Shown here: positions 1-64,000 of the stretch, piece after piece
How positions within the stretch are numbered: the stretch's first letter is position 1
How the letters are laid out: each line of letters starts with the position of its first letter
Source of the DNA: an uncultured Candidatus Babeliaceae bacterium
GTDB taxonomy: Bacteria > Babelota > Babeliae > Babelales > Babelaceae
Direction: 5' to 3'
DNA: 64,000 bases
NCBI GenBank assembly: GCA_963704655.1
Contig: OY969927.1
Span: 320,001-384,000, forward strand
Program-made: the position numbers and the translations under genes
Notes under the pieces: generated by a model
What the model saw: the letters and a program-made list of their open reading frames with translations, nothing else
What the model was told of the DNA's origin: nothing
Database searches by the model: none

Positions 1-3000
1 GTCCATTACCAATTTTTATAAGATTGTTATCTCCTGCAGAGCCAACAACATTTGCTCCTAAGTAGATATTGTTTGATCCTGTAAGGCAATTAAGCCCTGC
101 ATAGTAACCTAGGGCAGTATTAGCATAGCCGCTGTTGTTATAATAGAGTGAATAGTACCCTATCCCGACGTTACTAGTGCCAGTTATGTTAGATTGCAAT
201 GCTCTTGAACCAATTGCAACTTGCTGTTGCCCCTGTGTATTATTAGTGAGGCTATATATACCAATAGCTATATTGTCACCAGAATTACTATTTGCCAGCG
301 TAGATATTCCAATGCCGATGTTAGAGCTGCCTACAGTATTATTTTGTAATGAATAGTCGCCAATAGCTGTGTTAAATTGCCCAGCGGTATTGTTTGCAAG
401 TGCATAATATCCTGCGGCAAAGTTATTGGTTCCTGTATTATTTTGTAATGCGTTAGTCCCCAGAGCTATTTGATATGGTCCAGTATTATTTTGTAATGCA
501 TTTAAGCCAATGCCGATATTGTCATGTCCTGAGCTATTAAGCTGTAACGCATTATAACCAATGGCTATATTACTTGTCCCTGTGGCAATTAATTGTAAAG
601 CATTTTGTCCAATAGCGATATTTCCGCTACCCGTTAATGTGTTGTTATTACCAGCATTTAATCCAATAATAGTATTATTATGTGTTGGCGCAAAGATAAA
701 GCCTTGGCCAGTATTGCATCCGCCGAGCGAGCTGTAATTAATTAAGCTCTTTCCCGAAAGCGCAACTGTTGTAGCTTCAAATGTGCCCGTGTTATCACGC
801 AAGACAAGGGTTGATGGAGTGTCGCATGCTGTTGCAGCCGTAAGTAAGGTATATGTTGGAAGCGTTGACCAAGAAAGTTGTGCTGGATTATTTCCATCTG
901 TTGTCAATAATTGACCAAAAGCACCTTGGTTAATAGGCATTTGTAAGGTGTACGTAAACGCATATGTTGCAGATGGTGCAGTAATGCCTGCGTAGTTTGT
1001 ATTACCACTATCGTAAATATTAAACTGTTTTGCCAGCACGTTATTAAAAAGGTTATTTGGAGCATACCCAAGGTTTGTGCTATTTATTGTGCCACTTGGC
1101 ATAATATACCGCACTGAGCTGTTACCCAGCATGACGCTGTTATCAACGAATGCAGCAGCGCCTGCGCCTATGGCCGTTCTATTTTGCGCTGGTTCACCAA
1201 CATCTGCGCCAGTACCTAGTGCCGTGTTGTTACTACCAGAAGTTACCGTTAATAATGCCGAATAGCCCACTGCAGTATTAGAACCCCCAAGTACATTAGC
1301 GCTTAATGCCGAATAGCCCTCTGCGGTGTTATAACTTCCAATTACATTGGCGCTTAATGCGTTGTTGCCAACGGCGGTATTATAATTGCCCGATATATTA
1401 TTTGTTAAGGCAAAACTTCCTATTGCAGTATTAATAATTGGTTCTGGTCGTGGGTCAAAAATTGAATCTCCAAAAAACTGATAAGCAATTGCATTCATCG
1501 ATGCTTGATACCCAATGGCAACATTATATTGCATCGGATAAGTTCCAGCAAAGATGCCACCATTTACCACCAAATCGGTTCCGGTCATCAATGCCGAAGT
1601 TCCTATAGCAACATTAGAAAAACCTTGTTGCGTTGATGCTAATGCGCCTGTACCAATAGCGATATTATCTGCTGCGCCATTAAAAATATAAGAGTTATTC
1701 TCACCCTCTCCACCTATAAGACTTTGTCCAGCAAATGCGCCAATGGCGATATTGTCAAAACCTGCGGTGATACTTGCAAGAGCATCAAAACCAAGTGCAA
1801 CGTTTGATGTGCCCGTTAAGATATTATTATTGCCTGCATTCAAACCAATAAGAGTATTTTGATTTGTTGGCGCAAAGACAAAGCCTTGGCCAGTATTGCA
1901 TCCGCCAATTGTGCTGTAATTAATTAAACTGTTTCCCGTGAGTGTGATAGTTGTTGCTGCAAAGCTGCCCGTGCTGTCGCGCAGAACCAGCGACAATATA
2001 TTGTCGCATGATGTTGCGGTGTTAATAAGATCTGAATATGTCCCCACACCAAGTCGTCCGCTGCTGGTAACAACTACCGGTTCACCAACAAGTAGAGTGT
2101 TATAAATGCCCGCAACATATGCAGCAGTTTGTGTGCCTTGTGTACCGATATACGTGACGTTATTATCTGTTGAATTACCTAAATTTGATATATAAATACT
2201 ATTAGAAGTATTTGACCCTGCATTCTGACCCGCTGCATAGCCAAGTGCCACATTCGAGTTTCCCGATGTTATAAGCTCTATTGCATTAACTCCGACTGCG
2301 GTATTATATTGACCTGTAGTTAAGTCTAGCAATGCGTTCGTTCCAACTGCTGTGTTATAACTTCCTCCAATATTATTATTAAGTGCTGAAGCGCCAATGC
2401 CAGTATTTTGTACACCAGTTGTATTAGTTGTCAGTGCATTAAAACCAAGGGCCGTATTGAAATTACCAGTAGTGTTAGCTTGTAATGCAAACGTACCAAC
2501 TGCGGCATTATATGGGCTTAAATTTGCGCTTAATGCTTGCGAACCAACGGCAACGTTGTAGCCAAAACTATCATGGGCAAGTGCTTGATAGCCAATTGCA
2601 ACAGAGTTTCCTGAAAGGGGATTAGCCGAGGCCATAGCCTGGGTGCCAATAGCAACGTTGTTGCTCTTATTAACATTGGTTGCAAGCGTGCCAAATCCGA
2701 GTGCCGTGTTATTGCTGCCAGACGTATTGAGTGCCAATGCATTAAACCCAAGCGCAAGATTACCTGTGCCGGTGATATTGATATTATTATTTCCAGCATT
2801 TAAACCAATAATGGTATTACCCTTTGTTGGCGCAAAGACAAAGCCAGCGCCGGTATTGCAACCGCCCACCGTGCTGTAATTAATTAAGCTATTGCCAGTT
2901 AACGTTATTGTTGTTGCTGCAAAGCTGCCCGTGCTGTCGCGCAGCACAAGTGTTGATGCATTATCGCATGATGTTGCAGTGTTAAGTAAATTAAGTTGAG

Positions 3001-6000
3001 CACTATTAGTTACCGTGGTAATCCAGCTTAATTGTGCAGGTGCGCCACCATTTGTGGATAATACTTGGCCATTCGCGCCATGTGATGTTGGTAAAATAAG
3101 GCCATATGATGAAGAAAAGCTTGAGGGCACGGTAAATGTTATGTTACCGGTGCTATTTCCTTGGAATACTAAACCACTTTGTGCACGGATATTAAAGGTA
3201 TCATTTGATGTTGATGCAAATGATGAGCCTTGTGAATCGGCAAAGACAAATGCACCATTGTTTGCAGCATTTGCTTGTTGGCCAAGTGCCACAGAATATT
3301 CCCCATTTGCTTGGTTGTTATAACCGCCGGGTACTGTTGCATATTGTCCGCCTGCTGCGTTGCCATTACCGCCACCAACTGTTCCAGCATAACCCGCAGA
3401 ATTATTCTGGCCACCACCAACTGTTGCATATGAACTTGATGTGCTATTATTATAGCCACCGGTTATAACCGCGTAATAGCCATTTAGATTATTCGACAAA
3501 CCCCCGCCGATAATGGACCAATTTCCTAGTGAACTTCCTAGAGTATTATTTTGGCCACCAACAACAACAGAATAATCACTATTTGCGGTATTGGTATATC
3601 CAGCGCCTACAAATGAGCTGTTACCAGATGCGGTGTTATAAGTTCCACCGCCAACAACAGCATAATAATTAGATGCGTTATTATAATAGCCCCCTGTTAT
3701 AACCGAGTAATCACTATTTGCGGTATTGGTATATCCAGCGCCTACAAATGAACTGTTACCAGATGCGGTGTTATAATTTCCACCGCCAACAACAGCATAA
3801 TAATTAGATGCTTTATTTTGATAACCACCAACAACTGTGGCGTAATCATCTGTAGCATTGTGGTTTTGGCCACCGCCTATAAATGAGCTGTTTCCTGCAG
3901 CCTTATTGTTAAAACCACCAACGACAATTCCATAGGTATTTGATGCGGTGTTGGCAGATCCGCCAACAACTGTGGCGAAAGTATTTGAAGCACTATTTCC
4001 TTCGCCGCCCACAATAACAGCTTGGTCGCCTGTTGTATTGGAGTTGCCGATGCCACCGCCAATAAATGAGCTATTACCTGCAGCGTTATTGCCAAAACCA
4101 CCAACAACAACTCCGTAGGTATTAGAAGCAGTGTTGCTTTGGCCACCAAGTATAGCAGCGTTAGTATTTGATGCGTGGTTATACTGTCCACCGCCAACAA
4201 CAGCATAATTACCAGATGCTGTATTTTCATAACCGCCAGTTACCGATGAGTAATCACCTGAAGCAGTGTGGTGTTCACCATTACCGACAAATGAGCTATT
4301 TCCTGTAGAGTTATTATAACTGCCACCAACAACAATTCCATAGGAATTTGATGCAGTGTTATTTTGTCCACCAAGTATAGCAGCGTAACTATTTGATGCG
4401 GTGTTGCTTTGTCCGCCTGCAATAACAGCGTAAGAACCGGATGCAACATCAGACCCGCTTGCATTAATTTGTAAATCAACAGCATATGTTCCGCGTGTGT
4501 TACCACTTGCAGATGCTTGTAATGCGCGAGAACCTTGCGGAGCTACTGTAAGTGCTGAAATGCTACCACAGATTTGTCCTGCAGGTGAAAGGGTAGGGTC
4601 ATTTACTGTTAAACATCCATCTGCTGTTATGTTGTATGCGGCAAAGCTGCCTGTATTGTCCCGTAACACAAGTGTGTTTGGAATATCTGCGCTTGTTGCG
4701 GTGTAAATCCAATTTAATTCTGTTGAATTAGTTACCGTTGTTATCCAGCCAAGCTGTTCTGTTTTTCCTGGTCCTGAAACGACCCCAAGAACTTGATACA
4801 ATCCAGGGGCAGCGTTAGTTGGCAATATTAATGTGTACGTATTAGTTAGATTTCCAGCGGTTAATGACACTGAACCAGCGCCTGTTGAGCCTTGGAAAAC
4901 TTGATATCCTGTTACGGTAATATTTGTTGCCGCAAAGCTTCCCGTACTATCGCGTTCTACTATTGTTCCTTGAATATCAAGTGGTGTTGCATTATAAACA
5001 CCGTTATAAGCAAACTCAAAGTTTTGATAGTCAATGCCAGAAATTAAACCAACGCTGGTTGTGCCAATTAAGTTACCTGCGTAGGGAATGTTCAATTCAT
5101 GTGTTCCAGGTTCAATGTCATTCCATACAACAAGTGTTAAATTACCGGTATTTGTAGTTAAAAATTGTTCTGGTGCTGTTAAGCCATTAAGACTTTCAAT
5201 GCCACCTGTTAATGTTGCAACCCAGCTTAATTGCCCAGAGCCGTTATTAAACAATGCTTGATTTGGTCCAGTAGCCTGTGCTGCTGGCAATATTAATGTG
5301 TACGTATTAGTTAGATTTCCAGCGGTTAATGACACTGAACCAGCGCCTGTTGAGCCTTGGAAAACTTGATATCCTGTTACGGTGATATTGGTTGCTGCGA
5401 AGCTTCCCGTACTATCGCGTTCTACTATTGTTCCTTGAATATCAAGTGGTGTTGCATTATAAACACCGTTATAAGCAAACTCAAAGTTTTGATAGTCAAT
5501 GCCAGAAATTAAACCAACGCTGGTTGTGCCAATTAAGTTACCTGCGTAGGGAATGTTCAATTCATGTGTTCCAGGCTCAATGTCATTCCATACAACAAGT
5601 GTTAAATTACCGGTATTTGTAGTTAAAAATTGTTCTGGTGCCGTTAAGCCATTAAGACTTTCAATGCCACCTGTTAATGTTGCAACCCAGCTTAATTGCC
5701 CAGAGCCGTTATTAAACAATGCTTGATTTGGTCCAGTAGCCTGTGCTGCTGGCAATATTAATGTGTACGTATTAGTTAGATTTCCAGCGGTTAATGACAC
5801 TGAACCAGCGCCTGTTGAGCCTTCGAATACTTGATATCCTGTTACGGTGATATTGGTTGCTGCAAAGCTTCCAGTACTATCGCGTTCTACTATTGTTCCT
5901 TGAATATCAAGTGGTGTTGCATTATAAACACCATTATAAGCAAACTCAAAGTTTTGATAATCTTCACCGGTGATTAAACCAACATGGTTATTGTCATCAG

Positions 6001-9000
6001 GTAAATTACCAGCATATGGGATATCTAATTGATGTACGCCAGTTACTGCGTTATCAGTCCAACCAAAGAATGTTTCAGCTGTGTAGGTAGTTAAGAATTG
6101 ATTTACAACAGTTACACTATTCAAGCTTTCAATTGCTGAACCAATAACAACGGTCTGCCATGAAAGATTACCGAACCCATCATTAATAAGTGTCTGACTT
6201 GAGTTACCCTGTGCTTGTGGAAGAGTTACACCATAACTTGTTGAAACTGTTGCTGGGCCAGTAATAGAGACAGTACCACTGTTATCTTTTGCTTCAAACG
6301 CTACCGTTGTTACCGTTACAGTTGTTGCTGCAAAGCTGCCGGTAGAATCGCGTAATACGAGTGTTAATGGAATATCTGCGCTTGTTGCAGACAGCACGGT
6401 TGAATAGGTTTGTGCAAGTGCGCATGCAGGAATGCCACAGACAAATGCAACGTGTGTTGCAGTTTGCGTGCCGATGACATCACCATATAATTGTCCGGTA
6501 AATGAAGTGGTAGTTATTGTCCCCACGCCAAGTTGCCCAAGTGAAGTTACTACAACAGGTGAACCGGTTACCGGTGTTCCATAAATACCAGCAACATATG
6601 CAGAAGTTTGTGTGCCTTGTGTGCCAATGCGAATGGTATTTTGGTCACCAGGTGCGCCACCACTGCTTATTAAAATATTATTACTTTCATTAGAAGTATA
6701 AGGATAACCAGCATTTAAGCCCAATGCAATATTATTAACACCTGTTAATACATTACCTAATGCAGAGTGACCAAGTGCAAGGTTTTGTCCACCAACATCT
6801 TTAGCAAGTGCGCCGTTACCCAGGGCTATATCAAAACCATTTGAAGGAGACGCAGATTGCATAGCTTCATAACCGATAGCGATGTTTGATCCCAAACCGT
6901 TATCATTTTGAAGCGCGCTATTACCAATAGCAATGTCGGTAGTTGGATTTTGTGTCAAGTTTAATGCAGAATACCCAAGTGCGATATTGCCATTACCATG
7001 TAAATTTGCCGCCATTGCATTGTTGCCGATTGCAGTGTTATTTTCACCTGTGGAATTATTTGTTAAAGCAAAACTGCCCACAGCGGTGTTGATGAAAGGG
7101 CTAAATCCACCGTGGCCACCGATTATACCCGCTTGAGTATTTGCAAGTGTTTGATACCCAACAGCAACATTAAATACAAGTGGCCCATATACACCACCTG
7201 CTGCTATATCAACGGCATTGCTGAGTGCGCCGCTGCCAAGAGCAACATTGCCAAAGCCGTGCGTTGTTGTTGCAAGTGCGTTTACGCCGATGGCAACGTT
7301 TTCTGCGCCACCGATGGCTGTTATTTGGTTGTCTAAATAATTATAATAGGTAAATTGTGCGCCGCCTTGCAGTGTCTGTGCACTGTTGGCACCAATTGCA
7401 ACGTTATCACATGCAACTGTTGCGGTCATGAGCGCATTAAAGCCAAGTGCAACATTGCTTGTGCCGGTAAGTGTATTATTATTGCCTGCATTAAGACCAA
7501 TAATGGTATTTTGATGTGTCGGTGCAAAGACGAATCCAGAACCAGTGTCGCATCCGCCAACAGAACTATAATTAATTAAGCTGTTACCAGTAAGAGTAAT
7601 AGTTGTTGCTGCAAAGCTGCCGGTGCTGTCACGCAAAACAAGTGTGAGTGCAGAATTACAACTTGTGCCAGTAGCAGTAGATGATGTCCCTACGCCAAGT
7701 TGCCCAAGTGAAGTTACTACAACAGGTGAACCGGTTACCGGTGTTCCATAAATACCAGCAACATATGCAGAAGTTTGTGTGCCTTGTGTGCCAATGCGAA
7801 TGGTATTTTGGTCACCAGGTGCGCCACCACTGCTTATTAAAATATTATTACTTTCATTAGAAGTATAAGGATAACCAGCATTTAAGCCCAATGCAATATT
7901 ATTAACACCTGTTAATACATTACCTAATGCAGAGTGACCAAGTGCAAGGTTTTGTCCACCAACATCTTTAGCAAGTGCGCCGTTACCCAGGGCTATATCA
8001 AAACCATTTGAAGGAGACGCAGATTGCATAGCTTCATAACCGATAGCGATGTTTGATCCCAAACCGTTATCATTTTGAAGCGCGCTATTACCAATAGCAA
8101 TGTCGGTAGTTGGATTTTGTGTCAAGTTTAATGCAGAATACCCAAGTGCGATATTGCCATTACCATGTAAATTTGCCGCCATTGCATTGTTGCCGATTGC
8201 AGTGTTATTTTCACCTGTGGAATTATTTGTTAAAGCAAAACTGCCCACAGCGGTGTTGATGAAAGGGCTAAATCCACCGTGGCCACCGATTATACCCGCT
8301 TGAGTATTTGCAAGTGTTTGATACCCAACAGCAACATTAAATACAAGTGGCCCATATACACCACCTGCTGCTATATCAACGGCATTGCTGAGTGCGCCGC
8401 TGCCAAGAGCAACATTGCCAAAGCCTTGCGTTGTTGTAGCAAGTGCGTTTATGCCGATGGCAACGTTTTCTGCGCCACCGATGGCTGTTATTTGGTTGTC
8501 TAAATAATTATAATAGGTAAATTGTGCGCCGCCTTGCAGTGTCTGTGCACTGTTGACACCAATTGCAACGTTATCACATGCAACTGTTGCGGTCATAAGC
8601 GCATTAAAGCCAAGTGCAACGTTGCTTGTGCCGGTAAGTGTATTATTATTGCCTGCATTAAGACCAATAATGGTATTTTGATGTGTTGGTGCAAAGACGA
8701 ATCCAGAACCAGTGTCGCATCCGCCAACAGAACTATAATTAATTAAGCTGTTACCAGTAAGAGTAATAGTTGTTGCTGCAAAGCTGCCGGTGCTATCGCG
8801 CAAAATGAGTGTGAGTGGCTTGTCGCATGATGTTGCAGTATATATAAAATTGAGTTGGTTAGAATTTGTCAGTGTTGTGAGCCAGGTTAAGGTGCCAGCA
8901 TTATCTGCTAATCCTAAAACTTGGCCCTGAAGCCCTTCTGCCGAGGGTAATACTAATTGATATGACGTTGTTGGTGTGCATGCACGTGTTGGGAGCATTT

Positions 9001-9238
9001 CTTCTGTGCTTAAATAGTAGCTTGGTGATTCGGATAAGCTGTTACCATTTTCGTCAAGAATATAGAGTGGTATATAGGTATCGGATAGAATCATATTTTT
9101 GTTATGCTCAAGATTTTTATTAATCGGTTCAAGTGCTTGAGCAAGAATGTGCAAATCATTAAAATTTGTTGACTCTGTTTGCAGTAAATTTGGAAAAAGC
9201 CCTATAGAAAGGGCATAGATTAAGTGATTGTACTTCAT
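1..9238 (-). CDS. Giant (>3,079 aa, runs off the left edge) Gly/Asn/Thr-rich tail-fibre/trimeric-adhesin-like repeat protein
   Basis: Manual translation from ATG at 9238 gives MKYNHLIYALSIGLFP...LRDSTGSFAATTITLTGNSLINYS...NVALGFNAL. The same frame reads as matching repeats at 5102-5160 and at 2-61 (LGANVVGSAGDNNLIKIGNG). Its absence from the ORF track is consistent with no in-frame stop inside the window. It shares modules with the ORF at 23428. Confidence 0.85.
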   Translation of the reverse strand, partial: MKYNHLIYALSIGLFPNLLQTESTNFNDLHILAQALEPINKNLEHNKNMILSDTYIPLYILDENGNSLSESPSYYLSTEEMLPTRACTPTTSYQLVLPSAEGLQGQVLGLADNAGTLTWLTTLTNSNQLNFIYTATSCDKPLTLILRDSTGSFAATTITLTGNSLINYSSVGGCDTGSGFVFAPTHQNTIIGLNAGNNNTLTGTSNVALGFNALMTATVACDNVAIGVNSAQTLQGGAQFTYYNYLDNQITAIGGAENVAIGINALATTTQGFGNVALGSGALSNAVDIAAGGVYGPLVFNVAVGYQTLANTQAGIIGGHGGFSPFINTAVGSFALTNNSTGENNTAIGNNAMAANLHGNGNIALGYSALNLTQNPTTDIAIGNSALQNDNGLGSNIAIGYEAMQSASPSNGFDIALGNGALAKDVGGQNLALGHSALGNVLTGVNNIALGLNAGYPYTSNESNNILISSGGAPGDQNTIRIGTQGTQTSAYVAGIYGTPVTGSPVVVTSLGQLGVGTSSTATGTSCNSALTLVLRDSTGSFAATTITLTGNSLINYSSVGGCDTGSGFVFAPTHQNTIIGLNAGNNNTLTGTSNVALGFNALMTATVACDNVAIGANSAQTLQGGAQFTYYNYLDNQITAIGGAENVAIGVNALATTTHGFGNVALGSGALSNAVDIAAGGVYGPLVFNVAVGYQTLANTQAGIIGGHGGFSPFINTAVGSFALTNNSTGENNTAIGNNAMAANLHGNGNIALGYSALNLTQNPTTDIAIGNSALQNDNGLGSNIAIGYEAMQSASPSNGFDIALGNGALAKDVGGQNLALGHSALGNVLTGVNNIALGLNAGYPYTSNESNNILISSGGAPGDQNTIRIGTQGTQTSAYVAGIYGTPVTGSPVVVTSLGQLGVGTITTTSFTGQLYGDVIGTQTATHVAFVCGIPACALAQTYSTVLSATSADIPLTLVLRDSTGSFAATTVTVTTVAFEAKDNSGTVSITGPATVSTSYGVTLPQAQGNSSQTLINDGFGNLSWQTVVIGSAIESLNSVTVVNQFLTTYTAETFFGWTDNAVTGVHQLDIPYAGNLPDDNNHVGLITGEDYQNFEFAYNGVYNATPLDIQGTIVERDSTGSFAATNITVTGYQVFEGSTGAGSVSLTAGNLTNTYTLILPAAQATGPNQALFNNGSGQLSWVATLTGGIESLNGLTAPEQFLTTNTGNLTLVVWNDIEPGTHELNIPYAGNLIGTTSVGLISGIDYQNFEFAYNGVYNATPLDIQGTIVERDSTGSFAATNITVTGYQVFQGSTGAGSVSLTAGNLTNTYTLILPAAQATGPNQALFNNGSGQLSWVATLTGGIESLNGLTAPEQFLTTNTGNLTLVVWNDIEPGTHELNIPYAGNLIGTTSVGLISGIDYQNFEFAYNGVYNATPLDIQGTIVERDSTGSFAATNITVTGYQVFQGSTGAGSVSLTAGNLTNTYTLILPTNAAPGLYQVLGVVSGPGKTEQLGWITTVTNSTELNWIYTATSADIPNTLVLRDNTGSFAAYNITADGCLTVNDPTLSPAGQICGSISALTVAPQGSRALQASASGNTRGTYAVDLQINASGSDVASGSYAVIAGGQSNTASNSYAAILGGQNNTASNSYGIVVGGSYNNSTGNSSFVGNGEHHTASGDYSSVTGGYENTASGNYAVVGGGQYNHASNTNAAILGGQSNTASNTYGVVVGGFGNNAAGNSSFIGGGIGNSNTTGDQAVIVGGEGNSASNTFATVVGGSANTASNTYGIVVGGFNNKAAGNSSFIGGGQNHNATDDYATVVGGYQNKASNYYAVVGGGNYNTASGNSSFVGAGYTNTANSDYSVITGGYYNNASNYYAVVGGGTYNTASGNSSFVGAGYTNTANSDYSVVVGGQNNTLGSSLGNWSIIGGGLSNNLNGYYAVITGGYNNSTSSSYATVGGGQNNSAGYAGTVGGGNGNAAGGQYATVPGGYNNQANGEYSVALGQQANAANNGAFVFADSQGSSFASTSNDTFNIRAQSGLVFQGNSTGNITFTVPSSFSSSYGLILPTSHGANGQVLSTNGGAPAQLSWITTVTNSAQLNLLNTATSCDNASTLVLRDSTGSFAATTITLTGNSLINYSTVGGCNTGAGFVFAPTKGNTIIGLNAGNNNINITGTGNLALGFNALALNTSGSNNTALGFGTLATNVNKSNNVAIGTQAMASANPLSGNSVAIGYQALAHDSFGYNVAVGSQALSANLSPYNAAVGTFALQANTTGNFNTALGFNALTTNTTGVQNTGIGASALNNNIGGSYNTAVGTNALLDLTTGQYNTAVGVNAIELITSGNSNVALGYAAGQNAGSNTSNSIYISNLGNSTDNNVTYIGTQGTQTAAYVAGIYNTLLVGEPVVVTSSGRLGVGTYSDLINTATSCDNILSLVLRDSTGSFAATTITLTGNSLINYSTIGGCNTGQGFVFAPTNQNTLIGLNAGNNNILTGTSNVALGFDALASITAGFDNIAIGAFAGQSLIGGEGENNSYIFNGAADNIAIGTGALASTQQGFSNVAIGTSALMTGTDLVVNGGIFAGTYPMQYNVAIGYQASMNAIAYQFFGDSIFDPRPEPIINTAIGSFALTNNISGNYNTAVGNNALSANVIGSYNTAEGYSALSANVLGGSNTAVGYSALLTVTSGSNNTALGTGADVGEPAQNRTAIGAGAAAFVDNSVMLGNSSVRYIMPSGTINSTNLGYAPNNLFNNVLAKQFNIYDSGNTNYAGITAPSATYAFTYTLQMPINQGAFGQLLTTDGNNPAQLSWSTLPTYTLLTAATACDTPSTLVLRDNTGTFEATTVALSGKSLINYSSLGGCNTGQGFIFAPTHNNTIIGLNAGNNNTLTGSGNIAIGQNALQLIATGTSNIAIGYNALQLNSSGHDNIGIGLNALQNNTGPYQIALGTNALQNNTGTNNFAAGYYALANNTAGQFNTAIGDYSLQNNTVGSSNIGIGISTLANSNSGDNIAIGIYSLTNNTQGQQQVAIGSRALQSNITGTSNVGIGYYSLYYNNSGYANTALGYYAGLNCLTGSNNIYLGANVVGSAGDNNLIKIGNG
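4821..5960. repeat. About 2.4 near-identical 465-bp (155-aa) tandem repeats inside the giant ORF
   Basis: GGCAATATTAATGTGTACG recurs at 4821, 5286 and 5751; shadow ORFs end at 5157 and 5622. Confidence 0.9.
6522..8817. repeat. Two near-identical tandem repeats, period 1,167 bp (389 aa), inside the giant ORF
   Basis: Shadow ORFs 6933..7136 and 8100..8303 are identical, offset 1167. Confidence 0.92.
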
Positions 9239-9350
9239 ATACATACTCTTTTTTTTATAGGATACCTTTTGAAAGCAATGTTAGTATGCCAAACTGTTTT
9301 TGGCAAATGCAAGATAGTTATGTTTTTAAAAATTGATATACTGTTTTGTT

Positions 9351-9971
9351 ATGGAACATACAAATGCACTATGGCAAAAATTTGCCCAAAAAAATAATCT
9401 TACAGAAAAGCAACTTACTCAATTTCAGCGTTATTACGATCTTTTAATAGCTGCAAATGAGCTTTTTAATATTACTGCCATTACTGATGTAGAATCGGTG
9501 ATAGCGTACCATTTTGAAGATTCCCTGAAGCTTGGGCAAGCTTTAGATATTAATGCTATTAAAAGTTTATGTGATATCGGTACTGGTGGCGGTTTTCCTG
9601 GGATCCCCCTTAAAATAGTCTATCCGCACCTAAAAGTTCTTTTGTTAGAAGTATCACAGAAAAAGATTAATTTTTTAGAAACTGTGGTTCAGGAGCTTGG
9701 TTTGCAAGATGTTGAAACGTGTGATTATGATTGGCGGACGTTTTTACGAAAAACTGAAGGGGCCATAGATCTATTTTGTGCACGTGCGTCATTGCATCCA
9801 GATGAATTACTACGCATGTTTGCAGGCTCATCGTCATATCAAAGTAGTACGTTAGTTTATTGGGCATCGCAAGAATGGAAAGCCTCTGAAAAAGAGAAGC
9901 CATTTTTGAAGACGATGTACGAATATACTGTTGGTGATCGTAAGCGCTTTTACGTGATTTTCAAAAAATAA
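9351..9971 (+). CDS. rsmG: 16S rRNA m7G527 methyltransferase
   Basis: N-[IL]-TAI and H..DSL motifs; SAM motif DIGTGGGFPGIPL; ATG at 9351. Confidence 0.9.
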   Translation: MEHTNALWQKFAQKNNLTEKQLTQFQRYYDLLIAANELFNITAITDVESVIAYHFEDSLKLGQALDINAIKSLCDIGTGGGFPGIPLKIVYPHLKVLLLEVSQKKINFLETVVQELGLQDVETCDYDWRTFLRKTEGAIDLFCARASLHPDELLRMFAGSSSYQSSTLVYWASQEWKASEKEKPFLKTMYEYTVGDRKRFYVIFKK

Positions 9972-10030
9972 TAATTCATATTTTTATACAGTTGTTTTGA
10001 TTGCAATTTTTCAGCATAAAGCTAAGATAT

Positions 10031-10068
10031 CCCTACTTCGCACCTTGTGGGTGCTTCGAAGGGCAGGC
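10031..10068. repeat. REP-like hairpin ending GGGCAGGC
   Basis: CCCTACTTCGCACC-TTGTG-GGTGCTTCGAAGGGCAGGC; related to 34941-34973 and 55912-55970. Confidence 0.5.
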
Positions 10069-10094
10069 ATGTCAGGACATAGTGTCGGGAGATT

Positions 10095-11498
10095 ATGATG
10101 AAACATACGCAATCACTTTTTGCAAGTTACCTTTCTGGTATCAAAGATTCTGATAACGGTAATTCATATAGCACTATTTTGGCGCTCTTTTTCCCCGAGC
10201 TGATTACCGCCTTTGTTTTAATGATTAATATTGTTGATATGAAATTTGTTGCGCAGCTGAACTCAACCGGTTTATATAATGCCTTGGGTGTTACCTATAC
10301 GCTGCTGCATACTATCACCAAAATTGCAGAGGGCCTTTCTGTGGGCGCGGTGATTATGTGTGGCCATTATAATGGCGCTGACGATAAAAAAAATGTGGGT
10401 AACTCATTAAGTGCGGCTCTGTGGGTTTCACTGCTTGTAGGCGGCTTGATCGCATGGGCGCTTTTTGTGGGCGCGCATTCAATTTTTGTGTGGTACAACT
10501 TGCCTGAACGGTTAATAACTATTGGCGCTGCATATTTAAAAGTTCGTTGTCTCAGTATTTTTTGTATGTTTGTCAGTTACGGTATCGTAGGTTTTTTACG
10601 TGGTGTAAAAAATACACGGGTACCCATGAACCTTTTTCTTTTTGGCGCAGGGCTTTTTGTTGTTTTTGATTATCTTTTAATTTTTGGAAAATTTGGGTTT
10701 CCCCAGTTGGGTATTATGGGTTCTGCATGGGCCGCCGTGATCCAGTATGTGGTTATTAGTATTATTGGCCTGATTTATATATTTATGAGTAAGTACCATA
10801 AACTGTATGACGTTCAGATCTTTAACCTCCAGATTTTATGGCTCATGGGCAAGATCTTTATGGTCAGTTTGCCGGTTATGGTGGATAAGGCCACGCTCGC
10901 TATTGCAAAGATTTGGTTGTGTAGTTTGATTAACCCATTGGGTAAGGTTGCTATGGGTACATTTAATGTGATTAAAGATATGGAGCAGTTTGCCTTTGCC
11001 CCGGCAGTTGCCTTTGCACAAGTGATAACACTTTTGGTAAGTAATGATTACGGAAGTAAAAATTGGCAGGGGATTAAAAGCACGATTAAAAAAATTCTCT
11101 TTTTAAGTTCGCTCATGGTCTTTGTTATTTTAGTGGCCTTTTCTGTGATGCCGCACCTTGTTATTAGCCATTTTGATACTAAACAGGTATTTACCGATTT
11201 TGCAGCAACGGCATTTCCATTTATTAGTATTTTAGTGTTTTTTGATATTTTGCAGATTATTTTGGCTGCAGCGTTACGTGGTGCATCTAATGTGCGGGTG
11301 GTTATGATCGTGCGGTTGGTCTCACTATTATTTTTTTTCATGCCCGTTTCATACGCTTTTTCACTCTTGCCGCTTGAAAATACGCTCATTAAGTTTATCC
11401 TGATATACAGTACATTTTATATTGGCAACGGGCTTATGGGTATTATATATCTTATGCGGTTCCGTTCAGAAAGTTGGAAGAGCATATCATGGAGATAA
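10095..11498 (+). CDS. MATE family efflux transporter
   Basis: About 12 hydrophobic segments; LRGVKNTRVPM, LIFGKFGFPQLGIMGSAWA and ALRGASN motifs. Confidence 0.9.
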   Translation: MMKHTQSLFASYLSGIKDSDNGNSYSTILALFFPELITAFVLMINIVDMKFVAQLNSTGLYNALGVTYTLLHTITKIAEGLSVGAVIMCGHYNGADDKKNVGNSLSAALWVSLLVGGLIAWALFVGAHSIFVWYNLPERLITIGAAYLKVRCLSIFCMFVSYGIVGFLRGVKNTRVPMNLFLFGAGLFVVFDYLLIFGKFGFPQLGIMGSAWAAVIQYVVISIIGLIYIFMSKYHKLYDVQIFNLQILWLMGKIFMVSLPVMVDKATLAIAKIWLCSLINPLGKVAMGTFNVIKDMEQFAFAPAVAFAQVITLLVSNDYGSKNWQGIKSTIKKILFLSSLMVFVILVAFSVMPHLVISHFDTKQVFTDFAATAFPFISILVFFDILQIILAAALRGASNVRVVMIVRLVSLLFFFMPVSYAFSLLPLENTLIKFILIYSTFYIGNGLMGIIYLMRFRSESWKSISWR

Positions 11499-11791
11499 AG
11501 GCGGTAAGATTAATTACGCAGGAAGAACTATTAAAACTTGCAAAACTTTCGTGCATTAAACTCGAGTCGCATGAAGTTGAACCTTTACGTGAGAGTTTGG
11601 ATGCCGTTTTGGGATACGCATCACGGTTAAATGGTGTGGCGGCGCAATATCCTGACATTACTGCGCAGCAGAAATTGTCTAATGTCTTTCGTCCCGATGT
11701 GGCGACCTTATGCACTGAGCCTATTGTTGAGTGTGCCAAGGCGCATGAAAATAATTATTTTGTTGTACCCGTGATCATCAAGCAGTCATAG
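11489..11791 (+). CDS. gatC: Asp/Glu-tRNA amidotransferase subunit C
   Basis: ITQEELLKLAKLS...NVFRPD...YFVVP; lies directly upstream of gatA. Confidence 0.85.
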   Translation: MEIKAVRLITQEELLKLAKLSCIKLESHEVEPLRESLDAVLGYASRLNGVAAQYPDITAQQKLSNVFRPDVATLCTEPIVECAKAHENNYFVVPVIIKQS

Positions 11792-11808
11792 CAGGAGAGC
11801 CCATTTTT

Positions 11809-13281
11809 ATGAAAGATTTAGCATTTGCTACTATACAAGAGCTTTCTCAAGCGCTTGAAGATAAAAAAATTTCCGTCTCAGAGCTTACAGACTATTTTAC
11901 CAAACGATTCGCTGAGCACGATGATAAAATCGGCAGCGCACTGGAAATATTTGATGCCCCTTCGATACATTCCCTTGCAGGGAACACTCAGGGTGCACGG
12001 GGGGAGAAGAGCAAGTTAACCGGTATCCCTGGCTTAATTAAAGACAATATCTGTCAAAAAGGGCGTGTCGCGTCATGTGCTTCAAAGATGTTAGAAAATT
12101 ACCAAGCGTCGTATGATGCAACGGTTGTTGAACGTCTAAAAGCTGTTGGTGCGCCATTGATTGGTCGTGCTAACATGGACGAATTCGCCATGGGAAGTTC
12201 AACAGAAACTTCAGCCTTTAAAAAGACCGCAAACCCATGGGATCTTTCTCGTGTTCCGGGTGGTTCAAGTGGTGGTTCTGCTGCCGCAGTTGCCGCTGGT
12301 TTAGTTCCCTGGTCGCTCGGTTCCGATACGGGCGGTTCAATTCGTCAGCCCGCATCGTTTTGTAATTTAGTAGGAAGTAAGCCAACGTATGGTTTAGTTT
12401 CACGTTATGGGTTGATCGCCTATGCGTCATCGCTTGATCAAATTGGTGCATTTACACGTACCGTGTATGACAATGCTATAGTGTTGTCTGAAATTGCCGG
12501 ACATGATAAACGTGATGGTACAAGCTTGCCCGTGCAGAAAAAAGATTATACCAAGTCCCTTGATAAAAAAATTCCTGCTGGGCTTAAGATCGGTATCGTT
12601 ACTAATGCGTTACAAGCAGAAGGTATTGATGCTGATGTACTTAACCTATTAGATGATGTTATTAAAGTGTATGAAAAATCTGGCGCAACTATCAAGCACC
12701 TTGCTGTTCCTGCTATGGATTATGCGGCCGCTGTGTATTTTATGGTAAGTCGTGCAGAAGCAGCTTCAAACTTGGCCCGCTTTGATGGTATTCGTTATGG
12801 GTACCGTGATATGCAGGCTGAGACATTGTCTGATGTGTATGTAAATGACCGCTCGCGTGGGTTTGGTGCAGAGGTTAAGCGTCGTATCCTGATTGGCAAC
12901 TATGCGTTGTCTAGTGGGCACGCTGATGCATATTATCAAAGCGCTAAAACGGTTCAGGCGGTAATGCGGCAAGAGTTCTTGGACGCTTTTAAAGAAGTTG
13001 ATCTTCTTTTTATGCCTACTACGCCATCTGGTGCGTTTACGTTTGGCGCGTTTGATAATGACCGTCTTAAAATGGATTTACAAGATTACTTTAACGCAAG
13101 TGCGAACTTGACCGGATTGCCGGCACTTTCTGTTCCTGCTGGTTTTACCCGTAACGGGTTACCGGTTGGTTTCCAGTTGATGGGGCCCGATTTATCTGAA
13201 GAATTACTATTTAAAGTTGCATATGCATATGAGCAGCAAACTTCATGGCACACCATGGTTCCTGAACAATTCAAAATATAA
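11809..13281 (+). CDS. gatA: Asp/Glu-tRNA amidotransferase subunit A
   Basis: Amidase signature GGSSGGS, GSDTGGSIRQPA; SNLARFDGIRYG; EVKRRILIG. Confidence 0.96.
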   Translation: MKDLAFATIQELSQALEDKKISVSELTDYFTKRFAEHDDKIGSALEIFDAPSIHSLAGNTQGARGEKSKLTGIPGLIKDNICQKGRVASCASKMLENYQASYDATVVERLKAVGAPLIGRANMDEFAMGSSTETSAFKKTANPWDLSRVPGGSSGGSAAAVAAGLVPWSLGSDTGGSIRQPASFCNLVGSKPTYGLVSRYGLIAYASSLDQIGAFTRTVYDNAIVLSEIAGHDKRDGTSLPVQKKDYTKSLDKKIPAGLKIGIVTNALQAEGIDADVLNLLDDVIKVYEKSGATIKHLAVPAMDYAAAVYFMVSRAEAASNLARFDGIRYGYRDMQAETLSDVYVNDRSRGFGAEVKRRILIGNYALSSGHADAYYQSAKTVQAVMRQEFLDAFKEVDLLFMPTTPSGAFTFGAFDNDRLKMDLQDYFNASANLTGLPALSVPAGFTRNGLPVGFQLMGPDLSEELLFKVAYAYEQQTSWHTMVPEQFKI

Positions 13282-13295
13282 ACATGAGGAGTTTT

Positions 13296-13880
13296 ATGAA
13301 AAAGATGTTGGTTTTATTATTGAGCATAAGTACACTGTATGCTACGCAAGAGCCTGAAAATCCTGTTGGCCCAGAAATGGGTATTAATATCCCCATGCAA
13401 GAACAAGTTGATATAAGTAAAAATGTTACACTTGAAGAAAAAGTTACAACAGATGCTGAAAAAATGCGCAATAAAATTAATGGTTTTTTGGAATCAGAGG
13501 AAGTTAAGGCTGTGCAGAGTGCAACGTTAACCATTGCAAAAACTGGATGGGGATTAACGAAATCGCTTTTTTATGATGAGCAAAGCGGTCCTAATTATCG
13601 GAATATCGGCATTGCTGCAACTTTTATTTCGATAATTGCAGCAAAAAGATATTTTTTTGGTTTAGGTGGATTAAAAAGACAAATGCAACAGAATCAGGCA
13701 CATTTAATCAAACTGAATCAAAAGAACCAAGCAGCATTAATGGAGCAGCATCAAGCAACGCAAGAGCTCATTGCAAATAGTATGCGGATTCTAAATAATA
13801 ACTTAACTAACAAAGAAATTGCGGCGAATGCACGACTTAATGAGCTTGCATCAAAAATGAGTGCGCAAACGGTGAAATAA
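13296..13880 (+). CDS. Hypothetical protein (signal peptide, one TM segment, coiled coil)
   Basis: MKKMLVLLLSISTLYA start; Gln-rich coiled-coil C-terminus. Confidence 0.7.
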   Translation: MKKMLVLLLSISTLYATQEPENPVGPEMGINIPMQEQVDISKNVTLEEKVTTDAEKMRNKINGFLESEEVKAVQSATLTIAKTGWGLTKSLFYDEQSGPNYRNIGIAATFISIIAAKRYFFGLGGLKRQMQQNQAHLIKLNQKNQAALMEQHQATQELIANSMRILNNNLTNKEIAANARLNELASKMSAQTVK

Positions 13881-13901
13881 GAAGTTAATTATTTCAGAAA
13901 A

Positions 13902-13950
13902 TTATTAAGTAAAAAGCCCTAGACAAAAATCTAGGGCTTTTTACTTAATA
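13902..13950. terminator. Bidirectional intrinsic terminator
   Basis: TATTAAGTAAAAAGCCCTAGA-CAAAAA-TCTAGGGCTTTTTACTTAATA between convergent genes. Confidence 0.9.
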
Positions 13951-13951
13951 G

Positions 13952-14587
13952 TTACTTTGTTGTAAAGCGTGTCAAAAGTGATGCGATGCCAAAGTTGCTA
14001 GTTTTTTGGTTTTCTTCAAGTGTCTTTATGCGGCTTAGAACTTGTTTAATGTGTATGTTTTGTAACATTACAAGGCGTTTTACTTCTTCTATATTTGCAT
14101 TACCGTGAACTACTTTAGATTGTAATGCGTGTATCTGGCGGGCCAAGTCTGCATTGCCCGTTGCGATATTCACGTTTATACGGTCCACATTTTTATGTAA
14201 CGCTGCTATATCATCGTGGGTTTTTTTGTGAGCTTGTGAGCTTTGTACGGCATGTTCAGCGATATCAGCATGTACTCTTTTAAAGTTAGATCTAACGGCT
14301 TCAGATAATGCGCTGAGATTTTTTAATATTTGTGACGTATCTTTTTTAATTTTCCAAGATATCGCGATATTTGCAAGACCAATGGCCTGCACTGTGCCAA
14401 AGCGCATAAGATGTGGCCCAACAAGAGCTGCGGTCATAGTGACTCCACCGATAGCGTTACCTGAAGAGGCGCCGTGAGCGATAGCTTCTGAAATAGCAAC
14501 AATAGAGTGAGTACTTATTGCCTGTACTGTGTAATTATTAAGTAAACTAGCAGCAATAAATAGTGAAAGTACCCGTTTCTTTTTCAT
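13952..14587 (-). CDS. Hypothetical secreted coiled-coil protein
   Basis: 211-aa ORF with signal-peptide-like N-terminus and an upstream consensus promoter. Confidence 0.7.
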   Translation of the reverse strand: MKKKRVLSLFIAASLLNNYTVQAISTHSIVAISEAIAHGASSGNAIGGVTMTAALVGPHLMRFGTVQAIGLANIAISWKIKKDTSQILKNLSALSEAVRSNFKRVHADIAEHAVQSSQAHKKTHDDIAALHKNVDRINVNIATGNADLARQIHALQSKVVHGNANIEEVKRLVMLQNIHIKQVLSRIKTLEENQKTSNFGIASLLTRFTTK

Positions 14588-14626
14588 GCGATTTACCCCT
14601 TTAAATGTAAGTTAAATAGTGATTTA

Positions 14627-14654
14627 ATTATAGTAAATATTATCAGTTTGTCAA
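14627..14654 (-). promoter_or_regulatory. Sigma70-type promoter
   Basis: TTGACA-N16-TATAAT on the minus strand. Confidence 0.7.
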
Positions 14655-14754
14655 TTTTGCGCTAGATGAGGCTTTAGATGCAGATTTAGAATGTTGAATC
14701 TCGTACGCGCCCTGTTGTAAGCTAAATCAAGGGATTATCGTTAAAGGGCGATCC

Positions 14755-15567
14755 ATGAAACGTATTACGCGTAGTTTCTGTATAGTAGTATTGATATTTT
14801 TAGCAAGGGGTATAAAAATAACTGCATCCTATCAGGAGTATACAGAAAGAAATACCCCCTTGACTCATTTTATGCAGAATTTAGTCAGCGATATGGTCCA
14901 TTTTAATAAGTATCTCTTTTTAACTTCTGATACGTATAAAATACTTATGGTAAGTAGCCCATTTTATATGGCAGGGCGTGCTGCAGATAAGCCAACACAT
15001 AATTATTTTTATAATAAAACGGACCATCGCAATATTCACCAGATCGCACCTGTTTTTAAATATAGTGTCGATCCTATTATGGGTGTATCCATAACAACGT
15101 TATTGTTATTACAATTTTTTTCTAAAGATGCGCATACCCGTAAAGTATCTGAAGTTTTTCTTGCAGCATTGCCTTTTTTATGGCTCTATAAAGATGCTCT
15201 TAAACTCTTGTTGATTAAAGCTGCTTTACGACCTAAAAATCAATGTTTTTCTGCCTGTAAAAAATATTATGGTGGGTTTCCTTCTGGACATATGTTTGAG
15301 GCAACTTTTATGGCCTATCTTTTTGGTGCAGAACTAGGACCCGATTACGCTGTTCCGCTGGGTGCATTTGCAACATTGGTAGCAATCCAATCGGTCGCTA
15401 TTAACCGGCATACCATATCACAAGTGGTTGCAGGTACAGCGCTTGGGGTTATTTTTGGAGTGGCGTCGCAAAAAGTAGTGCATCGCGCCTTACATCAAGA
15501 TAGTTCCTATGCTATTCTAGTAAACAAATCTGGTGGAGTTACCTTCACGCTTGAAAAAACATTTTAA
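14755..15567 (+). CDS. PAP2-family phosphatase
   Basis: K...RP, FPSGH and H...Q motifs. Confidence 0.8.
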   Translation: MKRITRSFCIVVLIFLARGIKITASYQEYTERNTPLTHFMQNLVSDMVHFNKYLFLTSDTYKILMVSSPFYMAGRAADKPTHNYFYNKTDHRNIHQIAPVFKYSVDPIMGVSITTLLLLQFFSKDAHTRKVSEVFLAALPFLWLYKDALKLLLIKAALRPKNQCFSACKKYYGGFPSGHMFEATFMAYLFGAELGPDYAVPLGAFATLVAIQSVAINRHTISQVVAGTALGVIFGVASQKVVHRALHQDSSYAILVNKSGGVTFTLEKTF

Positions 15568-15584
15568 AAAAGTTATGTATAACT

Positions 15585-16415
15585 ATGCGCATAAAAAATT
15601 TTATTATAGGCTCGTGTATTGTTTTGTTTTTCTGTTATGGGTTTATATGGCGCCCGCGTATTATCGTGTATCCGCTGGTTACTGCTATTAGTTTGGTGCA
15701 GTATCCCTTTTTATGTATGTATGCTCTGTTTGTTGAACCAGTTTTTGATGTGATTAGATCAGTTAAAACACATGCTGAATATCACCACATACTAGAATCT
15801 AATTATCGTGAACGTTCACGTTTACTTAAAGAACTTATTGAGGTTCGTGGGCAGCTTGTTTATTATAAAGATCTGCAAGACGCTGGGATAACCTGCGATA
15901 AAAATACCGTATGTACGGGACAAATTATTTATAAACAACTGCACCAAGGCGATTCTTTTTTTATTATCGATAAAGGATCTTCTGATGGTGTAACTGTTGA
16001 TATGCTTGCGGTACTTAACAATACTCTATTAGGCAGAGTCACTGCCGTGTATGCATCGTATGCGCAGGTAATGCCTATAAGTAATCCGCAATGTCATGTT
16101 CCTAGTGTATGCGTAGAATCACGGGCACATGGTGTTTTTCATGGTGGTTTAGCTTCGACTGGTCAGTTAGATTTCATTAGCCACCTTGAGCCATTGGTGC
16201 TTGATGAAATGGTGATAACTTCTGGTGACGGTTTAATTTATCCGCAAGGGCTTGCGCTTGGACGTATAAAGAAATTTACGCTTAATGAATTAGGCTTTTT
16301 GTATGAAGTTGACGTTGAGCCGCTCTATGATCTTGAAAAAATATCGTACTGTTCGATTATATCTAAAAACTGCCAGCACGCATTAACCCAGCAGGTTCAG
16401 CAGGAATCTCAATGA
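15585..16415 (+). CDS. mreC: Rod shape-determining protein MreC
   Basis: IIDKGSSDGV, LLGRV and VITSGDGLIYPQGL motifs. Confidence 0.85.
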   Translation: MRIKNFIIGSCIVLFFCYGFIWRPRIIVYPLVTAISLVQYPFLCMYALFVEPVFDVIRSVKTHAEYHHILESNYRERSRLLKELIEVRGQLVYYKDLQDAGITCDKNTVCTGQIIYKQLHQGDSFFIIDKGSSDGVTVDMLAVLNNTLLGRVTAVYASYAQVMPISNPQCHVPSVCVESRAHGVFHGGLASTGQLDFISHLEPLVLDEMVITSGDGLIYPQGLALGRIKKFTLNELGFLYEVDVEPLYDLEKISYCSIISKNCQHALTQQVQQESQ

Positions 16416-18133
16416 TTATTCAAGGGCTTAAGTTTCAATGGAAAATTCCTGACGTTGATAGTGCGGCCGTTGCGCAACTTGCAGCTGATGTGGCACTGCC
16501 TATGCCACTTGCGTATGCGCTTTATGCGCGCGGGTTTACCCAAAAAGAGCAGTTACAAGATTATTTAATAAGTTCCTATGAAAAGGATGTTGCTGATCCA
16601 AAATTACTCAAAGATGGTCAAAAGGCGGTGGACCGGTTAATTTCTGCGTTACAGAATAATGAAAAAATTCTTATTGCTGGTGATTATGACGTTGATGGCA
16701 TAACTTCATCGGCGCTTATGATGATCTGCCTGTTGCCCTTGGGCGCGCAGGTTAATTTCTTTTTGCCCAATCGTGTAAAAGATGGTTATGGCTTATCGGT
16801 AAAAACAGTTGATCGTGCGCATGAAAATGAGTACAAAATAATTATCACAGTAGATAACGGCATTAGTGCTTTTAAGCCGGCCGAACGAGCCAACGAGCTT
16901 GGAATCGATCTTATTATTACCGATCATCACAGACCCCATGGGCAGTTACCTGCAGCATATGCAATTATTGACCCGCACCAAGAAGATTGTGCCTATCCGT
17001 ATAAATATTTTGCGGGTGTTGGCGTAAGTTTTAAACTTATGTCACTGTTATATGCGCAACTTGGCAAAGAGTTGCCCGGCGAAGTATACGAGCTATTGCT
17101 TTTGGGAACTGTTGCTGACGTGGTGCCTCTCACTGGTGAAAATAGATTTTGGGTGCGCCATGGATTACAGAAAATAAAGAATGGTCATAGTTATAGTTTA
17201 AGCGTGCTTAAAAGAAATGCTCGGGTTACTAAACCAGTTTTAAATTCTCTTGATATCGGCTTTTTTATAACGCCACAAATTAATGCCCTTGGCAGACTTG
17301 AAGATGCTCGTTCAGGAGTTAAGTTTCTGGTGGGAACCGATCTTGAAGTTACTGAAACTGTTGGCACACTGTTGCACCAGTTAAATGAAGCAAGAAAAAC
17401 TATTGAAAAAAATATTTATGAGGGTGTGCAAGCTCAGATTAAACAGGGGCTTATTAAACCGCATGAGGACCGTATGATTGTTGTTGCGCATGATGACTGG
17501 CCAACGGGTGTCATTGGACTGGTTGCCGGTAAATTAGTTGCTGCGCATAACGTGCCGACCATATTATTACACAAATCATCTAATGGTATGTTAAAAGGCT
17601 CGTGCCGTTCTATAGGTGATTGTGATATGTTTAAAGCGTTAAGTTCGGTGAAAGATCTTCTGATAAGTTTTGGTGGTCATCCGATGGCTGCCGGCCTTGC
17701 GTTAGCGCAAGAAGATTTTGATGAATTTAAAAGGCGTCTGTCTGAATATATTGTTCAGTTTGTCACGCCTGAATCACTTATTAAAAAAATTACCTGTGAT
17801 GCGCCTTTATTGTTGACCGATGTAACACAAAAACTTTCACAAGGGTTACACTATCTTGAGCCATTTGGATGTGAAAACCCACAACCCCTTTTTATTCTCA
17901 AAAATGTCATGTTGATTGAGCCGCCACAGTTACTCAAAGAGCAGCATGTTAAGGCGCGACTGTTTTCTGACGGAGTTATAAAACCGGTTGTTTTTTTTAA
18001 TAGACCAGATTTGTTTGAATGGCTCATTGAACATCAAAGTGATTCTTTCTCTGTCGCTTGTTATGTTACTGAAAATCATTGGAATGGGAAAGTATCAGTT
18101 GAGCTTCAGGGTGTAGATATTTCTTGCGTATAG
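16412..18133 (+). CDS. recJ: ssDNA-specific exonuclease RecJ
   Basis: GDYDVDG, TVDNG, TDHH, GSCRS, GGHPMAAG and LEPFG motifs. Confidence 0.96.
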   Translation: MIIQGLKFQWKIPDVDSAAVAQLAADVALPMPLAYALYARGFTQKEQLQDYLISSYEKDVADPKLLKDGQKAVDRLISALQNNEKILIAGDYDVDGITSSALMMICLLPLGAQVNFFLPNRVKDGYGLSVKTVDRAHENEYKIIITVDNGISAFKPAERANELGIDLIITDHHRPHGQLPAAYAIIDPHQEDCAYPYKYFAGVGVSFKLMSLLYAQLGKELPGEVYELLLLGTVADVVPLTGENRFWVRHGLQKIKNGHSYSLSVLKRNARVTKPVLNSLDIGFFITPQINALGRLEDARSGVKFLVGTDLEVTETVGTLLHQLNEARKTIEKNIYEGVQAQIKQGLIKPHEDRMIVVAHDDWPTGVIGLVAGKLVAAHNVPTILLHKSSNGMLKGSCRSIGDCDMFKALSSVKDLLISFGGHPMAAGLALAQEDFDEFKRRLSEYIVQFVTPESLIKKITCDAPLLLTDVTQKLSQGLHYLEPFGCENPQPLFILKNVMLIEPPQLLKEQHVKARLFSDGVIKPVVFFNRPDLFEWLIEHQSDSFSVACYVTENHWNGKVSVELQGVDISCV

Positions 18134-18187
18134 AGCGGGAGTTTTTGTAGCCTGTATAGGGAGATGCTTTTACAAGGGAGTAGGGTG

Positions 18188-19327
18188 ATGAATTTCAAAA
18201 AAGTCTTTGCATTATTATTAGTAAGTTGGGTGCCCGTTGTGCACGCTGTTCAATGGGTTGTTGTTGGTGCCGGCCCAGCAGGAATTGTTATAGTAGGTTT
18301 ATTATTAGATCTCGGAATTCCGCGAGAAGATATCTTGTGGGTGGACCCTGAATTTAATGTTGGGCGCCTAGGGCAGTATTACCAAACAGTACCGGGAAAC
18401 ACAAAAACGCAATTATATATAAATTTTATTAATTCATGCAGAACGTTTCAACAATGCAATTCGCCCTATGTTCAAGAGTTGTATAACTATGAACTTTTAA
18501 AAGAGTATCCGCTTTCAATTATTGTAAAGCCGTTGCAGGATATCACCGATTATATATGTTCTTTAGTTAATGCGCAGCAGACAACTATGACCGGTTTAGA
18601 ATTTAGTGGTGATGTGTGGCACATAGAACTTGCAAATGGGTTAGAATTTAGTGCAGATCGCGTTGTGCTTGCAACAGGATCCCGTCCAAGGTCATTGAAT
18701 TATGCCTGTTCACAAGAGATTCCTTTAGATATCGCGCTTAACCAGCAAGCACTTTCTCAAGAAGTTGCACCAGACGATACTGTTGCAGTTATTGGCAGTG
18801 CGCATTCAGCAGTGTTAGTGCTTAAATTTTTAAGTGAGGTTCCTGTTGGTAGAATTATTAACTTTTATAAGAACCCGTTAGTGTATACACAAGATATGGG
18901 CGGCTGGCTTTTGTATAGCAGCTCTGGTTTAAAGGGTATTGCTGCTGAGTGGGCAAAAAATGTTTTAGAAAAAAATCCACCATGCAATTTAGTGCGTGTA
19001 TATAATTCAGAAAAGGCTCGCGCGGCGTGGTTGCCACTTTGTAATAAAATTATTTATGCAGCTGGTTATGAACGTAACCCGATTCCAGGGTGTATGCCAG
19101 ACATGGCTTATGATACGCATACAGGCGCCATAGCCCCGGGACTTTTTGGTATCGGTATTGCATTTCCAGAAGTTATTGTTGATCAAGCGGGACATGAAGA
19201 GCATAAAATAGGGCTTAATAGCTTTATGGAACATGCTCTTGAAATGTTGCCAGAATGGATGCGGACAAAAGATGCGCTTTGTCGATTTAAAGGGTTTGAA
19301 GAGTTGTTCGATATCCAGATTTTATAA
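18188..19327 (+). CDS. FAD-dependent (pyridine nucleotide-disulfide-type) oxidoreductase
   Basis: VVGAGPAG, LATG and IGSAHSA Rossmann motifs. Confidence 0.75.
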   Translation: MNFKKVFALLLVSWVPVVHAVQWVVVGAGPAGIVIVGLLLDLGIPREDILWVDPEFNVGRLGQYYQTVPGNTKTQLYINFINSCRTFQQCNSPYVQELYNYELLKEYPLSIIVKPLQDITDYICSLVNAQQTTMTGLEFSGDVWHIELANGLEFSADRVVLATGSRPRSLNYACSQEIPLDIALNQQALSQEVAPDDTVAVIGSAHSAVLVLKFLSEVPVGRIINFYKNPLVYTQDMGGWLLYSSSGLKGIAAEWAKNVLEKNPPCNLVRVYNSEKARAAWLPLCNKIIYAAGYERNPIPGCMPDMAYDTHTGAIAPGLFGIGIAFPEVIVDQAGHEEHKIGLNSFMEHALEMLPEWMRTKDALCRFKGFEELFDIQIL

Positions 19328-19344
19328 AATACGTTCTTTATTAT

Positions 19345-19375
19345 AAAAAGGGGGATTTAAAAATCCCCCTTTTTG
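19345..19375 (+). terminator. Intrinsic terminator
   Basis: AAAAAGGGGGATTT-AA-AAATCCCCCTTTTT. Confidence 0.85.
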
Positions 19376-19451
19376 TTTGTTGCAAATTTTTTTTTCATGT
19401 GCAAGTATCTCTACTGATCTGACTAAAATTTTTAAATGGGATATTTGTAGT

Positions 19452-20639
19452 ATGAAGCTTCTCCAAAATATCGTTCTAGTCTGCTTATTTTCTACGGCAC
19501 ATGCTCAAATGCAGCAGGTTAATTTTTTAGAACCGCTTCATGATAATGATGGTGCGTTGCAAGACATTACTCGTGCATGCAGTCAGATTTCGTCATCTTA
19601 TACGTTGTTATTGCCCGCAAGCCAGGGTGAGCCCTATCAGGTTCTTGGGTTGATTGATGATATGGGAACACTTTCTTGGATCACCACGGTTACTGATGCA
19701 AGTCAGCTCAATTTATTATACACCGCAACTTCAGCAGACATTCCCTTAACGCTTGTTTTACGTGACAGTACTGGTTCATTTGCCGCAACTAATATTACAC
19801 TTACGGGAAATTTAACGCTTGCAACTCTTACAGGTGTGTTGGTTGCACAAGATGGTTTGGTCTCTGCAACAATTGGCATAGATGGAACACGTCTAGCATC
19901 GTTTCCGTTAACAGACGTCCCCGCTGTTAATTTTTTTCAACCGGTTGAACCATCACGAGAATCATATTTCTTTGATGATTTTATTGCATTTAATGCATCG
20001 GCTGGTGGCGTTTTTTATGGTGATACACCATGGGTTATTTCTAACAATTCTTACCCATCACGCGTTACGTCGTTAAAAAACACCAGCAGCTCTGTTGGTG
20101 TTACTCGCCTTTCAACGGGCAATATGCAAGATAGTTTGAACTATCTTATTAAGCAAATAAATGCAGACGGTACCAGTAATGGTGTTGGATTTGGCCTTGG
20201 TCCCTGCTTGAATGAATGGCGCGTATCAATTCCTGGTTCAACTCTTTCTTTGGCAAACAGTTTTACAGTATGTTGTGGCATGGGCGATAATTTGGGAACC
20301 GCACCTTACGTGCCACAAAATGGTATTTATTTTTCATACACAAATACGGGTTCTGGGGCTGTATGGCAAATTAACACAGCTTTTGGTGGAACAATAACGC
20401 AAAATACAAGTCCAGCTGTAACTCCACTGGCTGGGGTGTTCCAGAGGCTTGCATATGTTGTTGATGCAAGTAGCTCACAGGTAGATTTTTTTATTGATGA
20501 TCTTTACGTTGGCACACTTTATAACATTCCTAGTGGTAATGATTGTTCAGCATTTGCATCGATACGAACAGGAGGTTCTTCAGGCTCGATTGACTTAGAT
20601 TATTGGTATTATCATTATACTTTTAATCTGCGGCGTTAA
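19452..20639 (+). CDS. Secreted tail-fibre-like protein with shared C-terminal EPSRES domain
   Basis: Signal peptide (...STAHAQ); LRDSTGSFAAT module; ends LDYWYYHYTFNLRR. Confidence 0.75.
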   Translation: MKLLQNIVLVCLFSTAHAQMQQVNFLEPLHDNDGALQDITRACSQISSSYTLLLPASQGEPYQVLGLIDDMGTLSWITTVTDASQLNLLYTATSADIPLTLVLRDSTGSFAATNITLTGNLTLATLTGVLVAQDGLVSATIGIDGTRLASFPLTDVPAVNFFQPVEPSRESYFFDDFIAFNASAGGVFYGDTPWVISNNSYPSRVTSLKNTSSSVGVTRLSTGNMQDSLNYLIKQINADGTSNGVGFGLGPCLNEWRVSIPGSTLSLANSFTVCCGMGDNLGTAPYVPQNGIYFSYTNTGSGAVWQINTAFGGTITQNTSPAVTPLAGVFQRLAYVVDASSSQVDFFIDDLYVGTLYNIPSGNDCSAFASIRTGGSSGSIDLDYWYYHYTFNLRR

Positions 20640-20670
20640 TATAATAAAACTAAAAAAAAAGGGTTTTGTA

Positions 20671-23400
20671 ATGAGTAATAGATTATTTATTTTTGCAGTA
20701 TTTTTGATCAGTTTATTTGTTCCGATATATGCGGAAATAACAAGTGTAGATGAAGCGCTTAAGGTTGTGGGTTTTCTTGATGCGCTTGAAGAAAATTATA
20801 AAGATGCATTTAAAGAAAAAAATATACGCTATGCATTGGAAGATTTATTAGCTTTTTATGAAAATTCAAATGAATTTACTCCAGAACAACGTGCAGGACT
20901 ATTTAATAAATTATATCGCTATTTCCAGCTGGTTGAAAAATTTGATGCTGAAAATGGCTCTGCAACAAAGTTTTTAAATTCAGATCAAAGTTTAGTAACC
21001 TACTGGACACAAATGGTAGCTGCTACTCATACTATACTTGATACGAATAATAGTTCTACGAGTAATGCATTAAATTTAATTGCGCCAATTTCTGGTGGAT
21101 TTAACTACACCTATACGTTGCAAATGCCGGTTAACCAGGGATCTTTTGGACAAGTTTTGTCAACTGATGGTAACAACCCTGCGCAACTTTCTTGGCTTAC
21201 TACTATAACTGCAGATGTAAGTCTTATTTACTCTGCAACAAGTTGTGATAATGTAAATACCATAGTATTACGTGATAATAATGGCAGTTTTGTAGCAACA
21301 AATATCGCGCTGATGGGCAATACAAATAACAGCTTAATAAATTATAGTACAACTTCATGTGGTCCGGGTACGTCGATGTTGAGTATTCCTGGAACACAAA
21401 ATATATTCTTAGGCACATCCGTTGGCAATTCAGCTGTATCGGGCCCAGGTAACGTAGCAGTTGGTAATACAACACTCAATGCTATAACTTCAGGCTCTGG
21501 TAACACTGCTATTGGTGTTAATGCATTAGCTGCAGTAGTGACAGGCTCTAATAATACTGCAGTTGGTTATGGCGCTAACGTAACTGGCGCAAATGCTCTG
21601 AATCAGACAGCAGTTGGTGCCGGCGCAGTTGCACCATTTAATAACAGCGTGGTATTAGGTAACGCTGCTGTAACCAATGTGGTCCCTATGGCAAGCGGTG
21701 TTACAAGTCTTGGTGGTGCAAGTAATATTTGGTCAACCCTCAATACCTATTCAACTAATTACTATGATAGATCAGGTGATGTAGTTACTATTGCAGCAAC
21801 GCCAGGTGGAACAGGAACTTATACAATGTATTGGCCAACTTCTGTAGGTCAAGCAGGGTATGTGCTTGAAGCAACCACCAGTAGTAGTCCGCAACAGCTT
21901 AATTGGATTCCTATTACCGCATTGCTGAGCGGTACCTATTGTGATTTCCCAAGCACCTACGTGCAGCGCGATCCAAATGGTAAATTTGCAGCAACAACGA
22001 TTACGTTAACGGGTGTATCGTTACTTAACTACAGCACTCTTGGTGGTTGTGACCTCGGTAACCCATTCTTGAGCGTTCCAGGAACAAACAACTTGTTCTT
22101 AGGCACTTCTGCTGGTAAACAAACAGTATCAGGCAGTGCCAACGTTGCTGTGGGTAACCAAGCATTAACAAGCATTAGTACTGGTACGTCTAATACTGCA
22201 ATTGGTTATAATGCTCTTGCTGCAGCAGCTGCCGGCTATAATAATGCTGCATTGGGTTATTATGCATTAGCTATTGCTACCGGAAATAATAACGTTGCAG
22301 TAGGTTATAATGCCGGTTCAGCAAGTACCGGATCTAATAATATCTATGTTGGTACAGGAGTAACCGGAAATTCTGGTGATGCCAGTGTTATCAGTATCGG
22401 TATTCAAAATGCTGGAACAAGTGGCACCTATATGGGTGGTATTTATAATACTACGCCTACAGGATTAAACTCTCTTGTAGGTATTACCAGCAGTGGTCAA
22501 CTTGGTGTTGCAACGTCAGCAACTATTACCACACTTACGGTATCAGGAAGTCTTACTGTTGATAATCTTAATGGTGCAGTTATTGCAACTAACGGGTTAT
22601 TAACAGCGACTATTGGTATTGACGGCACACGCCTTGCATCATTTATATTAACCGATACACCTGCAGTAAGCTTCTTCCAACCGGTTGAGCCATCACGTGA
22701 ATCATACTTCTTTGATGACTTTATGGCATTTAATTCTACTGCTGGCGACTTGTTCTATGGTGATACACAATGGGTAATTGGTAATAATACTGCCGGACGT
22801 GTTACGGCAATTGCACCGCTTGCATCTAATGGCGCAATTGGTGTGACTCGTTTAACATCTGGCGCTGCTGTAAATAACAGTAATTATATTACCAAACAGC
22901 TTACGGGCACAACGTCATTAAGCTTGTCGCTAGGATATGGCCCATGCTTGAATGAATGGCGTGTTTCTGTTCCAGCAACTTCAAGCGGAACAAATAGTTT
23001 CTATACTCGTGTTGGCTTTGGAGATAGTCCTGCTGCTACAGCAGTAAACCCAACAGGTGCGCCAAGTAATGGTATTTACTTCCAATGCCTTGATAGCATC
23101 AACAGTGGTTCATGGACGGTTAATACCGCAAGTAATGGAAGCAGAACATCGGCAAATACAGCAGTTGCTCCTACTCCAGGCGTATTCCAACGATTGAGTT
23201 TTCAAGTTAATGGAAATGCATCAAGTGTTACGTTCTACATAAATGATGTTTCGGTAGGAACTATTACGACAACGATACCAACAATAGCCAATGGTAACTA
23301 TTGTTCACCATATGCGTCTGTGGTGCGAAATGCTGGTACTGGAGGATCTCTTGATCTTGATTATTGGTATTTCCATTATACCTTTAATTCACGACGTTAA
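20671..23400 (+). CDS. Secreted tail-fibre/adhesin-like repeat protein (909 aa) with EPSRES domain
   Basis: Signal peptide; NTAxG repeats; ends LDYWYFHYTFNSRR. Confidence 0.8.
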   Translation: MSNRLFIFAVFLISLFVPIYAEITSVDEALKVVGFLDALEENYKDAFKEKNIRYALEDLLAFYENSNEFTPEQRAGLFNKLYRYFQLVEKFDAENGSATKFLNSDQSLVTYWTQMVAATHTILDTNNSSTSNALNLIAPISGGFNYTYTLQMPVNQGSFGQVLSTDGNNPAQLSWLTTITADVSLIYSATSCDNVNTIVLRDNNGSFVATNIALMGNTNNSLINYSTTSCGPGTSMLSIPGTQNIFLGTSVGNSAVSGPGNVAVGNTTLNAITSGSGNTAIGVNALAAVVTGSNNTAVGYGANVTGANALNQTAVGAGAVAPFNNSVVLGNAAVTNVVPMASGVTSLGGASNIWSTLNTYSTNYYDRSGDVVTIAATPGGTGTYTMYWPTSVGQAGYVLEATTSSSPQQLNWIPITALLSGTYCDFPSTYVQRDPNGKFAATTITLTGVSLLNYSTLGGCDLGNPFLSVPGTNNLFLGTSAGKQTVSGSANVAVGNQALTSISTGTSNTAIGYNALAAAAAGYNNAALGYYALAIATGNNNVAVGYNAGSASTGSNNIYVGTGVTGNSGDASVISIGIQNAGTSGTYMGGIYNTTPTGLNSLVGITSSGQLGVATSATITTLTVSGSLTVDNLNGAVIATNGLLTATIGIDGTRLASFILTDTPAVSFFQPVEPSRESYFFDDFMAFNSTAGDLFYGDTQWVIGNNTAGRVTAIAPLASNGAIGVTRLTSGAAVNNSNYITKQLTGTTSLSLSLGYGPCLNEWRVSVPATSSGTNSFYTRVGFGDSPAATAVNPTGAPSNGIYFQCLDSINSGSWTVNTASNGSRTSANTAVAPTPGVFQRLSFQVNGNASSVTFYINDVSVGTITTTIPTIANGNYCSPYASVVRNAGTGGSLDLDYWYFHYTFNSRR

Positions 23401-23427
23401 TAAGTAGATAAAAAAAAGGGTAAAAAG

Positions 23428-26400
23428 ATGAAAATAAACATACTAGTTTTCACATTAACGTTAGTAACATTTTTGCCATTTTATGCTGCCATAAACAGTT
23501 TAAAAGAAGCACGAATTGTTTCGCGGTATCTTGGTGTTATTAAACAACATGACACTATCCTTTTTTCAGACCCTTTGGTGATTCAGACGGTAAACGATCT
23601 TATTGATTTTTGTGAAAATAATAATCAATTAAGTGAACAAGAAAAATTGGAGTTTGTAACGAAATTAGAAGAGTTTATTTTGTTGGTCCCCGCTGATAGC
23701 AGTGGGGATCAACAGATCGGAGATCAATTGGTGGGGAAAGCAAACCCGCTGTCTGTTAATGGGCAGACATTGGTTGCTTATTGGAGTCAAATTTTTAGCT
23801 CGACAGAATTTTTATTTGATAGCACAGGGAACAACACCGTAGCATTATCTGCTCCATTGGTGTTAAATGATAGTTATACTTTACAATTTCCTGTATCAGA
23901 AGGTTCTGCTTATCAAGTGCTGGGAACATTGGGTGGCAATCCCGCACAACTTGCTTGGCTTACTACTGTTACTAATACGAGTCAATTAAATTTACTGAAT
24001 ACCGCAACAAATTGTGATGTTGCAAATACATTAGTATTGCGTGATACAACTGGCAGCTTTGCAGCAACAACAATCACGTTAACCGGCAATAGTTTAATTA
24101 ATTTCAGTACTGTTGGTGGCTGCGATATCGGACAAGGCTTTGTCTTTGCGCCAACACATCAAAATACCATTATCGGCCTAAATGCAGGAAATAATAACAC
24201 CCTTACCGGCACAAGTAATGTTGCATTAGGTTATAATGCGCTAGCAGCGAACATTATTGGACATGACAATATCGCATTAGGTACCAATGCGCTTGCAAAT
24301 AACACCACCAACCTATCTACTGCTGTAGGCTCAGGAACTTTACAAAGTAATGTTTCTGGTAGCCAAAATACTGCTGTTGGATATTATGCATTGAATAAAG
24401 TTGTTGCCAATGGTAACAATACCGCAGTTGGATATTACGCCCTTTTGAATAATACTAATAACCAGCTTACCGCTGTTGGTGCTGGTGCATTACAAACGAA
24501 TGTCAACGGCTCAGCAAATGTTGCAGTTGGCTATAACGCATTGAATCAAAATAACGGAGCAAACAATACGGGTCTTGGTTTTCAGGCAGCGCAGGGAACA
24601 ACTGCTGCAGGTAATATTGTTGCAGTAGGTGCAAATGCTTTTGCAGCAGGCGTTGCTACTGGTGCACAAACGGTTGCAGTTGGCTCAGCTGCGATGCAGA
24701 ATGCAAAACCAGCTTTGGGTGCAGATATTGCCATAGGTTATCAAGCATTGCAGAATGATAATCAAGGGCTCAATGTTGCAGTTGGTACATCGAGCATGAC
24801 CACTAATAATACCGGCGCTTATAACACTGCTGTTGGAATATCAACATTGCAAAACAATGGTAGTGGGATTCAAAATACTGCTATCGGATATTATGCACTT
24901 CAAGCAAATACAACGGGAACATCAAACATTGCATTAGGCTACCAAGCACTTGCAAATGCAAACACCATAAATAACTTTGATAATATTGCAATTGGAGCAT
25001 TTACGCTTACTGGAACTGCGGTATTGGGTGATAATATTGCGGTGGGGGTCAATGCGCTTTCTGCGCCTGGCTATAACCAAGGTCAGCAGATAGCAATTGG
25101 AACAAATGCATTACAACTTAATACAACTGGAACGGCAAATATTGCAATCGGTTACGAAGTGCTTGATGCAAACACGGCTGGTTCATCAAACGTTGGGCTT
25201 GGGTATCAAGCTTTAGGTACTAATGTTAGTGGTAATGATAATACAGCTGTTGGAACATTAGCTCTTTTCAATAACACAACAAATCAGATCACCGCGGTTG
25301 GTTCTGGTGCACTACAAAATAATACTACTGGTATTCAAAATACTGCAATTGGTTATAAAGCGCTTAATGCTAATACCACAGGGACATCAAATGTTGCTAT
25401 CGGATATAAAGCGTTACAGACAAATACTATTGGTGATGATAATATTGCTATAGGTTATAACGCATTAAACACCTTCAATTCTGCTATTGGAAAAAATATA
25501 GCTATTGGTTCGCTAGCATTGCAAAGTTTAAATACTACCAATGCGCAGAGTGTTGCCATTGGTTATCAGTCAGGGCTAATTTCTACAGGTGCTAGCAATA
25601 CTATTGTTGGTTCAAATGCGGCGACTGGTTTAACAACAGGCGGAAGTAGTGTTGTTATTGGTGCAACTGCCGGCGCAGGCACAACAGTAAGTAATAACGT
25701 TGTTGTTGGCGCAGGCGCAGGAAACCAGACATTAACGGGTGCAACTAACGTTGTTGTAGGGCAGGGTTCCGGAACTGGATTAACTTCTGGCGCAAGTAAT
25801 ACCATTTTAGGACAAGCTGCCGGAACCGGTTTAACGTCAGGTGGAAGCAGTGTTGTTATAGGCGCAACTGCAGGTGCAGGTACAACAGTAAGTAATAACG
25901 TTGTTGTTGGCGCAGGCGCAGGAAACCAGACATTAACGGGTGCAACTAACGTTGTTGTAGGGCAGGGTTCCGGAACTGGATTAACTTCTGGCGCAAGTAA
26001 TACCATTTTAGGACAAGCTGCCGGAACCGGTTTAACGTCAGGTGGAAGCAGTGTTGTTATAGGCGCAACTGCAGGTGCAGGTACAACAGTAAGTAATAAC
26101 GTGGTTGTTGGTGCTGGTGCGGGAAACCAGACATTAACCGGCGCTAGCAATGTTATTGTTGGTCAGGGAACAGCTACGGGATTAACTTCAGGTGGAAGCA
26201 ATATTATTATTGGTCAAGGAAACACGGGCGGTACATTAACTACAGGAGCTAATAATATTATTATTAGTACCGGCAATAATGCTACGTACCCAATCGCTAA
26301 TGGTTCGAATGGTATCATTATAGGCTTTGGAACAACTTCTACAACAGCCTGTTGGATCGATGGGATTCTGCCTTTTGCCGCTGGCGCAAATACTGTACGT

Positions 26401-29037
26401 ATAACTGCTGCTGGCAGATTGGGTACAGCTGCTTCGTCTGCACGTTATAAAACTAATATAAAACCGATGACAAGTGAGTCTTCAAATATATATCAGTTAA
26501 GTCCTGTTTCATTTACGTTTATTCCAAGTATTGATCCAACACAAACAACCTACTATGGTTTAATAGCCGAAAATACTGTTGGTCTTTACCCAAGTTTAGT
26601 TGTTACAGATACAGCAGGTCTTCCTTGGGCGATTAACTATGATTTATTGTCACCGATAGTTTTAAATGAAACACTTAAGCTTAACGCCTTTGTGCCGATA
26701 ACATTAAATTATACAAGTACGCAAAATACGGTTATTGGTAAAAATGCGTTGCAGGCAATTACTACTGGTTCGGGTAACACTGTTTTTGGTTATCAAGCGG
26801 GGAATTCGATCACAACAGGATACGGTAACACACTTCTTGGCATGGGTGCAGATGTAGCTTCTGGTAACCTGGTAAATGCGACAGCAATTGGTGCTGGTGC
26901 AAAGGCCACTAATAATAATACTATTGTCTTAGGAAATTCAAATGTTGTTGCTGTAGTACCCGGTTCAACTAATGCTACGCTTGGTGCGCCTGGGCAGATG
27001 TGGTCATCTATTATGACAACACAATTGACTTCTGCTGGCAGTTTAACATCGCCTACAATTACGTTAACAAGTAATCCATTAATGTATTATTATGATGGCA
27101 TAACCACGTGGACTATGTTGTCAGCGCCTGGAACACAAAATACTTTCTTAGGGCAAAGTGCGGGTAATTTATCGGTGACAGGAGCACGTAATGCTGCCTT
27201 TGGTTATCAGGCTGCAAAATCAAACATAACATCAAGTGATAATGTGGCTGTTGGGGTGAATGCATTGGCAACATATAATGGTGCAGGTGGTCAACATGTT
27301 GCAATAGGATCAGGTTCTATGCAAAATGCGACTCCTACCGGACAGTCTGATATTGCAATCGGATATAATACGTTGCAAAAAGATAATGGTCAAGGATCTA
27401 ATATTGCCATTGGTAACTCAGCAATGCAGAATGCTACGCCTATAAATGGTCAAGATATTGCAATTGGGTTACTTACATTACCAAGTGATACCATAGGATT
27501 TAATATCGCAATCGGTAACAGTAGTATGACTAATAATACAACTGGTGTTAATAACGTTGCTCTGGGAATTTCTTCATTACAAACTAATACTTCTGGATCG
27601 TATAACGTCGCTATCGGTAATAGCGCATTATTTGGAAACGCTGCCAATGCTGCAAAAAATGTAAGTAATAACGTTGCTGTTGGGTATCAAAGTTTGTATA
27701 ACAATCGCGCAAATAATTTAACGGCAATTGGTTATTATGCGCTTGGCTCAAATACAACCGGTATTCAAAATACGGCACTTGGTTATTACGCACTTGGCCT
27801 GAATACAACCGGCACATCAAATATCGCTATCGGTTATCAAGCTTTAGCAAATGCAAACACTATCAATAATTTTGATAATATCGCCATTGGTATAAATACG
27901 CTTTCTGGAGCAGGTGTCTTAGGTGATAATATCGCCATTGGTGCAAATGCGCTTTCTGCATCTGGGTATAGTCAAGGCCAGCAGATTGCTGTTGGCACAA
28001 ACGCATTGCAAGTTAATACAACAGGGACAGCAAATATAGCAATTGGTTATGGGGTGCTTGATGCAAACACGGTTGGGTCGTCGAACGTGGGGCTTGGGTA
28101 CCAAGCATTAACTACTAATGTTAGCGGTAATGACAATACTGCAGTTGGAACGAATGCTTTACAGTTTACGACAACATGGCGTTTAACTGCCGTTGGTTCT
28201 GGCGCATTACAATATAATACGACTGGTTTTCAAAATACCGCCGTTGGCTATCAGGCGCTTAATGCAAATACAACCGGCACATCGAATGTTGCTATTGGTT
28301 ACCAAGCTCTTTTAACAAATACAGGAAGCAGTAGCAATATCGCCATTGGTGCCAATACATTAACAAGATTTAGCAGTGCTTCTAATTTTGGTGGCAATAA
28401 TACAGCAGTGGGTATCAATGCGTTAGTTTCACTCATTACGGGAACTGGCAATACAGTTTTGGGCTACAACGCTGGATCAAACTTAACAACTGGTAGTGGA
28501 AATATTTATGTCGGTGCATTTGTTGCCGCAGCAACAACTAACGAGAGCAACACAATACGTATTGGAAGTGTTGGCGGTGCAGGAACAGCAGCTTGCTATA
28601 TTCAAGGAATTAATGGTAAAACAGTTCTTCCTGTAGCTGGTGCGGGCACTGTTAGTGTAAGTACGACTGGACAGCTTGGTACTACCGTTTCATCACGACG
28701 TTTTAAGAAAAATATTCAAGATATGGGTCTAATCACTGAAGATTTGTATAAATTACGTCCTGTAACATTTAATTATAAAGTTGATGAGGCTGAAGAGCAT
28801 TTAGAATATGGTCTAATCGCTGAGGAAGTTGATGAGGTTTATCCAGGGATTATTATTAGGGATGATTATGGAGCGCCATTTTCGGTTCAATACCAATTTC
28901 TTCCTATGATGATGCTTAATGAATTGCAAAAAGATCGTGCACGTATTGTGGTATTAGAAGATAAAATTGTAAGATTGGAACAACAGATTAGCAAGCTTTT
29001 GAATAATAGTGAACGACTTTCAGTAAAGGATGTGTGA
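23428..29037 (+). CDS. Tail-fibre-like repeat protein (1,869 aa) with internal and C-terminal peptidase S74 (intramolecular chaperone)-like domains
   Basis: Dozens of NTAVGYxAL repeats; SSARYK...YGLIAE internally; SSRRFK...YGLIAEEV plus coiled coil at the C-terminus. Confidence 0.85.
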   Translation: MKINILVFTLTLVTFLPFYAAINSLKEARIVSRYLGVIKQHDTILFSDPLVIQTVNDLIDFCENNNQLSEQEKLEFVTKLEEFILLVPADSSGDQQIGDQLVGKANPLSVNGQTLVAYWSQIFSSTEFLFDSTGNNTVALSAPLVLNDSYTLQFPVSEGSAYQVLGTLGGNPAQLAWLTTVTNTSQLNLLNTATNCDVANTLVLRDTTGSFAATTITLTGNSLINFSTVGGCDIGQGFVFAPTHQNTIIGLNAGNNNTLTGTSNVALGYNALAANIIGHDNIALGTNALANNTTNLSTAVGSGTLQSNVSGSQNTAVGYYALNKVVANGNNTAVGYYALLNNTNNQLTAVGAGALQTNVNGSANVAVGYNALNQNNGANNTGLGFQAAQGTTAAGNIVAVGANAFAAGVATGAQTVAVGSAAMQNAKPALGADIAIGYQALQNDNQGLNVAVGTSSMTTNNTGAYNTAVGISTLQNNGSGIQNTAIGYYALQANTTGTSNIALGYQALANANTINNFDNIAIGAFTLTGTAVLGDNIAVGVNALSAPGYNQGQQIAIGTNALQLNTTGTANIAIGYEVLDANTAGSSNVGLGYQALGTNVSGNDNTAVGTLALFNNTTNQITAVGSGALQNNTTGIQNTAIGYKALNANTTGTSNVAIGYKALQTNTIGDDNIAIGYNALNTFNSAIGKNIAIGSLALQSLNTTNAQSVAIGYQSGLISTGASNTIVGSNAATGLTTGGSSVVIGATAGAGTTVSNNVVVGAGAGNQTLTGATNVVVGQGSGTGLTSGASNTILGQAAGTGLTSGGSSVVIGATAGAGTTVSNNVVVGAGAGNQTLTGATNVVVGQGSGTGLTSGASNTILGQAAGTGLTSGGSSVVIGATAGAGTTVSNNVVVGAGAGNQTLTGASNVIVGQGTATGLTSGGSNIIIGQGNTGGTLTTGANNIIISTGNNATYPIANGSNGIIIGFGTTSTTACWIDGILPFAAGANTVRITAAGRLGTAASSARYKTNIKPMTSESSNIYQLSPVSFTFIPSIDPTQTTYYGLIAENTVGLYPSLVVTDTAGLPWAINYDLLSPIVLNETLKLNAFVPITLNYTSTQNTVIGKNALQAITTGSGNTVFGYQAGNSITTGYGNTLLGMGADVASGNLVNATAIGAGAKATNNNTIVLGNSNVVAVVPGSTNATLGAPGQMWSSIMTTQLTSAGSLTSPTITLTSNPLMYYYDGITTWTMLSAPGTQNTFLGQSAGNLSVTGARNAAFGYQAAKSNITSSDNVAVGVNALATYNGAGGQHVAIGSGSMQNATPTGQSDIAIGYNTLQKDNGQGSNIAIGNSAMQNATPINGQDIAIGLLTLPSDTIGFNIAIGNSSMTNNTTGVNNVALGISSLQTNTSGSYNVAIGNSALFGNAANAAKNVSNNVAVGYQSLYNNRANNLTAIGYYALGSNTTGIQNTALGYYALGLNTTGTSNIAIGYQALANANTINNFDNIAIGINTLSGAGVLGDNIAIGANALSASGYSQGQQIAVGTNALQVNTTGTANIAIGYGVLDANTVGSSNVGLGYQALTTNVSGNDNTAVGTNALQFTTTWRLTAVGSGALQYNTTGFQNTAVGYQALNANTTGTSNVAIGYQALLTNTGSSSNIAIGANTLTRFSSASNFGGNNTAVGINALVSLITGTGNTVLGYNAGSNLTTGSGNIYVGAFVAAATTNESNTIRIGSVGGAGTAACYIQGINGKTVLPVAGAGTVSVSTTGQLGTTVSSRRFKKNIQDMGLITEDLYKLRPVTFNYKVDEAEEHLEYGLIAEEVDEVYPGIIIRDDYGAPFSVQYQFLPMMMLNELQKDRARIVVLEDKIVRLEQQISKLLNNSERLSVKDV
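25624..26200. repeat. About three 201-bp (67-aa) tandem repeats
   Basis: ACAACAGTAAGTAATAAC at 25681, 25882 and 26083. Confidence 0.9.
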
Positions 29038-32000
29038 TGAAAAGAAAGATGTTATTTTTTTATACTATATTTTTGACGTTAAGTGCCTTAACAACGCTTA
29101 ACGCAGTTCAAGATAAAGTTGTTTTGGTTGATAACAATACATTATCTCAGCTAGATATGCATAGATGGTATAATGAAAATATACATCAGCTAGAATCTGT
29201 TCCTGCACAAGCGTATGTTCATCATAAGATTTTTAAACTGACACATGATAAAGATTCTGAATACATTTTTATATACGGAAATAAAAAATTCGTGTCACGA
29301 CAAGAAGCACAATTAGATGCGGGTGATTGTTGTTTAGGGCAACTGCCTGGCGCAACGCTGATCGCAGATTTTCTTGTGCATAATCAAGATCTTTTTGTCC
29401 GTAATGCGCAAAAAGTTTCACACCGTGCCGGTCAATTTATTTGGGATCGACTTACTCCTGGATTACCTTTATTGTTAGATTCAAATTTAGATGTTGTTAC
29501 ACAAAACGTTGATATAGCAAGTCAAACAAGCGGTGCTGTGGCAATAGCATTAGGTGGCACCAATTCAACTTCGCCATTACAGAACAATTGTCTTATGGAA
29601 TCAGTTGGTGGACAAATAGTTGAAGCTCCGGCGTTACAAAATGGACAGATTTTTATTGGTGCAACAGGCATGTCGCCAAGTCCTGCAACTATTTCTGGAA
29701 CAGCTTCTCAAATTAATATAACAAATGGCCCTGGATCTATAACACTTTCAACACCACAAAATATCGATTTACTGTCAACGCCGACATTTGTGGGTATTCA
29801 GTTTCAACCTAGTGGTTCATCTAATTATGTTACTCTTCAGGCACCTGCAACAGTAAGTTCAACGTATTCAGTAAGCCTACCAGGCTCTGCGCCAACTGCA
29901 GGTCAAGTATTACAGGCAACATCTACATCAACAACTCAGTGGGGGAATGTGAGTGACGCGCTTACTTTATATGTTGCTGTCAATGGAAATGATAGCACGG
30001 GAAATGGCTCATTAACAGCACCTTTTGCAAGCTTAAAGCGGGCACTAGCCGTCGCTAATGCTATTGCATCAGAATATACACCAGTTAAAATCTCAGTGGG
30101 GCCTGGTATATTTGTGGAAGACACTTCTTCTGGCCCATTAATAATTAATCCTGTAAGTGGTAGTGGTTATATCAACATTGTGGGAACATCAAGTCAAACA
30201 ACTCTCTTTACTTCTTATACCCCAACACAAACGTTTATCTATATGCCAGCAAATGGCCGGCTTTCTGATTTGGCAATTTTTGGTATATATGAAGCGCCCG
30301 CAGTGTGCGCAGATGGCACTGGTAATAATTCTGCCTTTATTAACGCTGTTGCAGTTGGTTGCCAGCAGGGTTTTCTTTTTCAAGGTGGTATAACAACTAA
30401 CTACTATTTACAAGGAGTTGCTACCGAAAGTTGCGGTGTTGGTGTGCTAGTTGATGATGCTCGCGTGTTGATGTATAACTCAAGTTTTGATGGGGCACTT
30501 GAAACAACAATTATTCCTGCAAATACGGGGGTTATTGTAACAGGTCCGGCAGGGCGTATGGTTGCAGAGTCATGCGCATTTTTATATTGCGGCCTTTGTG
30601 GATTGGTAGAAAATCAAGGGAACGCTACATTTATAGGCGGCTCGTTTATTAGTTCAACAAGTGGTGTTCAGGCAGCAAGTCAGTCAACGTGTATTGTTAA
30701 TGGTTCAACATTTTATAGTAATACCGCAACGAATATGATCGCTCGAGATTTGGGGACAACTTTGCAGTCAACTGCATGTAATGTTGATGGTAATAGTTTA
30801 AATAATCTTCCGCAAGGAACGGGTCTTTTGGTTACCACCAGTGCTCAGGCTAATATTGCAGTTGCGTCGTTAACTAATTTAATAAATGGTATTATCATTG
30901 GTCAAGATGGTGATGATAGCACAACGCAGGTTCTTTCAGTTGGAGTAACTATCGATAATTGTGCAGGATCACAAATTATTCAAAATGGGCTTGCGCAATT
31001 AACGTATGTTGATGGTGCTCTTAATAGGAACTTTATAACTATTTCAAATCCTACAAATGTTACCTTTAATACCACGGATGCTTCAAGCGGGCAGGCAACG
31101 ATTATTGGTCAGCATAGTGATGTTGATCAAGATTTGATTCTTGTTGATACTGGGGTTGCGCAGATGCCAGGGTTAGTTTATCAATCAAATTATATGGATT
31201 GTAAGGGTATAATTTATCAAAATACTAATCCTGCTTTTTCAACCATGCTTGGGGTGCAGGGACAAAACTCTGGCGCAACACTTTCTGCAGTTACTGCTTC
31301 AAATGCACAACCTGCAAAAGTCATGTTATTTTCAAACTCCGGTGCTTTTGGCGGAATGAGTAATATGCGCGGTTGGTTGTTGAATAAAAACGCAACAAAC
31401 GCTCAATTGGCAGGTGAATTTTATAATAATGATCTTGATGGTAAACCTGCTATAGATCAATATACAAGTTTTCAATTTGACGGTTTTAATAATATTTTGC
31501 AATTCCCGGCAGTAACCACAACAAATTTACCAACCAATACCGTGGCACAATTACAATGGGCGGGAGATACGAATCTTTACCGTGCACAAGCAGGTGTGTT
31601 ACAGACAGATAATAACTTTGCCATTCAAGGTCTTGCCACCGCAAATAGTGCATTATATGTAGATGGTAATAAGCAGGTTGCTGCAAGTGTTACCTCTTCA
31701 AGTGATTTAGCACAACTTGCAGGAATAACCGGTGGTCCTATTCAGCCGCAACTTAATAATAAAGTTTCAAAGGCTGGCGATGTTATGACCGGCGTGTTAA
31801 CTATTCCAGATGGCACCGTTGCAAGACCGGCACTTAGTTTTAATGGTTTTCCTAATACTGGATTAGCGATTATAGGTAACGTTTTTACCTTAATGACTTC
31901 AGGCAGTTCACGCTTAACAGTAGATGCTAACGGTGTTGTGGGTATTAATAGCTCGAATGTTTCAACGGTGTTGAACGTAGGCGGTGATGTATCTGTAGTG

Positions 32001-34502
32001 GGTGATCTTACGGTGACTAACACCTTAACTACCAATTGGTTAACTATTCAAAATAGTCCAGTTTTCTCAACAGATGGCGCCAATAAAGCTTATGTCGATG
32101 GGGTTGCTCAGGGATTACATGTTGCAGCGCCATGCACTGCACTTGGAGATTCAAATATCAGTTTGCTCTCTGGCGCCATAACTATTGACGGTGTATCACT
32201 TGTTGTTGGCAATCGTGTATTGCTTATTGGGCAAACAAGCTCAGTTGAAAATGGTATTTGGGTTGTACAATCTGGTTCATGGACACGACCAGTAGATTTT
32301 GCAACTGGAAATAGTGCGCAAGCAATTTATGCATTTATACAATCTGGGTCAACATATGGTGACACCGCATATTTTTGTACTACATTAGACCCGAATGCGG
32401 TAATTGATACTGACGCACTTACCTTTGTGCAGTTCGGTAATGTTCAGGATGTTACAGGTCAAAACTTAGGAAGTGGAGCGTCAGTATTTGCTCAAAAATA
32501 TGGACAAACGTTACAATTTAAATCACTTGATGCAGGGCAAAATATCTTTATATCTTCTTCTGATACCGATATTACGATAGATCTTCCATCTGCATTAAAT
32601 ATCTCTGGTAAAATAACTGCCGGCACTGATATTAAGGGCGCAAGTATTAGTGATGGTATTGCGCTATTAACCAGTGGTAATTTGAATCTAAATAATCTTA
32701 TTTCAACGGCTACGGTTACAAGTTCTGATGGATCGGCTGCGTATCCAAGTTTTAATTTTGCATCATCGCCACAGACAGGAATTTCTGCACAGACGCCTGA
32801 CACATTAGTATTATCAACAGCGGGAGTTAACAACTTGCAAATTAATTCTTCAGGAATTATTCAAATTCCCGCGTTTACATCACCAGGAATTGTGCATAAC
32901 GATGCTTCAGGAAATCTTTCTTCGTCATTAATAACCAGTGCCGATATATCAGCAACTGCCGGTATAGCAGATACGCAACTTGGTATTATTCATACTGCGG
33001 GTAAAGTTGCTAATAGCGCTACAACAGCAACAAATAATAATAATCAAAATACTATTGTCATGCGCGACATGAATGGTAACTTTTCTGCAGGCGCGGTGAG
33101 CGCCTCTTTGCAAGCACCGAGTGGTTCAGTAACTTCGCCATCGGTGGCTTTTGCAAATTCACTTAATGCAGGCTTATCATCGCCCGTTGCAGGCCAGCTG
33201 AGCATAAGTGCAGGTGGTGCAGAATTATTACAATTGCAAGCGGGTGGAAATATCTATGTTCCTGGTTTTGTTTCAAATAATGGGGTGGTAAAATCAACAT
33301 CGGGTATATTAAGCTCCGCGCCGTTATATGATGCGGATATCGCAGTTGGCGCTTCTATACAAGATACAAAATTAGCAACCATACAAAGTGCTAATAAAGT
33401 TGCAAATAGCGCAACTTCTGCAACATCGGCTAATAGTGCTAATACTATTGTCGCACGTGATGGATCTGGTAACTTTGTTGCAAATACAGCAACATTTGTT
33501 GCAACAAATAATCATCTTGTATTGGGCAGTGGTAATACGGTTACCATTAATGCTGCCACTCCTGCAGTTTCACGTACGTATACAGTTCCAGACACCGGTA
33601 CATCAACTTCTACGTTTATGATGGTTGATGGCGCACAAACTATGAATGGTCCACTTACCTGTAATCAACTTTCTGTGACGCCGGGTAGCTTTACGGTGGG
33701 TTCACAAACCGGGGTTGTTACGGCAAATAGCGGTCTTTATGGTGCATCGGTTGGAAATGCTGGTCAACGTCTTGCAACATTTGGCAGCACACCAACTGTT
33801 GGGTGGTACAAGTCAATTGAGCCATCACGCGAGTCATTATTCTTTGATGATTTTACTGGCCCGCTGTTTGATACGCAGTGGTATGCTGGCGGATCGATTG
33901 GTAGTGTAACAGCACCAAGTGCTTCTGCAACGGGCATGGAGATTGGCGTTATTCAACTTGGCACGGCTGGCGCACCAGATGGTTCTACGGTAATTAATAA
34001 ACAACTTAATGGCACTGTGCTTGGCAATGGAACATGTTATGTTGAATGGCGCGTTGCAGTGCCAACATTATCAACAAGTAATCAGCAGTTTACCTTCAGA
34101 TGTGGTCTTGGTGATAGCAGTGTTGGCAACGGTGTTCCGCAGGCAAATCCAACAACGGGTATTTGGTTTGAACATAGCGGTACTAATATTTCACCTACAT
34201 GGATCATTAATTGTGCATCTGCAGGAAACACTACTTCCATTCCTACTACGCAGGTTATTGCTCAGGGTGTCTATTATCGATTAGGACTTTTAGTAGATGC
34301 TGCTGCTGATTCGGTATCATACTATATTAATGACGTGCTTGTTGGGGTTAGTTCTGGAACGAATCCAATTACTACAAATATTCCGACTACGGTACAACCT
34401 GTTGGTTTATTTGCGCATCTTATTAAATCATCAGGAACAACGGCGCGTACGGCAAACTTGGATTATGCAATGTACCAGTATGTTTATACGAGCCAACGAT
34501 AG
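29034..34502 (+). CDS. Mosaic tail-fibre-like protein (1,822 aa): beta-helix region, phage fibre motifs, EPSRES domain
   Basis: LYVAVNGNDSTGNGS...PFASL; KVSKAGDVMTG; ANKAYVD...IDGV...RVLL..Q...ENGIW; C-terminal EPSRESLFFDDF. Confidence 0.8.
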   Translation: MMKRKMLFFYTIFLTLSALTTLNAVQDKVVLVDNNTLSQLDMHRWYNENIHQLESVPAQAYVHHKIFKLTHDKDSEYIFIYGNKKFVSRQEAQLDAGDCCLGQLPGATLIADFLVHNQDLFVRNAQKVSHRAGQFIWDRLTPGLPLLLDSNLDVVTQNVDIASQTSGAVAIALGGTNSTSPLQNNCLMESVGGQIVEAPALQNGQIFIGATGMSPSPATISGTASQINITNGPGSITLSTPQNIDLLSTPTFVGIQFQPSGSSNYVTLQAPATVSSTYSVSLPGSAPTAGQVLQATSTSTTQWGNVSDALTLYVAVNGNDSTGNGSLTAPFASLKRALAVANAIASEYTPVKISVGPGIFVEDTSSGPLIINPVSGSGYINIVGTSSQTTLFTSYTPTQTFIYMPANGRLSDLAIFGIYEAPAVCADGTGNNSAFINAVAVGCQQGFLFQGGITTNYYLQGVATESCGVGVLVDDARVLMYNSSFDGALETTIIPANTGVIVTGPAGRMVAESCAFLYCGLCGLVENQGNATFIGGSFISSTSGVQAASQSTCIVNGSTFYSNTATNMIARDLGTTLQSTACNVDGNSLNNLPQGTGLLVTTSAQANIAVASLTNLINGIIIGQDGDDSTTQVLSVGVTIDNCAGSQIIQNGLAQLTYVDGALNRNFITISNPTNVTFNTTDASSGQATIIGQHSDVDQDLILVDTGVAQMPGLVYQSNYMDCKGIIYQNTNPAFSTMLGVQGQNSGATLSAVTASNAQPAKVMLFSNSGAFGGMSNMRGWLLNKNATNAQLAGEFYNNDLDGKPAIDQYTSFQFDGFNNILQFPAVTTTNLPTNTVAQLQWAGDTNLYRAQAGVLQTDNNFAIQGLATANSALYVDGNKQVAASVTSSSDLAQLAGITGGPIQPQLNNKVSKAGDVMTGVLTIPDGTVARPALSFNGFPNTGLAIIGNVFTLMTSGSSRLTVDANGVVGINSSNVSTVLNVGGDVSVVGDLTVTNTLTTNWLTIQNSPVFSTDGANKAYVDGVAQGLHVAAPCTALGDSNISLLSGAITIDGVSLVVGNRVLLIGQTSSVENGIWVVQSGSWTRPVDFATGNSAQAIYAFIQSGSTYGDTAYFCTTLDPNAVIDTDALTFVQFGNVQDVTGQNLGSGASVFAQKYGQTLQFKSLDAGQNIFISSSDTDITIDLPSALNISGKITAGTDIKGASISDGIALLTSGNLNLNNLISTATVTSSDGSAAYPSFNFASSPQTGISAQTPDTLVLSTAGVNNLQINSSGIIQIPAFTSPGIVHNDASGNLSSSLITSADISATAGIADTQLGIIHTAGKVANSATTATNNNNQNTIVMRDMNGNFSAGAVSASLQAPSGSVTSPSVAFANSLNAGLSSPVAGQLSISAGGAELLQLQAGGNIYVPGFVSNNGVVKSTSGILSSAPLYDADIAVGASIQDTKLATIQSANKVANSATSATSANSANTIVARDGSGNFVANTATFVATNNHLVLGSGNTVTINAATPAVSRTYTVPDTGTSTSTFMMVDGAQTMNGPLTCNQLSVTPGSFTVGSQTGVVTANSGLYGASVGNAGQRLATFGSTPTVGWYKSIEPSRESLFFDDFTGPLFDTQWYAGGSIGSVTAPSASATGMEIGVIQLGTAGAPDGSTVINKQLNGTVLGNGTCYVEWRVAVPTLSTSNQQFTFRCGLGDSSVGNGVPQANPTTGIWFEHSGTNISPTWIINCASAGNTTSIPTTQVIAQGVYYRLGLLVDAAADSVSYYINDVLVGVSSGTNPITTNIPTTVQPVGLFAHLIKSSGTTARTANLDYAMYQYVYTSQR

Positions 34503-34525
34503 AGATAGTATTAATGCCCCTTTAA

Positions 34526-34738
34526 TTTGTTGCTACAATTTTAAATCAATGTGGATTTGAAGATGCCTTAGCGATAGAAATGAAAGACGGTAAGATTATT
34601 TTGTCAGCTTATAAAAGTAACAATGTACGAGAAAATTGGGATAAAGCATTTAAGGCTATGGCTCAAGCAGGAGATGATGAACTTTTAGATTCGGAACTTA
34701 TGACGTTAGGATCTGATGATAAGGAATGGACGTGGTAA
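34526..34738 (+). pseudogene. 5'-truncated MazE/AbrB-family antitoxin
   Basis: ATILNQCGFEDALAIEMKDGKIIL...RENWDKAFKAMAQAGDDELLD...DDKEWTW*; the N-terminal AbrB strand is missing (in-frame TAA at 34523). Confidence 0.7.
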
Positions 34739-34779
34739 AGTGTAAGCAATTTGAAGTTTATCTTGTTAATTTAACGTAA
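34726..34779 (+). pseudogene. 5' stub of MazF/PemK toxin
   Basis: MDVVKCKQFEVYLVNLT*; overlaps the antitoxin stop and breaks off at the MITE-like end. Confidence 0.6.
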
Positions 34780-35040
34780 GTTCGTTGATAAAAAATAGCT
34801 GAAATACTATTGTTTCAGAGTTAAATTGCGAATTATTAAGGTGTCATTCCGGACTTGATTCGGAATCCGCCTAACATGTGTAAAAGTCGAAAATATCACG
34901 TTAATTTAATCGATTATATTTTAGTAGATGGATTCCGGATCCCAGCCTGCGCCAGGGGCTCTGGCGGGCAGGCACGTCCGGAATGACACGGTGGGTTCGA
35001 AAAGCTTTTAATTGCAACACATTTCATCGAACTTCGTTAA
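34771..35040. mobile_element. MITE-like element with imperfect terminal inverted repeats and internal GTCATTCCGG palindromes
   Basis: Left TTAACGTAAGTTCGTTGA vs right (reverse complement) TTAACGAAGTTCGATGA; inverted GTGTCATTCCGGAC / GTCCGGAATGACAC at 34841-34989. Confidence 0.6.
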
Positions 35041-35126
35041 AACAAGATCTTCATTAATTTCTTTTATAGTTTTTAATAAGTTTTTTTGTTATTTTTTAAA
35101 AGTGGCTAACTATTCTAGGAGGTTTT

Positions 35127-35681
35127 GTGTCTGTTCCCTTACTTGTGTTTATTGCAAGCCCGTTTATTATTTTTGATTTGCGGTACACGACGCCTGATAA
35201 CTTTGTTGGAAAAGTTCTTTATCCGCCAAATGCACGTGCGTATGCGCGTAAAGAAGTTGCAGCGGCACTTGTTAATGCTGCACAAGAATTGTATGCAAAG
35301 CATGGGTATAAGCTCGTGATATGGGACGCCTATCGACCACTTTCTGTACAAAAAGAGATGTGGAAAGTTTGTTCAGATGAACGATATGTGGGCAACCCGG
35401 CAAAAGGCTCTAATCATAATCGCGGGTTAGCAATTGACTGTTCTTTGGCCGACAAAGACGGCAACCTATGCGCCATGCCAACTAAGTTTGATGATTTTAC
35501 TCCCGCAGCTCATCGTGGTGATTATAAAAAATGTTCTAAAGATGTTCAAAAACGCATGCATATTTTTGAAGAAGTTATGTATCGACATGGCTTTACCGGT
35601 ATGCCTACTGAATGGTGGCACTTTGATTTTCCGTCACCTGATAGAACTATTCTGGATATCTCTTTTGATGAGCTTGCATGA
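35127..35681 (+). CDS. D-Ala-D-Ala dipeptidase (VanX/DdpX, M15D)
   Basis: DAYRP, SNHNRGLAID and EWWHF motifs. Confidence 0.9.
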   Translation: MSVPLLVFIASPFIIFDLRYTTPDNFVGKVLYPPNARAYARKEVAAALVNAAQELYAKHGYKLVIWDAYRPLSVQKEMWKVCSDERYVGNPAKGSNHNRGLAIDCSLADKDGNLCAMPTKFDDFTPAAHRGDYKKCSKDVQKRMHIFEEVMYRHGFTGMPTEWWHFDFPSPDRTILDISFDELA

Positions 35682-36724
35682 AAAATTGTTTATTTAAAAA
35701 AATAATTTTCACTTTTTTAAGTATCGCCAGCTCTACTATCACTGCGCGCTCATGGACAACCACGTATCATTTTACCCCAAAGGTATTCCATGAATATCCA
35801 GGCATAATTGTTGTAGAAAAAAAGGCTCAAGAGCCATTTGCGCAACTTCTTGTTTCTTGGAACGCTGATTTGCCAAGCCATGGGTACTTGCGATTTTATG
35901 TAGAAGTTTTTGATGAAAAAAAACATGAGTGGTTAATATATAAAATGTATGAATGGGGTAACGGTATACAACGTTCATTTGCTGAAAAAAATAAACAGTC
36001 TGGTGGTGCGCAGTATACGCATGTGCGCTTTGAGGGCGCCCCTGGAAGTTTGTATCATACATTTAAAATAAAAGTTGAATCAGTTGATGGCGCAGAACTT
36101 TCTGCTTTACGTCACATAGCGGTTTGTGCTTGCGATTTGTCTCTTTTTGAAAATGAAACGGTAGGGTTATTGCATGCGACGTATTTTAAAAATAAGTATA
36201 TGTATCTTGCAGATGTGCCCTGTATTTCACAGCATGATGAACAATTTCCTGAAAGCACTGGTTGGTGCTCGCCCACTTCGTTAGCACAGGTTATTGAATA
36301 TTATACGCATAAGCCGATTGATCTTCCTGCTTTTGCGCGAGCGGTATTTGATGAAAAATTAGCTGCATACGGAAGTTGGCCCTTTAATACTGCACAAGCT
36401 GGGGTGTGTCTACCTGAGCATGTTTGTTATATTACACGTTTAAATTCTATAAAAAATTTGATTAAATTGTTATCTCATGGATATCCGGTAGTGGTGAGTA
36501 TCTGTTGCGCAAAGCCATTGCCAGGTGCGCCTAAGGCTTATGATAAAGGTCATTTAATTACCGTAGTTGGTTATGACCTAAGAAAAAATGAGATTATTTG
36601 TCATGATACCGCAGAAAAAGATGAAGCGCATATGATAAAAAATTATCCGTTAGAGCCTTTTATGCAGGCATGGGAACGGCGCCAAAGATTAGCATATGTT
36701 ATTGTCCCTGCTAAAATAGCTTGA
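35678..36724 (+). CDS. Secreted peptidase C39-like protein
   Basis: SQ...WCSPTS, YGSWPFN, GHLITVVG and HD motifs. Confidence 0.75.
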   Translation: MKNCLFKKIIFTFLSIASSTITARSWTTTYHFTPKVFHEYPGIIVVEKKAQEPFAQLLVSWNADLPSHGYLRFYVEVFDEKKHEWLIYKMYEWGNGIQRSFAEKNKQSGGAQYTHVRFEGAPGSLYHTFKIKVESVDGAELSALRHIAVCACDLSLFENETVGLLHATYFKNKYMYLADVPCISQHDEQFPESTGWCSPTSLAQVIEYYTHKPIDLPAFARAVFDEKLAAYGSWPFNTAQAGVCLPEHVCYITRLNSIKNLIKLLSHGYPVVVSICCAKPLPGAPKAYDKGHLITVVGYDLRKNEIICHDTAEKDEAHMIKNYPLEPFMQAWERRQRLAYVIVPAKIA

Positions 36725-37877
36725 AAATTTTAACGGGCGATTCTTTAAAATTATTTCCAAATTTATCTAAGCGCATAACTTGATGCTTTTTATAATAAGC
36801 ATGTAAAAGATCGTCCCACGTATGAATCTTTTTAAGAAGCTGGTCAAGTTTAATGGTGTGTAGTTTTCCTACAAAATTTTCATAGCCAACAGCTTGCGTA
36901 ACCAGAGTGTTTTTAATGTCGGTGATAACAACCACATGCCCTTGTAACCATATAAGATCACCTTCTTGAAGAGTATCGGCAGGAGTAAATTTCTTTCCAT
37001 ATTTTTCAAGCATCGCTGTTGTTTTGAAATTATAGGGAACTTGCGCTATTTGTGCAAAACGCAATACCAGTAATGAACAGTCATAGCCGCATAGCGGAAT
37101 GGTTTCACTTTCTTTACGGTGAAAACGACCAGCATCTTCAATAAAATCATCGCTATAGGCGCGTGTAAAGCTTCCACCGCCCCAGACATAAGGAATCGTA
37201 TTATATGGCGTTTGTTGATCTATTTCATCTACAAATTCCGTTAAAAGTTTTATAAAATCTTGGCGGGATTCTGCTGTTGACAGTTTTTTACTTTTAAAAG
37301 CATGTGAACGTGGTATAAAAAAATATTTTAACGATTTTATGTGAGTATCAAGGTACATTACGTGAAATGCGTCAGGTTCGTGCTGGTCCTGAGCGCAGAC
37401 AAATTGTGTACCAACTGAATACCTTGTGCCGTTAGGGCCAGTAAAAGGGCGCTTTAACGTAATGACATTTTTTTTATGCGCATACTGTGGAATTGTTGGT
37501 AATAGTTCGTGATGGTTTGGGATGGCGTCTATGAAGATAATATTTTTTCGTTCTGCCCAATAACGACATAGTGGCTTGCCATGAGTATCATAGCCGTATA
37601 CTGCCCAAGGTATTGATAACGCAATCATGTTTCCAGAAATTTCTAGCACCTCAAAGCATTCGTTAAAGAGTCCTTGATGTATCCGTGGGCAAACTATAGA
37701 ATCTCGTGTTGCTGCTGGAATAGGCGTATCCGGTAGGTTTGCCGAACCGTAAAGGTCTATGACAGGATATTTTATGAGAGCATACTTTTTAAAGTCATGC
37801 AGGTTATAGTTTGCATCTGCCGTTTTTATAAAAAAGATTATGGCACTCAGTGCCATGAAAAAGATTTTTTGTCCCAT
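36711..37877 (-). CDS. NlpC/P60 (C40) cell-wall peptidase
   Basis: PYVWGG, GYDCS and GDLI...GHV motifs; likely start MGQKIFF at 37877. Confidence 0.8.
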   Translation of the reverse strand: MGQKIFFMALSAIIFFIKTADANYNLHDFKKYALIKYPVIDLYGSANLPDTPIPAATRDSIVCPRIHQGLFNECFEVLEISGNMIALSIPWAVYGYDTHGKPLCRYWAERKNIIFIDAIPNHHELLPTIPQYAHKKNVITLKRPFTGPNGTRYSVGTQFVCAQDQHEPDAFHVMYLDTHIKSLKYFFIPRSHAFKSKKLSTAESRQDFIKLLTEFVDEIDQQTPYNTIPYVWGGGSFTRAYSDDFIEDAGRFHRKESETIPLCGYDCSLLVLRFAQIAQVPYNFKTTAMLEKYGKKFTPADTLQEGDLIWLQGHVVVITDIKNTLVTQAVGYENFVGKLHTIKLDQLLKKIHTWDDLLHAYYKKHQVMRLDKFGNNFKESPVKIFKLF

Positions 37878-38009
37878 ATGTCTTTCTCCCCTACTATTTA
37901 AGATAGGTGGTTTAATGGGCTTAAAGCAATCTTTTAAAGGGGCTTGTGTTATGCACCATTTTTTTGGTATAGTTCCAGAAAATGAGCATGTCACCTTGTT
38001 AACGTAAAA

Positions 38010-38036
38010 GATCCCGGATCGAGTCCGGGATGACAC
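38010..38036. repeat. Single GTCAT-tagged palindrome, same family as 34841-34989
   Basis: GATCCCGGATCGAGTCCGGGATGACAC. Confidence 0.7.
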
Positions 38037-38052
38037 CATCATAGGAGAATTT

Positions 38053-38526
38053 ATGATACAGACACATATTGGACTTTCTGAAACTGTCCGTAAGCACGTA
38101 AGTGAAAAATTAACGGTTATTATTTCTTATCAATTTACGCTGTATATTAAGACCCTTAAGTTCCATTGGAACGTGCAGGGCATGAATTTTAAGCCATTAC
38201 ATCTTTTTTTTGAAGAGCAGTATGAAGCTATGCTCGAGATAGTCGATGAAGTTGCCGAGCGTATTCGTGCATTGGGCCATATGGCTCCTGGAACCATGGC
38301 AGAGTTTATGAAACTTTCTAAACTTACCGAAAGCCCCGGTGAAAATCCGAACGATAAGGGCATGATCCAAGCATTATTGCATGACCATGAATCTATTATT
38401 CAGCTTGTCCGTAAAGAAATAGATGCAACGGCTGAATTGGGCGATATGGGGACCAATAACTTTTTATGCGATATTTTGGAAAAGCATGAAAAAATGGCCT
38501 GGATGCTCCGCGCATTTGTAGAATAA
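38053..38526 (+). CDS. dps: DNA starvation/stationary-phase protection protein
   Basis: FHWNV.G..F..LH..FE, DEVAER and EK.AWML motifs. Confidence 0.93.
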   Translation: MIQTHIGLSETVRKHVSEKLTVIISYQFTLYIKTLKFHWNVQGMNFKPLHLFFEEQYEAMLEIVDEVAERIRALGHMAPGTMAEFMKLSKLTESPGENPNDKGMIQALLHDHESIIQLVRKEIDATAELGDMGTNNFLCDILEKHEKMAWMLRAFVE

Positions 38527-38553
38527 CAGTTTTTTAAAGCTGCATCTGCAAGG

Positions 38554-39075
38554 TTAGGCGCTGTATTTTATTAAAAGCCATGCTCCAACGGCGAGTGTGG
38601 CTGATATACATGTTGCTACCCCGTCTTTTTGTGTAAATTGAGCATCATTATGATTGATATGTTTGTTTGCGATAAGCCCAGCTAGCATTAATGACAAAGC
38701 AAATGTTCCAACACCACCGATAACATAACCGGCCTGTTTCATGAGTGCAGAAAGTTGAGTCGTTGTTTTTTCAGTATCCATTGTAAGTATTACGGGGATC
38801 TTTTCATCAGCTTTAATCTTTATTCCATTAGTTAAAGCTCTATCAAGAAATGCGATAGTTTCTGGGTTTACGCCAACGGAATTACCTATTTTTGAGAGGT
38901 TTTCTGAACTTTTTAAAAGCGTGTCTTGGCTTTTGTCGATAAGATCAGCAAAGGCAAGTATCGAAGCTATATTTGCCTCTCTGTTATTCTTTTTTTCATC
39001 TGCTAATGCATGAGCAAAGAAAATGTTTAAAGATGCTAATGTGCACAAAGATGTTATTATTAATTTTTTCTTCAT
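38554..39075 (-). CDS. Hypothetical protein (signal peptide, two C-terminal TM segments)
   Basis: ORF track and hydrophobicity pattern. Confidence 0.65.
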   Translation of the reverse strand: MKKKLIITSLCTLASLNIFFAHALADEKKNNREANIASILAFADLIDKSQDTLLKSSENLSKIGNSVGVNPETIAFLDRALTNGIKIKADEKIPVILTMDTEKTTTQLSALMKQAGYVIGGVGTFALSLMLAGLIANKHINHNDAQFTQKDGVATCISATLAVGAWLLIKYSA

Positions 39076-39165
39076 AAGTTTCCTATTTCTATGGTGAATT
39101 ATTACTTCACTGAGTAAACCAGCTTATAGAAAAAAATAGTTTTTTCAAAAATTGATATTTGTAAA

Positions 39166-39546
39166 TTATTTTCTGTATTCCAAACTCCATAAGAATAAGA
39201 GTGTTCCTGCGCTTACGGCAAGTCCAGCAGCAGGGATTACCCAATCACTCTGCGTGCGTTCTGCTACAGGCTTAGATGGGTATTTATTGAAAAGTTGGTG
39301 CGCAGAATAACAGCCTACAACAAGTGCTAATGTGCCAATACCTGAGGGACGCAAAGCATTTATGAGCCTATCTATAGATTTGGTAAGGGCTTGCGTTTGT
39401 TGGGTTGTGCTTTGCATGAAGGCGTTTAGTTGAGGGATATTGATTGTTGCTGGGGGGATAGTGATGGTCGCTGTTGCTGGCGCTACCATCGCTTGTGCTG
39501 ATTGCATGGATACCATCAAACAAAGAATGATTTTTTTAAATGACAT
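39166..39546 (-). CDS. Hypothetical protein (signal peptide, two C-terminal TM segments)
   Basis: Same architecture as its neighbour. Confidence 0.65.
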   Translation of the reverse strand: MSFKKIILCLMVSMQSAQAMVAPATATITIPPATINIPQLNAFMQSTTQQTQALTKSIDRLINALRPSGIGTLALVVGCYSAHQLFNKYPSKPVAERTQSDWVIPAAGLAVSAGTLLFLWSLEYRK

Positions 39547-39627
39547 ATCTGGTCCTTCATCTTATAAGATAGCTTATAGATAGTTTTTGATAGTATATAT
39601 AACCAACACCATTTTTTCTATTTTTTG

Positions 39628-39656
39628 TTGACTCGATAAAGTTTTTTGGTTATTAT
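39628..39656 (+). promoter_or_regulatory. Sigma70-type promoter
   Basis: TTGACT-N17-TATTAT. Confidence 0.6.
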
Positions 39657-39695
39657 TTTTTTTAAATGCTTATGAATTAATTAATTGTAAAAAAT

Positions 39696-39752
39696 ATGTA
39701 TAAAAAGCTGTTTTCTCTTCTTATTACTCTTATTCTTATTGTGATCGCCTGA
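39696..39752 (+). CDS. Candidate 18-aa Ile/Leu/Val-rich leader peptide MYKKLFSLLITLILIVIA
   Basis: Manual translation; the stop codon lies in the loop of ATCGCC-TGAT-GGCGAT, followed by a GTGTC/GGCAC stem and a T-tract. Confidence 0.4.
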   Translation: MYKKLFSLLITLILIVIA

Positions 39753-39842
39753 TGGCGATATATATTCATTAGTGTCTTTCGGCACATCTAACTTTTTTCG
39801 TTATTATTTTTTTCTTAAATTTTTTATTTCCGAGATTTCTTT

Positions 39843-40685
39843 ATGAAGTATACATATAGATCTGTTTATATCGTTATAGCTATGACGGTTGCATCAGCTC
39901 AGGCAGAAAATGAGTCTAAAAGTCTTGGTAGTTTTGTTGCAAAAAATGCCTTATTAGGGGCTATTGCCGGTGGTTTAGAGGTAACGGTTAACCAGCCTTT
40001 AGTAACTATCAAAAATAGTTTGCAGCAGCGGCTGCCGATAGCTTTTGACCGCACTTTGTATAAAGGGTATATGGTTAATGCTGGTAGCATGGGGCCGATT
40101 ACAGCGGCTCAGGTAACGGTATATGCGTTGATAAAAAAACAATTCGAGTCGCACGGTAGAGCTCTTTCTGATGCGCAGAATTTGGGGGCTGGTTTTGCAG
40201 CAGGTGCTGTCTCTGGTCTGGTAAGTGGTCCGGCTGAGCTTATTATGTTAAAACAGAAAAATAGTGGTAAAACATTGCAACAGGCTTTTACTGATGTTAT
40301 GAGACAAAAGGGTGTTGCTGGGTTATGGCGCGGCTTTGTGCCAGCGGCAATGCGTGACGGTGGTTTTACTATGGGGTATCTTGCTTTAGGCGATGTCTTT
40401 AAGAACCCTATCAAAAAGATAGTTCATGATGAGCGTCTTGCTTCATTGACGGCCGGCATTTGTGCAGGTTTAGTAGTTGCTCCTCCAACGCACCCTTTTG
40501 ATACAATAAAGACTATTATGCAGGCAGAAGATATAACGCTTAAGCAGGCTATGTATAAAAAATACCGGTCACATGGTGTTCAGGGTTTTTTTGACGGGTT
40601 GTCACCACGTGCGTTCAGGATTCTCTTGGCAATACCTTTAATGAGTATGGTTAAGTATGAACTTTCGCTGCACTTGGATCTTTAG
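39843..40685 (+). CDS. Mitochondrial carrier (SLC25)-family protein
   Basis: Three repeats with Px[DE]xx[KR]-like motifs (QPLVTIK, GPAELIM, HPFDTIKTIMQ) and LYKG / GLWRG / GFFDG motifs. Confidence 0.85.
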   Translation: MKYTYRSVYIVIAMTVASAQAENESKSLGSFVAKNALLGAIAGGLEVTVNQPLVTIKNSLQQRLPIAFDRTLYKGYMVNAGSMGPITAAQVTVYALIKKQFESHGRALSDAQNLGAGFAAGAVSGLVSGPAELIMLKQKNSGKTLQQAFTDVMRQKGVAGLWRGFVPAAMRDGGFTMGYLALGDVFKNPIKKIVHDERLASLTAGICAGLVVAPPTHPFDTIKTIMQAEDITLKQAMYKKYRSHGVQGFFDGLSPRAFRILLAIPLMSMVKYELSLHLDL

Positions 40686-40739
40686 TCTAAAAAAATGCTA
40701 TAATATTGAAATAATCTTATATTGTTGCTTGGAATGTGT

Positions 40740-43520
40740 ATGAATTTTAAAGACACCTTAAATTTACCAAAGACCGATTTTCCGATACGGCCAAATGCTG
40801 CCGTAGAGGATGCGCAGCTTTTGCAGCGCTGGTCGCAAGAAAAACTTTCTGAAAAAGCCTTTACGCATAATAGCGGTGGCAAAAAATATATTTTACATGA
40901 TGGGCCACCCTATGCAAATGGGCATATTCATCTTGGGCATGCCTATAATAAAATTTTAAAAGATCTTATCACCAAATCTCGCCGTATGAAGGGCTTTCAC
41001 GTTCCAGTGACCCCAGGTTGGGATTGCCATGGTTTGCCTATTGAGCTTAAAGTTACTACGCAACCTGAAAATGCTGGCCTTTCGCCTTTAGAAATTAAAA
41101 AAGCATGTCGTGCCTATGCTCAGCATTGGATCGAAGTACAACGTGAAGAGTTTAAAAAACTTGGTGTCTTAATGGATTGGGATAACCCTTATATCACCAT
41201 GAGCCATGATTATGAAGCTTCTATTATTCACGCATTAAGCATCTTTGTTGAACAGGGCTTTATTGAGCGCAAAAATAAGACAGTTGCGTGGTGCTTTTCA
41301 TGTAAAACAACGCTTGCATCAGCTGAAATCGAACATAAAGATCGTAAGGACCCATCTTTGTATGTCAGGTTCCCGCTGCAAAAAAGTGATACAGCGCGCC
41401 TTTTTCCGCAAGCTGAAGATCGTGATGTAAGTTTATTGGTTTGGACAACAACCCCGTGGACATTGCCCTTGAATAGAGGGGTGATGGCTCATCCGCATGG
41501 CACCTATCAATTAGTTGATATGGACGGTACATTGCTGATTGTTGGTTCAAATGTAGCTGCAAAATTAGCGGAATTAACTAAACACACGTTGGTGGTTCTT
41601 AAAGAATTTGACTCAAAACTTCTTGAGGGTCTTTTTGTGCAGCATACGTTTATACAAGATATGCTGGTGCCGGTGATCTTTGATGATTCAGTTGGTCTGC
41701 ATGATGGTACGGCTTTTGTGCATACTGCGCCGGGCTCTGGGCCAATCGACTATGAAGTTGGAGTAAAAAATAATCTTGAAATTTATTCGCCGGTTGCAGC
41801 AGATGGTCGTTATACTGCTGATATTAAACCTGCAGAATTAAACGGCATGTTGATTACCGATGGTCAAATTTGGGTTATAAAAAAACTTGCTGAAACTGGT
41901 ACGTTATTCTTTAAAAATACGATAAATCATAGTTACCCGCATTGTTGGCGCTGTCATAATGGACTTATTTTTCGTGCGACACCACAATGGTTTGTTGATT
42001 TAATGCAGCAGGATATGAAACAGCGTGCATTGCAAGCAATCGAAAAAATATCATTTATTCCTGAGCGTGCGCAGAATTTTTTAAAGGCTACTGTTGAAAA
42101 TAGATGGGAATGGTGTATTTCGCGTCAACGTATTTGGGGCGTGCCGATTCCTGCATTAATCTGTGTGCAGTGTGACCGCGTGGCAACTTCTGTTGAGTTT
42201 ATGCAAGCAATTGCAGCAAAAGTTGCTACTCAGGGAATTGAATATTGGGATGCCGTGCCACTAGAAGAATTAGTGAAACTCGTTGGTGCGTGTACTGGAT
42301 GCGATAAAAAAGATTTTAAAAAAGAGCAGGATATTTTAGATGTCTGGTTTGATTCCGGTATAAGCCATTATGCCGTTCTTGAAAAAAATCCAAACTTAGC
42401 GTTTCCCGCAGATGTTTATTGCGAAGGTGTTGATCAACACCGTGGTTGGTTCCAGAGTTCATTATTAACCAGTTTAGTATTGGAAGATAAGGCTTGTATG
42501 CGTCAGATAATTTCTCACGGATATACCGTTGATGAAAAAGGGCGCAAGATGTCCAAATCGCTGGGTAATGTTATTGCGCCACAGGAAATTATTGAGAAAT
42601 TGGGTACCGATGGTCTGCGTTTATGGGTAGCAAGTGTGGGGCACGATGGCGACCTTGTGGTGTCACCAGTTGTTCTTGCAAACGTTACTGAAGTGTATCG
42701 AAAAATACGCAACACCTGCAGATTCTTGTTACAAAACTTGTATGATTTTGATATAAGACATGATGCCGTTGCTTTTGAAAAGTTATTACCGATTGATCGT
42801 TATGCGTTAAGCAGTTTATATAAATTGCATAACGAGATATTAAAGCTGTACGACCAGGACAATTTTACCGGTATATTCCATGGACTTGCCGATTATTCAG
42901 TTAATGAGCTCAGTTCATTTTATTTAGATATCATTAAAGACAGGCTCTATGTTGAGAAAGCTGACGGCCATGAGCGTCGCTCAGCTCAAACAGTGCTTTG
43001 GTATATTCTTGATACCTTAACGCGCGATATGGCGCCAATACTGTCATTTACTGCCGAGCACCTATCAGACTTTTACCAAGAAGATAAAACTGAATCGATT
43101 CATTTGCAGAATTTCCCTGATCTGCAGAAATTTAAAGATGTTGCTGGTGATGAATCGCTCTGGGAATTTTTGAAATCGTTGCGTTCTGTTGTGCTTAAAG
43201 CACTTGAAGAGCAACGTCAGCAGGGCGTCATTAAACATTCTCTTGAAGCTGCAGTGACGCTCTATGTTTCACCTGCACGCTATACAGAATTGCCTGCATT
43301 GCATAATCTGCTAACGCATGAAAAGTTCTTGAAAGAGTTCTTTATTGTGTCGCAGGTGCATCTTAAACCGGTAGTAGATGATCTTGTTGAGTCTACACTT
43401 AAAGGTGTCTATGCTGCTGCACAGGTTGCTGCCGGTTCTAAATGTCCACGCTGTTGGAACTGGGACCCGGTGATCGATGCGCGTGGGCTTTGTTCACGCT
43501 GTGCGCCATTAGTAAAATAA
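40740..43520 (+). CDS. ileS: Isoleucine-tRNA ligase (bacterial type 1)
   Basis: LHDGPPYANG.IH.GH, WCISRQR, DQHRGWF, KMSKS and a C-terminal CPRCW zinc finger; TGCTATAAT upstream. Confidence 0.97.
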   Translation: MNFKDTLNLPKTDFPIRPNAAVEDAQLLQRWSQEKLSEKAFTHNSGGKKYILHDGPPYANGHIHLGHAYNKILKDLITKSRRMKGFHVPVTPGWDCHGLPIELKVTTQPENAGLSPLEIKKACRAYAQHWIEVQREEFKKLGVLMDWDNPYITMSHDYEASIIHALSIFVEQGFIERKNKTVAWCFSCKTTLASAEIEHKDRKDPSLYVRFPLQKSDTARLFPQAEDRDVSLLVWTTTPWTLPLNRGVMAHPHGTYQLVDMDGTLLIVGSNVAAKLAELTKHTLVVLKEFDSKLLEGLFVQHTFIQDMLVPVIFDDSVGLHDGTAFVHTAPGSGPIDYEVGVKNNLEIYSPVAADGRYTADIKPAELNGMLITDGQIWVIKKLAETGTLFFKNTINHSYPHCWRCHNGLIFRATPQWFVDLMQQDMKQRALQAIEKISFIPERAQNFLKATVENRWEWCISRQRIWGVPIPALICVQCDRVATSVEFMQAIAAKVATQGIEYWDAVPLEELVKLVGACTGCDKKDFKKEQDILDVWFDSGISHYAVLEKNPNLAFPADVYCEGVDQHRGWFQSSLLTSLVLEDKACMRQIISHGYTVDEKGRKMSKSLGNVIAPQEIIEKLGTDGLRLWVASVGHDGDLVVSPVVLANVTEVYRKIRNTCRFLLQNLYDFDIRHDAVAFEKLLPIDRYALSSLYKLHNEILKLYDQDNFTGIFHGLADYSVNELSSFYLDIIKDRLYVEKADGHERRSAQTVLWYILDTLTRDMAPILSFTAEHLSDFYQEDKTESIHLQNFPDLQKFKDVAGDESLWEFLKSLRSVVLKALEEQRQQGVIKHSLEAAVTLYVSPARYTELPALHNLLTHEKFLKEFFIVSQVHLKPVVDDLVESTLKGVYAAAQVAAGSKCPRCWNWDPVIDARGLCSRCAPLVK

Positions 43521-43526
43521 ATAGTG

Positions 43527-43560
43527 AAAATAAGGGCTTTGAAAAAAGCCCTTATTTTTT
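43527..43560 (+). terminator. Intrinsic terminator
   Basis: AAAATAAGGGCTTT-GAAA-AAAGCCCTTATTTTTT. Confidence 0.9.
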
Positions 43561-43635
43561 AATTGCTTGAAATATGTTGCATTGTAGAACCTAATCATTT
43601 TAGTTTAATGTAAGTGGTTTTACTAGTGGTTTTCT

Positions 43636-45975
43636 ATGAATGATCCTCTACAAGCAATTGAAAAATATGTTCGAGCGGTTAATTACTTATCAGTTAGCCA
43701 AATTTTTCTTCAATCAAATGTGTTGCTTAATCGACCATTAACTTTTGAAGATATCAAGCCGCGTCTTTTAGGGCACTGGGGAACGTGTCCAGGTATTAAT
43801 TTTATGTACGCTCATCTCAATTATCTTATTAAAAAGCATCATCAATCAACGATTTTTGTTTTAGGCCCTGGCCATGGATTTCCTGCATTGCAAGCTAACT
43901 TATTTATGGAGGGAGTTTTACAGAAGTGTTACCAAGAAGCTACCCAAGATGAATCTGGGATCACGTATTTATGCAAAAAATTTAGTTGGCCTTATGGATT
44001 TGCTAGCCACGCAAACCCAGGAACACCGGGTACCATTTTAGAAGGTGGCGAGCTTGGTTATGCATTGTCTACGGCATATGGCGCAGCACTTGATAATCCA
44101 GATCTTTTAGTTGCCTGTGTTATTGGTGATGGCGAAGCAGAAACGGGCGCAACAGCAACTTCTTGGCATATAAATAAATTTCTTGACCCGGTAACCTGTG
44201 GCGCTGTTTTACCTATTTTACACCTAAACGGGTATAAAATTTCAGGACCAACTATTTTTGGGCGCATGACCAACAAGGAATTAAAGTCACTTTTTTATGG
44301 TTATGGGTATGAGCCAATTATTATTGAGGGCAGGGATCTTTACAAAAAAATGGCACAGGGGCTAGAAACAGCATTTCAGCTTATTAAAGATATTCAAAAA
44401 AGTCATAGAGCAGGAACAAGCTCAGGATTTGCCCGTTTTCCTATGATCATTTTAAAAACAAAAAAGGGCTGGACCGGCCCTAAGTATATACACGGCAAAA
44501 AGATTGAAGGGAATAATCTTGCGCATCAAGTAATACTCAAGCAGGCAAAGACTGATAAAAAAGAGTTAGCCATTCTTGAAAAATGGTTGGCATCATACAA
44601 ATTTGCAGAACTTTTTAATCTGGAACATGGATTTGATAAAGATATTACCGCTTTAATACCGCCAGCACCATTATCCATGGGCAATAACGATCATGCTTAT
44701 AGTGGCCGCATATATAAAGATCTTATATTGCCAGACCCCCAAATGTTTGCAGAAGATGCAACCGTTCCAGGAACTATTGGATCAAGCAGTATGCGTAGGG
44801 CTGGTTTATATCTACAGGCACTATGCGAACTTAATAAAAATACAAAAAATTTTAGATTGTTTTCACCAGATGAAATTTATTCAAATAAATTAGATGCGAT
44901 ACTCAGTTGTACATCGCGTGCTTTTGAGTTGCCTATCAAAAAGTGGGACCGCGATTTAATGCCAGATGGTCAGGTTATAGAGATGTTAAGTGAGCATGTA
45001 CTTCAGGGGCTTGCTCAAGGATACACCTTAACGGGTCGACATGCCTTGTTTGCTTCATATGAAGCCTTTATTGACATTGTAAGTAGTATGGCCGCGCAAT
45101 ATGCAAAATTTTTAAAAGCCGCACATGAATTTTCTTGGCGGGGGGATTGCGCGTCATTTAATTACATTCTTACGTCGTCTGGTTGGCGCCAAGAACATAA
45201 CGGATTTTCTCATCAAAATCCTGGATTTATCGGGAACATGCTCAAAAAATATTGTGGATTTATTAAAGCTTATTTTCCTCCAGACGGTAACAGTACGCTT
45301 GCCGTGCTTAAACATTGTTTTGCATCAAAGAATGGTATTAATATTATTGTTGCTGGCAAAACGCTAGAGCCGCGGTGGTTAACACTCCAAGCAGCAGAAA
45401 AAGAATTGAAAAATGGGCTCATGATATGGGATTTTGCAAGCGATGCTGATCCTGATATCGTGTTTGCAGCAATAGGTGATTATCTTACTAAAGAATCATT
45501 AGCAGCAATTGATATTTTAAAAACATGCATTTCAACAATTAAAGTTCGTTTTGTTAATATTATGGTCCTTTCATGCGGTGGTACTTTTGGTAATACGTGG
45601 TTGTCGACACAAGATTTCAATGCTTATTTTACCGCGGATAAACCAGTCATATTCAATTATCATGGCTATCCAGAAACGGTTAAATCGATTCTTTTTGAAC
45701 AACAAAATACGAGCAGGTTTTTTGTGCACGGATATATTGAAAGTGGTTCAACAACAACACCTTTTGACATGCAGGTACGTAATAAAACAAGTCGATATCA
45801 TCTGGTAATCGAAGCGCTTGAATTGTTGGCAAGCACTAATGTTATTGATCGAAAAATTGCTGAAAAGTTTAGTGCAATGTACCGAAATAAATTAGAGGAA
45901 CATGCAGTTTATATCAAAAAATATGGTGTTGATCCAAAAGAAATTGAAGAGTGGCAATGGAAAAGAACTACTTAG
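43636..45975 (+). CDS. xfp: Xylulose-5-phosphate/fructose-6-phosphate phosphoketolase
   Basis: GHWGTCPG, EGGELGY, GDGEAETG, SYEAF and HNGFSHQ motifs. Confidence 0.95.
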   Translation: MNDPLQAIEKYVRAVNYLSVSQIFLQSNVLLNRPLTFEDIKPRLLGHWGTCPGINFMYAHLNYLIKKHHQSTIFVLGPGHGFPALQANLFMEGVLQKCYQEATQDESGITYLCKKFSWPYGFASHANPGTPGTILEGGELGYALSTAYGAALDNPDLLVACVIGDGEAETGATATSWHINKFLDPVTCGAVLPILHLNGYKISGPTIFGRMTNKELKSLFYGYGYEPIIIEGRDLYKKMAQGLETAFQLIKDIQKSHRAGTSSGFARFPMIILKTKKGWTGPKYIHGKKIEGNNLAHQVILKQAKTDKKELAILEKWLASYKFAELFNLEHGFDKDITALIPPAPLSMGNNDHAYSGRIYKDLILPDPQMFAEDATVPGTIGSSSMRRAGLYLQALCELNKNTKNFRLFSPDEIYSNKLDAILSCTSRAFELPIKKWDRDLMPDGQVIEMLSEHVLQGLAQGYTLTGRHALFASYEAFIDIVSSMAAQYAKFLKAAHEFSWRGDCASFNYILTSSGWRQEHNGFSHQNPGFIGNMLKKYCGFIKAYFPPDGNSTLAVLKHCFASKNGINIIVAGKTLEPRWLTLQAAEKELKNGLMIWDFASDADPDIVFAAIGDYLTKESLAAIDILKTCISTIKVRFVNIMVLSCGGTFGNTWLSTQDFNAYFTADKPVIFNYHGYPETVKSILFEQQNTSRFFVHGYIESGSTTTPFDMQVRNKTSRYHLVIEALELLASTNVIDRKIAEKFSAMYRNKLEEHAVYIKKYGVDPKEIEEWQWKRTT

Positions 45976-47078
45976 TTATTAACCTTGGCAGTTCATCCAA
46001 GAGATATTCGTTATTTTCTGAAACGCGTGAACTGTTTTCTTTGCACATCGAAAAAGTATCTTTACAAAAAAACTATGCCAAGAGCACTGTGCATTTTTTT
46101 GAACAGATTAAAAAACAAAATATCTCTGTTCAGCCTGATACTATCAAAGCGATTGCATTTCGTGTAGTAGCTCCAGGCAGCTATTTTATGCAACACAGAA
46201 AAATAACGCCGGCGTATCTAAAAAAATTGCAAGCGACATGTATGATAGCTCCGATTCATAGTGAGCAACTTTTGCATGAGATAGCACAGTGTAAAAAGAT
46301 TATGCCACGTGTTTCTTATTATGGTATTTCAGATAGTGCATTTCATGGCACATTACCTGATGATGCGCGTTTATATGGTTTACCAAAAGATTTTGCAAAA
46401 AAATATGATATGTACCGCTTTGGGTATCATGGCGTTTCATGCACGTCGATACTGCGTAAACTTAAAAAGATGCATGGCAGCGTACCCAAAAATATTATTA
46501 TTTGCCATCTGGGTGGTGGCTCAAGTATCACCGCAGTTAAAAATGGTAAAAGTATTGATACATCTATGGGATTTACCCCACTTGAAGGTGTTCCGATGGT
46601 CACGCGTTGCGGAAATATCGATGCTGCAGCAATACTTTATTTGGTTAACCAAGGGATCACATTAAAAAAATTAATAGATACCCTTTTTAATCAGTCAGGT
46701 ATGGTGGGATTAACTGAACGCAGTGATATGAGAAAAATTGTCACGCTTGCACAACAGGGTGATGCGACATGCTTACAAGCGCTTGAATTTTTTGCATACC
46801 AGATCAAAAAATATATTGGAGCATATCATGCCGTTCTTGGTTCGATTGACCTTTTGGTGTTTACCGGGGGAATTGGTCAAAATGTCCCTCTTGTGCGCTC
46901 ATTAGTGTGTAAAAATCTTTCCTCACTTGGTATTGAACTTGATAGTAGAAAGAATAATTCTCTTGTAGATGTCGATGGCTTTATTCAAGTAACGGCATCA
47001 ACAACAAAAATTGCAGTAGTGAAAAATCAAGAAATGCATGTACTTCTGCATGAAATGCTTAGTTTGATAAACGTATAA
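45957..47078 (+). CDS. ackA: Acetate/propionate kinase
   Basis: INLGSSS, DSAFH, GYHG.S, HLGGGSS, DTSMGFTPLEG and FTGGIG motifs. Confidence 0.92.
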   Translation: MEKNYLVINLGSSSKRYSLFSETRELFSLHIEKVSLQKNYAKSTVHFFEQIKKQNISVQPDTIKAIAFRVVAPGSYFMQHRKITPAYLKKLQATCMIAPIHSEQLLHEIAQCKKIMPRVSYYGISDSAFHGTLPDDARLYGLPKDFAKKYDMYRFGYHGVSCTSILRKLKKMHGSVPKNIIICHLGGGSSITAVKNGKSIDTSMGFTPLEGVPMVTRCGNIDAAAILYLVNQGITLKKLIDTLFNQSGMVGLTERSDMRKIVTLAQQGDATCLQALEFFAYQIKKYIGAYHAVLGSIDLLVFTGGIGQNVPLVRSLVCKNLSSLGIELDSRKNNSLVDVDGFIQVTASTTKIAVVKNQEMHVLLHEMLSLINV

Positions 47079-47103
47079 ATGGTTTAAGTGCTCGTGGTCG
47101 CAT

Positions 47104-47137
47104 AAAAAAAGAGAGGCTTTTTACGCCCCCTCTTTTT
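47104..47137. terminator. Probable bidirectional terminator
   Basis: AAAAAAAGAGAGGC...CCCCTCTTTTT between convergent genes. Confidence 0.55.
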
Positions 47138-47155
47138 CTAGTTAATTTTCAAGTA

Positions 47156-49204
47156 CTAGCGCTCTTGCGCTATCGCACTTGGTAGGAATTCATCACAAGG
47201 TACGTCAGGTGAAAGAGTTGGTTTGCCAATAATTGTCTGTGATAGATTATTAAAGGCAAGTGATGCATCATTGGTTAAACTCATTAACCGTTTGAGTTCA
47301 TCAGGCATCTCTTTTTTTGGAGTAGCATATTTTTTCTCTTCTTCTTTTAGATGTTTTCGTAAACATGAAAGTGTGTCGCTATGTACATCAACAAGATTTT
47401 GCCACTCACGTCTAACCATGGCCTGCTCTTTAGGGTCTTCTGGTAAATTATCATATAATGCATTGAGTGATTCGGTAAGATCTTCTAGTAAAAGCTGTTC
47501 GCTGAGTTTTTCTAATTGCTCTGTTGTAATAAACGGATTTACGCCACCTTTAAATTCCATCTGTTTAAAGAGTTTACGTGAGGCGTCTTTGCGCATCTCT
47601 TTTCTAAGATGTACTAAATTTGATCCAAGGTCATCGATGAGCTCTCTGGCTGAGATTTTTGCACGTGGAGCTTTTGTGGGTGTTTCTTTTTCGGGAGCTT
47701 TTTTACCTTCTTCTTTGCCTTGCCCTTTTTCAAGTTCTTTCTGTGCTTTTTCTTTTGCTTTATACAGGGCAAGCTCATCTTGCATCTCTTGCTGTTTTTT
47801 TGCAGCCTCTTTTTCTTTTTGCCCTTTTACTTTTTTCTCTTCAGCCTCAACAATTTTTTTAATTTGTTCATCTCGTTTTTCTTCTTCAGTTTTAGCTTGT
47901 CCAGTTCCAGCAGCTCCGCCTTTACCGCCACCTTTACCTTCTTTCTCTTCCTCTTTTTTTATTGGGGCAAGAGGAACCGGTGTCGGAGCAGTAGATGTTG
48001 TTGGGCTTGGCATTGAAGGGAATCCTCCGCGACCAAAGCCGTCATACTTGCTTGGTGTTGGTAGTTGTTGTGGATAGTCTGTTCTATCGTATTTTCCATA
48101 AGTTAGTTTTGGTTGTATTTTAGCAAATTCTACTTGTTCTTTTTTGCGTAGTGTTTGTGCTTCTTCAAATGCCTTTTTCTGTGCAAGTTGTTCAGGTTCA
48201 TATTTTTTCAAAAACTCTTGTAATTGATCTAATAATTTTTTTTGATAGACGCTATTGCTGATAGCTTCAAGAACTTTTGTCAGATTACTTTGTGCGGCAG
48301 GTGAAAGTTGATCAGTTGGTTGCGTGAGACGTTTATCATCTATTAATTTTTTTGTTTTTGGATCATTCAGTTGATCATAGGCATCTTGAATGAGTGATAA
48401 AGTTAACTCAGCTGCCTTTTTTTCACGGTCGATTTCTTTTTTCGTGGCATTTTGTGCCTTAAGTTTTTTTACTATCTTTTTGGGGTTATGTTTCTTTTTC
48501 AGTTTTGTATACTGTGCTGTTATATCTTGTGCCGTTGCATCATAAGATAACCCTAAAATCTTGTAAGGATCATCATTGTCAACGCTTTTCTCAGTTAAAA
48601 TAATATGCGGTTGATAGCTTACCAATTCTCTGCTGAGAGTTTCTAAGTCTTTAAACAGTGCATCAAAGTCTTTGGTTGCGAGTCGGTCGTGATGTACTTT
48701 TTTGTTAACTACTTTTAAGTAGAAGATAAGATCGTTAAGTGGTTCTGCCCATTGAGCGAGGCGCCGCGCAATTTGGTCGTTACCTTGAGACTTTTGGCGC
48801 AGCATGTTTATCTGTTTGATAATCGTCTCAATAACAATCTGTACGTTTTCAGGATTTTGTGTTCTTATAACTTGTTTTTGTTCGGCAGGTTTTGCTGGCG
48901 CTGCTGCTTCTGCTGGCTTAACTAGTTCGCCTGATGGAGCTTTTTGCTCGAGCGGTTTGCCGGTATCTGGATCGATTCCACTATCAACTAAAACTTGGCG
49001 GCCAATTTTTTCAAGCTCTTCAAGCTCTTGTGGACTCAGTTTACTGAGTTCATTTAAAATATTATTAAAATCATCTTCGGTCATGCTATTTAAAATAGCA
49101 TCGATATCTTGGGGCTTAAACTGCCCTGGCGGCATTTGGGTATATACTGGTGTTGCTAAAAAGAGTGATAAAACTAAACAACAAACTTTTGAAAATATAT
49201 GCAT
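47156..49204 (-). CDS. Secreted-looking charged coiled-coil protein with a degenerate J-domain
   Basis: Signal peptide; DPYKILGL...YTKLKKKHNP...IQDAYDQLND. Confidence 0.75.
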   Translation of the reverse strand: MHIFSKVCCLVLSLFLATPVYTQMPPGQFKPQDIDAILNSMTEDDFNNILNELSKLSPQELEELEKIGRQVLVDSGIDPDTGKPLEQKAPSGELVKPAEAAAPAKPAEQKQVIRTQNPENVQIVIETIIKQINMLRQKSQGNDQIARRLAQWAEPLNDLIFYLKVVNKKVHHDRLATKDFDALFKDLETLSRELVSYQPHIILTEKSVDNDDPYKILGLSYDATAQDITAQYTKLKKKHNPKKIVKKLKAQNATKKEIDREKKAAELTLSLIQDAYDQLNDPKTKKLIDDKRLTQPTDQLSPAAQSNLTKVLEAISNSVYQKKLLDQLQEFLKKYEPEQLAQKKAFEEAQTLRKKEQVEFAKIQPKLTYGKYDRTDYPQQLPTPSKYDGFGRGGFPSMPSPTTSTAPTPVPLAPIKKEEEKEGKGGGKGGAAGTGQAKTEEEKRDEQIKKIVEAEEKKVKGQKEKEAAKKQQEMQDELALYKAKEKAQKELEKGQGKEEGKKAPEKETPTKAPRAKISARELIDDLGSNLVHLRKEMRKDASRKLFKQMEFKGGVNPFITTEQLEKLSEQLLLEDLTESLNALYDNLPEDPKEQAMVRREWQNLVDVHSDTLSCLRKHLKEEEKKYATPKKEMPDELKRLMSLTNDASLAFNNLSQTIIGKPTLSPDVPCDEFLPSAIAQER

Positions 49205-49274
49205 CGTTAACTTCCTAATTACACTAAGATATTCTTAGTTTAACTTTAAAAAGTTGATGCGTAAAAGTCAATTG

Positions 49275-49562
49275 TTATGAATTTTTAAAAGCTTTAGCGG
49301 CAGATTCTATAATAGAAATCAAAACAGGGTTTTTGTGAAAATCTAAAAGAGCTTGAGTATATGCTGGATTTTTTTTTATTTTTGGGCGATCCATTACATC
49401 TGCAATTGCACCCAATAATGCTTTATCTTGGCTTATTACATCAAGTTCTTCAGGATTTATCGAAGCAAGTTCTTGTAATATCTTTGCAAGCCTGCGCTTT
49501 GGAGTTGCTGTTAATTCTGTTGCACAGAGTATAAGAGCTAAGATAATAAATTGTTTGTTCAT
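49275..49562 (-). CDS. Small hypothetical secreted protein (95 aa)
   Basis: Likely start MNKQFIILALILCA; the longer ORF-track extension overlaps the pfpI-family gene. Confidence 0.6.
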   Translation of the reverse strand: MNKQFIILALILCATELTATPKRRLAKILQELASINPEELDVISQDKALLGAIADVMDRPKIKKNPAYTQALLDFHKNPVLISIIESAAKAFKNS

Positions 49563-49708
49563 AGTATTTTGTAAAGTTAAGAGTGTTTTAACAATATTAG
49601 TATTGAAACTGTAAGAGATTTTGCGCAGTTCGTCAATACAAAAAATGTTGTTGACTTTATGAGTAGCACTTTCATAAGATGAGTCAAAACATTTAAGAAA
49701 GTTATTAT

Positions 49709-50260
49709 ATGGAAAAAAATTTACGTGGGTTAAGGGTAGCAATTTTAGTTGCAGACGGTTTTGAACAATCAGAAATGGTTGAACCCAGAAAAGCTCTGCA
49801 AGATGCAGGCGCTTATGTAGATATTGTTTCCCCTTCAATGGGGATGGTGAAAAGCTGGTCCGCAGGAAATTGGGCAGAAAGTTATCATGTGGATGTTCCC
49901 CTTATTACCGGTGGTATCGACCATGAGTATGATGCCTTAGTTTTACCCGGTGGTGTTATAAACCCTGACCATTTGCGTATTATTCCCCATGTAATAGAGT
50001 TTATTAAGCAGATGCATGATGCAAAAAAACCTATTGCTGCAATTTGTCATGGCCCATGGACACTGATTAATGCAGGTGTGGTTCTTGGCAAGCAGGTAAC
50101 TTCCTGGCCTTCAATAAAAGTTGATTTGGAAAATGCCGGTGCGCATTGGGTGGATAAAGAGTTTGTGCGTGATGGCAATTTAGTAACCAGCCGTAAACCT
50201 TCAGATTTACCAGTGTTTAATGCTGAAATGGTAAAACTTTTTTCAGAATATGTGTCGTAG
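49709..50260 (+). CDS. PfpI/YhbO (DJ-1) family protein
   Basis: GFEQSE, LPGG..NPD and AICHGPW motifs. Confidence 0.92.
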   Translation: MEKNLRGLRVAILVADGFEQSEMVEPRKALQDAGAYVDIVSPSMGMVKSWSAGNWAESYHVDVPLITGGIDHEYDALVLPGGVINPDHLRIIPHVIEFIKQMHDAKKPIAAICHGPWTLINAGVVLGKQVTSWPSIKVDLENAGAHWVDKEFVRDGNLVTSRKPSDLPVFNAEMVKLFSEYVS

Positions 50261-50600
50261 GTTAGAACAGGAAGGCTTTGTTTTACTCGAGGCCATAGCT
50301 ACTTGTGCATTGGTAATGCTCACGTGGTATTTCATTACGCAATGTGCCGTGCAGGCGATCATGCTCGAACATCAGGTTGAAAAGAGAGCAACGGCTCTTG
50401 GCACAGCGTGCTCTGTTATAGAAAAATTACGTGCTGGGGTTTATTCTTTGAAAAATCAGACTATTACAGAAAATGGTATGCAGATTATAGTTTCTTGCGA
50501 GCAAAAATTATACGCTGAATTTTTGCATGTGGTCATGGTAAAAGTACTCAGTGATGCTCAAGAGTTGGTATGTTTAAAAACAGCGATATTAAAAACATGA
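50250..50600 (+). CDS. Type IV pilin-like/pseudopilin protein
   Basis: Class III signal EGFVLLE followed by a hydrophobic helix. Confidence 0.7.
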   Translation: MCRRLEQEGFVLLEAIATCALVMLTWYFITQCAVQAIMLEHQVEKRATALGTACSVIEKLRAGVYSLKNQTITENGMQIIVSCEQKLYAEFLHVVMVKVLSDAQELVCLKTAILKT

Positions 50601-51037
50601 GGGCTTTTGTTGCGGGTTTTACGTTGATAGAGTTACAGGTCTATCTTGGGGTAATGGCTGTTTTGGCGGTTATGGTCTGTCAAGTTGCACTCATGTACCA
50701 TAATCTCTATGACAAAATTTCTGTGTCCGCCCAGCATTCTGTTATGATGCTTGCTGCAATTTTTCAGGTTAACCAAGCTTTTGATCATACAGTTACGCAT
50801 AAAAAGAAAGATGCGCAGGAATCCGCAGGTTCTTTTTTGAAGAAAAATAAACTTATGGGCATAATGGGCAGTCGCCCAAGTGTTATTCTTGATGATGTTT
50901 CGTACTTTGATGCGAGCTTAGATATTCAGAATAAAATATTGCGGGGGGCAACTTTTACCTGTGACTATAAGGGTAAGCGAGTAAGCTGGTACCGTGCTGC
51001 GATCACAAGGGCATTTTCATGTTCATCATCTTTATAA
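50597..51037 (+). CDS. Type IV pilin-like/pseudopilin protein
   Basis: AGFTLIE prepilin motif; start overlaps the previous stop (ATGA). Confidence 0.75.
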   Translation: MRAFVAGFTLIELQVYLGVMAVLAVMVCQVALMYHNLYDKISVSAQHSVMMLAAIFQVNQAFDHTVTHKKKDAQESAGSFLKKNKLMGIMGSRPSVILDDVSYFDASLDIQNKILRGATFTCDYKGKRVSWYRAAITRAFSCSSSL

Positions 51038-51435
51038 CATTACTTGCTGCAAGCTTGGCCGCTGTTTCTGCGCATCTGTATACCGCTCTTACGCTACAGG
51101 CCCAAACAGTTGGGTATAGCGTACAAGCGGTTCAACTTGAGCAGTATACGCAGGGTGTTCTTGCTTACGCTATTTCTGAGGTTGCTCGTGTGGTTACTTT
51201 GCAGCAGCAGATTGAGCGAGAAAAGCAGGCTCATGTACTATGTGATATCTTTAATAATTCTTATGATGGCTTTATTCAGGGTGCAATTTACTATACAAGT
51301 GCTCCTGATGGGTATCTTATAGAAGTACGCATGAGCCGTTCGGGTGAATTTGTTGGTGGTGTGCGTGCCCATATTATGCGTGAAGTGGGCATAGAAAAAG
51401 TTATCTATTCCTGCGTGGCATTAGACGCTTTTTAG
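51019..51435 (+). CDS. Probable minor pilin (PilX/ComGG-like)
   Basis: Hydrophobic N-terminus; third gene of an overlapping pilin-like trio. Confidence 0.5.
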   Translation: MFIIFITLLAASLAAVSAHLYTALTLQAQTVGYSVQAVQLEQYTQGVLAYAISEVARVVTLQQQIEREKQAHVLCDIFNNSYDGFIQGAIYYTSAPDGYLIEVRMSRSGEFVGGVRAHIMREVGIEKVIYSCVALDAF

Positions 51436-51484
51436 GGTATACTAAAAAGTAAGATAATGCAGTATACACAGTGAGGATTTCTGT

Positions 51485-51928
51485 ATGAAAGTATTTTTAT
51501 TAAAAGATGTTGAACAAGTAGGCATGGCTGGCCAAATGATTAAAGTTTCTGATGGTTACGCAACTAATTTTCTTCTTCCAAGAAAGCTAGCCGTTGAGAT
51601 TACGCCAGAAAATGAAGCTCGATTTTTAAGCAAAATTCGTGTGGTTGAAAAGCACAAAGAGGTCGTTGCAACAAAGACTTCTATGCTTGCTGAAAAAATT
51701 AAGCACATCGAATTGAAAATTAAACGTAAGCTTGCTGAAGGCGATAAATTATATGGCGCTATTTCTGCTGGCGATATTGTAGAGCTTTTGGCTGCTGAAG
51801 GCGTTTCGGTTTCTAAGAACCAAATTGAGTTTGGTAAATCTATCAAAACAAAAGGTACTCACGAATTCACCGTTAAACTTTCAAGCACGTTAAAACCAAC
51901 TTGCAAAATTAAAGTATTGGCAGAATAA
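51485..51928 (+). CDS. rplI: 50S ribosomal protein L9
   Basis: MKVFLLKDV..G..G....V.DGYA.NFLLP. Confidence 0.96.
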   Translation: MKVFLLKDVEQVGMAGQMIKVSDGYATNFLLPRKLAVEITPENEARFLSKIRVVEKHKEVVATKTSMLAEKIKHIELKIKRKLAEGDKLYGAISAGDIVELLAAEGVSVSKNQIEFGKSIKTKGTHEFTVKLSSTLKPTCKIKVLAE

Positions 51929-51936
51929 TCTCATTT

Positions 51937-53310
51937 ATGCGAACATCATCTGCTATTGCACCAGGTGGAAAAAGAGAATTTGCCGACGCCGAAAGACTCC
52001 TGGGTAAATCTTTACCTTGTAATCTTGAGGCAGAGCGGGCTGTTCTTGGCTCAATATTATTTAATGATGAGCATCTTCCTGTTGTAAGCGAACTTATTTC
52101 CGCTGAGGATTTCTATTCTCCTGCGCATAAAGTTATTTTTGCTGCTTGTGTTGCTATTGTTCAAACGCAAAGGCGTATTGATTTGGTGACCTTGCAGGAT
52201 GAACTTGAAAAGCAGGGTACTCTTGCTCAATGTGGCGGGCTTGTCTACTTAGTCTCATTACAAGAGGATATCCCTCTTGTGGGCTTAGTGTCCCAGCATG
52301 CGCAGATTATAAAAGAGAAGTCGGTCTTGCGTCAGCTTATTCATTCTGCTACTCAAATTATTGGGCAGTGTTATATGCAGAGTGATAAGGGCATCGAGGC
52401 TATGCTTGATGAAGCGGAAAAGACTATCTTTAAAATCTCTGCACAGCGGTCGCCTTCTAATTTTGTGCAGCTGACTATTTGGTTGAATAAAACCTTTCAG
52501 CAACTTTCGCAACTTAAGGGGCATGGCAAGGGTATCACGGGCATAACATCTGGGTATAAGATTCTTGATGAGATGACCTCTGGTTTTCAAAAGGGTGACC
52601 TTATTGTATTAGCTGCACGACCATCTATGGGTAAAACTGCATTGGCGTTGAGTTTAGCTCGTAATGCTTGTCTTAATGGCGGTACGGTCGGTTTTTTCTC
52701 CCTTGAGATGGGTGCCGAGCAGTTGACATTACGTTTGCTTTCTTCTGAATCGCGTATTGCGCACCATGCTATACGTAATGCTTCTATAACTTCAGATGAG
52801 TGGATGGAGCTTGCAGATGTTGCTGGGCAACTTTCGCAGATGAAACTTTTTATTGATGATACTGCCATGCAGAGCATTATGGATATTCGTGCCAAAGCGC
52901 GAAAGCTTAAAGCGGAACATAATTTACAATTTCTTGTTATTGATTATCTTCAGCTTATTCACTCAAGCAAGGCGCATGAAAATAGGCACCAAGAAGTTTC
53001 TGAGATTTCACGTTCCTTAAAAGCGCTTGCCAAAGAGTTGGCTATTCCCATTGTGGCACTTTCTCAGCTTTCTCGTGCGGTTGATAGCCGTATGGACAAG
53101 CGGCCCATGCTTTCTGATTTGCGGGAATCTGGTGCTATTGAACAGGATGCCGATCTTATTATGTTCTTGTATCGTGATATTGTTTACAATAGTGATACGG
53201 AAGACCCACAACTTGCGGAACTTATTATTGGTAAGCAACGTAATGGCCCTACGGGGACGGTGTATTTGCACTTTCAAAATGAACTTACGTTATTTGAAGA
53301 TAAAGAGTAG
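51937..53310 (+). CDS. dnaB: Replicative DNA helicase
   Basis: AARPSMGKT, IDYLQL, LSQLSR, DLRESGAIEQDAD and KQRNGP motifs. Confidence 0.97.
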   Translation: MRTSSAIAPGGKREFADAERLLGKSLPCNLEAERAVLGSILFNDEHLPVVSELISAEDFYSPAHKVIFAACVAIVQTQRRIDLVTLQDELEKQGTLAQCGGLVYLVSLQEDIPLVGLVSQHAQIIKEKSVLRQLIHSATQIIGQCYMQSDKGIEAMLDEAEKTIFKISAQRSPSNFVQLTIWLNKTFQQLSQLKGHGKGITGITSGYKILDEMTSGFQKGDLIVLAARPSMGKTALALSLARNACLNGGTVGFFSLEMGAEQLTLRLLSSESRIAHHAIRNASITSDEWMELADVAGQLSQMKLFIDDTAMQSIMDIRAKARKLKAEHNLQFLVIDYLQLIHSSKAHENRHQEVSEISRSLKALAKELAIPIVALSQLSRAVDSRMDKRPMLSDLRESGAIEQDADLIMFLYRDIVYNSDTEDPQLAELIIGKQRNGPTGTVYLHFQNELTLFEDKE

Positions 53311-53336
53311 CCTGTTATAAAAAAGCAGGAGAGTGT

Positions 53337-53819
53337 ATGGTAGTATTGGGGATAGATCCGGGAACGCGTGTTTCTGGTTTTGTGATTTTTAAAAAAGAAA
53401 ATCGGCAAGTTTCTGTATTAGATTACGGTACATTAAGTATGCCGGCTAGCCAAGAACTTACTGACCGTGTTGCGGAATTCTTTTCTTTTTTTAAAGATAA
53501 AATAGAGAAGTTTTCTGTGTCTGATATCGCTATTGAAACGCCATTTCTTGGTAAAAACGCCTCTAATTATCTCAAGCTTGGATATTTACGCGGTGCTGTC
53601 TATATTCTTACTTCTCAGTATAAGCTTGTTTTACATGAATATTCCCCCCGTGAGGTTAAGTTGTCTGTTACGGGGTTTGGCGGGGCGGACAAAGAACAGG
53701 TTGCCCGTATGGTTCTTCGCCTGTTTCCGGGGTTTGTTATGCCGGCTAAATATGATCTTACGGATGCGTTTGGCGTCGGGATTTGCTGTGTTTGGACCGC
53801 GCGGATGGTACGGGTCTGA
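53337..53819 (+). CDS. ruvC: Holliday junction resolvase
   Basis: LGIDPG, IE, VTGFG.ADK and DA motifs. Confidence 0.93.
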   Translation: MVVLGIDPGTRVSGFVIFKKENRQVSVLDYGTLSMPASQELTDRVAEFFSFFKDKIEKFSVSDIAIETPFLGKNASNYLKLGYLRGAVYILTSQYKLVLHEYSPREVKLSVTGFGGADKEQVARMVLRLFPGFVMPAKYDLTDAFGVGICCVWTARMVRV

Positions 53820-53851
53820 TAATTTAAAGTGTAATTAATAGTTTTTCCCGC

Positions 53852-53895
53852 CCGTGCACCCTGAGTGTTCACCGTAAGGTGAATGTATCGAAGGG
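53852..53895 (+). repeat. Tandem-GA hairpin repeat unit
   Basis: CCGTGCA-CCCTGAGTG-TTCACC-GTAA-GGTGAA-TGTATCGAAGGG. Confidence 0.75.
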
Positions 53896-54042
53896 TTATA
53901 AGTTTATTGATTTTTTGCACTATTATTAAAAGAACTATTGATTTTATAGTCTTTTATCTTTTATAATTAAAGTAGTTATTGACAGTTGTTGTCATATTAA
54001 CCATTGTAAGGTGGACGAATGTCCATTTAAAAAGGAGATGTC

Positions 54043-54183
54043 ATGGTAAAGAAAACCTTGTCACATACAAAGAAAACTGCTTCTACGGCTAAACGTCGTA
54101 AAGTAGTTAAATCTACTAAATCAAAAACTACGGCTAAACGTAGTGCTAAGAAGTCGAAAAAAGGCTTTTTTAGCTGGTTTTAA
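54043..54183 (+). CDS. 46-aa lysine-rich, histone-H1-like small protein (below the ORF-track cutoff)
   Basis: AAGGAG RBS; MVKKTLSHTKKTASTAKRRKVVKSTKSKTTAKRSAKKSKKGFFSWF; own terminator downstream. Confidence 0.8.
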   Translation: MVKKTLSHTKKTASTAKRRKVVKSTKSKTTAKRSAKKSKKGFFSWF

Positions 54184-54189
54184 TCTTTT

Positions 54190-54219
54190 GCCCAGTTCTT
54201 AATTGAGCTGGGCTTTTTT
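54190..54219 (+). terminator. Intrinsic terminator
   Basis: GCCCAGTTC-TTAATT-GAGCTGGGC-TTTTTT. Confidence 0.88.
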
Positions 54220-54256
54220 ATCTCGCTCCGCTTCTGATAATTCGCTTTTATCCGAA

Positions 54257-54333
54257 TGGTTCGATACACCGTGCATCCTGAGTGTTTACCGCTAGGTGAA
54301 TGTATCGAAGGGCACGGCACTCACCATGCACGG
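54257..54333. repeat. Two nested tandem-GA hairpin units (plus-strand copy inside the loop of a minus-strand copy)
   Basis: TGGTTCGATACA[CCGTGCATCCTGAGTG...TGTATCGAAGGGCACGG]CACTCACCATGCACGG. Confidence 0.7.
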
Positions 54334-54538
54334 AAATTTATTGCAATTTTTTTAGCGCTACCGCTCCTTCATGCATGGACGTCCCTGCGCTCTGCGTTGT
54401 TAATCACAACGCTTTCTGCTTGGGCTCGCCATGATTCAGGGCGTACGCTCCTTACGCTACTATTGATTTCTGTCTCAAGTTTTAATTATAATTAATAATA
54501 GAAATATAATTTTATGATTATTAAGCTATTGGGATTTT

Positions 54539-55351
54539 ATGAAAAAACATTTTTTTATCGCATTGCTCTTTTTTATTTCAGGCATATCAGCTCACCTCAA
54601 TTATATTCTTCGTCCAATGTCGCCAGAAGTAAGGGAAAAGCAACTGATTAATGATCAAAAATATAGCACCGCTTATGAAATAATTTCTCATGGTGATAAG
54701 ACTGCCAATACCAAATTACTAAACCAGGCCCAAGTACAATTTGAAGAGATTATTGATGAAGCAAAAAAAGATCCTGAAGCGGTATCTGAAAGAACGCTTT
54801 TAGCTACTCAATATCGCCTTGGATTGCTTTATTACAATATAGGTGTTGTTTCACCACAAGAAGATATCTTTTTGCAAAGTTTGAATAAAGCTAAGGAGTT
54901 ACTTTTGCCCGTAACGCAAGCGGCTCCGGAGGCGGTCTTGCCATTTATATATGTGCATAGCTGTTATCTTATGGCTAATATATATTGGTTTGGTAATGAT
55001 AAAGATGATGAATACAAAGCAGAACGATTTTTTAGAAAAGTTATCGCATATGATATTCAACATCCAGAATTTAAGAATGACGATATGATTCGTCCTATTG
55101 TGGTTTCTACGCGCATAGCACTTGCAAGACTGTTAAGTTACCATGATAATTTTTTTAAAGAGGCTCAATCAAGGTATCAAGCTCTTTATTATGAGCTTGA
55201 AAAAAATCCAATTACTGACCCAAATAAAGCCGCTTATATTAAAGATGGACTTAATGCTTTAAAAGCGACATTGCTTAAAAAAATGCATGCACGTATGCCA
55301 CAGCAAGAAGAAAGTCGTGAAAGATATGCAAGACAGGATTTACGGATATAA
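54539..55351 (+). CDS. Hypothetical secreted TPR-like helical protein
   Basis: Signal peptide; YRLGLLYY and YLMANIY helical repeats. Confidence 0.65.
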   Translation: MKKHFFIALLFFISGISAHLNYILRPMSPEVREKQLINDQKYSTAYEIISHGDKTANTKLLNQAQVQFEEIIDEAKKDPEAVSERTLLATQYRLGLLYYNIGVVSPQEDIFLQSLNKAKELLLPVTQAAPEAVLPFIYVHSCYLMANIYWFGNDKDDEYKAERFFRKVIAYDIQHPEFKNDDMIRPIVVSTRIALARLLSYHDNFFKEAQSRYQALYYELEKNPITDPNKAAYIKDGLNALKATLLKKMHARMPQQEESRERYARQDLRI

Positions 55352-55415
55352 GTTTTATTGCTATTTGGGATAAAATAATGTCAGTTTGATGAAAAAAATG
55401 TATTTCTTCAAAAGA

Positions 55416-55807
55416 CCCGCTCACCCAGAGCGAAGCGTAGCGCAGTCGAAGGGTTGGGGATATAAGTAACTTATTATTTTTTAAAACCTGCAAAACCGTG
55501 CTGTATTAAAATTTCTTTTTTTCTTCGGCCTCAGCCTTTAATTTTTGGTTTTGCCAACCAAGCTTCATCTCGAGTTTGAAAGAGCTCCGAATAAACCAAC
55601 TTAACTGGGCGCCACGTAGATGTATAATTTTCGAATGCTCCCGATTGATGCTCAGCAAATCTTTTTTGAAGATCATCTGTATGACCTATATAATATGATT
55701 TATCATTGCAGCGCAATATATATAAATAAAAACCATTCATAATCATATTTTTCTCATTTATATCCCCAACCCTTCGACTGCGCTACGCTTCGCTCTGGGT
55801 GAGCGGG
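55416..55807. mobile_element. GIY-YIG gene cassette bounded by a perfect 50-bp inverted repeat (55416-55465 / 55758-55807)
   Basis: CCCGCTCACCCAGAGCGAAGCGTAGCGCAGTCGAAGGGTTGGGGATATAA and its exact reverse complement. Confidence 0.75.
55474..55746 (-). pseudogene. Small GIY-YIG nuclease (UPF0213-like) with premature TGA
   Basis: YLYILRC...YYIGHTDDL..R..EH; the frame continues IKG*GRRKKEILI to TAA at 55474, with TGA at the position of the usual Trp in IKGW. Confidence 0.8.
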
Positions 55808-55817
55808 GGCGGACAGG

Positions 55818-55972
55818 CGACTCGACGGAGTTTATACTGAGCCCTTCGATTGGTGCGTAAACGCACTATTTTACTCAGGATGAACTGCGTCGAAGTACTC
55901 AGTGTGACCCAGCCGTCGCCTCGGGTTTACTCCTGAGTAACGATAGCGTATTGAAGGGCTATGGCGGGCATG
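55818..55972. repeat. Cluster of nested tandem-GA hairpin and GGCGGGCA-type repeats
   Basis: TACTGAG[minus-strand TCCTGAG...CGAAGGG]GTCGAAGTA; TCCTGAG...TGAAGGG inside CCGTCGCC...GGCTATGGCGGGCA. Confidence 0.65.
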
Positions 55973-56016
55973 GGCGGGGGTAAATTACGATAATTATAGG
56001 TTTAAGAAAAACTCTT

Positions 56017-56170
56017 TTAAAACAAACCATCGCATTAGTTTGCACCAATGCGATGGAAAAAAGGAGAGTAGTAATGAAGCCTAGTTATATGCCCCTTTTG
56101 AAGGGGATGGCGGGGAAGACCCGCGCGTCATATGAAAACTTATAATTTCTCTAATAAAGCTTATTTATAT
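56017..56170 (-). ncRNA. Candidate structured sRNA of about 150 nt
   Basis: Promoter at 56177-56204; internal stems GCGGG/CCCGC and CCCCT/AGGGG; terminator CCATCGCATT/AATGCGATGG followed by T-rich sequence. Confidence 0.5.
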
Positions 56171-56176
56171 AGTATA

Positions 56177-56204
56177 ATTCTACCAGTATTTGTATCTTTG
56201 TCAA
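56177..56204 (-). promoter_or_regulatory. Sigma70-type promoter with extended -10
   Basis: TTGACA-N16-TAGAAT, with TGnTAGAAT. Confidence 0.65.
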
Positions 56205-56245
56205 CTCTTTTAAAAATGAAAAAGCTTATAGTTGCGGGCTCGATT

Positions 56246-57427
56246 TCAGGCTGAAATTTCCCGCATGGAAGAAAGGTTACTTTTTGGGATAAGTGGCACC
56301 TGATCGGGGGAATCGATAGTTATAAGATTAAATCCGCTTTGTTCCGCGCAAAGGGAGTATAAAAAGGCGTTAGGCTGGGGGGTGGTGATAATAAGCTGCA
56401 CCTGGAGCCCAAATAAGAGTTTTAAGAGCTTTTTGACCCGTATTTCATCAAAATCGGTAAGGAAATCGTCTATAAGAAAAAGAATAGAGCTATTACTGCT
56501 TGAAGTTAGATCTCCCAATAAAAGACGTGCTTGGGCTATTTTAAGGAGCATAACTGCCAATTTTTGTTGACCGCGAGAAGCAAATGAGCGAGAATTGCGT
56601 TCGTGTACTAAGAATTCGATATCATCAAGATGTGGGCCATAAAGGTTGCGCTGTGCGCGTAATTCATCGTTAAGAAGGTGTTCGCGCTCTTCTTGGGTGG
56701 CTATACTGCGCTTTTCATGATAATTAAAGGTTAAAAAGTTTTCTGCCAGGGGTGAGCCAGAAGAGGCTGTGTCGTATAATTTAATTATTTCAGTAATTTT
56801 TGTCTTTAATTGAGTTAAGTAATGTATCCTATATCGTATAATCTCATGTGAGGTAGCGATTAATTGGTCTGTCCATAGAATGTATTGTTCTTCATGGAAG
56901 CGATGCTCTTGGATGATCTTGGTTCTTTGATCAACGATCTTGCGTAATGATTTAAGTAAGTTATGGTAATGGGGCTCTTGAATAGAAAGGGCGTTATCTA
57001 TCATTGATCTTCGTGCTTCTGGGTAACCCTTAATGCATTGAAGGTCATCTTCTATAAAGGTGACCACTTTATAGCTTTTTATCAGCTCGTTATATGAGCT
57101 GATAGTTGCACCATCTAGTTTTATGACTCGCTTTTTGCCCGACACGCCGATAAAAAGATCGTCTGTCGTTGTTGTTATCTGGATAGTAAAACCGGAAACT
57201 CCGGAACCGGTAACTTCTGAGTTGTCATTGCATAATTCTATTGGTAAATGCGTTCTAAATGAACGCAAGTAACAGCCATAGTGAAGAGCTTCCAGTATTG
57301 ACGTCTTACCAGAACCGTTGCTCCCTTGAATAATGGTTACTCCCGGAAAATCGGTACCGGGAGTAATATTAAATGTAGCTTGCTTAAAGCAGCGAAAATT
57401 TCTGAGCGTGATACGTGTTACCGACAT
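56246..57427 (-). CDS. recF: DNA replication and repair protein RecF
   Basis: NFRCF, GSNGSGKTSILEA, GPHLDD, SRGQQK and LIDD motifs. Confidence 0.93.
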   Translation of the reverse strand: MSVTRITLRNFRCFKQATFNITPGTDFPGVTIIQGSNGSGKTSILEALHYGCYLRSFRTHLPIELCNDNSEVTGSGVSGFTIQITTTTDDLFIGVSGKKRVIKLDGATISSYNELIKSYKVVTFIEDDLQCIKGYPEARRSMIDNALSIQEPHYHNLLKSLRKIVDQRTKIIQEHRFHEEQYILWTDQLIATSHEIIRYRIHYLTQLKTKITEIIKLYDTASSGSPLAENFLTFNYHEKRSIATQEEREHLLNDELRAQRNLYGPHLDDIEFLVHERNSRSFASRGQQKLAVMLLKIAQARLLLGDLTSSSNSSILFLIDDFLTDFDEIRVKKLLKLLFGLQVQLIITTPQPNAFLYSLCAEQSGFNLITIDSPDQVPLIPKSNLSSMREISA

Positions 57428-57436
57428 ACTTTGTAA

Positions 57437-58561
57437 CTATCCTTGTGCCTGTGCTGCAGAAACTGGCATAACAAGATAAAGTCGGTTTATTTTTGGTGAC
57501 GCTGCTTCAAAAATAATAGGCTTTGTTGCAGAATGAAGATAGAAAGAGATATTTTCTTCAAAGCTTTGTACGCCACTTAAAAGATACGGTGCATAAAAAC
57601 GTACATCTATTTCATCATGGGTATAATCAAATAGCGGAACCCGTTCATTAAGCTTACCCACTTCTTTATTATTCATAACAACATGCACAGCATTATTCGA
57701 AAATTTAAACTGTGTTGCAATAAATTGGCCCGAAAGCAGACACGTAGAACGTTTAAGCGTTTTAATAAAATGTGCACGGTCAAGCTTAGCGGCATGGAAA
57801 CCTTCTTTTTGTAAAATAGGTTGATACTTTGGAAAAGTATCGACTAATAATTTTGAAAAGAAGTTAAAATGTTGCCCAGAAAAAACAAGTTGTGCTGAGC
57901 AGGTACCTACAAAGAGTGACGTGTCTTGGTATGAATCAAGAATCTTTTTTAATTCAAAAACAGCGCGGCGGGGTAATAACCATGACTGTGCGGTTTCGAG
58001 TGTAAATTCGGTAGAGCTTACTTGCGCTAAGCTGTGACCATCTGTTGCGGTCATTTTAAACATACCAGGTGAAACTTCTATAAAAAGACCATTTAAAGCC
58101 GGGTTTGAATTATTTTGTGGCACCAAGAAACTCACGCCCTCTAACATGCTTTTGAATGTCGCGCTTTCAATTTGCATGAGATTTTCTATGCGTTCCGGCA
58201 ATGGCGGAAATTCTTGTGCGTCTTTGATGTTTAATGATAAGTGTACATCGTCACAGGTTATATGTAGTTGGTTTTCATGTAACTCTAATGTGATAGTATT
58301 GCTCAGTTCTTTTACGATATCAAAGATGCGTTTTCCCGGAACAAGAAACTGTTCTGCTTGACGAAAATCGCTTTCAACAACACTGCAGCTTGCTTGTAAG
58401 CTGATCTCTAAATCGGTACTTTTTAATATTAACTCTTTTGCACCAACTTGGAACATAATGCAGCTTGTGGCATCAAGCGTTGTCCTGCGCGTACAAATAG
58501 GTTGCATAGCGGTTAAAATTGAGAGTAACTCTTTCTGTTCTATAATAAATTTTTTTTCCAT
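57437..58561 (-). CDS. dnaN: DNA polymerase III beta clamp
   Basis: TDLEI, ATDGH.L, FP.Y and LVMP motifs; lies upstream of recF. Confidence 0.95.
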   Translation of the reverse strand: MEKKFIIEQKELLSILTAMQPICTRRTTLDATSCIMFQVGAKELILKSTDLEISLQASCSVVESDFRQAEQFLVPGKRIFDIVKELSNTITLELHENQLHITCDDVHLSLNIKDAQEFPPLPERIENLMQIESATFKSMLEGVSFLVPQNNSNPALNGLFIEVSPGMFKMTATDGHSLAQVSSTEFTLETAQSWLLPRRAVFELKKILDSYQDTSLFVGTCSAQLVFSGQHFNFFSKLLVDTFPKYQPILQKEGFHAAKLDRAHFIKTLKRSTCLLSGQFIATQFKFSNNAVHVVMNNKEVGKLNERVPLFDYTHDEIDVRFYAPYLLSGVQSFEENISFYLHSATKPIIFEAASPKINRLYLVMPVSAAQAQG

Positions 58562-58719
58562 AACTACCTATAGTATTAAAAAAAGAATGGTAACTAGACT
58601 ATCTCATAGTATACCATAGCATAAGCTTTTTTCCTGTTAATTTTTTTTAAGTATTGATTTGTGTGCGCATACTATGTTCTAATAAAAAAAACATTCAAAA
58701 ACAATGGGAACACTCTTGT

Positions 58720-58789
58720 TTATCAAATTTACCGTGATACCGGCTTATCACAACTTGTTGCAACTGTGCCTGCATCTGGAATATTTTAG
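58720..58789 (+). pseudogene. Fragment of the FN3-like C-terminal domain of the downstream beta-propeller genes
   Basis: TATCAAATTTACCGTGAT...CAACTGTGCCTGCATCTGG (YQIYRD...QLVATVPASGIF*) matches 60003-60063. Confidence 0.7.
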
Positions 58790-58862
58790 ATATTGATTCT
58801 TATGATCATACTATTTTATTGTTTTATTGATTAAGAAAAAAACAAATACGAAAGTGTAGAGC

Positions 58863-60185
58863 ATGTACAAAAAAACTTTTATCTCATTATTCTTATTATT
58901 TATTGCAATATGTCATGCACAAATACCGAACGAAATTCTTTCAACACCCGCACTTACGGGAATCTTTGATGGCCCTGGAGGGGGAGTAGCAATAACACCT
59001 AATGGTGAATATGCCTATGTTACTAACGGGGCCGGAACTACTGTAAGCGTTATACAAATTTCTAATAATACTCTATATGCAACAATATCTGGTTTTGATT
59101 TACCGCAAGGAATAGCAATAACACCGGATGGACAATATGCCTATGTCACTAACGAGGCCGGAACTACTGTAAGCGTTATTGATCTTAGGCCAGCAAGTCC
59201 CACCTATAATCAGATAGTATCAACAATAACTGTTTCTGGTCAACCATTTGTAATAACAATAACACCGAATGGTGATTATGCCTATGTTTCTAATGTCGCA
59301 TACGTTATAAATGTTATTAAAACTTCTGATAATACCGTGCTAGTAACACCAGGATTAACAAACACTTTTAGAGAACCCAATGGAATAGCAATAACCCCAG
59401 ATAATCTTTTTGCCTATGCTGCTGATTCTCAAGAAAATACGGTTAGTGTTATTGATATTGATCCTTCAAGTGCCAACTATAATACGATAAAAGAAGTTAT
59501 AACTGGTTTTTCTTATCCCGATATAATAGCAATAACACCAGATGGACAATATGCCTATGTTGCTAATGCTGGTAATAGTGGGGGGTGTGTAAGTGTTATT
59601 GATCTGAGGCCAGCAAGCTCCACCTATAATCAGATATTATCAACACCAGGATTAACAACTGGTTTTAATGAACCCAGAGGGCTAGCAATAACACCAGATG
59701 GGCAATATGTCTATGTTACTAATACCAATGGAAATAGTGTAAGTGTTATACAAATTTCTAGTAATACCATACTTTCAACACCTGGTTTAACGAGTGGTTT
59801 TGATGAGCCCTTTGCAGTAGCAGTGACACCTGATGGACAATATGTCTATGTTGCTGATTTTGGTGCTAATAGTGTGGTTGTTCTCTACAGCCCCGCACCC
59901 TTGAATGCTAGTGGTTGCAAAAGAAAGGATAACTTTTTAACGCAAACAGATAACTATAATCATCTTACCTGGTCAGCACCAGAAGCGGGTTCACCCGCTG
60001 CATATCAAATTTACCGCGATGCAGCATTAACGCAATTAGTTGCAACTGTGCCTGCCTCTGGCATTTTGCAGTATGATGATCATAATCGAAATCCAAATGT
60101 AAATTACACCTATTATATTGTTGCAGTTGATGCTTCAGGAAATCTTTCATCGCCTGCTGTTACTACCGTTACACAATCTTGTTAG
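58863..60185 (+). CDS. YncE/YVTN beta-propeller protein with C-terminal FN3-like domain
   Basis: Seven AITPDGxYAYV repeats; signal peptide. Confidence 0.88.
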   Translation: MYKKTFISLFLLFIAICHAQIPNEILSTPALTGIFDGPGGGVAITPNGEYAYVTNGAGTTVSVIQISNNTLYATISGFDLPQGIAITPDGQYAYVTNEAGTTVSVIDLRPASPTYNQIVSTITVSGQPFVITITPNGDYAYVSNVAYVINVIKTSDNTVLVTPGLTNTFREPNGIAITPDNLFAYAADSQENTVSVIDIDPSSANYNTIKEVITGFSYPDIIAITPDGQYAYVANAGNSGGCVSVIDLRPASSTYNQILSTPGLTTGFNEPRGLAITPDGQYVYVTNTNGNSVSVIQISSNTILSTPGLTSGFDEPFAVAVTPDGQYVYVADFGANSVVVLYSPAPLNASGCKRKDNFLTQTDNYNHLTWSAPEAGSPAAYQIYRDAALTQLVATVPASGILQYDDHNRNPNVNYTYYIVAVDASGNLSSPAVTTVTQSC

Positions 60186-60254
60186 AGGTATTGATTTGTA
60201 TGCGCACAATATGTTTTAGTAAGAAAAAAATTCAAACTTTTGAAAGCGGGTATC

Positions 60255-61532
60255 ATGTTTAAAAAATCTTTTATATTTTTGGTATCGCTTTTTAGCATAG
60301 CGTGCCAGGCACAAGAGTTAAGTTATATCTTACCAACACCTGGCTTAGAAAGCGGTTTTAATAGTCCTATAAATGTGGCAATAACACCAGACGGTCAATA
60401 TGCCTATGTCACAGATAGTGGCAGTAATAGTGTGATTGTTATAGATGTTGCAAGTAATACCATTTTATCAACCCCTTATTTAACGGGTGTCTTTTCTGAC
60501 CCTTTTGGAATCGCAATTACCACCGATGGCAAATATGCGTACGTTACTAATGTTGGCAATAATACTGTAAGTGTTATAGATATAGCAAATAAAACCATAG
60601 AAACGTTAGCAACCGGTTTTTATGAACCGTTTGCAATAGCAATAAAACCAGATAATAGCTATGCCTATGTTACCAATCTTAGCAATGATAGTGTAAGTGT
60701 TATACAGATCTCGAATAATGCCGTAACAACACCAGCTGGTTTAAGCACGGGCTTTAATAGTCCAAGGGCAATAGCAATAACACCAAATAATACCTATGCT
60801 TATGTTACCAATTCAGACGGAAATTCGGTAAGCGCTATAACGCTTTCTAGTAATACTATTTATGCGACCATTACAGGATTTTATTATCCCGGTGCAATAG
60901 CAATTACACAAGATAGTAACTATGCTTATGTTGCCAATTCCGACAATAACACTGTCAGTGTTATACAAATTTCTGACAACACCATACTGCCAATATCTGG
61001 ATTAGATACTGAGTATGTTCCTCAAGGAATAACAATAAGTGGTAACTATGTGTATGTTACTTCTGGTAATGCTCCCTATGGTGCTGTCAATGTTATACTA
61101 ATCTCTGATAATAAGCTCTTATCAGTCCCAGGTTTATTAAGAGGTTTTGATGAGCCTCGAGGAATAGCAATAACCCCTAATGGGCAATATGGGTATGTGG
61201 TTAATTATGATAGTCATAGTGTAACTGTCATCTACAATCCTACGGTCTTGAATGTGAGTGGATGCAAAAGAAAAAATATCTTCTTAACGCAAATTGATAA
61301 CTATAATCATCTTACCTGGGCTGCACCGGCAGCGGGTGAACCCGCTGCATATCAGATTTACCGCGATGCAGCGTTAACGCAATTAGTTGCAACTGTGCCT
61401 GCCTCTGGCATTTTGCAGTATGATGACCATAATAGAAACCCGAATATAAATTACACCTATTATATTGTTGCAGTTGATGGTTCAGGAAATGTTTCAGCAC
61501 CTGCTGTTACTACCGTTACACAATCTTGTTAA
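60255..61532 (+). CDS. YncE/YVTN beta-propeller protein with C-terminal FN3-like domain
   Basis: Paralogue of the preceding gene. Confidence 0.88.
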   Translation: MFKKSFIFLVSLFSIACQAQELSYILPTPGLESGFNSPINVAITPDGQYAYVTDSGSNSVIVIDVASNTILSTPYLTGVFSDPFGIAITTDGKYAYVTNVGNNTVSVIDIANKTIETLATGFYEPFAIAIKPDNSYAYVTNLSNDSVSVIQISNNAVTTPAGLSTGFNSPRAIAITPNNTYAYVTNSDGNSVSAITLSSNTIYATITGFYYPGAIAITQDSNYAYVANSDNNTVSVIQISDNTILPISGLDTEYVPQGITISGNYVYVTSGNAPYGAVNVILISDNKLLSVPGLLRGFDEPRGIAITPNGQYGYVVNYDSHSVTVIYNPTVLNVSGCKRKNIFLTQIDNYNHLTWAAPAAGEPAAYQIYRDAALTQLVATVPASGILQYDDHNRNPNINYTYYIVAVDGSGNVSAPAVTTVTQSC

Positions 61533-61548
61533 CATGAAAGTGAGTATA

Positions 61549-62820
61549 ATGTTTAAAAAATCTTTTATCTTAATGTTCTTGCTTGTAAGTGCAGTATGCC
61601 AGGCACAAGAACCTAACACGATACTTAATACACCTTATTTAGATGGCGGGTTTAATGAACCGCAAGGTGTTGCTGTAACGCCAAATGGTCAATATGCCTA
61701 TGTTTGTAACTACGGCGAAAGTACTGTGAGCGTTATAGATGTCTCTACCAACTCAATAGCAACTGTGATATCAGGTTTTGATTACGGACCGCAAGGAGTA
61801 GCAATAACACCAGATGGCAAATACGCTTATGTTACTAATAATACTGGAAACAGCGTAAGCGTTATAAATTTATCAACCAATTCAATTTTGACAACAATAC
61901 CGGGTTTTAATCAACCAGTAGGAGTAGCAATAACACCAGATGGCAAATACGCTTATGTTTGTGCTGGCGGTGATGTAAAGGTTATAGACGTATCTACCAA
62001 CACCGTATCAGCAACGATAACTGGTCTTGATGATACCGCTGGAATAGCAGTTACACCAGATGGGCAATACGCCTATGTTACTATCCCGTTTGAGGGCTAT
62101 GTCGTCGTTATAAAAACTAAAGACAATTCAGTATTGACAACAATAACCGGCTTTTCTGAGCCGCAGGTACTAGCGATCACGCCGGACAACAAATACGTTT
62201 ATGTTGGAAACACTTATCAGTTAAAGGTAATAACTATTGCGGATAATGAGATATCAACAACGATATCTGGCTTTAATTTTATCTCTGGAATTTCAATAAC
62301 TCCTAATGGGCAATATGCGTATGTAACTAATTTCAATGGAAATAGTGTGAGTGTTATAGACTTAATCCCGACAGATCCAGCCTATAATACTATAATTTCA
62401 ACACCTGGCTTAGAAAGTGGGTTTACTTTTCCTGCTGGAATAGCGATCACACCAAATGGTAGCTATGCATATGTTACGAATCTATTTGGAAATAGTGTAA
62501 ATGTCATTTTTATTAAAACGCCTCTTACTGCGCCGGTTAATTTTAGCGGATGTAAAAGAAAGAATAGCTTTTTAACATCAGTTGATAATTATAACCACTT
62601 AACCTGGTTTGCATCGAGCGCCGGAACACCCGTATCGTATCAAATTTACCGCGATGCAGCGTTAACGCAATTAGTTGCAACTGTGCCTGTCTCTGGCATA
62701 TTGCAGTATGATGACCATAATAGAAATCCGAATATAAATTACACCTATTATATTGTTGCTGTTGATGGTTCAGGGGATGTCTCTGAGCCAGTAATTACTA
62801 CCGTTACACAATCTTGCTAA
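61549..62820 (+). CDS. YncE/YVTN beta-propeller protein with C-terminal FN3-like domain
   Basis: Paralogue of the two preceding genes. Confidence 0.88.
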   Translation: MFKKSFILMFLLVSAVCQAQEPNTILNTPYLDGGFNEPQGVAVTPNGQYAYVCNYGESTVSVIDVSTNSIATVISGFDYGPQGVAITPDGKYAYVTNNTGNSVSVINLSTNSILTTIPGFNQPVGVAITPDGKYAYVCAGGDVKVIDVSTNTVSATITGLDDTAGIAVTPDGQYAYVTIPFEGYVVVIKTKDNSVLTTITGFSEPQVLAITPDNKYVYVGNTYQLKVITIADNEISTTISGFNFISGISITPNGQYAYVTNFNGNSVSVIDLIPTDPAYNTIISTPGLESGFTFPAGIAITPNGSYAYVTNLFGNSVNVIFIKTPLTAPVNFSGCKRKNSFLTSVDNYNHLTWFASSAGTPVSYQIYRDAALTQLVATVPVSGILQYDDHNRNPNINYTYYIVAVDGSGDVSEPVITTVTQSC

Positions 62821-62893
62821 AGGTATTGATTTGTATGCGCACAATATTTTATGGTTTAGAAAGAAAAAACATTCAAACATGAAAGTGAGTATA

Positions 62894-63271
62894 ATGTTAA
62901 AAAAATCTTTCCTATTGTTGAATTTGTTTGCTGCAGCAGGTCAAATGCTACATGCTACACCTGAAAGTCCCATTAATTTTAAAGGGTGCAAAAATAAAGA
63001 TATCTATTTGACGCAAATCGATAATTATAACTATCTCACGTGGGCAGCGCCAGATTTAGGCCCTCAGCCGGTATCATATGAGATTTTTCGCGCGAACTTT
63101 ACCAATGATACCCTTGTACTTGTTGCGACCGTTTCAGGCTCTGGAATATTAGAGTACTATGATCATGACAGAGACCCAAGTATAAATGATGAGTATGTAA
63201 TTTACGCATTAGATGCATCTGGCTTTCACTCTGTGCCTACAAGAACTACCGTTACTGAAAATTGTAATTAA
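62894..63271 (+). CDS. Stand-alone FN3-like domain protein with signal peptide
   Basis: GCKNKDIYLTQIDNYNYLTW...YEIFR...TVTENCN. Confidence 0.8.
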   Translation: MLKKSFLLLNLFAAAGQMLHATPESPINFKGCKNKDIYLTQIDNYNYLTWAAPDLGPQPVSYEIFRANFTNDTLVLVATVSGSGILEYYDHDRDPSINDEYVIYALDASGFHSVPTRTTVTENCN

Positions 63272-63296
63272 ATCTTCACATAAAAAAAGGAAAATT

Positions 63297-63902
63297 ATGA
63301 AAAATACAAAAAAATTATATCTCGGCTTATTGTTATTAAGCGCATGCTTGAATATACACAGTAAAAGAGACGTTATGTTAGAGTTCAAAGGCGCCTTTTT
63401 TCAACCAATAAACTGTACCTTTAAAAATATCTACGGCGGCGGGGCGTTTTTTGGGCCTGAACTGACCTTTAATATTTTCAGAAATATTCATGGCTTTGTA
63501 AGTTATGACTATTTTACTAAAAATGGTAACACTATTGGCTTAAGTACACCAACATCTGTTAATTTTATGGCGCTCGGCGTTGGGGTGAAATTCATGGGCT
63601 GTGTCAGCGACCATGCTCGTCTGTACGCTGGCTTAGGTTTTGAACCAGTATATTTAACGACAAAAAACTGCTCACCATACGTTACACCAAAAACGCAAAA
63701 ATGGGGCTTTGGTGGCATAGCTAAATTCGGTGCTTATATCGATTTACCACACAGCTTTGTACTCGATCTTTTTGCCGATTATTCATTTGTTAAAGTTTCG
63801 CCAAGCTGCTGCACCGGTTCACCTCTTGGTTATATTCAACCAACCAAAGCTGATTTAAGCGGCTTTATCTTCGGCGCTGGCCTTGGCTATCGTTTTAATT
63901 AA
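63297..63902 (+). CDS. Outer-membrane beta-barrel protein (OmpW/OmpA-like size)
   Basis: Signal peptide; amphipathic strands; C-terminal beta-signal GAGLGYRFN. Confidence 0.8.
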   Translation: MKNTKKLYLGLLLLSACLNIHSKRDVMLEFKGAFFQPINCTFKNIYGGGAFFGPELTFNIFRNIHGFVSYDYFTKNGNTIGLSTPTSVNFMALGVGVKFMGCVSDHARLYAGLGFEPVYLTTKNCSPYVTPKTQKWGFGGIAKFGAYIDLPHSFVLDLFADYSFVKVSPSCCTGSPLGYIQPTKADLSGFIFGAGLGYRFN

Positions 63903-63916
63903 GTCTTAATATATTT

Positions 63917-63942
63917 ATATCAGGGGCGAACGCCCCTGATAT
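63917..63942 (+). terminator. Hairpin, probable terminator
   Basis: ATATCAGGGGCG-AA-CGCCCCTGATAT followed by CTTTT. Confidence 0.7.
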
Positions 63943-63960
63943 CTTTTAAAGGTAAATGCA

Positions 63961-64000
63961 ATGATAAGAAAAATTATAATGTTCTTTATACTGATTTTTA
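63961..64000 (+). CDS. Possible start of a signal-peptide-bearing gene running off the right edge
   Basis: MIRKIIMFFILIF after AAAGG. Confidence 0.4.
   Translation, partial: MIRKIIMFFILIF

Follow-up and report, generated by a model that had tools for sequence, protein, structure and literature searches.

Two S74 autocleavage chaperone-type domains in one chromosomal fibre protein of a Babeliaceae bacterium

Three fibre genes lie side by side on the forward strand of a 64,000-nucleotide stretch of DNA (the window) from a Dependentiae (Babeliaceae) bacterium that lives in intracellular association with protists. The central gene, which encodes P0001, matches PHROG tail-spike and virion-structural families with E values of 1e-107 to 6e-121. 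Its predicted layout is a signal peptide, a family-specific N-terminal domain, and two tandem modules, each a repeat fibre followed by an S74 intramolecular chaperone. The features, in window coordinates, are as follows.

20671..23400, + strand: P0003, upstream paralogous fibre gene, 909 aa, without S74 (Pfam, local HMM) and with an alternative tip domain at its end
23428..29037 including the stop codon, + strand: gene of the double-S74 fibre protein P0001, 1869 aa, an uninterrupted ORF with PHROG and PF13884 matches
23428..23490, + strand: signal-peptide-like N-terminus, about aa 1-21, read from the translation (Lys2, then a hydrophobic stretch)
23491..24117, + strand: family-specific N-terminal domain, about aa 22-230, from paralogue similarity; presumed cell-proximal end
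24118..26433, + strand: fibre 1, aa 231-1002, Gly/Asn/Thr-rich repeats, from PHROG matches and self-similarity to fibre 2
25583..26218, + strand: three tandem 201-nt (67-aa) repeats within fibre 1, from a repeat search
26434..26712, + strand: S74a, the internal S74 domain, aa 1003 to about 1095, from PF13884, the invariant Ser/Lys and a trimer model
26434-26436 and 26449-26451, + strand: codons of Ser1003 and Lys1008 in S74a; predicted cut before nt 26434
26713..28689, + strand: fibre 2, about aa 1096-1754, in frame behind S74a, from similarity to fibre 1
28690..29034, + strand: S74b, the C-terminal S74 domain, aa 1755-1869, with a coiled-coil tail, from PF13884 and phrog_33119
28690-28692 and 28705-28707, + strand: codons of Ser1755 and Lys1760 in S74b
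29037..34502, + strand: P0002, downstream fibre gene, about 1821 aa from the ATG at 29037, without S74 and with a P0003-type tip domain

The gap between P0003 and P0001 is 27 nt, and the start of P0002 overlaps the P0001 stop codon (TGATG). Promoter and terminator scans found no more than chance would give (53 where 54.4 were expected, and 11 where 13.6 were), so the operon structure is read from the short gap and the overlap only. The C-terminal tip domains of P0003 and P0002 are 44% identical; the AF2 model of this domain has a pLDDT of 28, and in the Atlas the domain resembles viral hypothetical proteins (0.98). NCBIfam holds no family for P0001, P0002, or P0003. At the other end of the chain, the N-termini of P0001 and P0003 are 37% identical over 237 to 259 aa. 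The same N-terminal domain is common to the Babeliaceae paralogues P0225, P0226, and P0230, and was also found in P0229; 10 proteins were found to carry it, five of them with one terminal S74 (own HMM), and two of these five are encoded on the same 1.3-Mb contig. It has no match in Pfam and no sequence match in the PDB, and the Atlas returned only look-alikes below threshold (at most 0.86). Precomputed Pfam assigns PF13884 to P0227, where our own HMM finds none. The signal peptide of P0001 is a putative one, assigned by inspecting the translation; the paralogues have similar signal-peptide-like starts.

Pfam families were matched by 20 of the 30 flanking ORFs scanned, and all are housekeeping or cell-envelope families; genes identified include GidB, a GatA-like amidase, MreC, RecJ, IleRS, phosphoketolase, acetate kinase, L9, DnaB, and RuvC. 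The isoleucyl-tRNA synthetase (IleRS) has 86% identity to the IleRS of a Candidatus Babeliaceae genome. The preliminary description of this DNA had implied a phage fibre, and a prophage or phage tail fibre gene would fit the strong PHROG matches, the name "tail fiber domain-containing protein" borne by relatives in databases, and the viral look-alikes of the neighbours' tip domain. We nevertheless regard it as highly improbable: none of the 30 flanking ORFs matched a phage structural, packaging, or integration family in Pfam, the window contains no tRNA gene and is even in composition, the N-termini are signal-peptide-like, and paralogues occur elsewhere on the same contig. With Dependentiae (Babeliaceae) housekeeping genes on both sides, we conclude that P0001 is a chromosomal gene of this bacterium and not a phage gene.

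The central claim of the preliminary description, two S74 domains in one polypeptide, was confirmed by a scan of P0001 with the Peptidase_S74 HMM (Pfam PF13884), which gave two stretches, the internal one included (E of 3.2e-20, 72.6 bits). Scanned as separate pieces, each S74 region also passes the curated cut-off of 22 bits by itself: S74a scores 34.5 bits (E of 2.4e-8) over aa 1003-1058, profile positions 1-57 of 58, and S74b scores 48.1 bits (E of 1.4e-12) over aa 1755-1806. S74b also matches phrog_33119, a long tail fibre distal subunit, at 1.6e-9. The positions first proposed proved exact, with SSARYK running from aa 1003 (nt 26434) and SSRRFK from aa 1755 (nt 28690), and both copies do keep a Ser and a Lys at the expected spacing; the pairs are S1003/K1008 and S1755/K1760, each Ser-x4-Lys with the two residues five apart, equivalent to S911/K916 of endoNF and S587/K592 of MyRF as numbered in an earlier report (PMC8326128). 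The two domains are 34% identical to each other. In an alignment of seven sequences (A2), whose other rows are 19-36% identical to S74a, this Ser and Lys are two of only nine invariant columns, and S74a has all nine. Searched against the PDB, the A2 profile, which includes S74a, found 6F45 (1.4e-9), 8HQZ, 8JOV, MYRF 7DC3 (3.1e-5), and phi29 3GUD (0.011); phmmer searches of the PDB gave nothing significant for the single S74 pieces (E of 0.39-0.97) and 0 matches for whole P0001.

The intramolecular chaperones of phages, namely those of K1F endosialidase (3GW6), phi29 gp12 (3GUD), T5 pb1 (4UW8, 8HQZ), and S16 gp37 (6F45), share with P0001 the Pfam family, the Ser-x4-Lys pair, and the place directly behind a trimeric stalk. 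A G-x-L-G-T neck closes fibre 1, and the same neck precedes the terminal S74b. S74b matches the phage pattern in full, its predicted coiled coil included, and with 37 aa beyond the HMM match it is C-terminal; S74a, with 788 aa downstream, is not. The phage chaperones are single terminal domains on virion proteins, whereas P0001 has two domains per chain and is the product of a cellular gene. The initial statement that S74 domains are normally C-terminal thus stands for the usual phage proteins, but an internal S74 was already known from MYRF, as reported there (PMC3742443), so a C-terminal location is not defining for S74.

A second fibre does continue in frame behind S74a, as first described; it is about 650 aa long, and between its aa 1203-1754 and aa 207-795 of fibre 1 the identity is 44-49%. 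Might a sequencing error or an assembly chimera have joined the two halves artificially near nt 26700? Genes rich in repeats are easily misassembled, and the tandem repeats of fibre 1, 234-nt copies spaced 201 nt and with 89% and 76% identity to the reference copy, lie just upstream, at 25583-26218. P0001 itself was also missing from the protein collections searched, being absent from the results of three database searches, which did find a neighbouring protein of the window; a search of genome contigs returned six distant loci at 33-45% identity. Against this, fibre 2 lacks both a start region and a signal peptide, and the halves resemble each other at the DNA level over only one long stretch (77% over 300 nt). 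Thirteen other proteins have a similar layout. The same junction, S74a followed by the motif FVPITLNYT that begins fibre 2 and then by fibre, recurs in P0237, an independent protein from a separate cluster. Given this recurrence, the low identity of the S74 copies, and a GC3 that is flat across the gene (0.23-0.30), a chimera is very unlikely.

Proteins with more than one S74 recur in public data. Among the best 150 S74 matches from 1.84 billion representatives, at least 13 proteins have two or three S74 domains by our own HMM; the stretch count of the search itself gave 15, with P0246 and P0338 having two stretches by that count and one by the HMM. Pfam found at least two stretches in 11 of the 13 proteins scanned with it, and in P0244 it recognized one where our HMM recognized two. 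A second S74 in P0058, called by our HMM, was excluded from the count, as no stretch passed Pfam alone. In 13 proteins including P0001 the Ser-x4-Lys pair is intact in all 13 terminal copies and in 15 of the 17 internal ones (12 and 14 by script, with two P0239 copies added by eye). Its loss from the internal copies of P0239 (at aa 345) and P0329 (at aa 463) shows that an internal copy is able to decay. These uncharacterised proteins, which include P0234, P0235, P0236, P0237, and P0241 and carry neither names nor annotation, resemble P0001 in being built of tandem modules of fibre plus S74, two or three per chain and regularly spaced at 320 to 2358 aa, and in retaining the pair. P0235 (7103 aa, three S74) has an N-terminal adaptor domain in common with the P0001 family, and P0237 shares with P0001 an internal subtype as well as the junction. 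No relevant paper came up in literature searches on fibre polyproteins or on S74 or ICA domains that are internal or occur as two, in tandem, or in multiple copies; the single paper that mentions Dependentiae as well as a tail fibre is an aquifer virome study. The recurrence of proteins with two or three S74 domains makes the architecture rare rather than unique.

A tree of the S74 domains placed S74a and the internal S74 of P0237 in one clade with support of 100/100, while S74b grouped with the terminal S74 of the paralogue P0226 (99/95). Multi-S74 layouts arose several times independently: copies cluster within the protein in six proteins (P0235, P0239, P0240, P0241, P0243, and P0236 together with P0238). 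In most multi-S74 proteins the internal and terminal copies are most closely related to one another, whereas the internal copy of P0001 and P0237 represents a separate, older lineage. The S74a branch is long, at 1.05 changes per column, and S74a is the most divergent S74 in the tree, which could reflect an altered or relaxed function. Such divergence would suit a functionless, decaying relic left by the fusion of neighbouring fibre genes that each ended in S74, and unfused tandem S74-ending genes do exist, for example in the Winogradskyella locus L005 (ORFs 7368-8477 and 8499-10208). Several observations make a relic improbable. The S74a domains of P0001 and P0237 are 63% identical, as against about 40% for the wider alignment of P0001 aa 728-1122 that takes in the surrounding fibre; S74a fits 57 of the 58 Pfam profile positions and has every invariant column of A2; and the copies that cluster within six proteins point to layouts that arose independently.

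A model of three copies of aa 960-1115 gave an ipSAE of 0.83, against 0.00 for the best control, with a pLDDT of at least 76 and contact agreement of at least 86%; in the benchmark of this trimer score, 20 of 30 solved one-chain pairs attained the mark, as did 1 of 23 single chains. S74a is thus predicted, in the model only, to form a homotrimer directly after a trimeric stalk, although this score may merely echo S74 trimers already solved, which the predictor could have memorised. The AF2 monomer of S74a is of low confidence (pLDDT 49.1), and its helix at aa 1071-1114 (pLDDT 56-73) is unreliable. Foldseek matches to this poor monomer were led by the MYRF ICA domain (7DC3 at the top) and the phi29 and endoNF chaperones, the best at 7.7e-3 with a TM of 0.35, and 0 of 173 had an E of 0.001 or less.

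MYRF is a known precedent for an internal S74 domain. It is cut before the Ser, so that its N-terminal part is released as a trimer while the domain stays on the C-terminal piece, and an internal S74 can in this way divide a protein into two trimers, as the MYRF report has it (PMC3742443). In MYRF a DNA-binding domain comes first, then the one ICA domain, and behind it a full leucine zipper, a membrane helix, and a lumenal domain; P0001 instead continues from S74a into another fibre and another S74. A Pfam scan of P0001 found no MYRF-type DNA-binding domain before S74 and no full leucine zipper, membrane helix, or lumenal domain after it; what follows S74a is fibre repeat. The helix also differs between the two domains: about 17-20 helix-prone residues, with prolines at 1074 and 1090 in the stretch, follow S74a before fibre repeats resume, against about 36 in S74b, which has a weak zipper match (0.0017). 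The C-terminal coiled coil is what drives MYRF to trimerise, and processing is reported to fail when the zipper is mutated (PMC3742443, PMC8326128). Judged from its sequence, S74a appears to be without most of the coiled coil that MYRF requires for processing.

S74a may, then, be a trimerisation node, a register-keeper or knee that either does not cleave or cleaves without releasing the distal piece, so that the mature product would be one long or jointed fibre. The apparently truncated coiled coil, the long branch of the internal clade, the extensive trimer contacts predicted as far as aa ~1092 (chain residue 133), and the two decayed internal copies elsewhere, in which the fold has outlasted the pair, all lean this way. 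The pair is nonetheless intact in most internal copies and in both members of the divergent clade (P0001 and P0237), and only catalysis is known to require both Ser and Lys. In every S74 protein studied in three published reports, moreover, the wild-type domain cleaves (PMC10769870, PMC3742443, PMC8326128). We therefore hold a node of this kind to be a possible but distinctly less likely explanation than cleavage at both domains.

Among bacterial surface proteins, P0001 appears analogous to the mosaic adhesive trimer (MAT) fibres of Bdellovibrio, in the sense that it would work like them, not that it is a member of their family. In the account given of them (PMC10769870), the S74 class of MAT fibres, such as Bd3182, shares with P0001 a chromosomal bacterial gene, a terminal S74 with the Ser/Lys motif, a signal peptide (signal-peptide-like in P0001), a conserved N-terminal domain, and a long trimeric fibre of at least about 1000 aa. 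The N-terminal domain of the MAT fibres is described there as beta-rich, about 130 aa long, and placed directly after the signal peptide, and an S782A substitution as blocking cleavage of Bd3182 (PMC10769870). Both families also have members with other tip domains (PMC10769870), represented here by P0003 and P0002 on either side of P0001; the locus thus has the composition of a MAT-type family, with three adjacent chromosomal fibre genes of which one has S74 and two a common non-S74 tip. The MAT fibres described have one terminal S74 (13 of 21) or none (8 of 21), whereas P0001 has a second, internal S74 followed by fibre (PMC10769870). Bdellovibrio and the organism of P0001 further differ in phylum and in lifestyle. 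Trimeric autotransporters offer less of a parallel: no YadA-type C-terminal anchor was found in P0001 with Pfam, and a YadA_head repeat match was below threshold (E of 0.017, 15.9 bits against a cut-off of 25).

Taken as a whole, the evidence favours, with some margin for doubt, a secreted trimeric surface fibre of two modules, each fibre plus S74, that folds C-terminal end first and cleaves before S1003 and S1755. We infer the secretion, the order of folding, the cleavage, and the fate of the distal piece as follows. S74b would trimerise via its coiled coil and nucleate the folding of fibre 2 from the C- to the N-terminus; the folded fibre 2 would then align three copies of S74a, compensating for the short S74a helix, and S74a would in turn nucleate fibre 1. 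Each S74 would finally cut the chain just before its own serine by means of the Ser-Lys pair. The expected products are fibre 1 (aa ~22-1002, 96 kDa per chain), S74a-fibre 2 (aa 1003-1754, 75.5 kDa), and S74b (aa 1755-1869, 13.6 kDa). Cleavage at both S74 domains would yield two different trimeric fibres in a 1:1 ratio, and one P0001 gene probably does give two fibres.

To our knowledge, S74 chaperones have been regarded as terminal caps that act once in folding, MYRF being the only case of an internal one. If the proposed scheme is correct, an S74 domain can also be used as a built-in processing site, which would allow several fibres to be made from one gene or fibres thousands of residues long to be folded in stages; for the engineering of receptor-binding proteins, it suggests a natural way of chaining trimeric modules. 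More tentatively, and short of an even chance in our view, the tandem fibre-plus-S74 proteins may form a hitherto undescribed class of fibre polyproteins that process themselves: the modules would fold one after another, beginning at the C-terminus, and the internal chaperones would cut the chain into two or three different trimeric fibres at a fixed 1:1 ratio, or else into a jointed fibre held by a retained chaperone cap. Such a class would have arisen repeatedly in unrelated bacteria, reaching three modules and 7103 aa in one relative, and would give Dependentiae cells a surface means of attaching to their protist hosts. We know of phage-like self-cleaving surface fibres characterised so far only in Bdellovibrio; P0001 extends such fibres, with self-cleavage here predicted, from Bdellovibrio to Dependentiae.

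The preliminary description proposed that two S74 domains lie within one polypeptide, P0001, with a second fibre following the first domain in frame. P0001 is a single unbroken ORF of 1869 residues (window 23428-29037, + strand), and the quoted motifs fall exactly where they had been placed: SSARYK begins at residue 1003 (nt 26434) and SSRRFK at residue 1755 (nt 28690). A Pfam Peptidase_S74 scan, expected to give two matches, returned two stretches on P0001 (E = 3.2e-20). Scanned alone against a curated cut-off of 22 bits, the region of the internal copy, S74a, scored 34.5 bits (E = 2.4e-8; profile positions 1-57 of 58) and that of the C-terminal copy, S74b, scored 48.1 bits (E = 1.4e-12). S74a and S74b were aligned with five S74 domains from other genomes; identity to S74a was 19-22% for the domains from elsewhere and 35-36% for S74b and the domain from locus L001. 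Only nine columns were invariant; two of these hold the Ser and, five residues on, the Lys, present in both copies at the expected spacing. The alignment profile matched the solved chaperones 6F45 (phage S16 gp37; 1.4e-9), 8HQZ (T5-type L-shaped fibre), and 8JOV, as well as MYRF 7DC3 (3.1e-5) and phi29 gp12 3GUD (0.011). The observation of two S74 domains is confirmed, and both are members of the family as judged by sequence and catalytic residues.

P0001 opens with a hydrophobic, signal-peptide-like N terminus (read from the translation by inspection), followed by a domain of ~210 residues in common with the upstream fibre protein P0003 (37% identity over 237-259 residues). The remainder is arranged as follows.

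Parts of P0001 downstream of the N-terminal domain
Residues 231-1002, + strand: fibre 1, Gly/Asn/Thr-rich repeats
nt 25583-26218, + strand: three tandem 201-nt (67-residue) repeats inside fibre 1
Residues 1003 to about 1095, + strand: S74a, the internal copy
Up to residue 1754, + strand: fibre 2, of which residues 1203-1754 are 44-49% identical to residues 207-795
Residues 1755-1869, + strand: S74b, the terminal copy

Fibre 1 matched phage tail-spike and virion-protein families in PHROGs (E about 1e-107 to 6e-121). Copies of its 201-nt repeat match the reference copy at 89% and 76% identity, and copy number may differ among strains or be affected by assembly. Fibre 2 follows S74a in frame, as had been proposed, and reaches residue 1754. 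The same neck precedes S74a and S74b; after the core, S74b has ~36 helix-prone residues and S74a only about 17-20, beyond which fibre repeats resume.

Sequence evidence argues strongly against an assembly chimera. S74a and S74b are only 34% identical, the longest DNA similarity between the two halves of P0001 is 77% over 300 nt, GC3 stays at 0.23-0.30 over the whole gene, and fibre 2 lacks a separate start region. The arrangement recurs in P0237, an independent protein of 605 residues, whose internal S74 shares 63% identity with S74a and which keeps the junction to the following fibre, the motif FVPITLNYT included. In a 28-domain S74 tree, S74a and the internal copy of P0237 form a clade (support 100/100), and S74b clusters with the terminal copy of the paralogue P0226 (99/95), which indicates that the two-S74 layout is older than the split of these proteins. 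P0001 itself was absent from three large protein searches, although the window IleRS was found (as P0104) and paralogues were also listed; P0001 perhaps lacks a protein annotation in the public record. A Winogradskyella sp. locus (L005, NZ_CP138990.1) carries adjacent short genes at 7368-8477 and 8499-10208, each ending in S74; the pair looks like an unfused counterpart of a two-module protein.

The surroundings of the gene are cellular. Pfam matches were obtained for 20 of 30 scanned flanking ORFs, all with housekeeping or envelope functions (including GidB, MatE, amidase, MreC, RecJ, IleRS, phosphoketolase, acetate kinase, L9, DnaB, and RuvC); none of the 30 matched a phage structural family in Pfam, no tRNA was found in the window, and composition is even across it. 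On these grounds we reject a phage or prophage gene. The window IleRS shares 86% identity with that of one Candidatus Babeliaceae bacterium and 56-62% with other Dependentiae and Babeliales entries. Other genes in the window include a bacterial gene that encodes two mitochondrial-carrier repeats (39843-40685; Mito_carr, E = 4.7e-32), a transporter of eukaryotic type, which fits life inside protist cells; overlapping phosphoketolase and acetate kinase genes, in that order (43636-47078), a notable pair for a host-dependent genome of small size (about 1.3 Mb); and a giant ORF exceeding 3081 residues (2-9244, - strand) that runs off the window and gave no Pfam or NCBIfam match in the 1666 residues tested.

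P0001 is the middle of three fibre genes, between P0003 (window 20671-23400, 909 residues) and P0002 (window 29037-34502, about 1821 residues from the ATG). Neither neighbor has an S74 domain by Pfam or by our own S74 HMM. They have in common a C-terminal domain of about 230-270 residues, 44% identical, which opens with the motif EPSRES; the same type of ending occurs in P0231. This C-terminal domain had no match in Pfam, NCBIfam, or PDB, and its AF2 model had a pLDDT of 28. The Atlas proteins that resemble it (0.98) are hypothetical and viral (Uroviricota), and the domain is probably a receptor-binding tip of phage type. The only family match of P0002 (29034-34502, 1822 residues) was phrog_17264, of unknown function (residues 1040-1158, E = 3.9e-16). 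P0003 ends 27 nt before P0001 starts, and the TGA stop of P0001 overlaps the ATG of P0002 (TGATG, window 29035-29039; the ORF list gives a GTG start at 29034, one codon earlier), an overlap that suggests coupled translation of P0001 and P0002. Promoter and terminator scans gave counts at chance level.

A profile search of 1.84 billion representative proteins with the two window S74 copies gave 41,432 matches at E = 0.001 or better. Among the best 150 of these, at least two stretches were counted by the search tool in 15 and at least two S74 domains by our own HMM in 13; since ranking by summed score favors multidomain proteins, they are over-represented among the first entries. Pfam found at least two stretches in 11 of 13 proteins checked (12 of the 13 from our HMM, with P0235 left out as too long, plus P0058); P0244 showed one stretch only and P0058 none. 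Multi-S74 proteins have two or three regularly spaced S74 domains.

Spacing of S74 domains in multi-S74 proteins
P0236: 320-322 residues apart; length 1014 residues
P0234: 551-558 residues apart; length 1818 residues
P0241: 728 residues apart; length 1720 residues
P0235: three S74 domains, 2355-2358 residues apart; length 7103 residues

The modules of P0235, which also has the N-terminal adaptor of the Babeliaceae fibre family, are 59-60% identical to each other. Identity between modules within one protein ranges from 34 to 62%, which makes them old duplications rather than collapsed repeats. In six multi-S74 proteins the copies cluster within the protein in the 28-domain tree, so the layout has several origins; some of these proteins come from organisms of very different amino acid composition. 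By our HMM, five of ten relatives found via the N-terminal domain had one terminal S74 and none had two. A length-restricted search found S74 in 50 of 100 matches, with more than 100 residues after the domain in 10 of the 50. Internal S74 domains are uncommon but not rare; double or triple S74 proteins are rare. Another internal S74 in a cellular genome, that of a candidate-phyla-radiation bacterium, is seen in a Candidatus Nomurabacteria MAG (L004, MFTO01000008.1), where a fibre protein at 7458-11555 has S74 followed by 190 residues.

Several results argue that S74a is functional. Among 13 multi-S74 proteins, P0001 included, 15 of the 17 internal copies and all 13 terminal ones keep the Ser-x4-Lys pair (two P0239 copies were read from strings; the pattern script alone gave 14 and 12), and the two internal exceptions show that the pair can be lost. 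The 63% identity of S74a to P0237 falls to about 40% in a wider alignment that includes fibre. A three-copy model of residues 960-1115 passed, with an ipSAE of 0.83 against 0.00 for the best control, a pLDDT of at least 76, and contact agreement of at least 86%; among solved one-chain pairs 20 of 30 attained the ipSAE mark, and among single chains 1 of 23. Since solved S74 trimers exist, the pass may stem in part from likeness to them. Against function stand the truncated helix after S74a, the long branch of its internal clade, and a poor AF2 monomer (pLDDT 49.1), for which the best Foldseek matches were the MYRF ICA, phi29, and endoNF chaperones, none at or below E = 1e-3. In MYRF, according to excerpts of PMC8326128 and PMC3742443, trimerization is driven mainly by the C-terminal coiled coil, and zipper mutants are unprocessed. 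The main rival reading, in which S74a serves as a node without cleavage or without release, we consider unlikely.

We favor, with some reserve, a reading of P0001 as a secreted trimeric surface fibre resembling the mosaic adhesive trimer (MAT) fibres of Bdellovibrio, folding from C to N terminus, with both S74 domains cutting before Ser. Folding would begin at S74b and proceed along fibre 2; folded fibre 2 would set three S74a copies in register, replacing their missing coiled coil, and S74a would next nucleate fibre 1. If each domain cut before its own Ser, the expected products per chain would be 96.4 kDa (residues 22-1002), 75.5 kDa (1003-1754), and 13.6 kDa (1755-1869), and the S74a-fibre 2 piece would either leave or stay attached as a joint. 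As excerpted, PMC3742443 offers a precedent in MYRF, whose internal S74 splits the protein into two trimers and stays on the C-terminal piece. The portion of PMC10769870 consulted describes S74-ended and otherwise-tipped MAT members and shows S74 cleavage of a MAT fibre with an S782A mutant. The N-terminal domain of P0001 had no match in Pfam, PDB sequences, or Atlas, so we claim likeness of design to MAT and not membership. A trimeric autotransporter was rejected because Pfam scans found no anchor, and a MYRF-type factor was also rejected.

Full-text literature searches gave nothing relevant on two, tandem, multiple, second, or internal S74 or ICA domains, nor on a fibre polyprotein, and we found tandem S74 use undescribed in the literature searched. 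The new element is the tandem arrangement of self-cleaving chaperones within one chain, with cleavage in P0001 predicted; the layout is kept in at least one relative and turns up again in lineages that are unrelated.

Follow-up and report, generated by a model that had tools for sequence, protein, structure and literature searches.

A mitochondrial carrier family protein with a predicted Sec-type signal peptide in an uncultured Dependentiae bacterium: a candidate inner membrane importer

Mitochondrial carrier family (SLC25) proteins are overwhelmingly eukaryotic and are regarded as a hallmark of eukaryotes. To our knowledge, the only bacterial member of the family that has been studied is an injected effector. 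LncP of Legionella pneumophila is delivered by the Dot/Icm type IV secretion system, avoids YidC and SecYEG, and acts as a nucleotide carrier in host mitochondria (PMC3252375). Relatives of LncP in Legionella and carrier genes in Neorickettsia have also been reported (PMC3252375), and Brown et al. (2018) described those of Cardinium and Neorickettsia as similar to the SCaMC type, a type of nucleotide carrier, and attributed them to horizontal transfer (PMC6232779). Members of the phylum Dependentiae are obligate parasites of protists (PMC6561590). For one of them, Babela massiliensis, Pagnier et al. (2015) list carriers among the nutrient importers, in one clause and "with unknown specificity" (PMC4378268). 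Nothing beyond this report appeared among the matches listed in a literature search for the phylum together with the mitochondrial carrier (supplements aside), and the word "carrier" is absent from the accessible text of the Chromulinavorax paper. In the portion available, a preprint (10.64898/2026.03.31.715626) treats CysZ and YihY as remote carrier homologues and leaves true bacterial carriers aside. The gene described below belongs to this known but barely described group, the carrier family transporters of Dependentiae.

The window (i.e., the whole stretch of 64,000 nucleotides analyzed here) comes from an uncultured Candidatus Babeliaceae bacterium whose genome is a single contig of 1,298,077 bp, 96% complete by marker genes. 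The window also encodes GidB, a GatA-type amidase, MreC, RecJ, IleRS, L9, DnaB, RuvC, RecF, and DnaN. An open reading frame on the forward strand (positions 39843..40685) starts with ATG and encodes 280 amino acids followed by a stop codon. Its product matched Pfam PF00153 (Mito_carr) over four stretches with an E value of 4.7e-32 and a score of 110 bits (curated cut-off, 22.3 bits), and a six-frame search of the whole genome recovered no other PF00153 gene. An AlphaFold2 model computed from an 88-row alignment (mean pLDDT, 90.3; pTM, 0.85) consists of six long helices (residues 28-62, 76-103, 110-141, 165-191, 197-229, and 253-278) and three short matrix helices. The first 14 PDB matches listed by Foldseek are all mitochondrial carriers (E, 2.5e-09 to 8.4e-06; TM, 0.60-0.76), and the matches include UCP1 (8hbv; E, 2.5e-9; TM, 0.73), ADP/ATP carriers, and a Tetrahymena carrier. 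Compared with solved structures, the single sequence matched UCP2 at an E value of 1e-8, while a 12-row family profile matched exclusively carriers in the PDB down to 2.3e-4, with UCP2 at 5.6e-24. A Protein Atlas look-up returned generic carrier clusters (score, 0.91) and no subfamily, and an NCBIfam search with the protein gave nothing relevant.

Three repeats, each made of two long helices with a matrix helix between them, could be delimited on the forward strand from the helix limits of the model, the motifs, and alignments to uncoupling proteins. Repeat 1 (H1 and H2; residues 28-103; positions 39924..40151) contains P52-L-V-T-I-K, Q61, and, by alignment to UCP2, contact point I (S82). Repeat 2 (H3 and H4; residues 110-191; positions 40170..40415) contains P130-A-E-L-I-M and contact point II (R171-D172), and repeat 3 (H5 and H6; residues 197-278; positions 40431..40676) contains P218-F-D-T-I-K, Q227, and contact point III (R259); for these two repeats, both UCP1 and UCP2 were aligned. 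The three-repeat SLC25 pattern that a preliminary description of this DNA had noticed is thus borne out by the Pfam match, the model, and the carrier-only fold matches, and the product is a full three-repeat mitochondrial carrier family protein, at a level of similarity far beyond chance.

Ahead of H1, the protein bears a predicted Sec-type signal peptide (residues 1-21; positions 39843..39905, forward strand), as judged from the sequence, the model, and a family comparison. The N-terminus (MKYTYRSVYIVIAMTVASAQA/ENES) has a basic n-region (K2 and R6), a hydrophobic core (V8-V16), and a c-region (A17-A21) with A-Q-A at positions -3 to -1, after which cleavage is predicted. In the model, this segment appears as a separate helix of low pLDDT (residues 6-18) followed by coil. 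The annotated start is supported because the alignment with the closest relative (P0002, 69% identical) begins at residue 1. A hydrophobic N-terminal extension is present in all 31 Dependentiae carriers compared, each with 17 to 67 amino acids ahead of the carrier domain that hold a hydrophobic 10-mer (Kyte-Doolittle mean of 1.76 or more), versus none of 13 named eukaryotic relatives. Twelve of the latter have 6 residues or fewer ahead of the domain, and the Cyanidium carrier has an arginine-rich, nonhydrophobic stretch of 23 residues. Among the best 150 cluster representatives, 59 carry a hydrophobic extension, 84 do not, and 7 are truncated at the N-terminus; the extension dominates the top ranks. 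A homologue in a Chlamydiae metagenome-assembled genome (MAG) has a nonhydrophobic N-terminus of 40 amino acids instead.

The hydrophobicity threshold is unspecific when used by itself, being reached within the first 35 residues by 66% of 1,196 crudely called open reading frames of the genome, and a cruder signal peptide rule was passed by 32% of the same frames. Hydrophobicity was therefore dropped as a stand-alone test, and the argument for a signal peptide rests jointly on position (i.e., an extra segment before H1), layout (i.e., a basic start, a hydrophobic core, and A-x-A), and the contrast between bacterial and eukaryotic members. Since about 44% of proteins in the phylum carry signal sequences (according to the text available of PMC6561590), the presence of one is less diagnostic than it would otherwise be. 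The genome encodes signal peptidase I. Taken together, the n-h-c layout, the A-Q-A, and the distribution of the extension uphold the earlier remark that the N-terminus resembles a signal peptide.

To survey the phylum, we searched 261 genomes, all small and of one order, in six frames with PF00153. Carriers were found in 36 of them (the genome of the window included), corresponding to 28 of 189 high-quality genomes, 24 of 145 genera, and 6 of 21 families; the same model matched none of 14 control genomes. The search patterns for relatives were built from the 12-row alignment, a 34-row alignment being too diverse, and a genome-contig scan with the single protein as the query found no relative. 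From the loci returned, we extracted 31 different full-length carriers; one of these loci has, in tandem, a second copy that is short. Around seven of the loci, examined with flanks of 4 kb, the neighbors are ordinary bacterial genes, among them those for trigger factor, RRF, EF-Ts, MurD, FtsW, CTP synthase, Ku, and LigD, and no conserved gene partner was found. As these housekeeping neighbors are unrelated across the seven loci, we rejected gene neighborhood as a clue to the substrate. One carrier lies directly after an ABC importer, one beside an MFS transporter, and one beside a gene with a tRNA_SAD domain; we do not count any of these as evidence.

In a library of 1.84 billion proteins, the carrier matched 5,763 cluster representatives at E values of ≤1e-3, 878 at 1e-10, and 73 at 1e-30, and P0002 is the only representative that is more than 50% identical to it. 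The carrier of one genome of the same order (L011) is identical to that of Vermiphilus pyriformis (283/283 residues), and the other named relatives are Babeliales MAGs; the bacterium of the window is accordingly taken to belong to Dependentiae (Babeliales). The closest named eukaryotes, about 33% identical, are Chloropicon, Pedinophyceae, Polytomella, Micractinium, Coccomyxa, Chromochloris, Chlorokybus, Bryopsis, Parachlorella, Cyanidium, and Cyanidioschyzon. In a quick, unrooted maximum likelihood tree of 88 rows from which the N-terminal columns were left out, an algal clade of 39 rows (SH-aLRT, 99) excludes the protein of the window and all Dependentiae rows, while the backbone among the bacterial rows is poorly supported. 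Constraining the 31 Dependentiae rows to one group, apart from the 13 named eukaryotes, gave a tree that is 63.7 log-likelihood units better than the free search (p-AU, 0.997), so that a single bacterial carrier clade is not rejected by the alignment. The gene tree is discordant with the taxonomy of the phylum: the protein of the window groups with P0002 (support, 100) and then with the carrier of Vermiphilus, a bacterium of another taxonomic family (support, 93). One reading in the preliminary description was a host-derived effector. "Host-derived" needs a qualification: although the protein family arose in eukaryotes, the gene is most closely related to other Dependentiae carriers, and among named eukaryotes its nearest relatives are in green and red algae rather than in amoebae. 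The phylogeny sets the algal carriers apart, and we draw neither a donor nor a direction of transfer from this unrooted tree.

The canonical matrix gate motif is Px[DE]xx[KR] with a glutamine brace, once on each odd-numbered helix. In the carrier, H1 reads P52-L-V-T-I-K-N-S (no acid and no second base), H3 reads P130-A-E-L-I-M-L-K (acid kept, first base missing), and H5 reads P218-F-D-T-I-K-T-I (acid and first base kept, with the glutamine brace present). By the usual pairing rule, the H1 acid and the H3 base form one matrix salt bridge. The position of the H1 acid is never acidic, and that of the H3 base never basic, in 31/31 Dependentiae carriers and 12/12 algal carriers. Because the same pattern recurs throughout both sets, the alignments indicate that one matrix bridge has been lost on both of its sides, as a trait of the family rather than as decay. 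This is in line with the statement of Ruprecht and Kunji, in the portion available, that a change in one residue of a bond is often accompanied by a change in its partner, a pattern that they describe for functional carriers (PMC7611774). The two motifs that had been called degenerate are indeed noncanonical, but they are conserved and not degenerate. The cytoplasmic gate ([YF][DE]xx[KR] on the even-numbered helices) reads Y94-A..K98, G183-D184..K187, and Y272-E273..L276. It is thus partly kept in the protein of the window, but the corresponding columns vary across the family and align poorly, with one set shifted by one residue, and we base no claim on this gate.

Contact point II sets the substrate class of carriers, as stated in the available text of two papers (PMC7611774 and PMC12410006). 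Read through alignment to UCP1 and UCP2 only, the contact points of the carrier are S82, R171-D172, and R259, the third being basic; in the phmmer alignments, R171 corresponds to the H4 arginine and R259 to the H6 arginine of UCP1 and UCP2. According to a rule ascribed to Robinson and Kunji (2006), amino acid carriers are marked by R-[DE] at contact point II. Given this rule, the R-D pair is likeliest to be of the amino acid type, and an amino-acid-like substrate would be the likeliest one. At contact point II, all 31 Dependentiae carriers have R/K and 26 of them have D/E; at contact point III, 23 have R. The carrier of the window retains every position conserved in the family, including R171-D172, R259, P52, P130, and P218. 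The family is under purifying selection, since dN/dS values were 0.09, 0.20, and 0.10 in three close pairs of Dependentiae carriers, pairs other than the gene at 39843..40685.

We consider it rather likely that the gene encodes a working carrier family exchanger of the bacterial inner membrane, in the mitochondrial orientation, that imports an amino-acid-like metabolite of the host. The signal peptide would lead the nascent chain to SecYEG/YidC, and signal peptidase I would cut after A21, leaving the new N-terminus in the periplasm. The six helices would then insert, with the three K/R-rich "matrix" loops remaining in the bacterial cytoplasm; the K+R count (11 in the three matrix loops versus 3 in the outer loops and tails) agrees with this placement. 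The orientation would be that of mitochondria, the periplasm corresponding to the intermembrane space and the cytoplasm to the matrix, and a segment left uncut would form a seventh helix without changing it. The carrier would alternate between states open to the periplasm and to the cytoplasm. Of the three salt bridges that are usual in the matrix gate, it would have two, E132-K223 and D220-K57 (assigned by the pairing rule), together with the glutamine braces Q61 and Q227, and its central site would be formed by S82, R171-D172, and R259. The likeliest cargo of this site would be an amino acid of the host or an amino-carboxylate compound related to one, in exchange for a bacterial product. Candidate substrates would be a basic amino acid, a carnitine-like compound, or S-adenosylmethionine; the last came into consideration when a search of the genome found no metK, and it may be one candidate among several amino-acid-like substrates. 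Such import would help to nourish an obligate parasite that has little biosynthesis of its own. In the same genome, a tandem pair of ATP/ADP translocase genes points to a host-dependent lifestyle. At the level of the clade (i.e., the 31/31 genome-derived members plus the 59 of the 150 best cluster representatives), the chances seem to us about even that Dependentiae domesticated a eukaryote-derived carrier by adding a Sec signal peptide and that the whole clade works in the bacterial inner membrane.

Export is the main alternative. The protein could be an effector sent into a host membrane (the mitochondrial inner membrane or that of another organelle), where it would divert host metabolites in the manner of LncP, an example of a bacterial carrier that reaches the mitochondria of the host (PMC3252375). 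One cultured member of the phylum is wrapped by the host mitochondrion while it replicates, and it sheds outer membrane vesicles; many of its proteins with signal peptides are thought to act on the host, as far as the available text of the report goes (PMC6561590). LncP itself must avoid SecYEG/YidC and uses Dot/Icm (PMC3252375, in the text available), whereas the carrier at 39843..40685 has a Sec signal, a trait conserved in 31/31 Dependentiae carriers. Searches of the complete genome for VirB4 (PF03135), VirD4/TraG (PF02534), FHIPEP, and VipB, the markers of type IV (the first two), type III, and type VI systems, respectively, found none of them, although PF03135 and PF02534 may miss a very divergent type IV system; the genome thus offers no known delivery route. 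It does contain two secretin genes, which could speak for export, but secretin-based systems move folded soluble proteins, and a hydrophobic protein of six helices that enters Sec is expected to remain in the inner membrane. We therefore regard an effector as unlikely. The preliminary description had offered both readings, a host-derived effector and a carrier repurposed in the bacterial membrane for nutrient uptake; the first is the less supported, given the Sec signal and the lack of secretion markers in the genome, and the second gains from the extension in all 31 carriers and from the presence of signal peptidase I.

The genomic setting bears on whether the carrier matters to the bacterium at all. 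Downstream of it, and given for context only, lies ileS (positions 40722..43520, forward strand; Pfam tRNA-synt_1, E, 3.8e-123), the true start of which is probably a few codons later, because its relatives align from residue 7. The AT-rich spacer upstream of the carrier measures 296 bp and includes a weak promoter-like site (TTGACT-17-TATTAT; positions 39628..39656, forward strand) that matches the consensus at 10 of 12 positions in a scan; 8 such sites were found in the region versus 6.2 expected from shuffles. No terminator-like site was found between the carrier and ileS, and read-through or cotranscription of the two genes is possible from the sequence. Four genomes of the same genus keep the order C39 peptidase, NlpC/P60, Dps, small membrane proteins, and ileS (74 to 86% identical), with no carrier or remnant of one, and the closest of the same-genus genomes has a 470-bp spacer at the place of the carrier. 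PF00153 had no match anywhere in five same-genus genomes (66 to 94% complete). Only in one other carrier-bearing genome does ileS adjoin the carrier, and there the two are divergently oriented. The position next to ileS had previously been taken to fit a role in uptake; because the locus is intact without the carrier in four genomes and the adjacency rarely recurs, it is not functional evidence.

The carrier is accessory, dispensable, and patchy in the phylum, given its absence from all five same-genus genomes and from 225 of the 261 phylum genomes. Its G+C content (43.2%) lies at the 96th percentile of the genes of the genome (38.0 ± 3.1%), and its codon score lies in the 4th percentile. Signs of mobile elements were sought around it, and neither a repeat present elsewhere in the genome nor convincing flanking repeats were found. 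The gene was probably gained recently from another Dependentiae bacterium, which is more economical than repeated loss in the genus, a course that events may nonetheless have taken; a recent transfer fits the atypical G+C content and codon use. The same observations lend themselves to a second alternative, in which the gene is a recent acquisition, a dispensable passenger that now does little or nothing in this strain, or encodes a membrane protein that has drifted away from transport. The absence of the carrier from the five relatives (with flanking synteny kept in four), an atypical composition that could also mean poor expression, and the two noncanonical gate motifs would all suit such a passenger. 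Against these stand the intact frame of 280 codons with every family-conserved position retained, the existence of the full-length orthologue P0002, dN/dS values of 0.09-0.20 in related Dependentiae pairs, and the occurrence of the same noncanonical motifs in 12/12 algal carriers. On this evidence, a gene without a present role in transport seems improbable.

Short contigs identical to segments of the carrier gene occur in public sequencing runs of two studies, at low depth and with partial cover; no RNA run was listed for the stretch, which is uninformative about expression. Eukaryotic contamination or an assembly chimera, which an overwhelmingly eukaryotic family and a G+C content 5 points above the genome mean might bring to mind, is very hard to credit, since the gene has no introns, encodes a bacterial signal peptide, and sits between bacterial genes inside one 1.3-Mb contig (36 bp from the ileS frame), the identical protein is found on 4 contigs (the longest of 1,307,222 bp), homologues lie in bacterial contexts in 35 further genomes of the phylum, and one of the short contigs (positions 40575-40725) runs from the gene interior to the first 4 bases of the ileS frame, an overlap too small to be a proper bridge.

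An inner membrane exchanger of the carrier family thus remains the reading that we prefer. New here are the clade-wide Sec-type signal peptide that is missing in eukaryotic relatives, with the orientation that it implies; the two-bridge gate common to the algal sister clade, together with the amino-acid-type contact point; and the presence/absence polymorphism of the carrier at the ileS locus. If the clade-wide reading is true, it would be the first natural case of carrier family proteins operating in a bacterial membrane and a natural example of Sec-dependent insertion of the carrier fold, and the parasite would face the host cytosol with an import port of the kind that the mitochondria of the host have. 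Intracellular bacteria would then have a second route for reusing host transporters, in their own membrane, and the two-bridge gate held in common with algae would mark one ancient interdomain transfer, in either direction. These points bear on the expression of carriers in bacteria and on the feeding of parasites with almost no metabolism, and they supply a defined, testable candidate importer in a phylum in which the biology of transport has hardly been studied.

The closest described counterparts are the carriers of Babela massiliensis, which share the phylum, the family, and the presumed import role, and which we compared by description only; the accessible text of Pagnier et al. (PMC4378268) offers neither a sequence analysis of them nor a signal peptide, a topology, a substrate class, or a phylogeny. 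Like LncP, the protein of the window is a bacterial member of a eukaryotic family, held to be laterally acquired by an intracellular bacterium of protists. It differs from LncP in having a Sec signal peptide, in a genome in which no type IV markers were found, and in an R-D pair at contact point II, which is not of the nucleotide type. The carrier genes of Cardinium and Neorickettsia likewise belong to obligate intracellular bacteria; they are absent among the relatives that we found and are set apart by their published description. Algal carriers (e.g., P0013 of Chloropicon primus, labeled "mitochondrial substrate carrier protein," and P0066 of Cyanidioschyzon merolae, labeled "Crc1p") share the gate pattern and R-[DE] at contact point II, but they are without the hydrophobic N-terminal extension and form the separate 39-row clade. 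The TLC/NTT transporters constitute a 12-helix family of bacterial origin that is unrelated to the carriers. In Chlamydiae, Rickettsiae, and Dependentiae, they follow the same strategy as that proposed here, namely, drawing on the cytosol of the host through an inner membrane exchanger.

Several carriers of other Dependentiae (at loci L017, L033, and L034, among others) have a hydrophobic N-terminal segment that is closed by a cysteine (e.g., ..FGAC and ..VQAC). Judged from the sequences, these cysteine-ended segments could be signals of the lipoprotein type instead of providing a site for signal peptidase I. A carrier homologue from an uncultured Chlamydiae MAG (L043:3905-4954, + strand; 350 aa, 27% identical) exhibits a 40-residue nonhydrophobic N-terminus in place of a signal peptide, and the metagenomic protein P0015 resembles it. 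These two proteins may represent a chlamydial carrier branch that is handled differently.

In another Dependentiae genome, a second, shorter Mito_carr ORF (L039:4948-5616, + strand; 223 aa; E = 1.7e-8) lies directly 3' of the full-length carrier gene, with a divergent ileS adjoining, and has its own hydrophobic N-terminus. This ORF, which is also present on L009, could have arisen by tandem duplication and now be decaying. Six of the 150 best carrier relatives inspected (P0096, P0163, P0173, P0178, P0203, and P0205; 460 to 640 aa) are fusions, in which the carrier domain is preceded by an N-terminal region of 170 to 350 residues containing a common stretch (i.e., GTED..L.ALF ... AR.W). At locus L038, a gene for a GIY-YIG nuclease (L038:2279-2557, + strand; 93 aa) is located near the carrier gene, on a 12.7-kb contig with the bin label "Pseudomonadota," which may be incorrect.

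Just upstream of the window's carrier gene are two genes for small proteins (38554-39075 and 39166-39546, both on the - strand), neither of which had a Pfam match. Both proteins begin with a signal-peptide-like segment, which in one of them ends in SAQA, and both have a hydrophobic stretch at the C-terminus; their presence varies among the same-genus genomes. Farther upstream (35127-38042) is a cell wall peptidase-like cluster encoding an M15 D-Ala-D-Ala dipeptidase, a C39-like peptidase, and an NlpC/P60 protein, followed by a Dps/ferritin gene. Matches to the C39-like, NlpC/P60, and Dps proteins were found in four same-genus genomes, and the M15 query had no match in these four. Elsewhere in the window, three consecutive paralogous beta-propeller genes (58863-62820, + strand; lactonase/arylesterase/NHL-type matches) adjoin dnaN and recF.

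The window's own complete genome carries, outside the window, two tandem genes for TLC-type ATP/ADP translocases (C1:575536-578513, - strand). A search for S-adenosylmethionine synthetase (PF02773) returned no match anywhere in this genome. Within the window, Pfam matches identified a phosphoketolase gene (XFP_N/XFP/XFP_C; E = 2.6e-139) and an acetate kinase gene that overlaps it at its 3' side (43636-47078, + strand). Together, phosphoketolase and acetate kinase make it possible to obtain ATP from sugar phosphates; the phylum Dependentiae is usually described as being without energy metabolism.

Follow-up and report, generated by a model that had tools for sequence, protein, structure and literature searches.

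The window, by which we mean the whole 64-kb stretch of DNA examined here, comes from a Dependentiae (Babeliales) bacterium, a member of a phylum of obligate parasites of protists. It carries a stand-alone GIY-YIG nuclease gene and ten short hairpin units, eight of them within positions 53852-55972 and two more at 10031-10063 and 11958-12000 (Table 1). A preliminary description of this DNA had counted about nine units in the same 2.1 kb; multiple units are indeed present there, and the number is eight. The nuclease gene, the in-frame copies within genes described below, and the units outside the 2.1-kb cluster are three features beyond that description. The units are 34-50 nt long and share an oriented architecture. 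From the 5' end, a tag precedes the first strand of a 4-bp outer stem and GA-G; after a centre that varies come C-GA and the second, complementary strand of the stem. Unit A lies 33 nt past the ruvC stop codon and is 91% identical to unit B, the 5' halves of units Ei and E match at 16 of 20 positions, and unit H lies between rsmG and a MatE gene. The cluster is surrounded by the replication and repair genes dnaB, ruvC, recF, and dnaN. A dif-like site or a turn in skew was considered as a candidate reason for the clustering of the units; the sequence showed a single, weak dif-like string (51918) and a plateau of the skew beyond ≈57 kb.

Table 1. Hairpin units and the GIY-YIG gene in the 64-kb window (scores are covariance-model scores for units and the Pfam match for the gene)
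Feature	Type	Positions	Strand	Description	Score
Unit H	degenerate	10031..10063	+	stem CCCT/AGGG, inner hairpin, TCGA; lacks the 5' GA	6.4 bits, weak
Unit G	1	11958..12000	-	in frame within gatA, antisense; encodes PSIHSLAGNTQGARG	70.4 bits
Unit A	1	53852..53895	+	tag CCGTGCA, stem CCCT, GAGTG, 6-bp hairpin, TGTATCGA, stem AGGG	75.4 bits, E 1.2e-16
Unit B'	1	54257..54333	-	stem TGGT/ACCA; inverted unit B instead of a central hairpin	13.7 bits with filters off; 31.3 bits, E 8e-6 in another model search
Unit B	1	54269..54317	+	stem TCCT/AGGG with a T.G pair; nested inside B'	68.1 bits
Unit C	2	55416..55465	+	tag CCCGCTCA, stem CCCA/AGGG, plus 12 nt; left arm of 50-nt inverted repeat	
GIY-YIG gene		55474..55746	-	stand-alone nuclease, 90 codons; PF01541 over residues 6-72	E 1.5e-15
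Unit D	2	55758..55807	-	same sequence as C; right arm of inverted repeat	11 bits
Unit E	3	55821..55897	+	tag TCGACGGAGTTTA, stem TACT/AGTA; centre is inverted unit Ei	
Unit Ei	3	55842..55892	-	tag TCGACGCAGTTCA, stem TCCT/AGGG, 5-bp inner hairpin	16.4 bits, E 0.031
Unit F	3	55925..55958	+	stem TCCT/AGGG; TTGA replaces TCGA	6.8 bits, weak
Putative collapsed relic		56091..56105	+	CCCC-TT-TTGA-AGGGG; 3' flank like that of F; by eye	

The GIY-YIG gene encodes a single-domain protein of 90 aa with no further domain. Its nearest homologues are also 90 aa long, and the nearest solved structures are the UPF0213 proteins 1zg2 and 1ywl. The reading frame is broken by a TGA at 55531-55533, where 9 of 9 aligned homologues have Trp, and the called ORF comprises 71 aa. 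The possibility that the organism reads TGA as Trp was rejected, because TGA terminates 6 of 26 Pfam-supported ORFs. The stop at this invariant Trp implies that the family may be inactive now in this genome. Units C and D, the only type 2 units in the window, form a perfect inverted repeat around this ORF, with arms of 50 nt that are 100% complementary and stand 292 nt apart. Unit C lies 5 nt past the end of the full-length frame, and its reverse complement looks like a terminator; unit D lies 11 nt upstream of the start codon, on the same strand as the gene.

The bare pattern of a 4-nt stem, GAG, YGA, and the complementary stem was not enriched, with 9 matches in the window compared to 11.1 ± 3.3 in shuffled sequences. 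When G-T pairs were allowed, the window held 27 matches compared to 57 ± 8 in shuffles, and the interval 53.8-56.2 kb held 7 compared to ≈2.1 expected. The reality of the family rests instead on shared sequence and on a covariance model. The string CCGTGCANNNNGAGTG occurred 4 times compared to 0.00 expected, TCGAAGGG occurred 7 times compared to 0.56 expected, and the best type 1 matches to the covariance model reached E values of 1e-15 to 1e-16. Among seven aligned copies, 96% of cells were paired and 8 of 11 pairs showed changes on both sides; this level of pairing was reached by 0 of 500 shuffles, and slid controls gave 38-71%. The outer stems in 53852-55972 are CCCT/AGGG, TCCT/AGGG (three times), TGGT/ACCA, TACT/AGTA, and, in units C and D, CCCA/AGGG with one A.A mismatch. 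GA is present on both sides in all eight of these units, and the adjacent pair is G-C in seven of them and G-T in unit F. In a set of 20 units from 7 sources, GA/GA was found in 20 of 20 amid 8 different stem pairs, and the 80 outer-stem cells comprised 75 Watson-Crick, 3 G-T, and 2 mismatched pairs. Thus, the claim that the outer stems covary around a fixed GA/GA was borne out, both by the covariance model that had been proposed as a check and by the two controls on covariation. Sheared G.A pairing, as suggested by this invariance, would be a plausible form of the internal loop.

Part of each unit is fixed in sequence. The tag CCGTGCA was unchanged in 6 of 6 type 1 copies, and the terminal CA of the tag abutted the stem in 17 of the 20 units, among which the tags CGTGCA, CGCTCA, AGTTCA, AGTTTA, CGTTCA, and CCTCA occurred. 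The earlier characterization of the units as a structure-defined REP-like element is supported: the stems covary around a constant GA/GA, 5' tag, and TCGA. Of the two forms that it had allowed, single-stranded DNA is favoured over RNA.

An RNA reading, in which the tandem G.A would mark a kink-turn-like, protein-binding hairpin in transcripts, is highly improbable in our judgement. It would fit the strand bias of the four wobble pairs (three in outer stems and one in the closing pair of unit F), which are all G-T on the GA strand and never A-C; this hint is weak, because three of the four come from one stem, TCCT/AGGG. It would also fit the position of stand-alone intergenic copies on the strand of the adjacent genes in three of four cases (A, H, and the copy at locus L005). 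Unit F is opposite in strand to recF and to the GIY-YIG gene. However, each of the three units that lie within a coding sequence runs antisense to the mRNA, and the two units of every nesting lie on opposite strands. Moreover, no Rfam family matched at its gathering score across the 64 kb, and none of the 9 weak matches at E values up to 10 covered a unit. Finally, SsnA, the nuclease of the one studied system of this build, does not bind RNA (PMC11893778).

Two units in the window contain another (B in B' and Ei in E), and a third nesting was found in another genome at locus L016. All three are inverted, and in each the inner unit lies exactly between the GAG and the TCGA of the outer one. The nested units of opposite orientation reported previously are therefore real, although the inner unit replaces the central hairpin of the outer unit and does not sit in an intact loop. 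We did not recover the second hairpin family that had been described at 55912-55970, as the fold of 55905-55978 gave z = -0.74 and 47 of 200 shuffles folded equally well.

The precise and always inverted placement of the inner units would be expected if the element inserted specifically into hairpin loops, including the central loops of its own copies, to give Russian dolls, as was proposed before. Unit B inside B' has CCGTG on one side and CACGG on the other, a pair that might represent the two halves of a 5-bp hairpin that was split. However, CCGTG is also the family's own 5' tag, so an origin from the target is not required, and the case of B' is ambiguous. In E/Ei and at L016 no split-hairpin arms lie beside the inner unit and the entire centre has been replaced, as it has in all three nestings, none of which retains a clear split-loop remnant. 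The sample comprises only three nestings and is biased towards centres, because insertion elsewhere would make the outer unit unrecognisable; nesting may perhaps be the sole type of insertion after which the outer unit can still be identified. In addition, stand-alone copies lie in a protein linker and in ordinary intergenic DNA, where nothing points to an earlier hairpin. Loop targeting is thus unsupported as stated, and we regard it as a doubtful explanation of the nestings.

A scan of other genome contigs, which used the type 1 pattern only, located type 1 copies at unrelated sites in three genomes, two of which are labelled TM6 or Babeliaceae. No GIY-YIG-like ORF was seen within 1.5 kb of these three loci when the ORF lists were read by eye. 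Units lie in frame in three coding sequences, namely gatA in the window, a phosphoglycerate mutase gene (L007), and an ORF of 435 aa (L016). None of the 119 other GatA homologues listed has the unit peptide, including the nearest, which is 88% identical, and the phosphoglycerate mutase has an insertion of ≈21 aa relative to 5vpu. The GatA linker in the window is 5-7 aa longer than in relatives, and an 11-aa stretch of the nearest homologue is replaced in it and not extended. The gatA gene was dropped as a clean empty-site test; only presence or absence of the peptide is safe to score, because the length and sequence of the linker are hypervariable among relatives. The antisense orientation of all three coding-sequence copies is not significant as a bias, because antisense frames are more often open.

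No direct repeat was seen by eye in the flanks of units A and G or of the copies at L005 and L007, and the combination of terminal inverted repeats with target-site duplications that characterizes MITEs was not found. Searches with translations of the units say little, because both queries are very short: a 46-aa frame over unit B gave 14 candidates among longer proteins, none of which scored, and a 33-aa frame over unit A gave one match (P0200) among 1.84 billion representatives, which is a repetitive translation unrelated to the unit.

Association of the units with a GIY-YIG gene recurs in other bacteria. Among nine plasmid or chromid GIY-YIG loci, each taken with 1.5-kb flanks, three (L018, L019, and L023; 46.5-52.3% identity) had tagged GA units, in the form of GAG...TCGA hairpins, on both sides of the gene; their hosts are Sphingomonas and two Methylobacterium species. 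One further locus, L021 from Azospirillum (32% identity), had canonical SRM doublets on both sides, and the other five had neither kind of repeat within these flanks. In a quick tree, the SRM-flanked Azospirillum protein fell within the 80-row group of the window protein, apart from YazA/YhbQ (SH-aLRT 98), with a branch length of 5 that makes its placement unsure. In one Sphingomonas strain, the unit occurs at at least 157 places on 9 replicons. The unit is also visible in the proteins themselves, as 28 of 77 homologues end in the C-terminal tail ST[SG]S[GA] and 2 more in LRQAQ, and in the Sphingomonas gene at L018 the DNA encoding this tail reads, in reverse complement, as a GA unit. The tail that recurs at the C-terminus of annotated GIY-YIG proteins may be translated repeat and not part of the protein proper.

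These associations weigh against an interpretation in which the units are selfish REP- or RPE-like palindromes moved by something else, such as a RAYT-type transposase or host repair, and the GIY-YIG gene is merely a neighbour in a repeat-rich spacer. Such an arrangement would account for the broken gene in the window, for the three other type 1 loci that lack a GIY-YIG-like ORF nearby, and for the identity of the GIY-YIG protein to its nearest relative (87%, compared to 88% for GatA), which looks like ordinary vertical inheritance. Moreover, 8 of the 10 units are crowded into 2.1 kb, so proximity to some gene is expected by chance. By contrast, chance proximity would not predict that related GIY-YIG genes in Sphingomonas and in two Methylobacterium species stand between copies of the core hairpin, that this hairpin lies at the 3' ends of 30 of the 77 homologues, or that type 2 units occur in the window solely as a perfect repeat around the gene. 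In addition, a Pfam scan of 52 window ORFs gave no match to a transposase family, tyrosine (Y1/RAYT) families included. We therefore consider another mover improbable.

The closest known system consists of the Ssn nucleases and their SRM/NTS hairpin repeats, for which we draw on the accessible parts of Chenal et al. (2025, Nat Commun, PMC11893778). As described there, SsnA is a single-domain GIY-YIG protein of 94 aa that binds single-stranded DNA only, in a strand-specific manner, and cuts a few nucleotides upstream of its hairpin. The gene is arranged as NTS-ssnA-NTS, and for Neisseria SsnA a changed palindrome abolished activity even when the hairpin was kept. Membership of the Ssn family would rest on a place in the cd10448 clade or on BLAST-level homology to Neisseria SsnA. 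The Ssn proteins are presented as the first nucleases to cut at specific sites in single-stranded DNA exclusively, with a specificity particular to each nuclease-hairpin pair, and the system is found to be enriched in symbionts. The window resembles this system in its ≈90-aa single-domain GIY-YIG gene between hairpin repeats of 20-50 nt, in the conserved, non-palindromic 5' flank that orients the units as an upstream flank orients NTS/SRM, and in the occurrence of dispersed and clustered copies and of inverted doublets (PMC11893778).

The units nevertheless differ from the repeats described in that paper. The published SRM string, HGTCWYN(0-2)YYVSBRHN(0-5)WNVSBRGN(0-2)RNCYNB, fitted none of the 10 window units and had no match in L018-L020; its sole match in the window was an unrelated hairpin at 38007-38035 (0.2 in shuffles), and as a positive control it gave 4 matches around the Azospirillum gene (L021). 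The window tags are CGTGCA, CGCTCA, or AGTTCA compared to CGTCA in SRM, and the unit hairpin, unlike that of SRM/NTS, is broken by the invariant tandem G.A loop. Stems vary with compensation, whereas SsnA required stem sequence, and the unit centre is modular and can be an entire inverted unit. Copies also lie in frame within genes here, compared to 2% intragenic NTS (PMC11893778). A search of the paper's 14 supplementary files, which did not extend to its figures (repeat logos and alignments among them), gave no match to the strings TCGAAGG, GAGCGAAG, CTGAGC, TCGAAGC, and CCTTCGA. Babela, which alone among Dependentiae genomes could be located by name in the paper's tables, is listed with 0 SRM and no ssnA.

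Other palindromic families show partial likeness. REP/REPIN-RAYT systems, in the accessible text of Bertels and Rainey (2011, PMC3116915), also have an enzyme gene flanked by its own hairpins, inverted doublets, clusters beside the enzyme gene, and repeats that insert into or beside repeats, but the window units lack the GTAG tag and the candidate enzyme is a GIY-YIG protein and not an HUH/Y1 transposase. CGTC-tagged REPs (Di Nocera et al., 2013, PMC3733652, accessible text) are likewise short tagged palindromes, mostly alphaproteobacterial, that form dimers, are in part intragenic, and have no dedicated transposase known. The unit tag differs from theirs by a one-base insertion (CGT-N-CA) and the unit stem by the interrupting GA/GA, and the accessible text of that paper notes no GIY-YIG link, the string 'GIY' occurring 0 times. 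RPEs, as far as the accessible text of PMC10969869 goes, are similarly inserted in frame in Rickettsia, an obligate intracellular bacterium, where they occupy housekeeping genes that are unrelated to one another; they measure ≈100-150 bp compared to 34-50 nt, occur in a different phylum, and are set apart by description as a sequence family. Comparison with REPs and RPEs, suggested in the preliminary description, thus yielded REP-like organization and RPE-like in-frame insertion, without a GTAG or CGTC tetranucleotide at one end of the palindrome, a RAYT among the window ORFs scanned, or RPE length.

IS200/IS605 ends, as summarised in the accessible text of PMC11893778, are hairpins read in single-stranded DNA on one strand, but neither TnpA/TnpB nor a cargo framed by defined left and right ends was seen in the window. 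Mitochondrial repetitive hairpin-forming elements (PMC2800124, accessible text) are likewise small hairpins, which have invaded spacers and whose route of spread through the genome is not known; they are organellar, unrelated in sequence, and described there without an associated nuclease gene. Coxiella QMITE was rejected as a candidate, since the window does not come from Coxiella and those elements, as described in the abstract on them, measure 150-400 bp, contain direct repeats, and include a GTAG REP. Literature searches returned no report joining GIY-YIG with 'repetitive extragenic palindromic', none relevant joining it with 'miniature inverted-repeat', nothing relevant among the papers listed on Dependentiae with palindromic repeats, and nothing relevant on the unit peptide strings; the terms palindrome, hairpin, and GIY-YIG are absent from the Babela paper.

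Taken together, these results lead us to propose, with a probability of roughly 60%, that the units serve a small stand-alone GIY-YIG nuclease as its cognate hairpin sites and form a REP-like family built like Ssn with SRM/NTS. Single-stranded DNA is the most likely form in which they would be read, because units flank a stand-alone GIY-YIG gene both here and in alphaproteobacteria and because the Ssn/NTS hairpin is bound as single-stranded DNA only. By analogy with SsnA, the nuclease would recognise the unit solely as single-stranded DNA, on the GA strand, for which the G-T wobble pairs confined to that strand are a weak hint. The features that it reads would be the 5' tag (CCGTGCA, CCGCTCA, or AGTTCA), TCGA, and the tandem G.A loop together with the adjacent G-C pair; the outer stem and centre would need only to pair, and the nick would fall close to the tag. 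Repair of such nicks might then copy from another unit and so create new copies. Copying of this kind would account for copies that replace sequence instead of merely adding it, the centres of other units included. Several observations count against this proposal: Neisseria SsnA needs stem sequence and the stems here vary freely, none of the window units fits the SRM string, the window nuclease is broken, five of nine plasmid or chromid loci are free of such repeats within their 1.5-kb flanks, and three other type 1 loci have no GIY-YIG-like ORF within 1.5 kb. The nearest solved structures, which are UPF0213 proteins, and the long, unsure branch of the Azospirillum protein also make a place in the Ssn clade uncertain.

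The units could also serve the host as a DNA signal, the nuclease-hairpin pair controlling recombination or DNA uptake near particular genes as has been suggested for NTS/SsnA in Neisseria, and not be parasites. NTS/SsnA modulates transformation in Neisseria (PMC11893778, accessible text), the core is conserved across phyla, and the cluster lies amid dnaB, ruvC, recF, and dnaN. We hold such a role to be unlikely, however, given that the nuclease gene is inactivated in the window, that copies lie within the coding sequence of an essential gene and inside one another, and that their positions vary between genomes. A host role is compatible with cognate nuclease sites, as it concerns who benefits.

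A broader and more tentative possibility is that tandem-GA hairpins constitute a second, cross-phylum recognition class for small GIY-YIG single-stranded DNA nucleases, in which specificity would lie in the G.A internal loop and a short tag, not in stem sequence. Stems and centre could in that case vary freely, accommodate a whole inverted copy, and be tolerated when in frame within essential genes, and nicks made by the nuclease would drive the copying of units into new sites. If this is true, a second hairpin design on a related nuclease clade would widen the toolbox of single-stranded DNA nucleases, and the units, in which stems and centre have varied and the G.A loop has been kept, would amount to a natural test of which features the protein recognises. 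The system would extend to Dependentiae, the only named genome of which in the accessible Ssn tables had none (PMC11893778), and would give a second example, after the Rickettsia RPEs, of palindromes in frame within housekeeping genes.

The stretch at 53.8-56.0 kb, bordered by ruvC and recF-dnaN, holds two small genes and is otherwise largely spacer. Direct reading and motif searches gave eight units of one common architecture; the preliminary description had counted about nine within 2.1 kb. Read 5' to 3', a unit consists of an oriented tag, a 4-nt outer stem, GA, G, a variable centre that pairs with itself in most units, C (replaced by T in one of eight units), GA, and the stem complement. 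Three types are distinguished by the 5' tag: type 1 (CCGTGCA ... GAGTG ... TGTATCGA; units A, B, and B'), type 2 (CCCGCTCA ... GAGCG ... GCAGTCGA; units C and D), and type 3 (TCGACGSAGTTYA ... GAGTA or GAGC; units E, Ei, and F). Two further units, G and H, lie far outside this range. The whole window was scanned, with filters off, using a covariance model derived from six type-1 copies; this model recovered all hand-picked window units except E, and no further credible match.

The bare stem-GA-stem pattern is not enriched in the window (9 matches compared to 11.1 +/- 3.3 in shuffles, or 27 compared to 57 +/- 8 when G-T pairs are allowed). By contrast, CCGTGCANNNNGAGTG occurs 4 times with 0.00 expected and TCGAAGGG 7 times with 0.56 expected, and covariance-model scores of 68-75 bits were obtained. 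Thus, it is the shared sequence, not the bare pattern, that far exceeds chance. Covariation of the outer stems around an invariant GA/GA, as first noticed by eye, was borne out. In a model-based alignment of seven type-1 copies drawn from four genomes, 96% of cells paired, both sides had changed in 8 of 11 pairs, and 0 of 500 shuffles attained any of the five measures; shifting the partner by 1-3 columns reduced pairing to 38-71%. We conclude that covariation of the type-1 stems is beyond chance. Moreover, units B', E, and the outer unit at L016 (a TM6 locus elsewhere) were identified by their conserved flanks with the four stem bases left free, so that stem complementarity was an independent test, passed three times (TGGT/ACCA, TACT/AGTA, and TCCC/GGGA, respectively). 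Fold energies of single copies are modest (z of -0.96 to -3.8), typical for hairpins of 35-80 nt. In a compilation of 20 units drawn from 7 sources, GA/GA is present in all 20, 18 have G-C as the adjacent pair, and 78 of 80 outer-stem cells are paired, with eight distinct stem pairs; the L018, L019, and L023 units from alphaproteobacteria were chosen by a filter that required pairing, and their independent evidence is confined to shared tags and cores.

Units had also been described as sitting in the loops of units of opposite orientation. Inverted nesting is indeed found for B inside B', for Ei inside E, and for a type-1 unit inside a type-2-tagged unit at L016. In all three, the inner unit stands exactly where the outer unit would have its central hairpin, and no split loop around the inner unit is evident; the centre is replaced. 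The CCGTG/CACGG borders of B' could be read as loop arms, but CCGTG likewise serves as the tag of the family itself. The 5' halves of E and Ei are identical at 16 of 20 bases, and part of the Ei tag doubles as the TCGA of E, implying that these two are interleaved rather than cleanly nested. A second hairpin family proposed around F was not supported by a fold test.

Coordinates of features in the window and, where named, in other loci
Feature	Position	Strand	Remarks
Giant ORF	2-9244	-	>3081 aa, off window edge; highly repetitive, 465-nt and 135-nt tandem repeats
GC skew	~9 kb to 57 kb		positive, then near zero (about 57000-64000)
Unit H	10031-10063	+	degenerate copy
Unit G	11958-12000	-	in gatA
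Giant ORF	23428-29034	+	1869 aa; terminal Peptidase_S74 (endosialidase chaperone) domain
Giant ORF	29034-34499	+	1822 aa; no Pfam match
443-aa ORF	36714-38042		beside ferritin-like gene
NTS-like hairpin	38007-38035	-	TGTCATCCCGGACTCGATCCGGGATCTTT; at 5' end of 443-aa ORF
Mitochondrial carrier gene	39843-40682	+	bacterial gene matching a eukaryotic family (Mito_carr, E 4.7e-32); fits a parasite of eukaryotic cells
ruvC	53337-53819	+	left border of repeat stretch
Promoter-like site	53938-53967		upstream of 46-codon ORF
46-codon ORF	54043-54183	+	very basic peptide (Lys/Arg/Thr/Ser-rich); internal 17-nt direct repeat; no family match
Terminator-like hairpin	54190-54213		clean; follows 46-codon ORF
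270-aa ORF	54539-55351	+	between two repeat clusters; hydrophobic, signal-peptide-like N-terminus (by eye); no Pfam or NCBIfam match
Type-2 unit centre	55428-55449		shares AGCGTAGCG across phyla with L019 centre; also has GCGAAGC
GIY-YIG gene	55474-55746	-	between C and D
TGA in GIY-YIG gene	55531-55533
recF-dnaN	56246-58561	-	right border of repeat stretch
dnaN-recF region	about 57000-64000		no adjacent dnaA
beta-propeller genes	58863-62817	+	three adjacent paralogues (Lactonase/NHL-type repeats); near-identical C-terminal ends
L005 L7/L12-like ORF	1072-1539	-	N-terminally extended by unit translation (MHPECFASAKCIEG...)
L007 phosphoglycerate mutase gene	850-2378	+	two overlapping ORFs, 850-1305 and 1290-2378
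L018 inverted doublets	1370-1454; 2578-2666		tags inward and tags outward; REPIN-like
L019 unit centre	1820-1848		Methylobacterium

Although the repeat cluster may be close to a replication landmark, no dif-like site in the window was convincing.

Units C and D form a perfect 50-nt inverted repeat whose arms lie 292 nt apart, and the ORF that they bracket matches the GIY-YIG domain (E 1.5e-15). It would encode 90 aa if its internal TGA were read through; its closest homologues (87% identical) are 90 aa and uninterrupted. Trp stands at the TGA position in 9 of 9 aligned homologues, the window row having it through read-through only, and TGA serves this genome as a normal stop codon, terminating 6 of 26 ORFs. 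This implies a broken gene or, at best, one truncated to 71 aa. No Pfam transposase family was matched by any of the 52 window ORFs scanned. Among solved structures, UPF0213 proteins are the nearest. Three loci from Firmicutes and E. coli (L027-L029) served a quick tree only and were outside the repeat scan. In this tree, the SRM-flanked Azospirillum protein groups with the window clade and not with YazA/YhbQ, but its long branch was flagged as unsure by the program.

Some related genes elsewhere are flanked by similar units. In Sphingomonas parapaucimobilis (L018), the gene for a protein 47% identical to that of the window is flanked by five units (CGTTCA-GGCT or CCCT-GAGCGAAGTCGA-AGCC or AGGG-CAC) with tags outward, as in the window; one, in reverse orientation, overlaps the 3' end of the gene. 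The outer stem is CCCT/AGGG in this overlapping copy and GGCT/AGCC in the four others. The unit occurs in at least 157 places on nine replicons of this strain. In Methylobacterium bullatum (L019; 47% identical) and M. aquaticum (L023; 52%), units of the form CCTCA-TCCT-GAG-[hairpin]-TCGA-AGGA lie on both sides of the gene, tags inward. The gene of Azospirillum lipoferum 4B (L021; 32% identical), one genome behind the definition of the SRM repeat, has four canonical SRM copies flanking it and no tagged GA unit around it. Both kinds of repeat are absent from five other loci: S. paeninsulae, whose gene seems to be broken, two Legionella plasmids, Cupriavidus, and Variovorax. Among 77 returned nuclease homologues, 28 have C-terminal tails containing ST[SG]S[GA], which forms the very end of the protein in 21, and two more contain LRQAQ; the distance from tail to domain varies. 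Such spacing resembles that of a translated DNA element more than that of a protein motif, a reading checked on plasmid-collection DNA.

Homologues of GatA place the relatives in Babeliales/Dependentiae, the nearest being 88% identical. Scanning genome contigs with one 20-base type-1 pattern returned 17 loci. Three are true copies, in an unclassified MAG (L005), a Candidatus Babeliaceae (L007), and candidate division TM6 (L016), at sites unrelated to those of the window. Their conserved parts are identical, and each has a new inner hairpin that pairs perfectly. In the remaining 14, stem bases were unpaired, and these were taken as chance matches. The L005 unit lies between ORFs resembling, by eye, ribosomal proteins L10 and L7/L12; the extended L7/L12-like ORF indicates that such repeats can mislead gene callers on start codons. 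The L007 unit is in frame within a cofactor-independent phosphoglycerate mutase (about 21 extra residues compared to 5vpu), whose split is a frameshift or assembly error in the MAG, and the L016 unit is in frame within a 435-aa ORF. Likewise, unit G is in frame within gatA, encoding PSIHSLAGNTQGARG, in a linker that is hypervariable among homologues; TQGAR or PSIH is found in 0 of 119 other listed GatA homologues. For gatA, the safe conclusion is confined to the absence of the unit from relatives. Each of the three copies in coding sequence runs antisense to its host gene, which is not significant given the unit's open frames.

The window module is of the same kind as Ssn/SRM. As described by Chenal et al. 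(2025; PMC11893778), Neisseria SsnA is a 94-aa single-domain GIY-YIG protein that binds the NTS hairpin repeat as ssDNA only, on one strand only, and not RNA, and cleaves a few nucleotides upstream of it. NTS is oriented by a conserved upstream flank, SRM lies near 71% of homologues (on both sides in 42%), and the authors point to an IS-like NTS-ssnA-NTS layout and to a parallel with REP and RAYT. However, the window units fail the published SRM search string, differ in tag, and have an interrupted, covarying stem. In the tables of that paper, a search by name found a single Dependentiae entry, Babela massiliensis, with 0 SRM and no ssnA, and the GA-core strings are absent from the paper's supplementary files, the alignment figures lying outside this search (PMC11893778). 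Di Nocera et al. (2013; PMC3733652) catalogued CGTC-tagged REPs, some intragenic, for which a transposase was not found. The sole SRM-string match in the window, a canonical NTS-like hairpin, implies that this genome has at least one classical-type hairpin too.

Covarying units bracket a nuclease gene here and at three alphaproteobacterial loci, reach high copy number in one alphaproteobacterium, and occupy non-orthologous sites, including coding sequence. By analogy with SsnA, we infer that the nuclease would recognise the GA strand of the unit, folded as an ssDNA hairpin, by reading its tag, G.A loop, and TCGA. Spread may proceed by repair copying triggered by the nuclease, which would fit the replacement-like junctions. 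The finding is real and goes beyond the preliminary description, but the system is not a new kind, nuclease-plus-hairpin modules having been described in 2025; new here are a distinct hairpin design, a previously unreported phylum, nesting, and in-frame copies.
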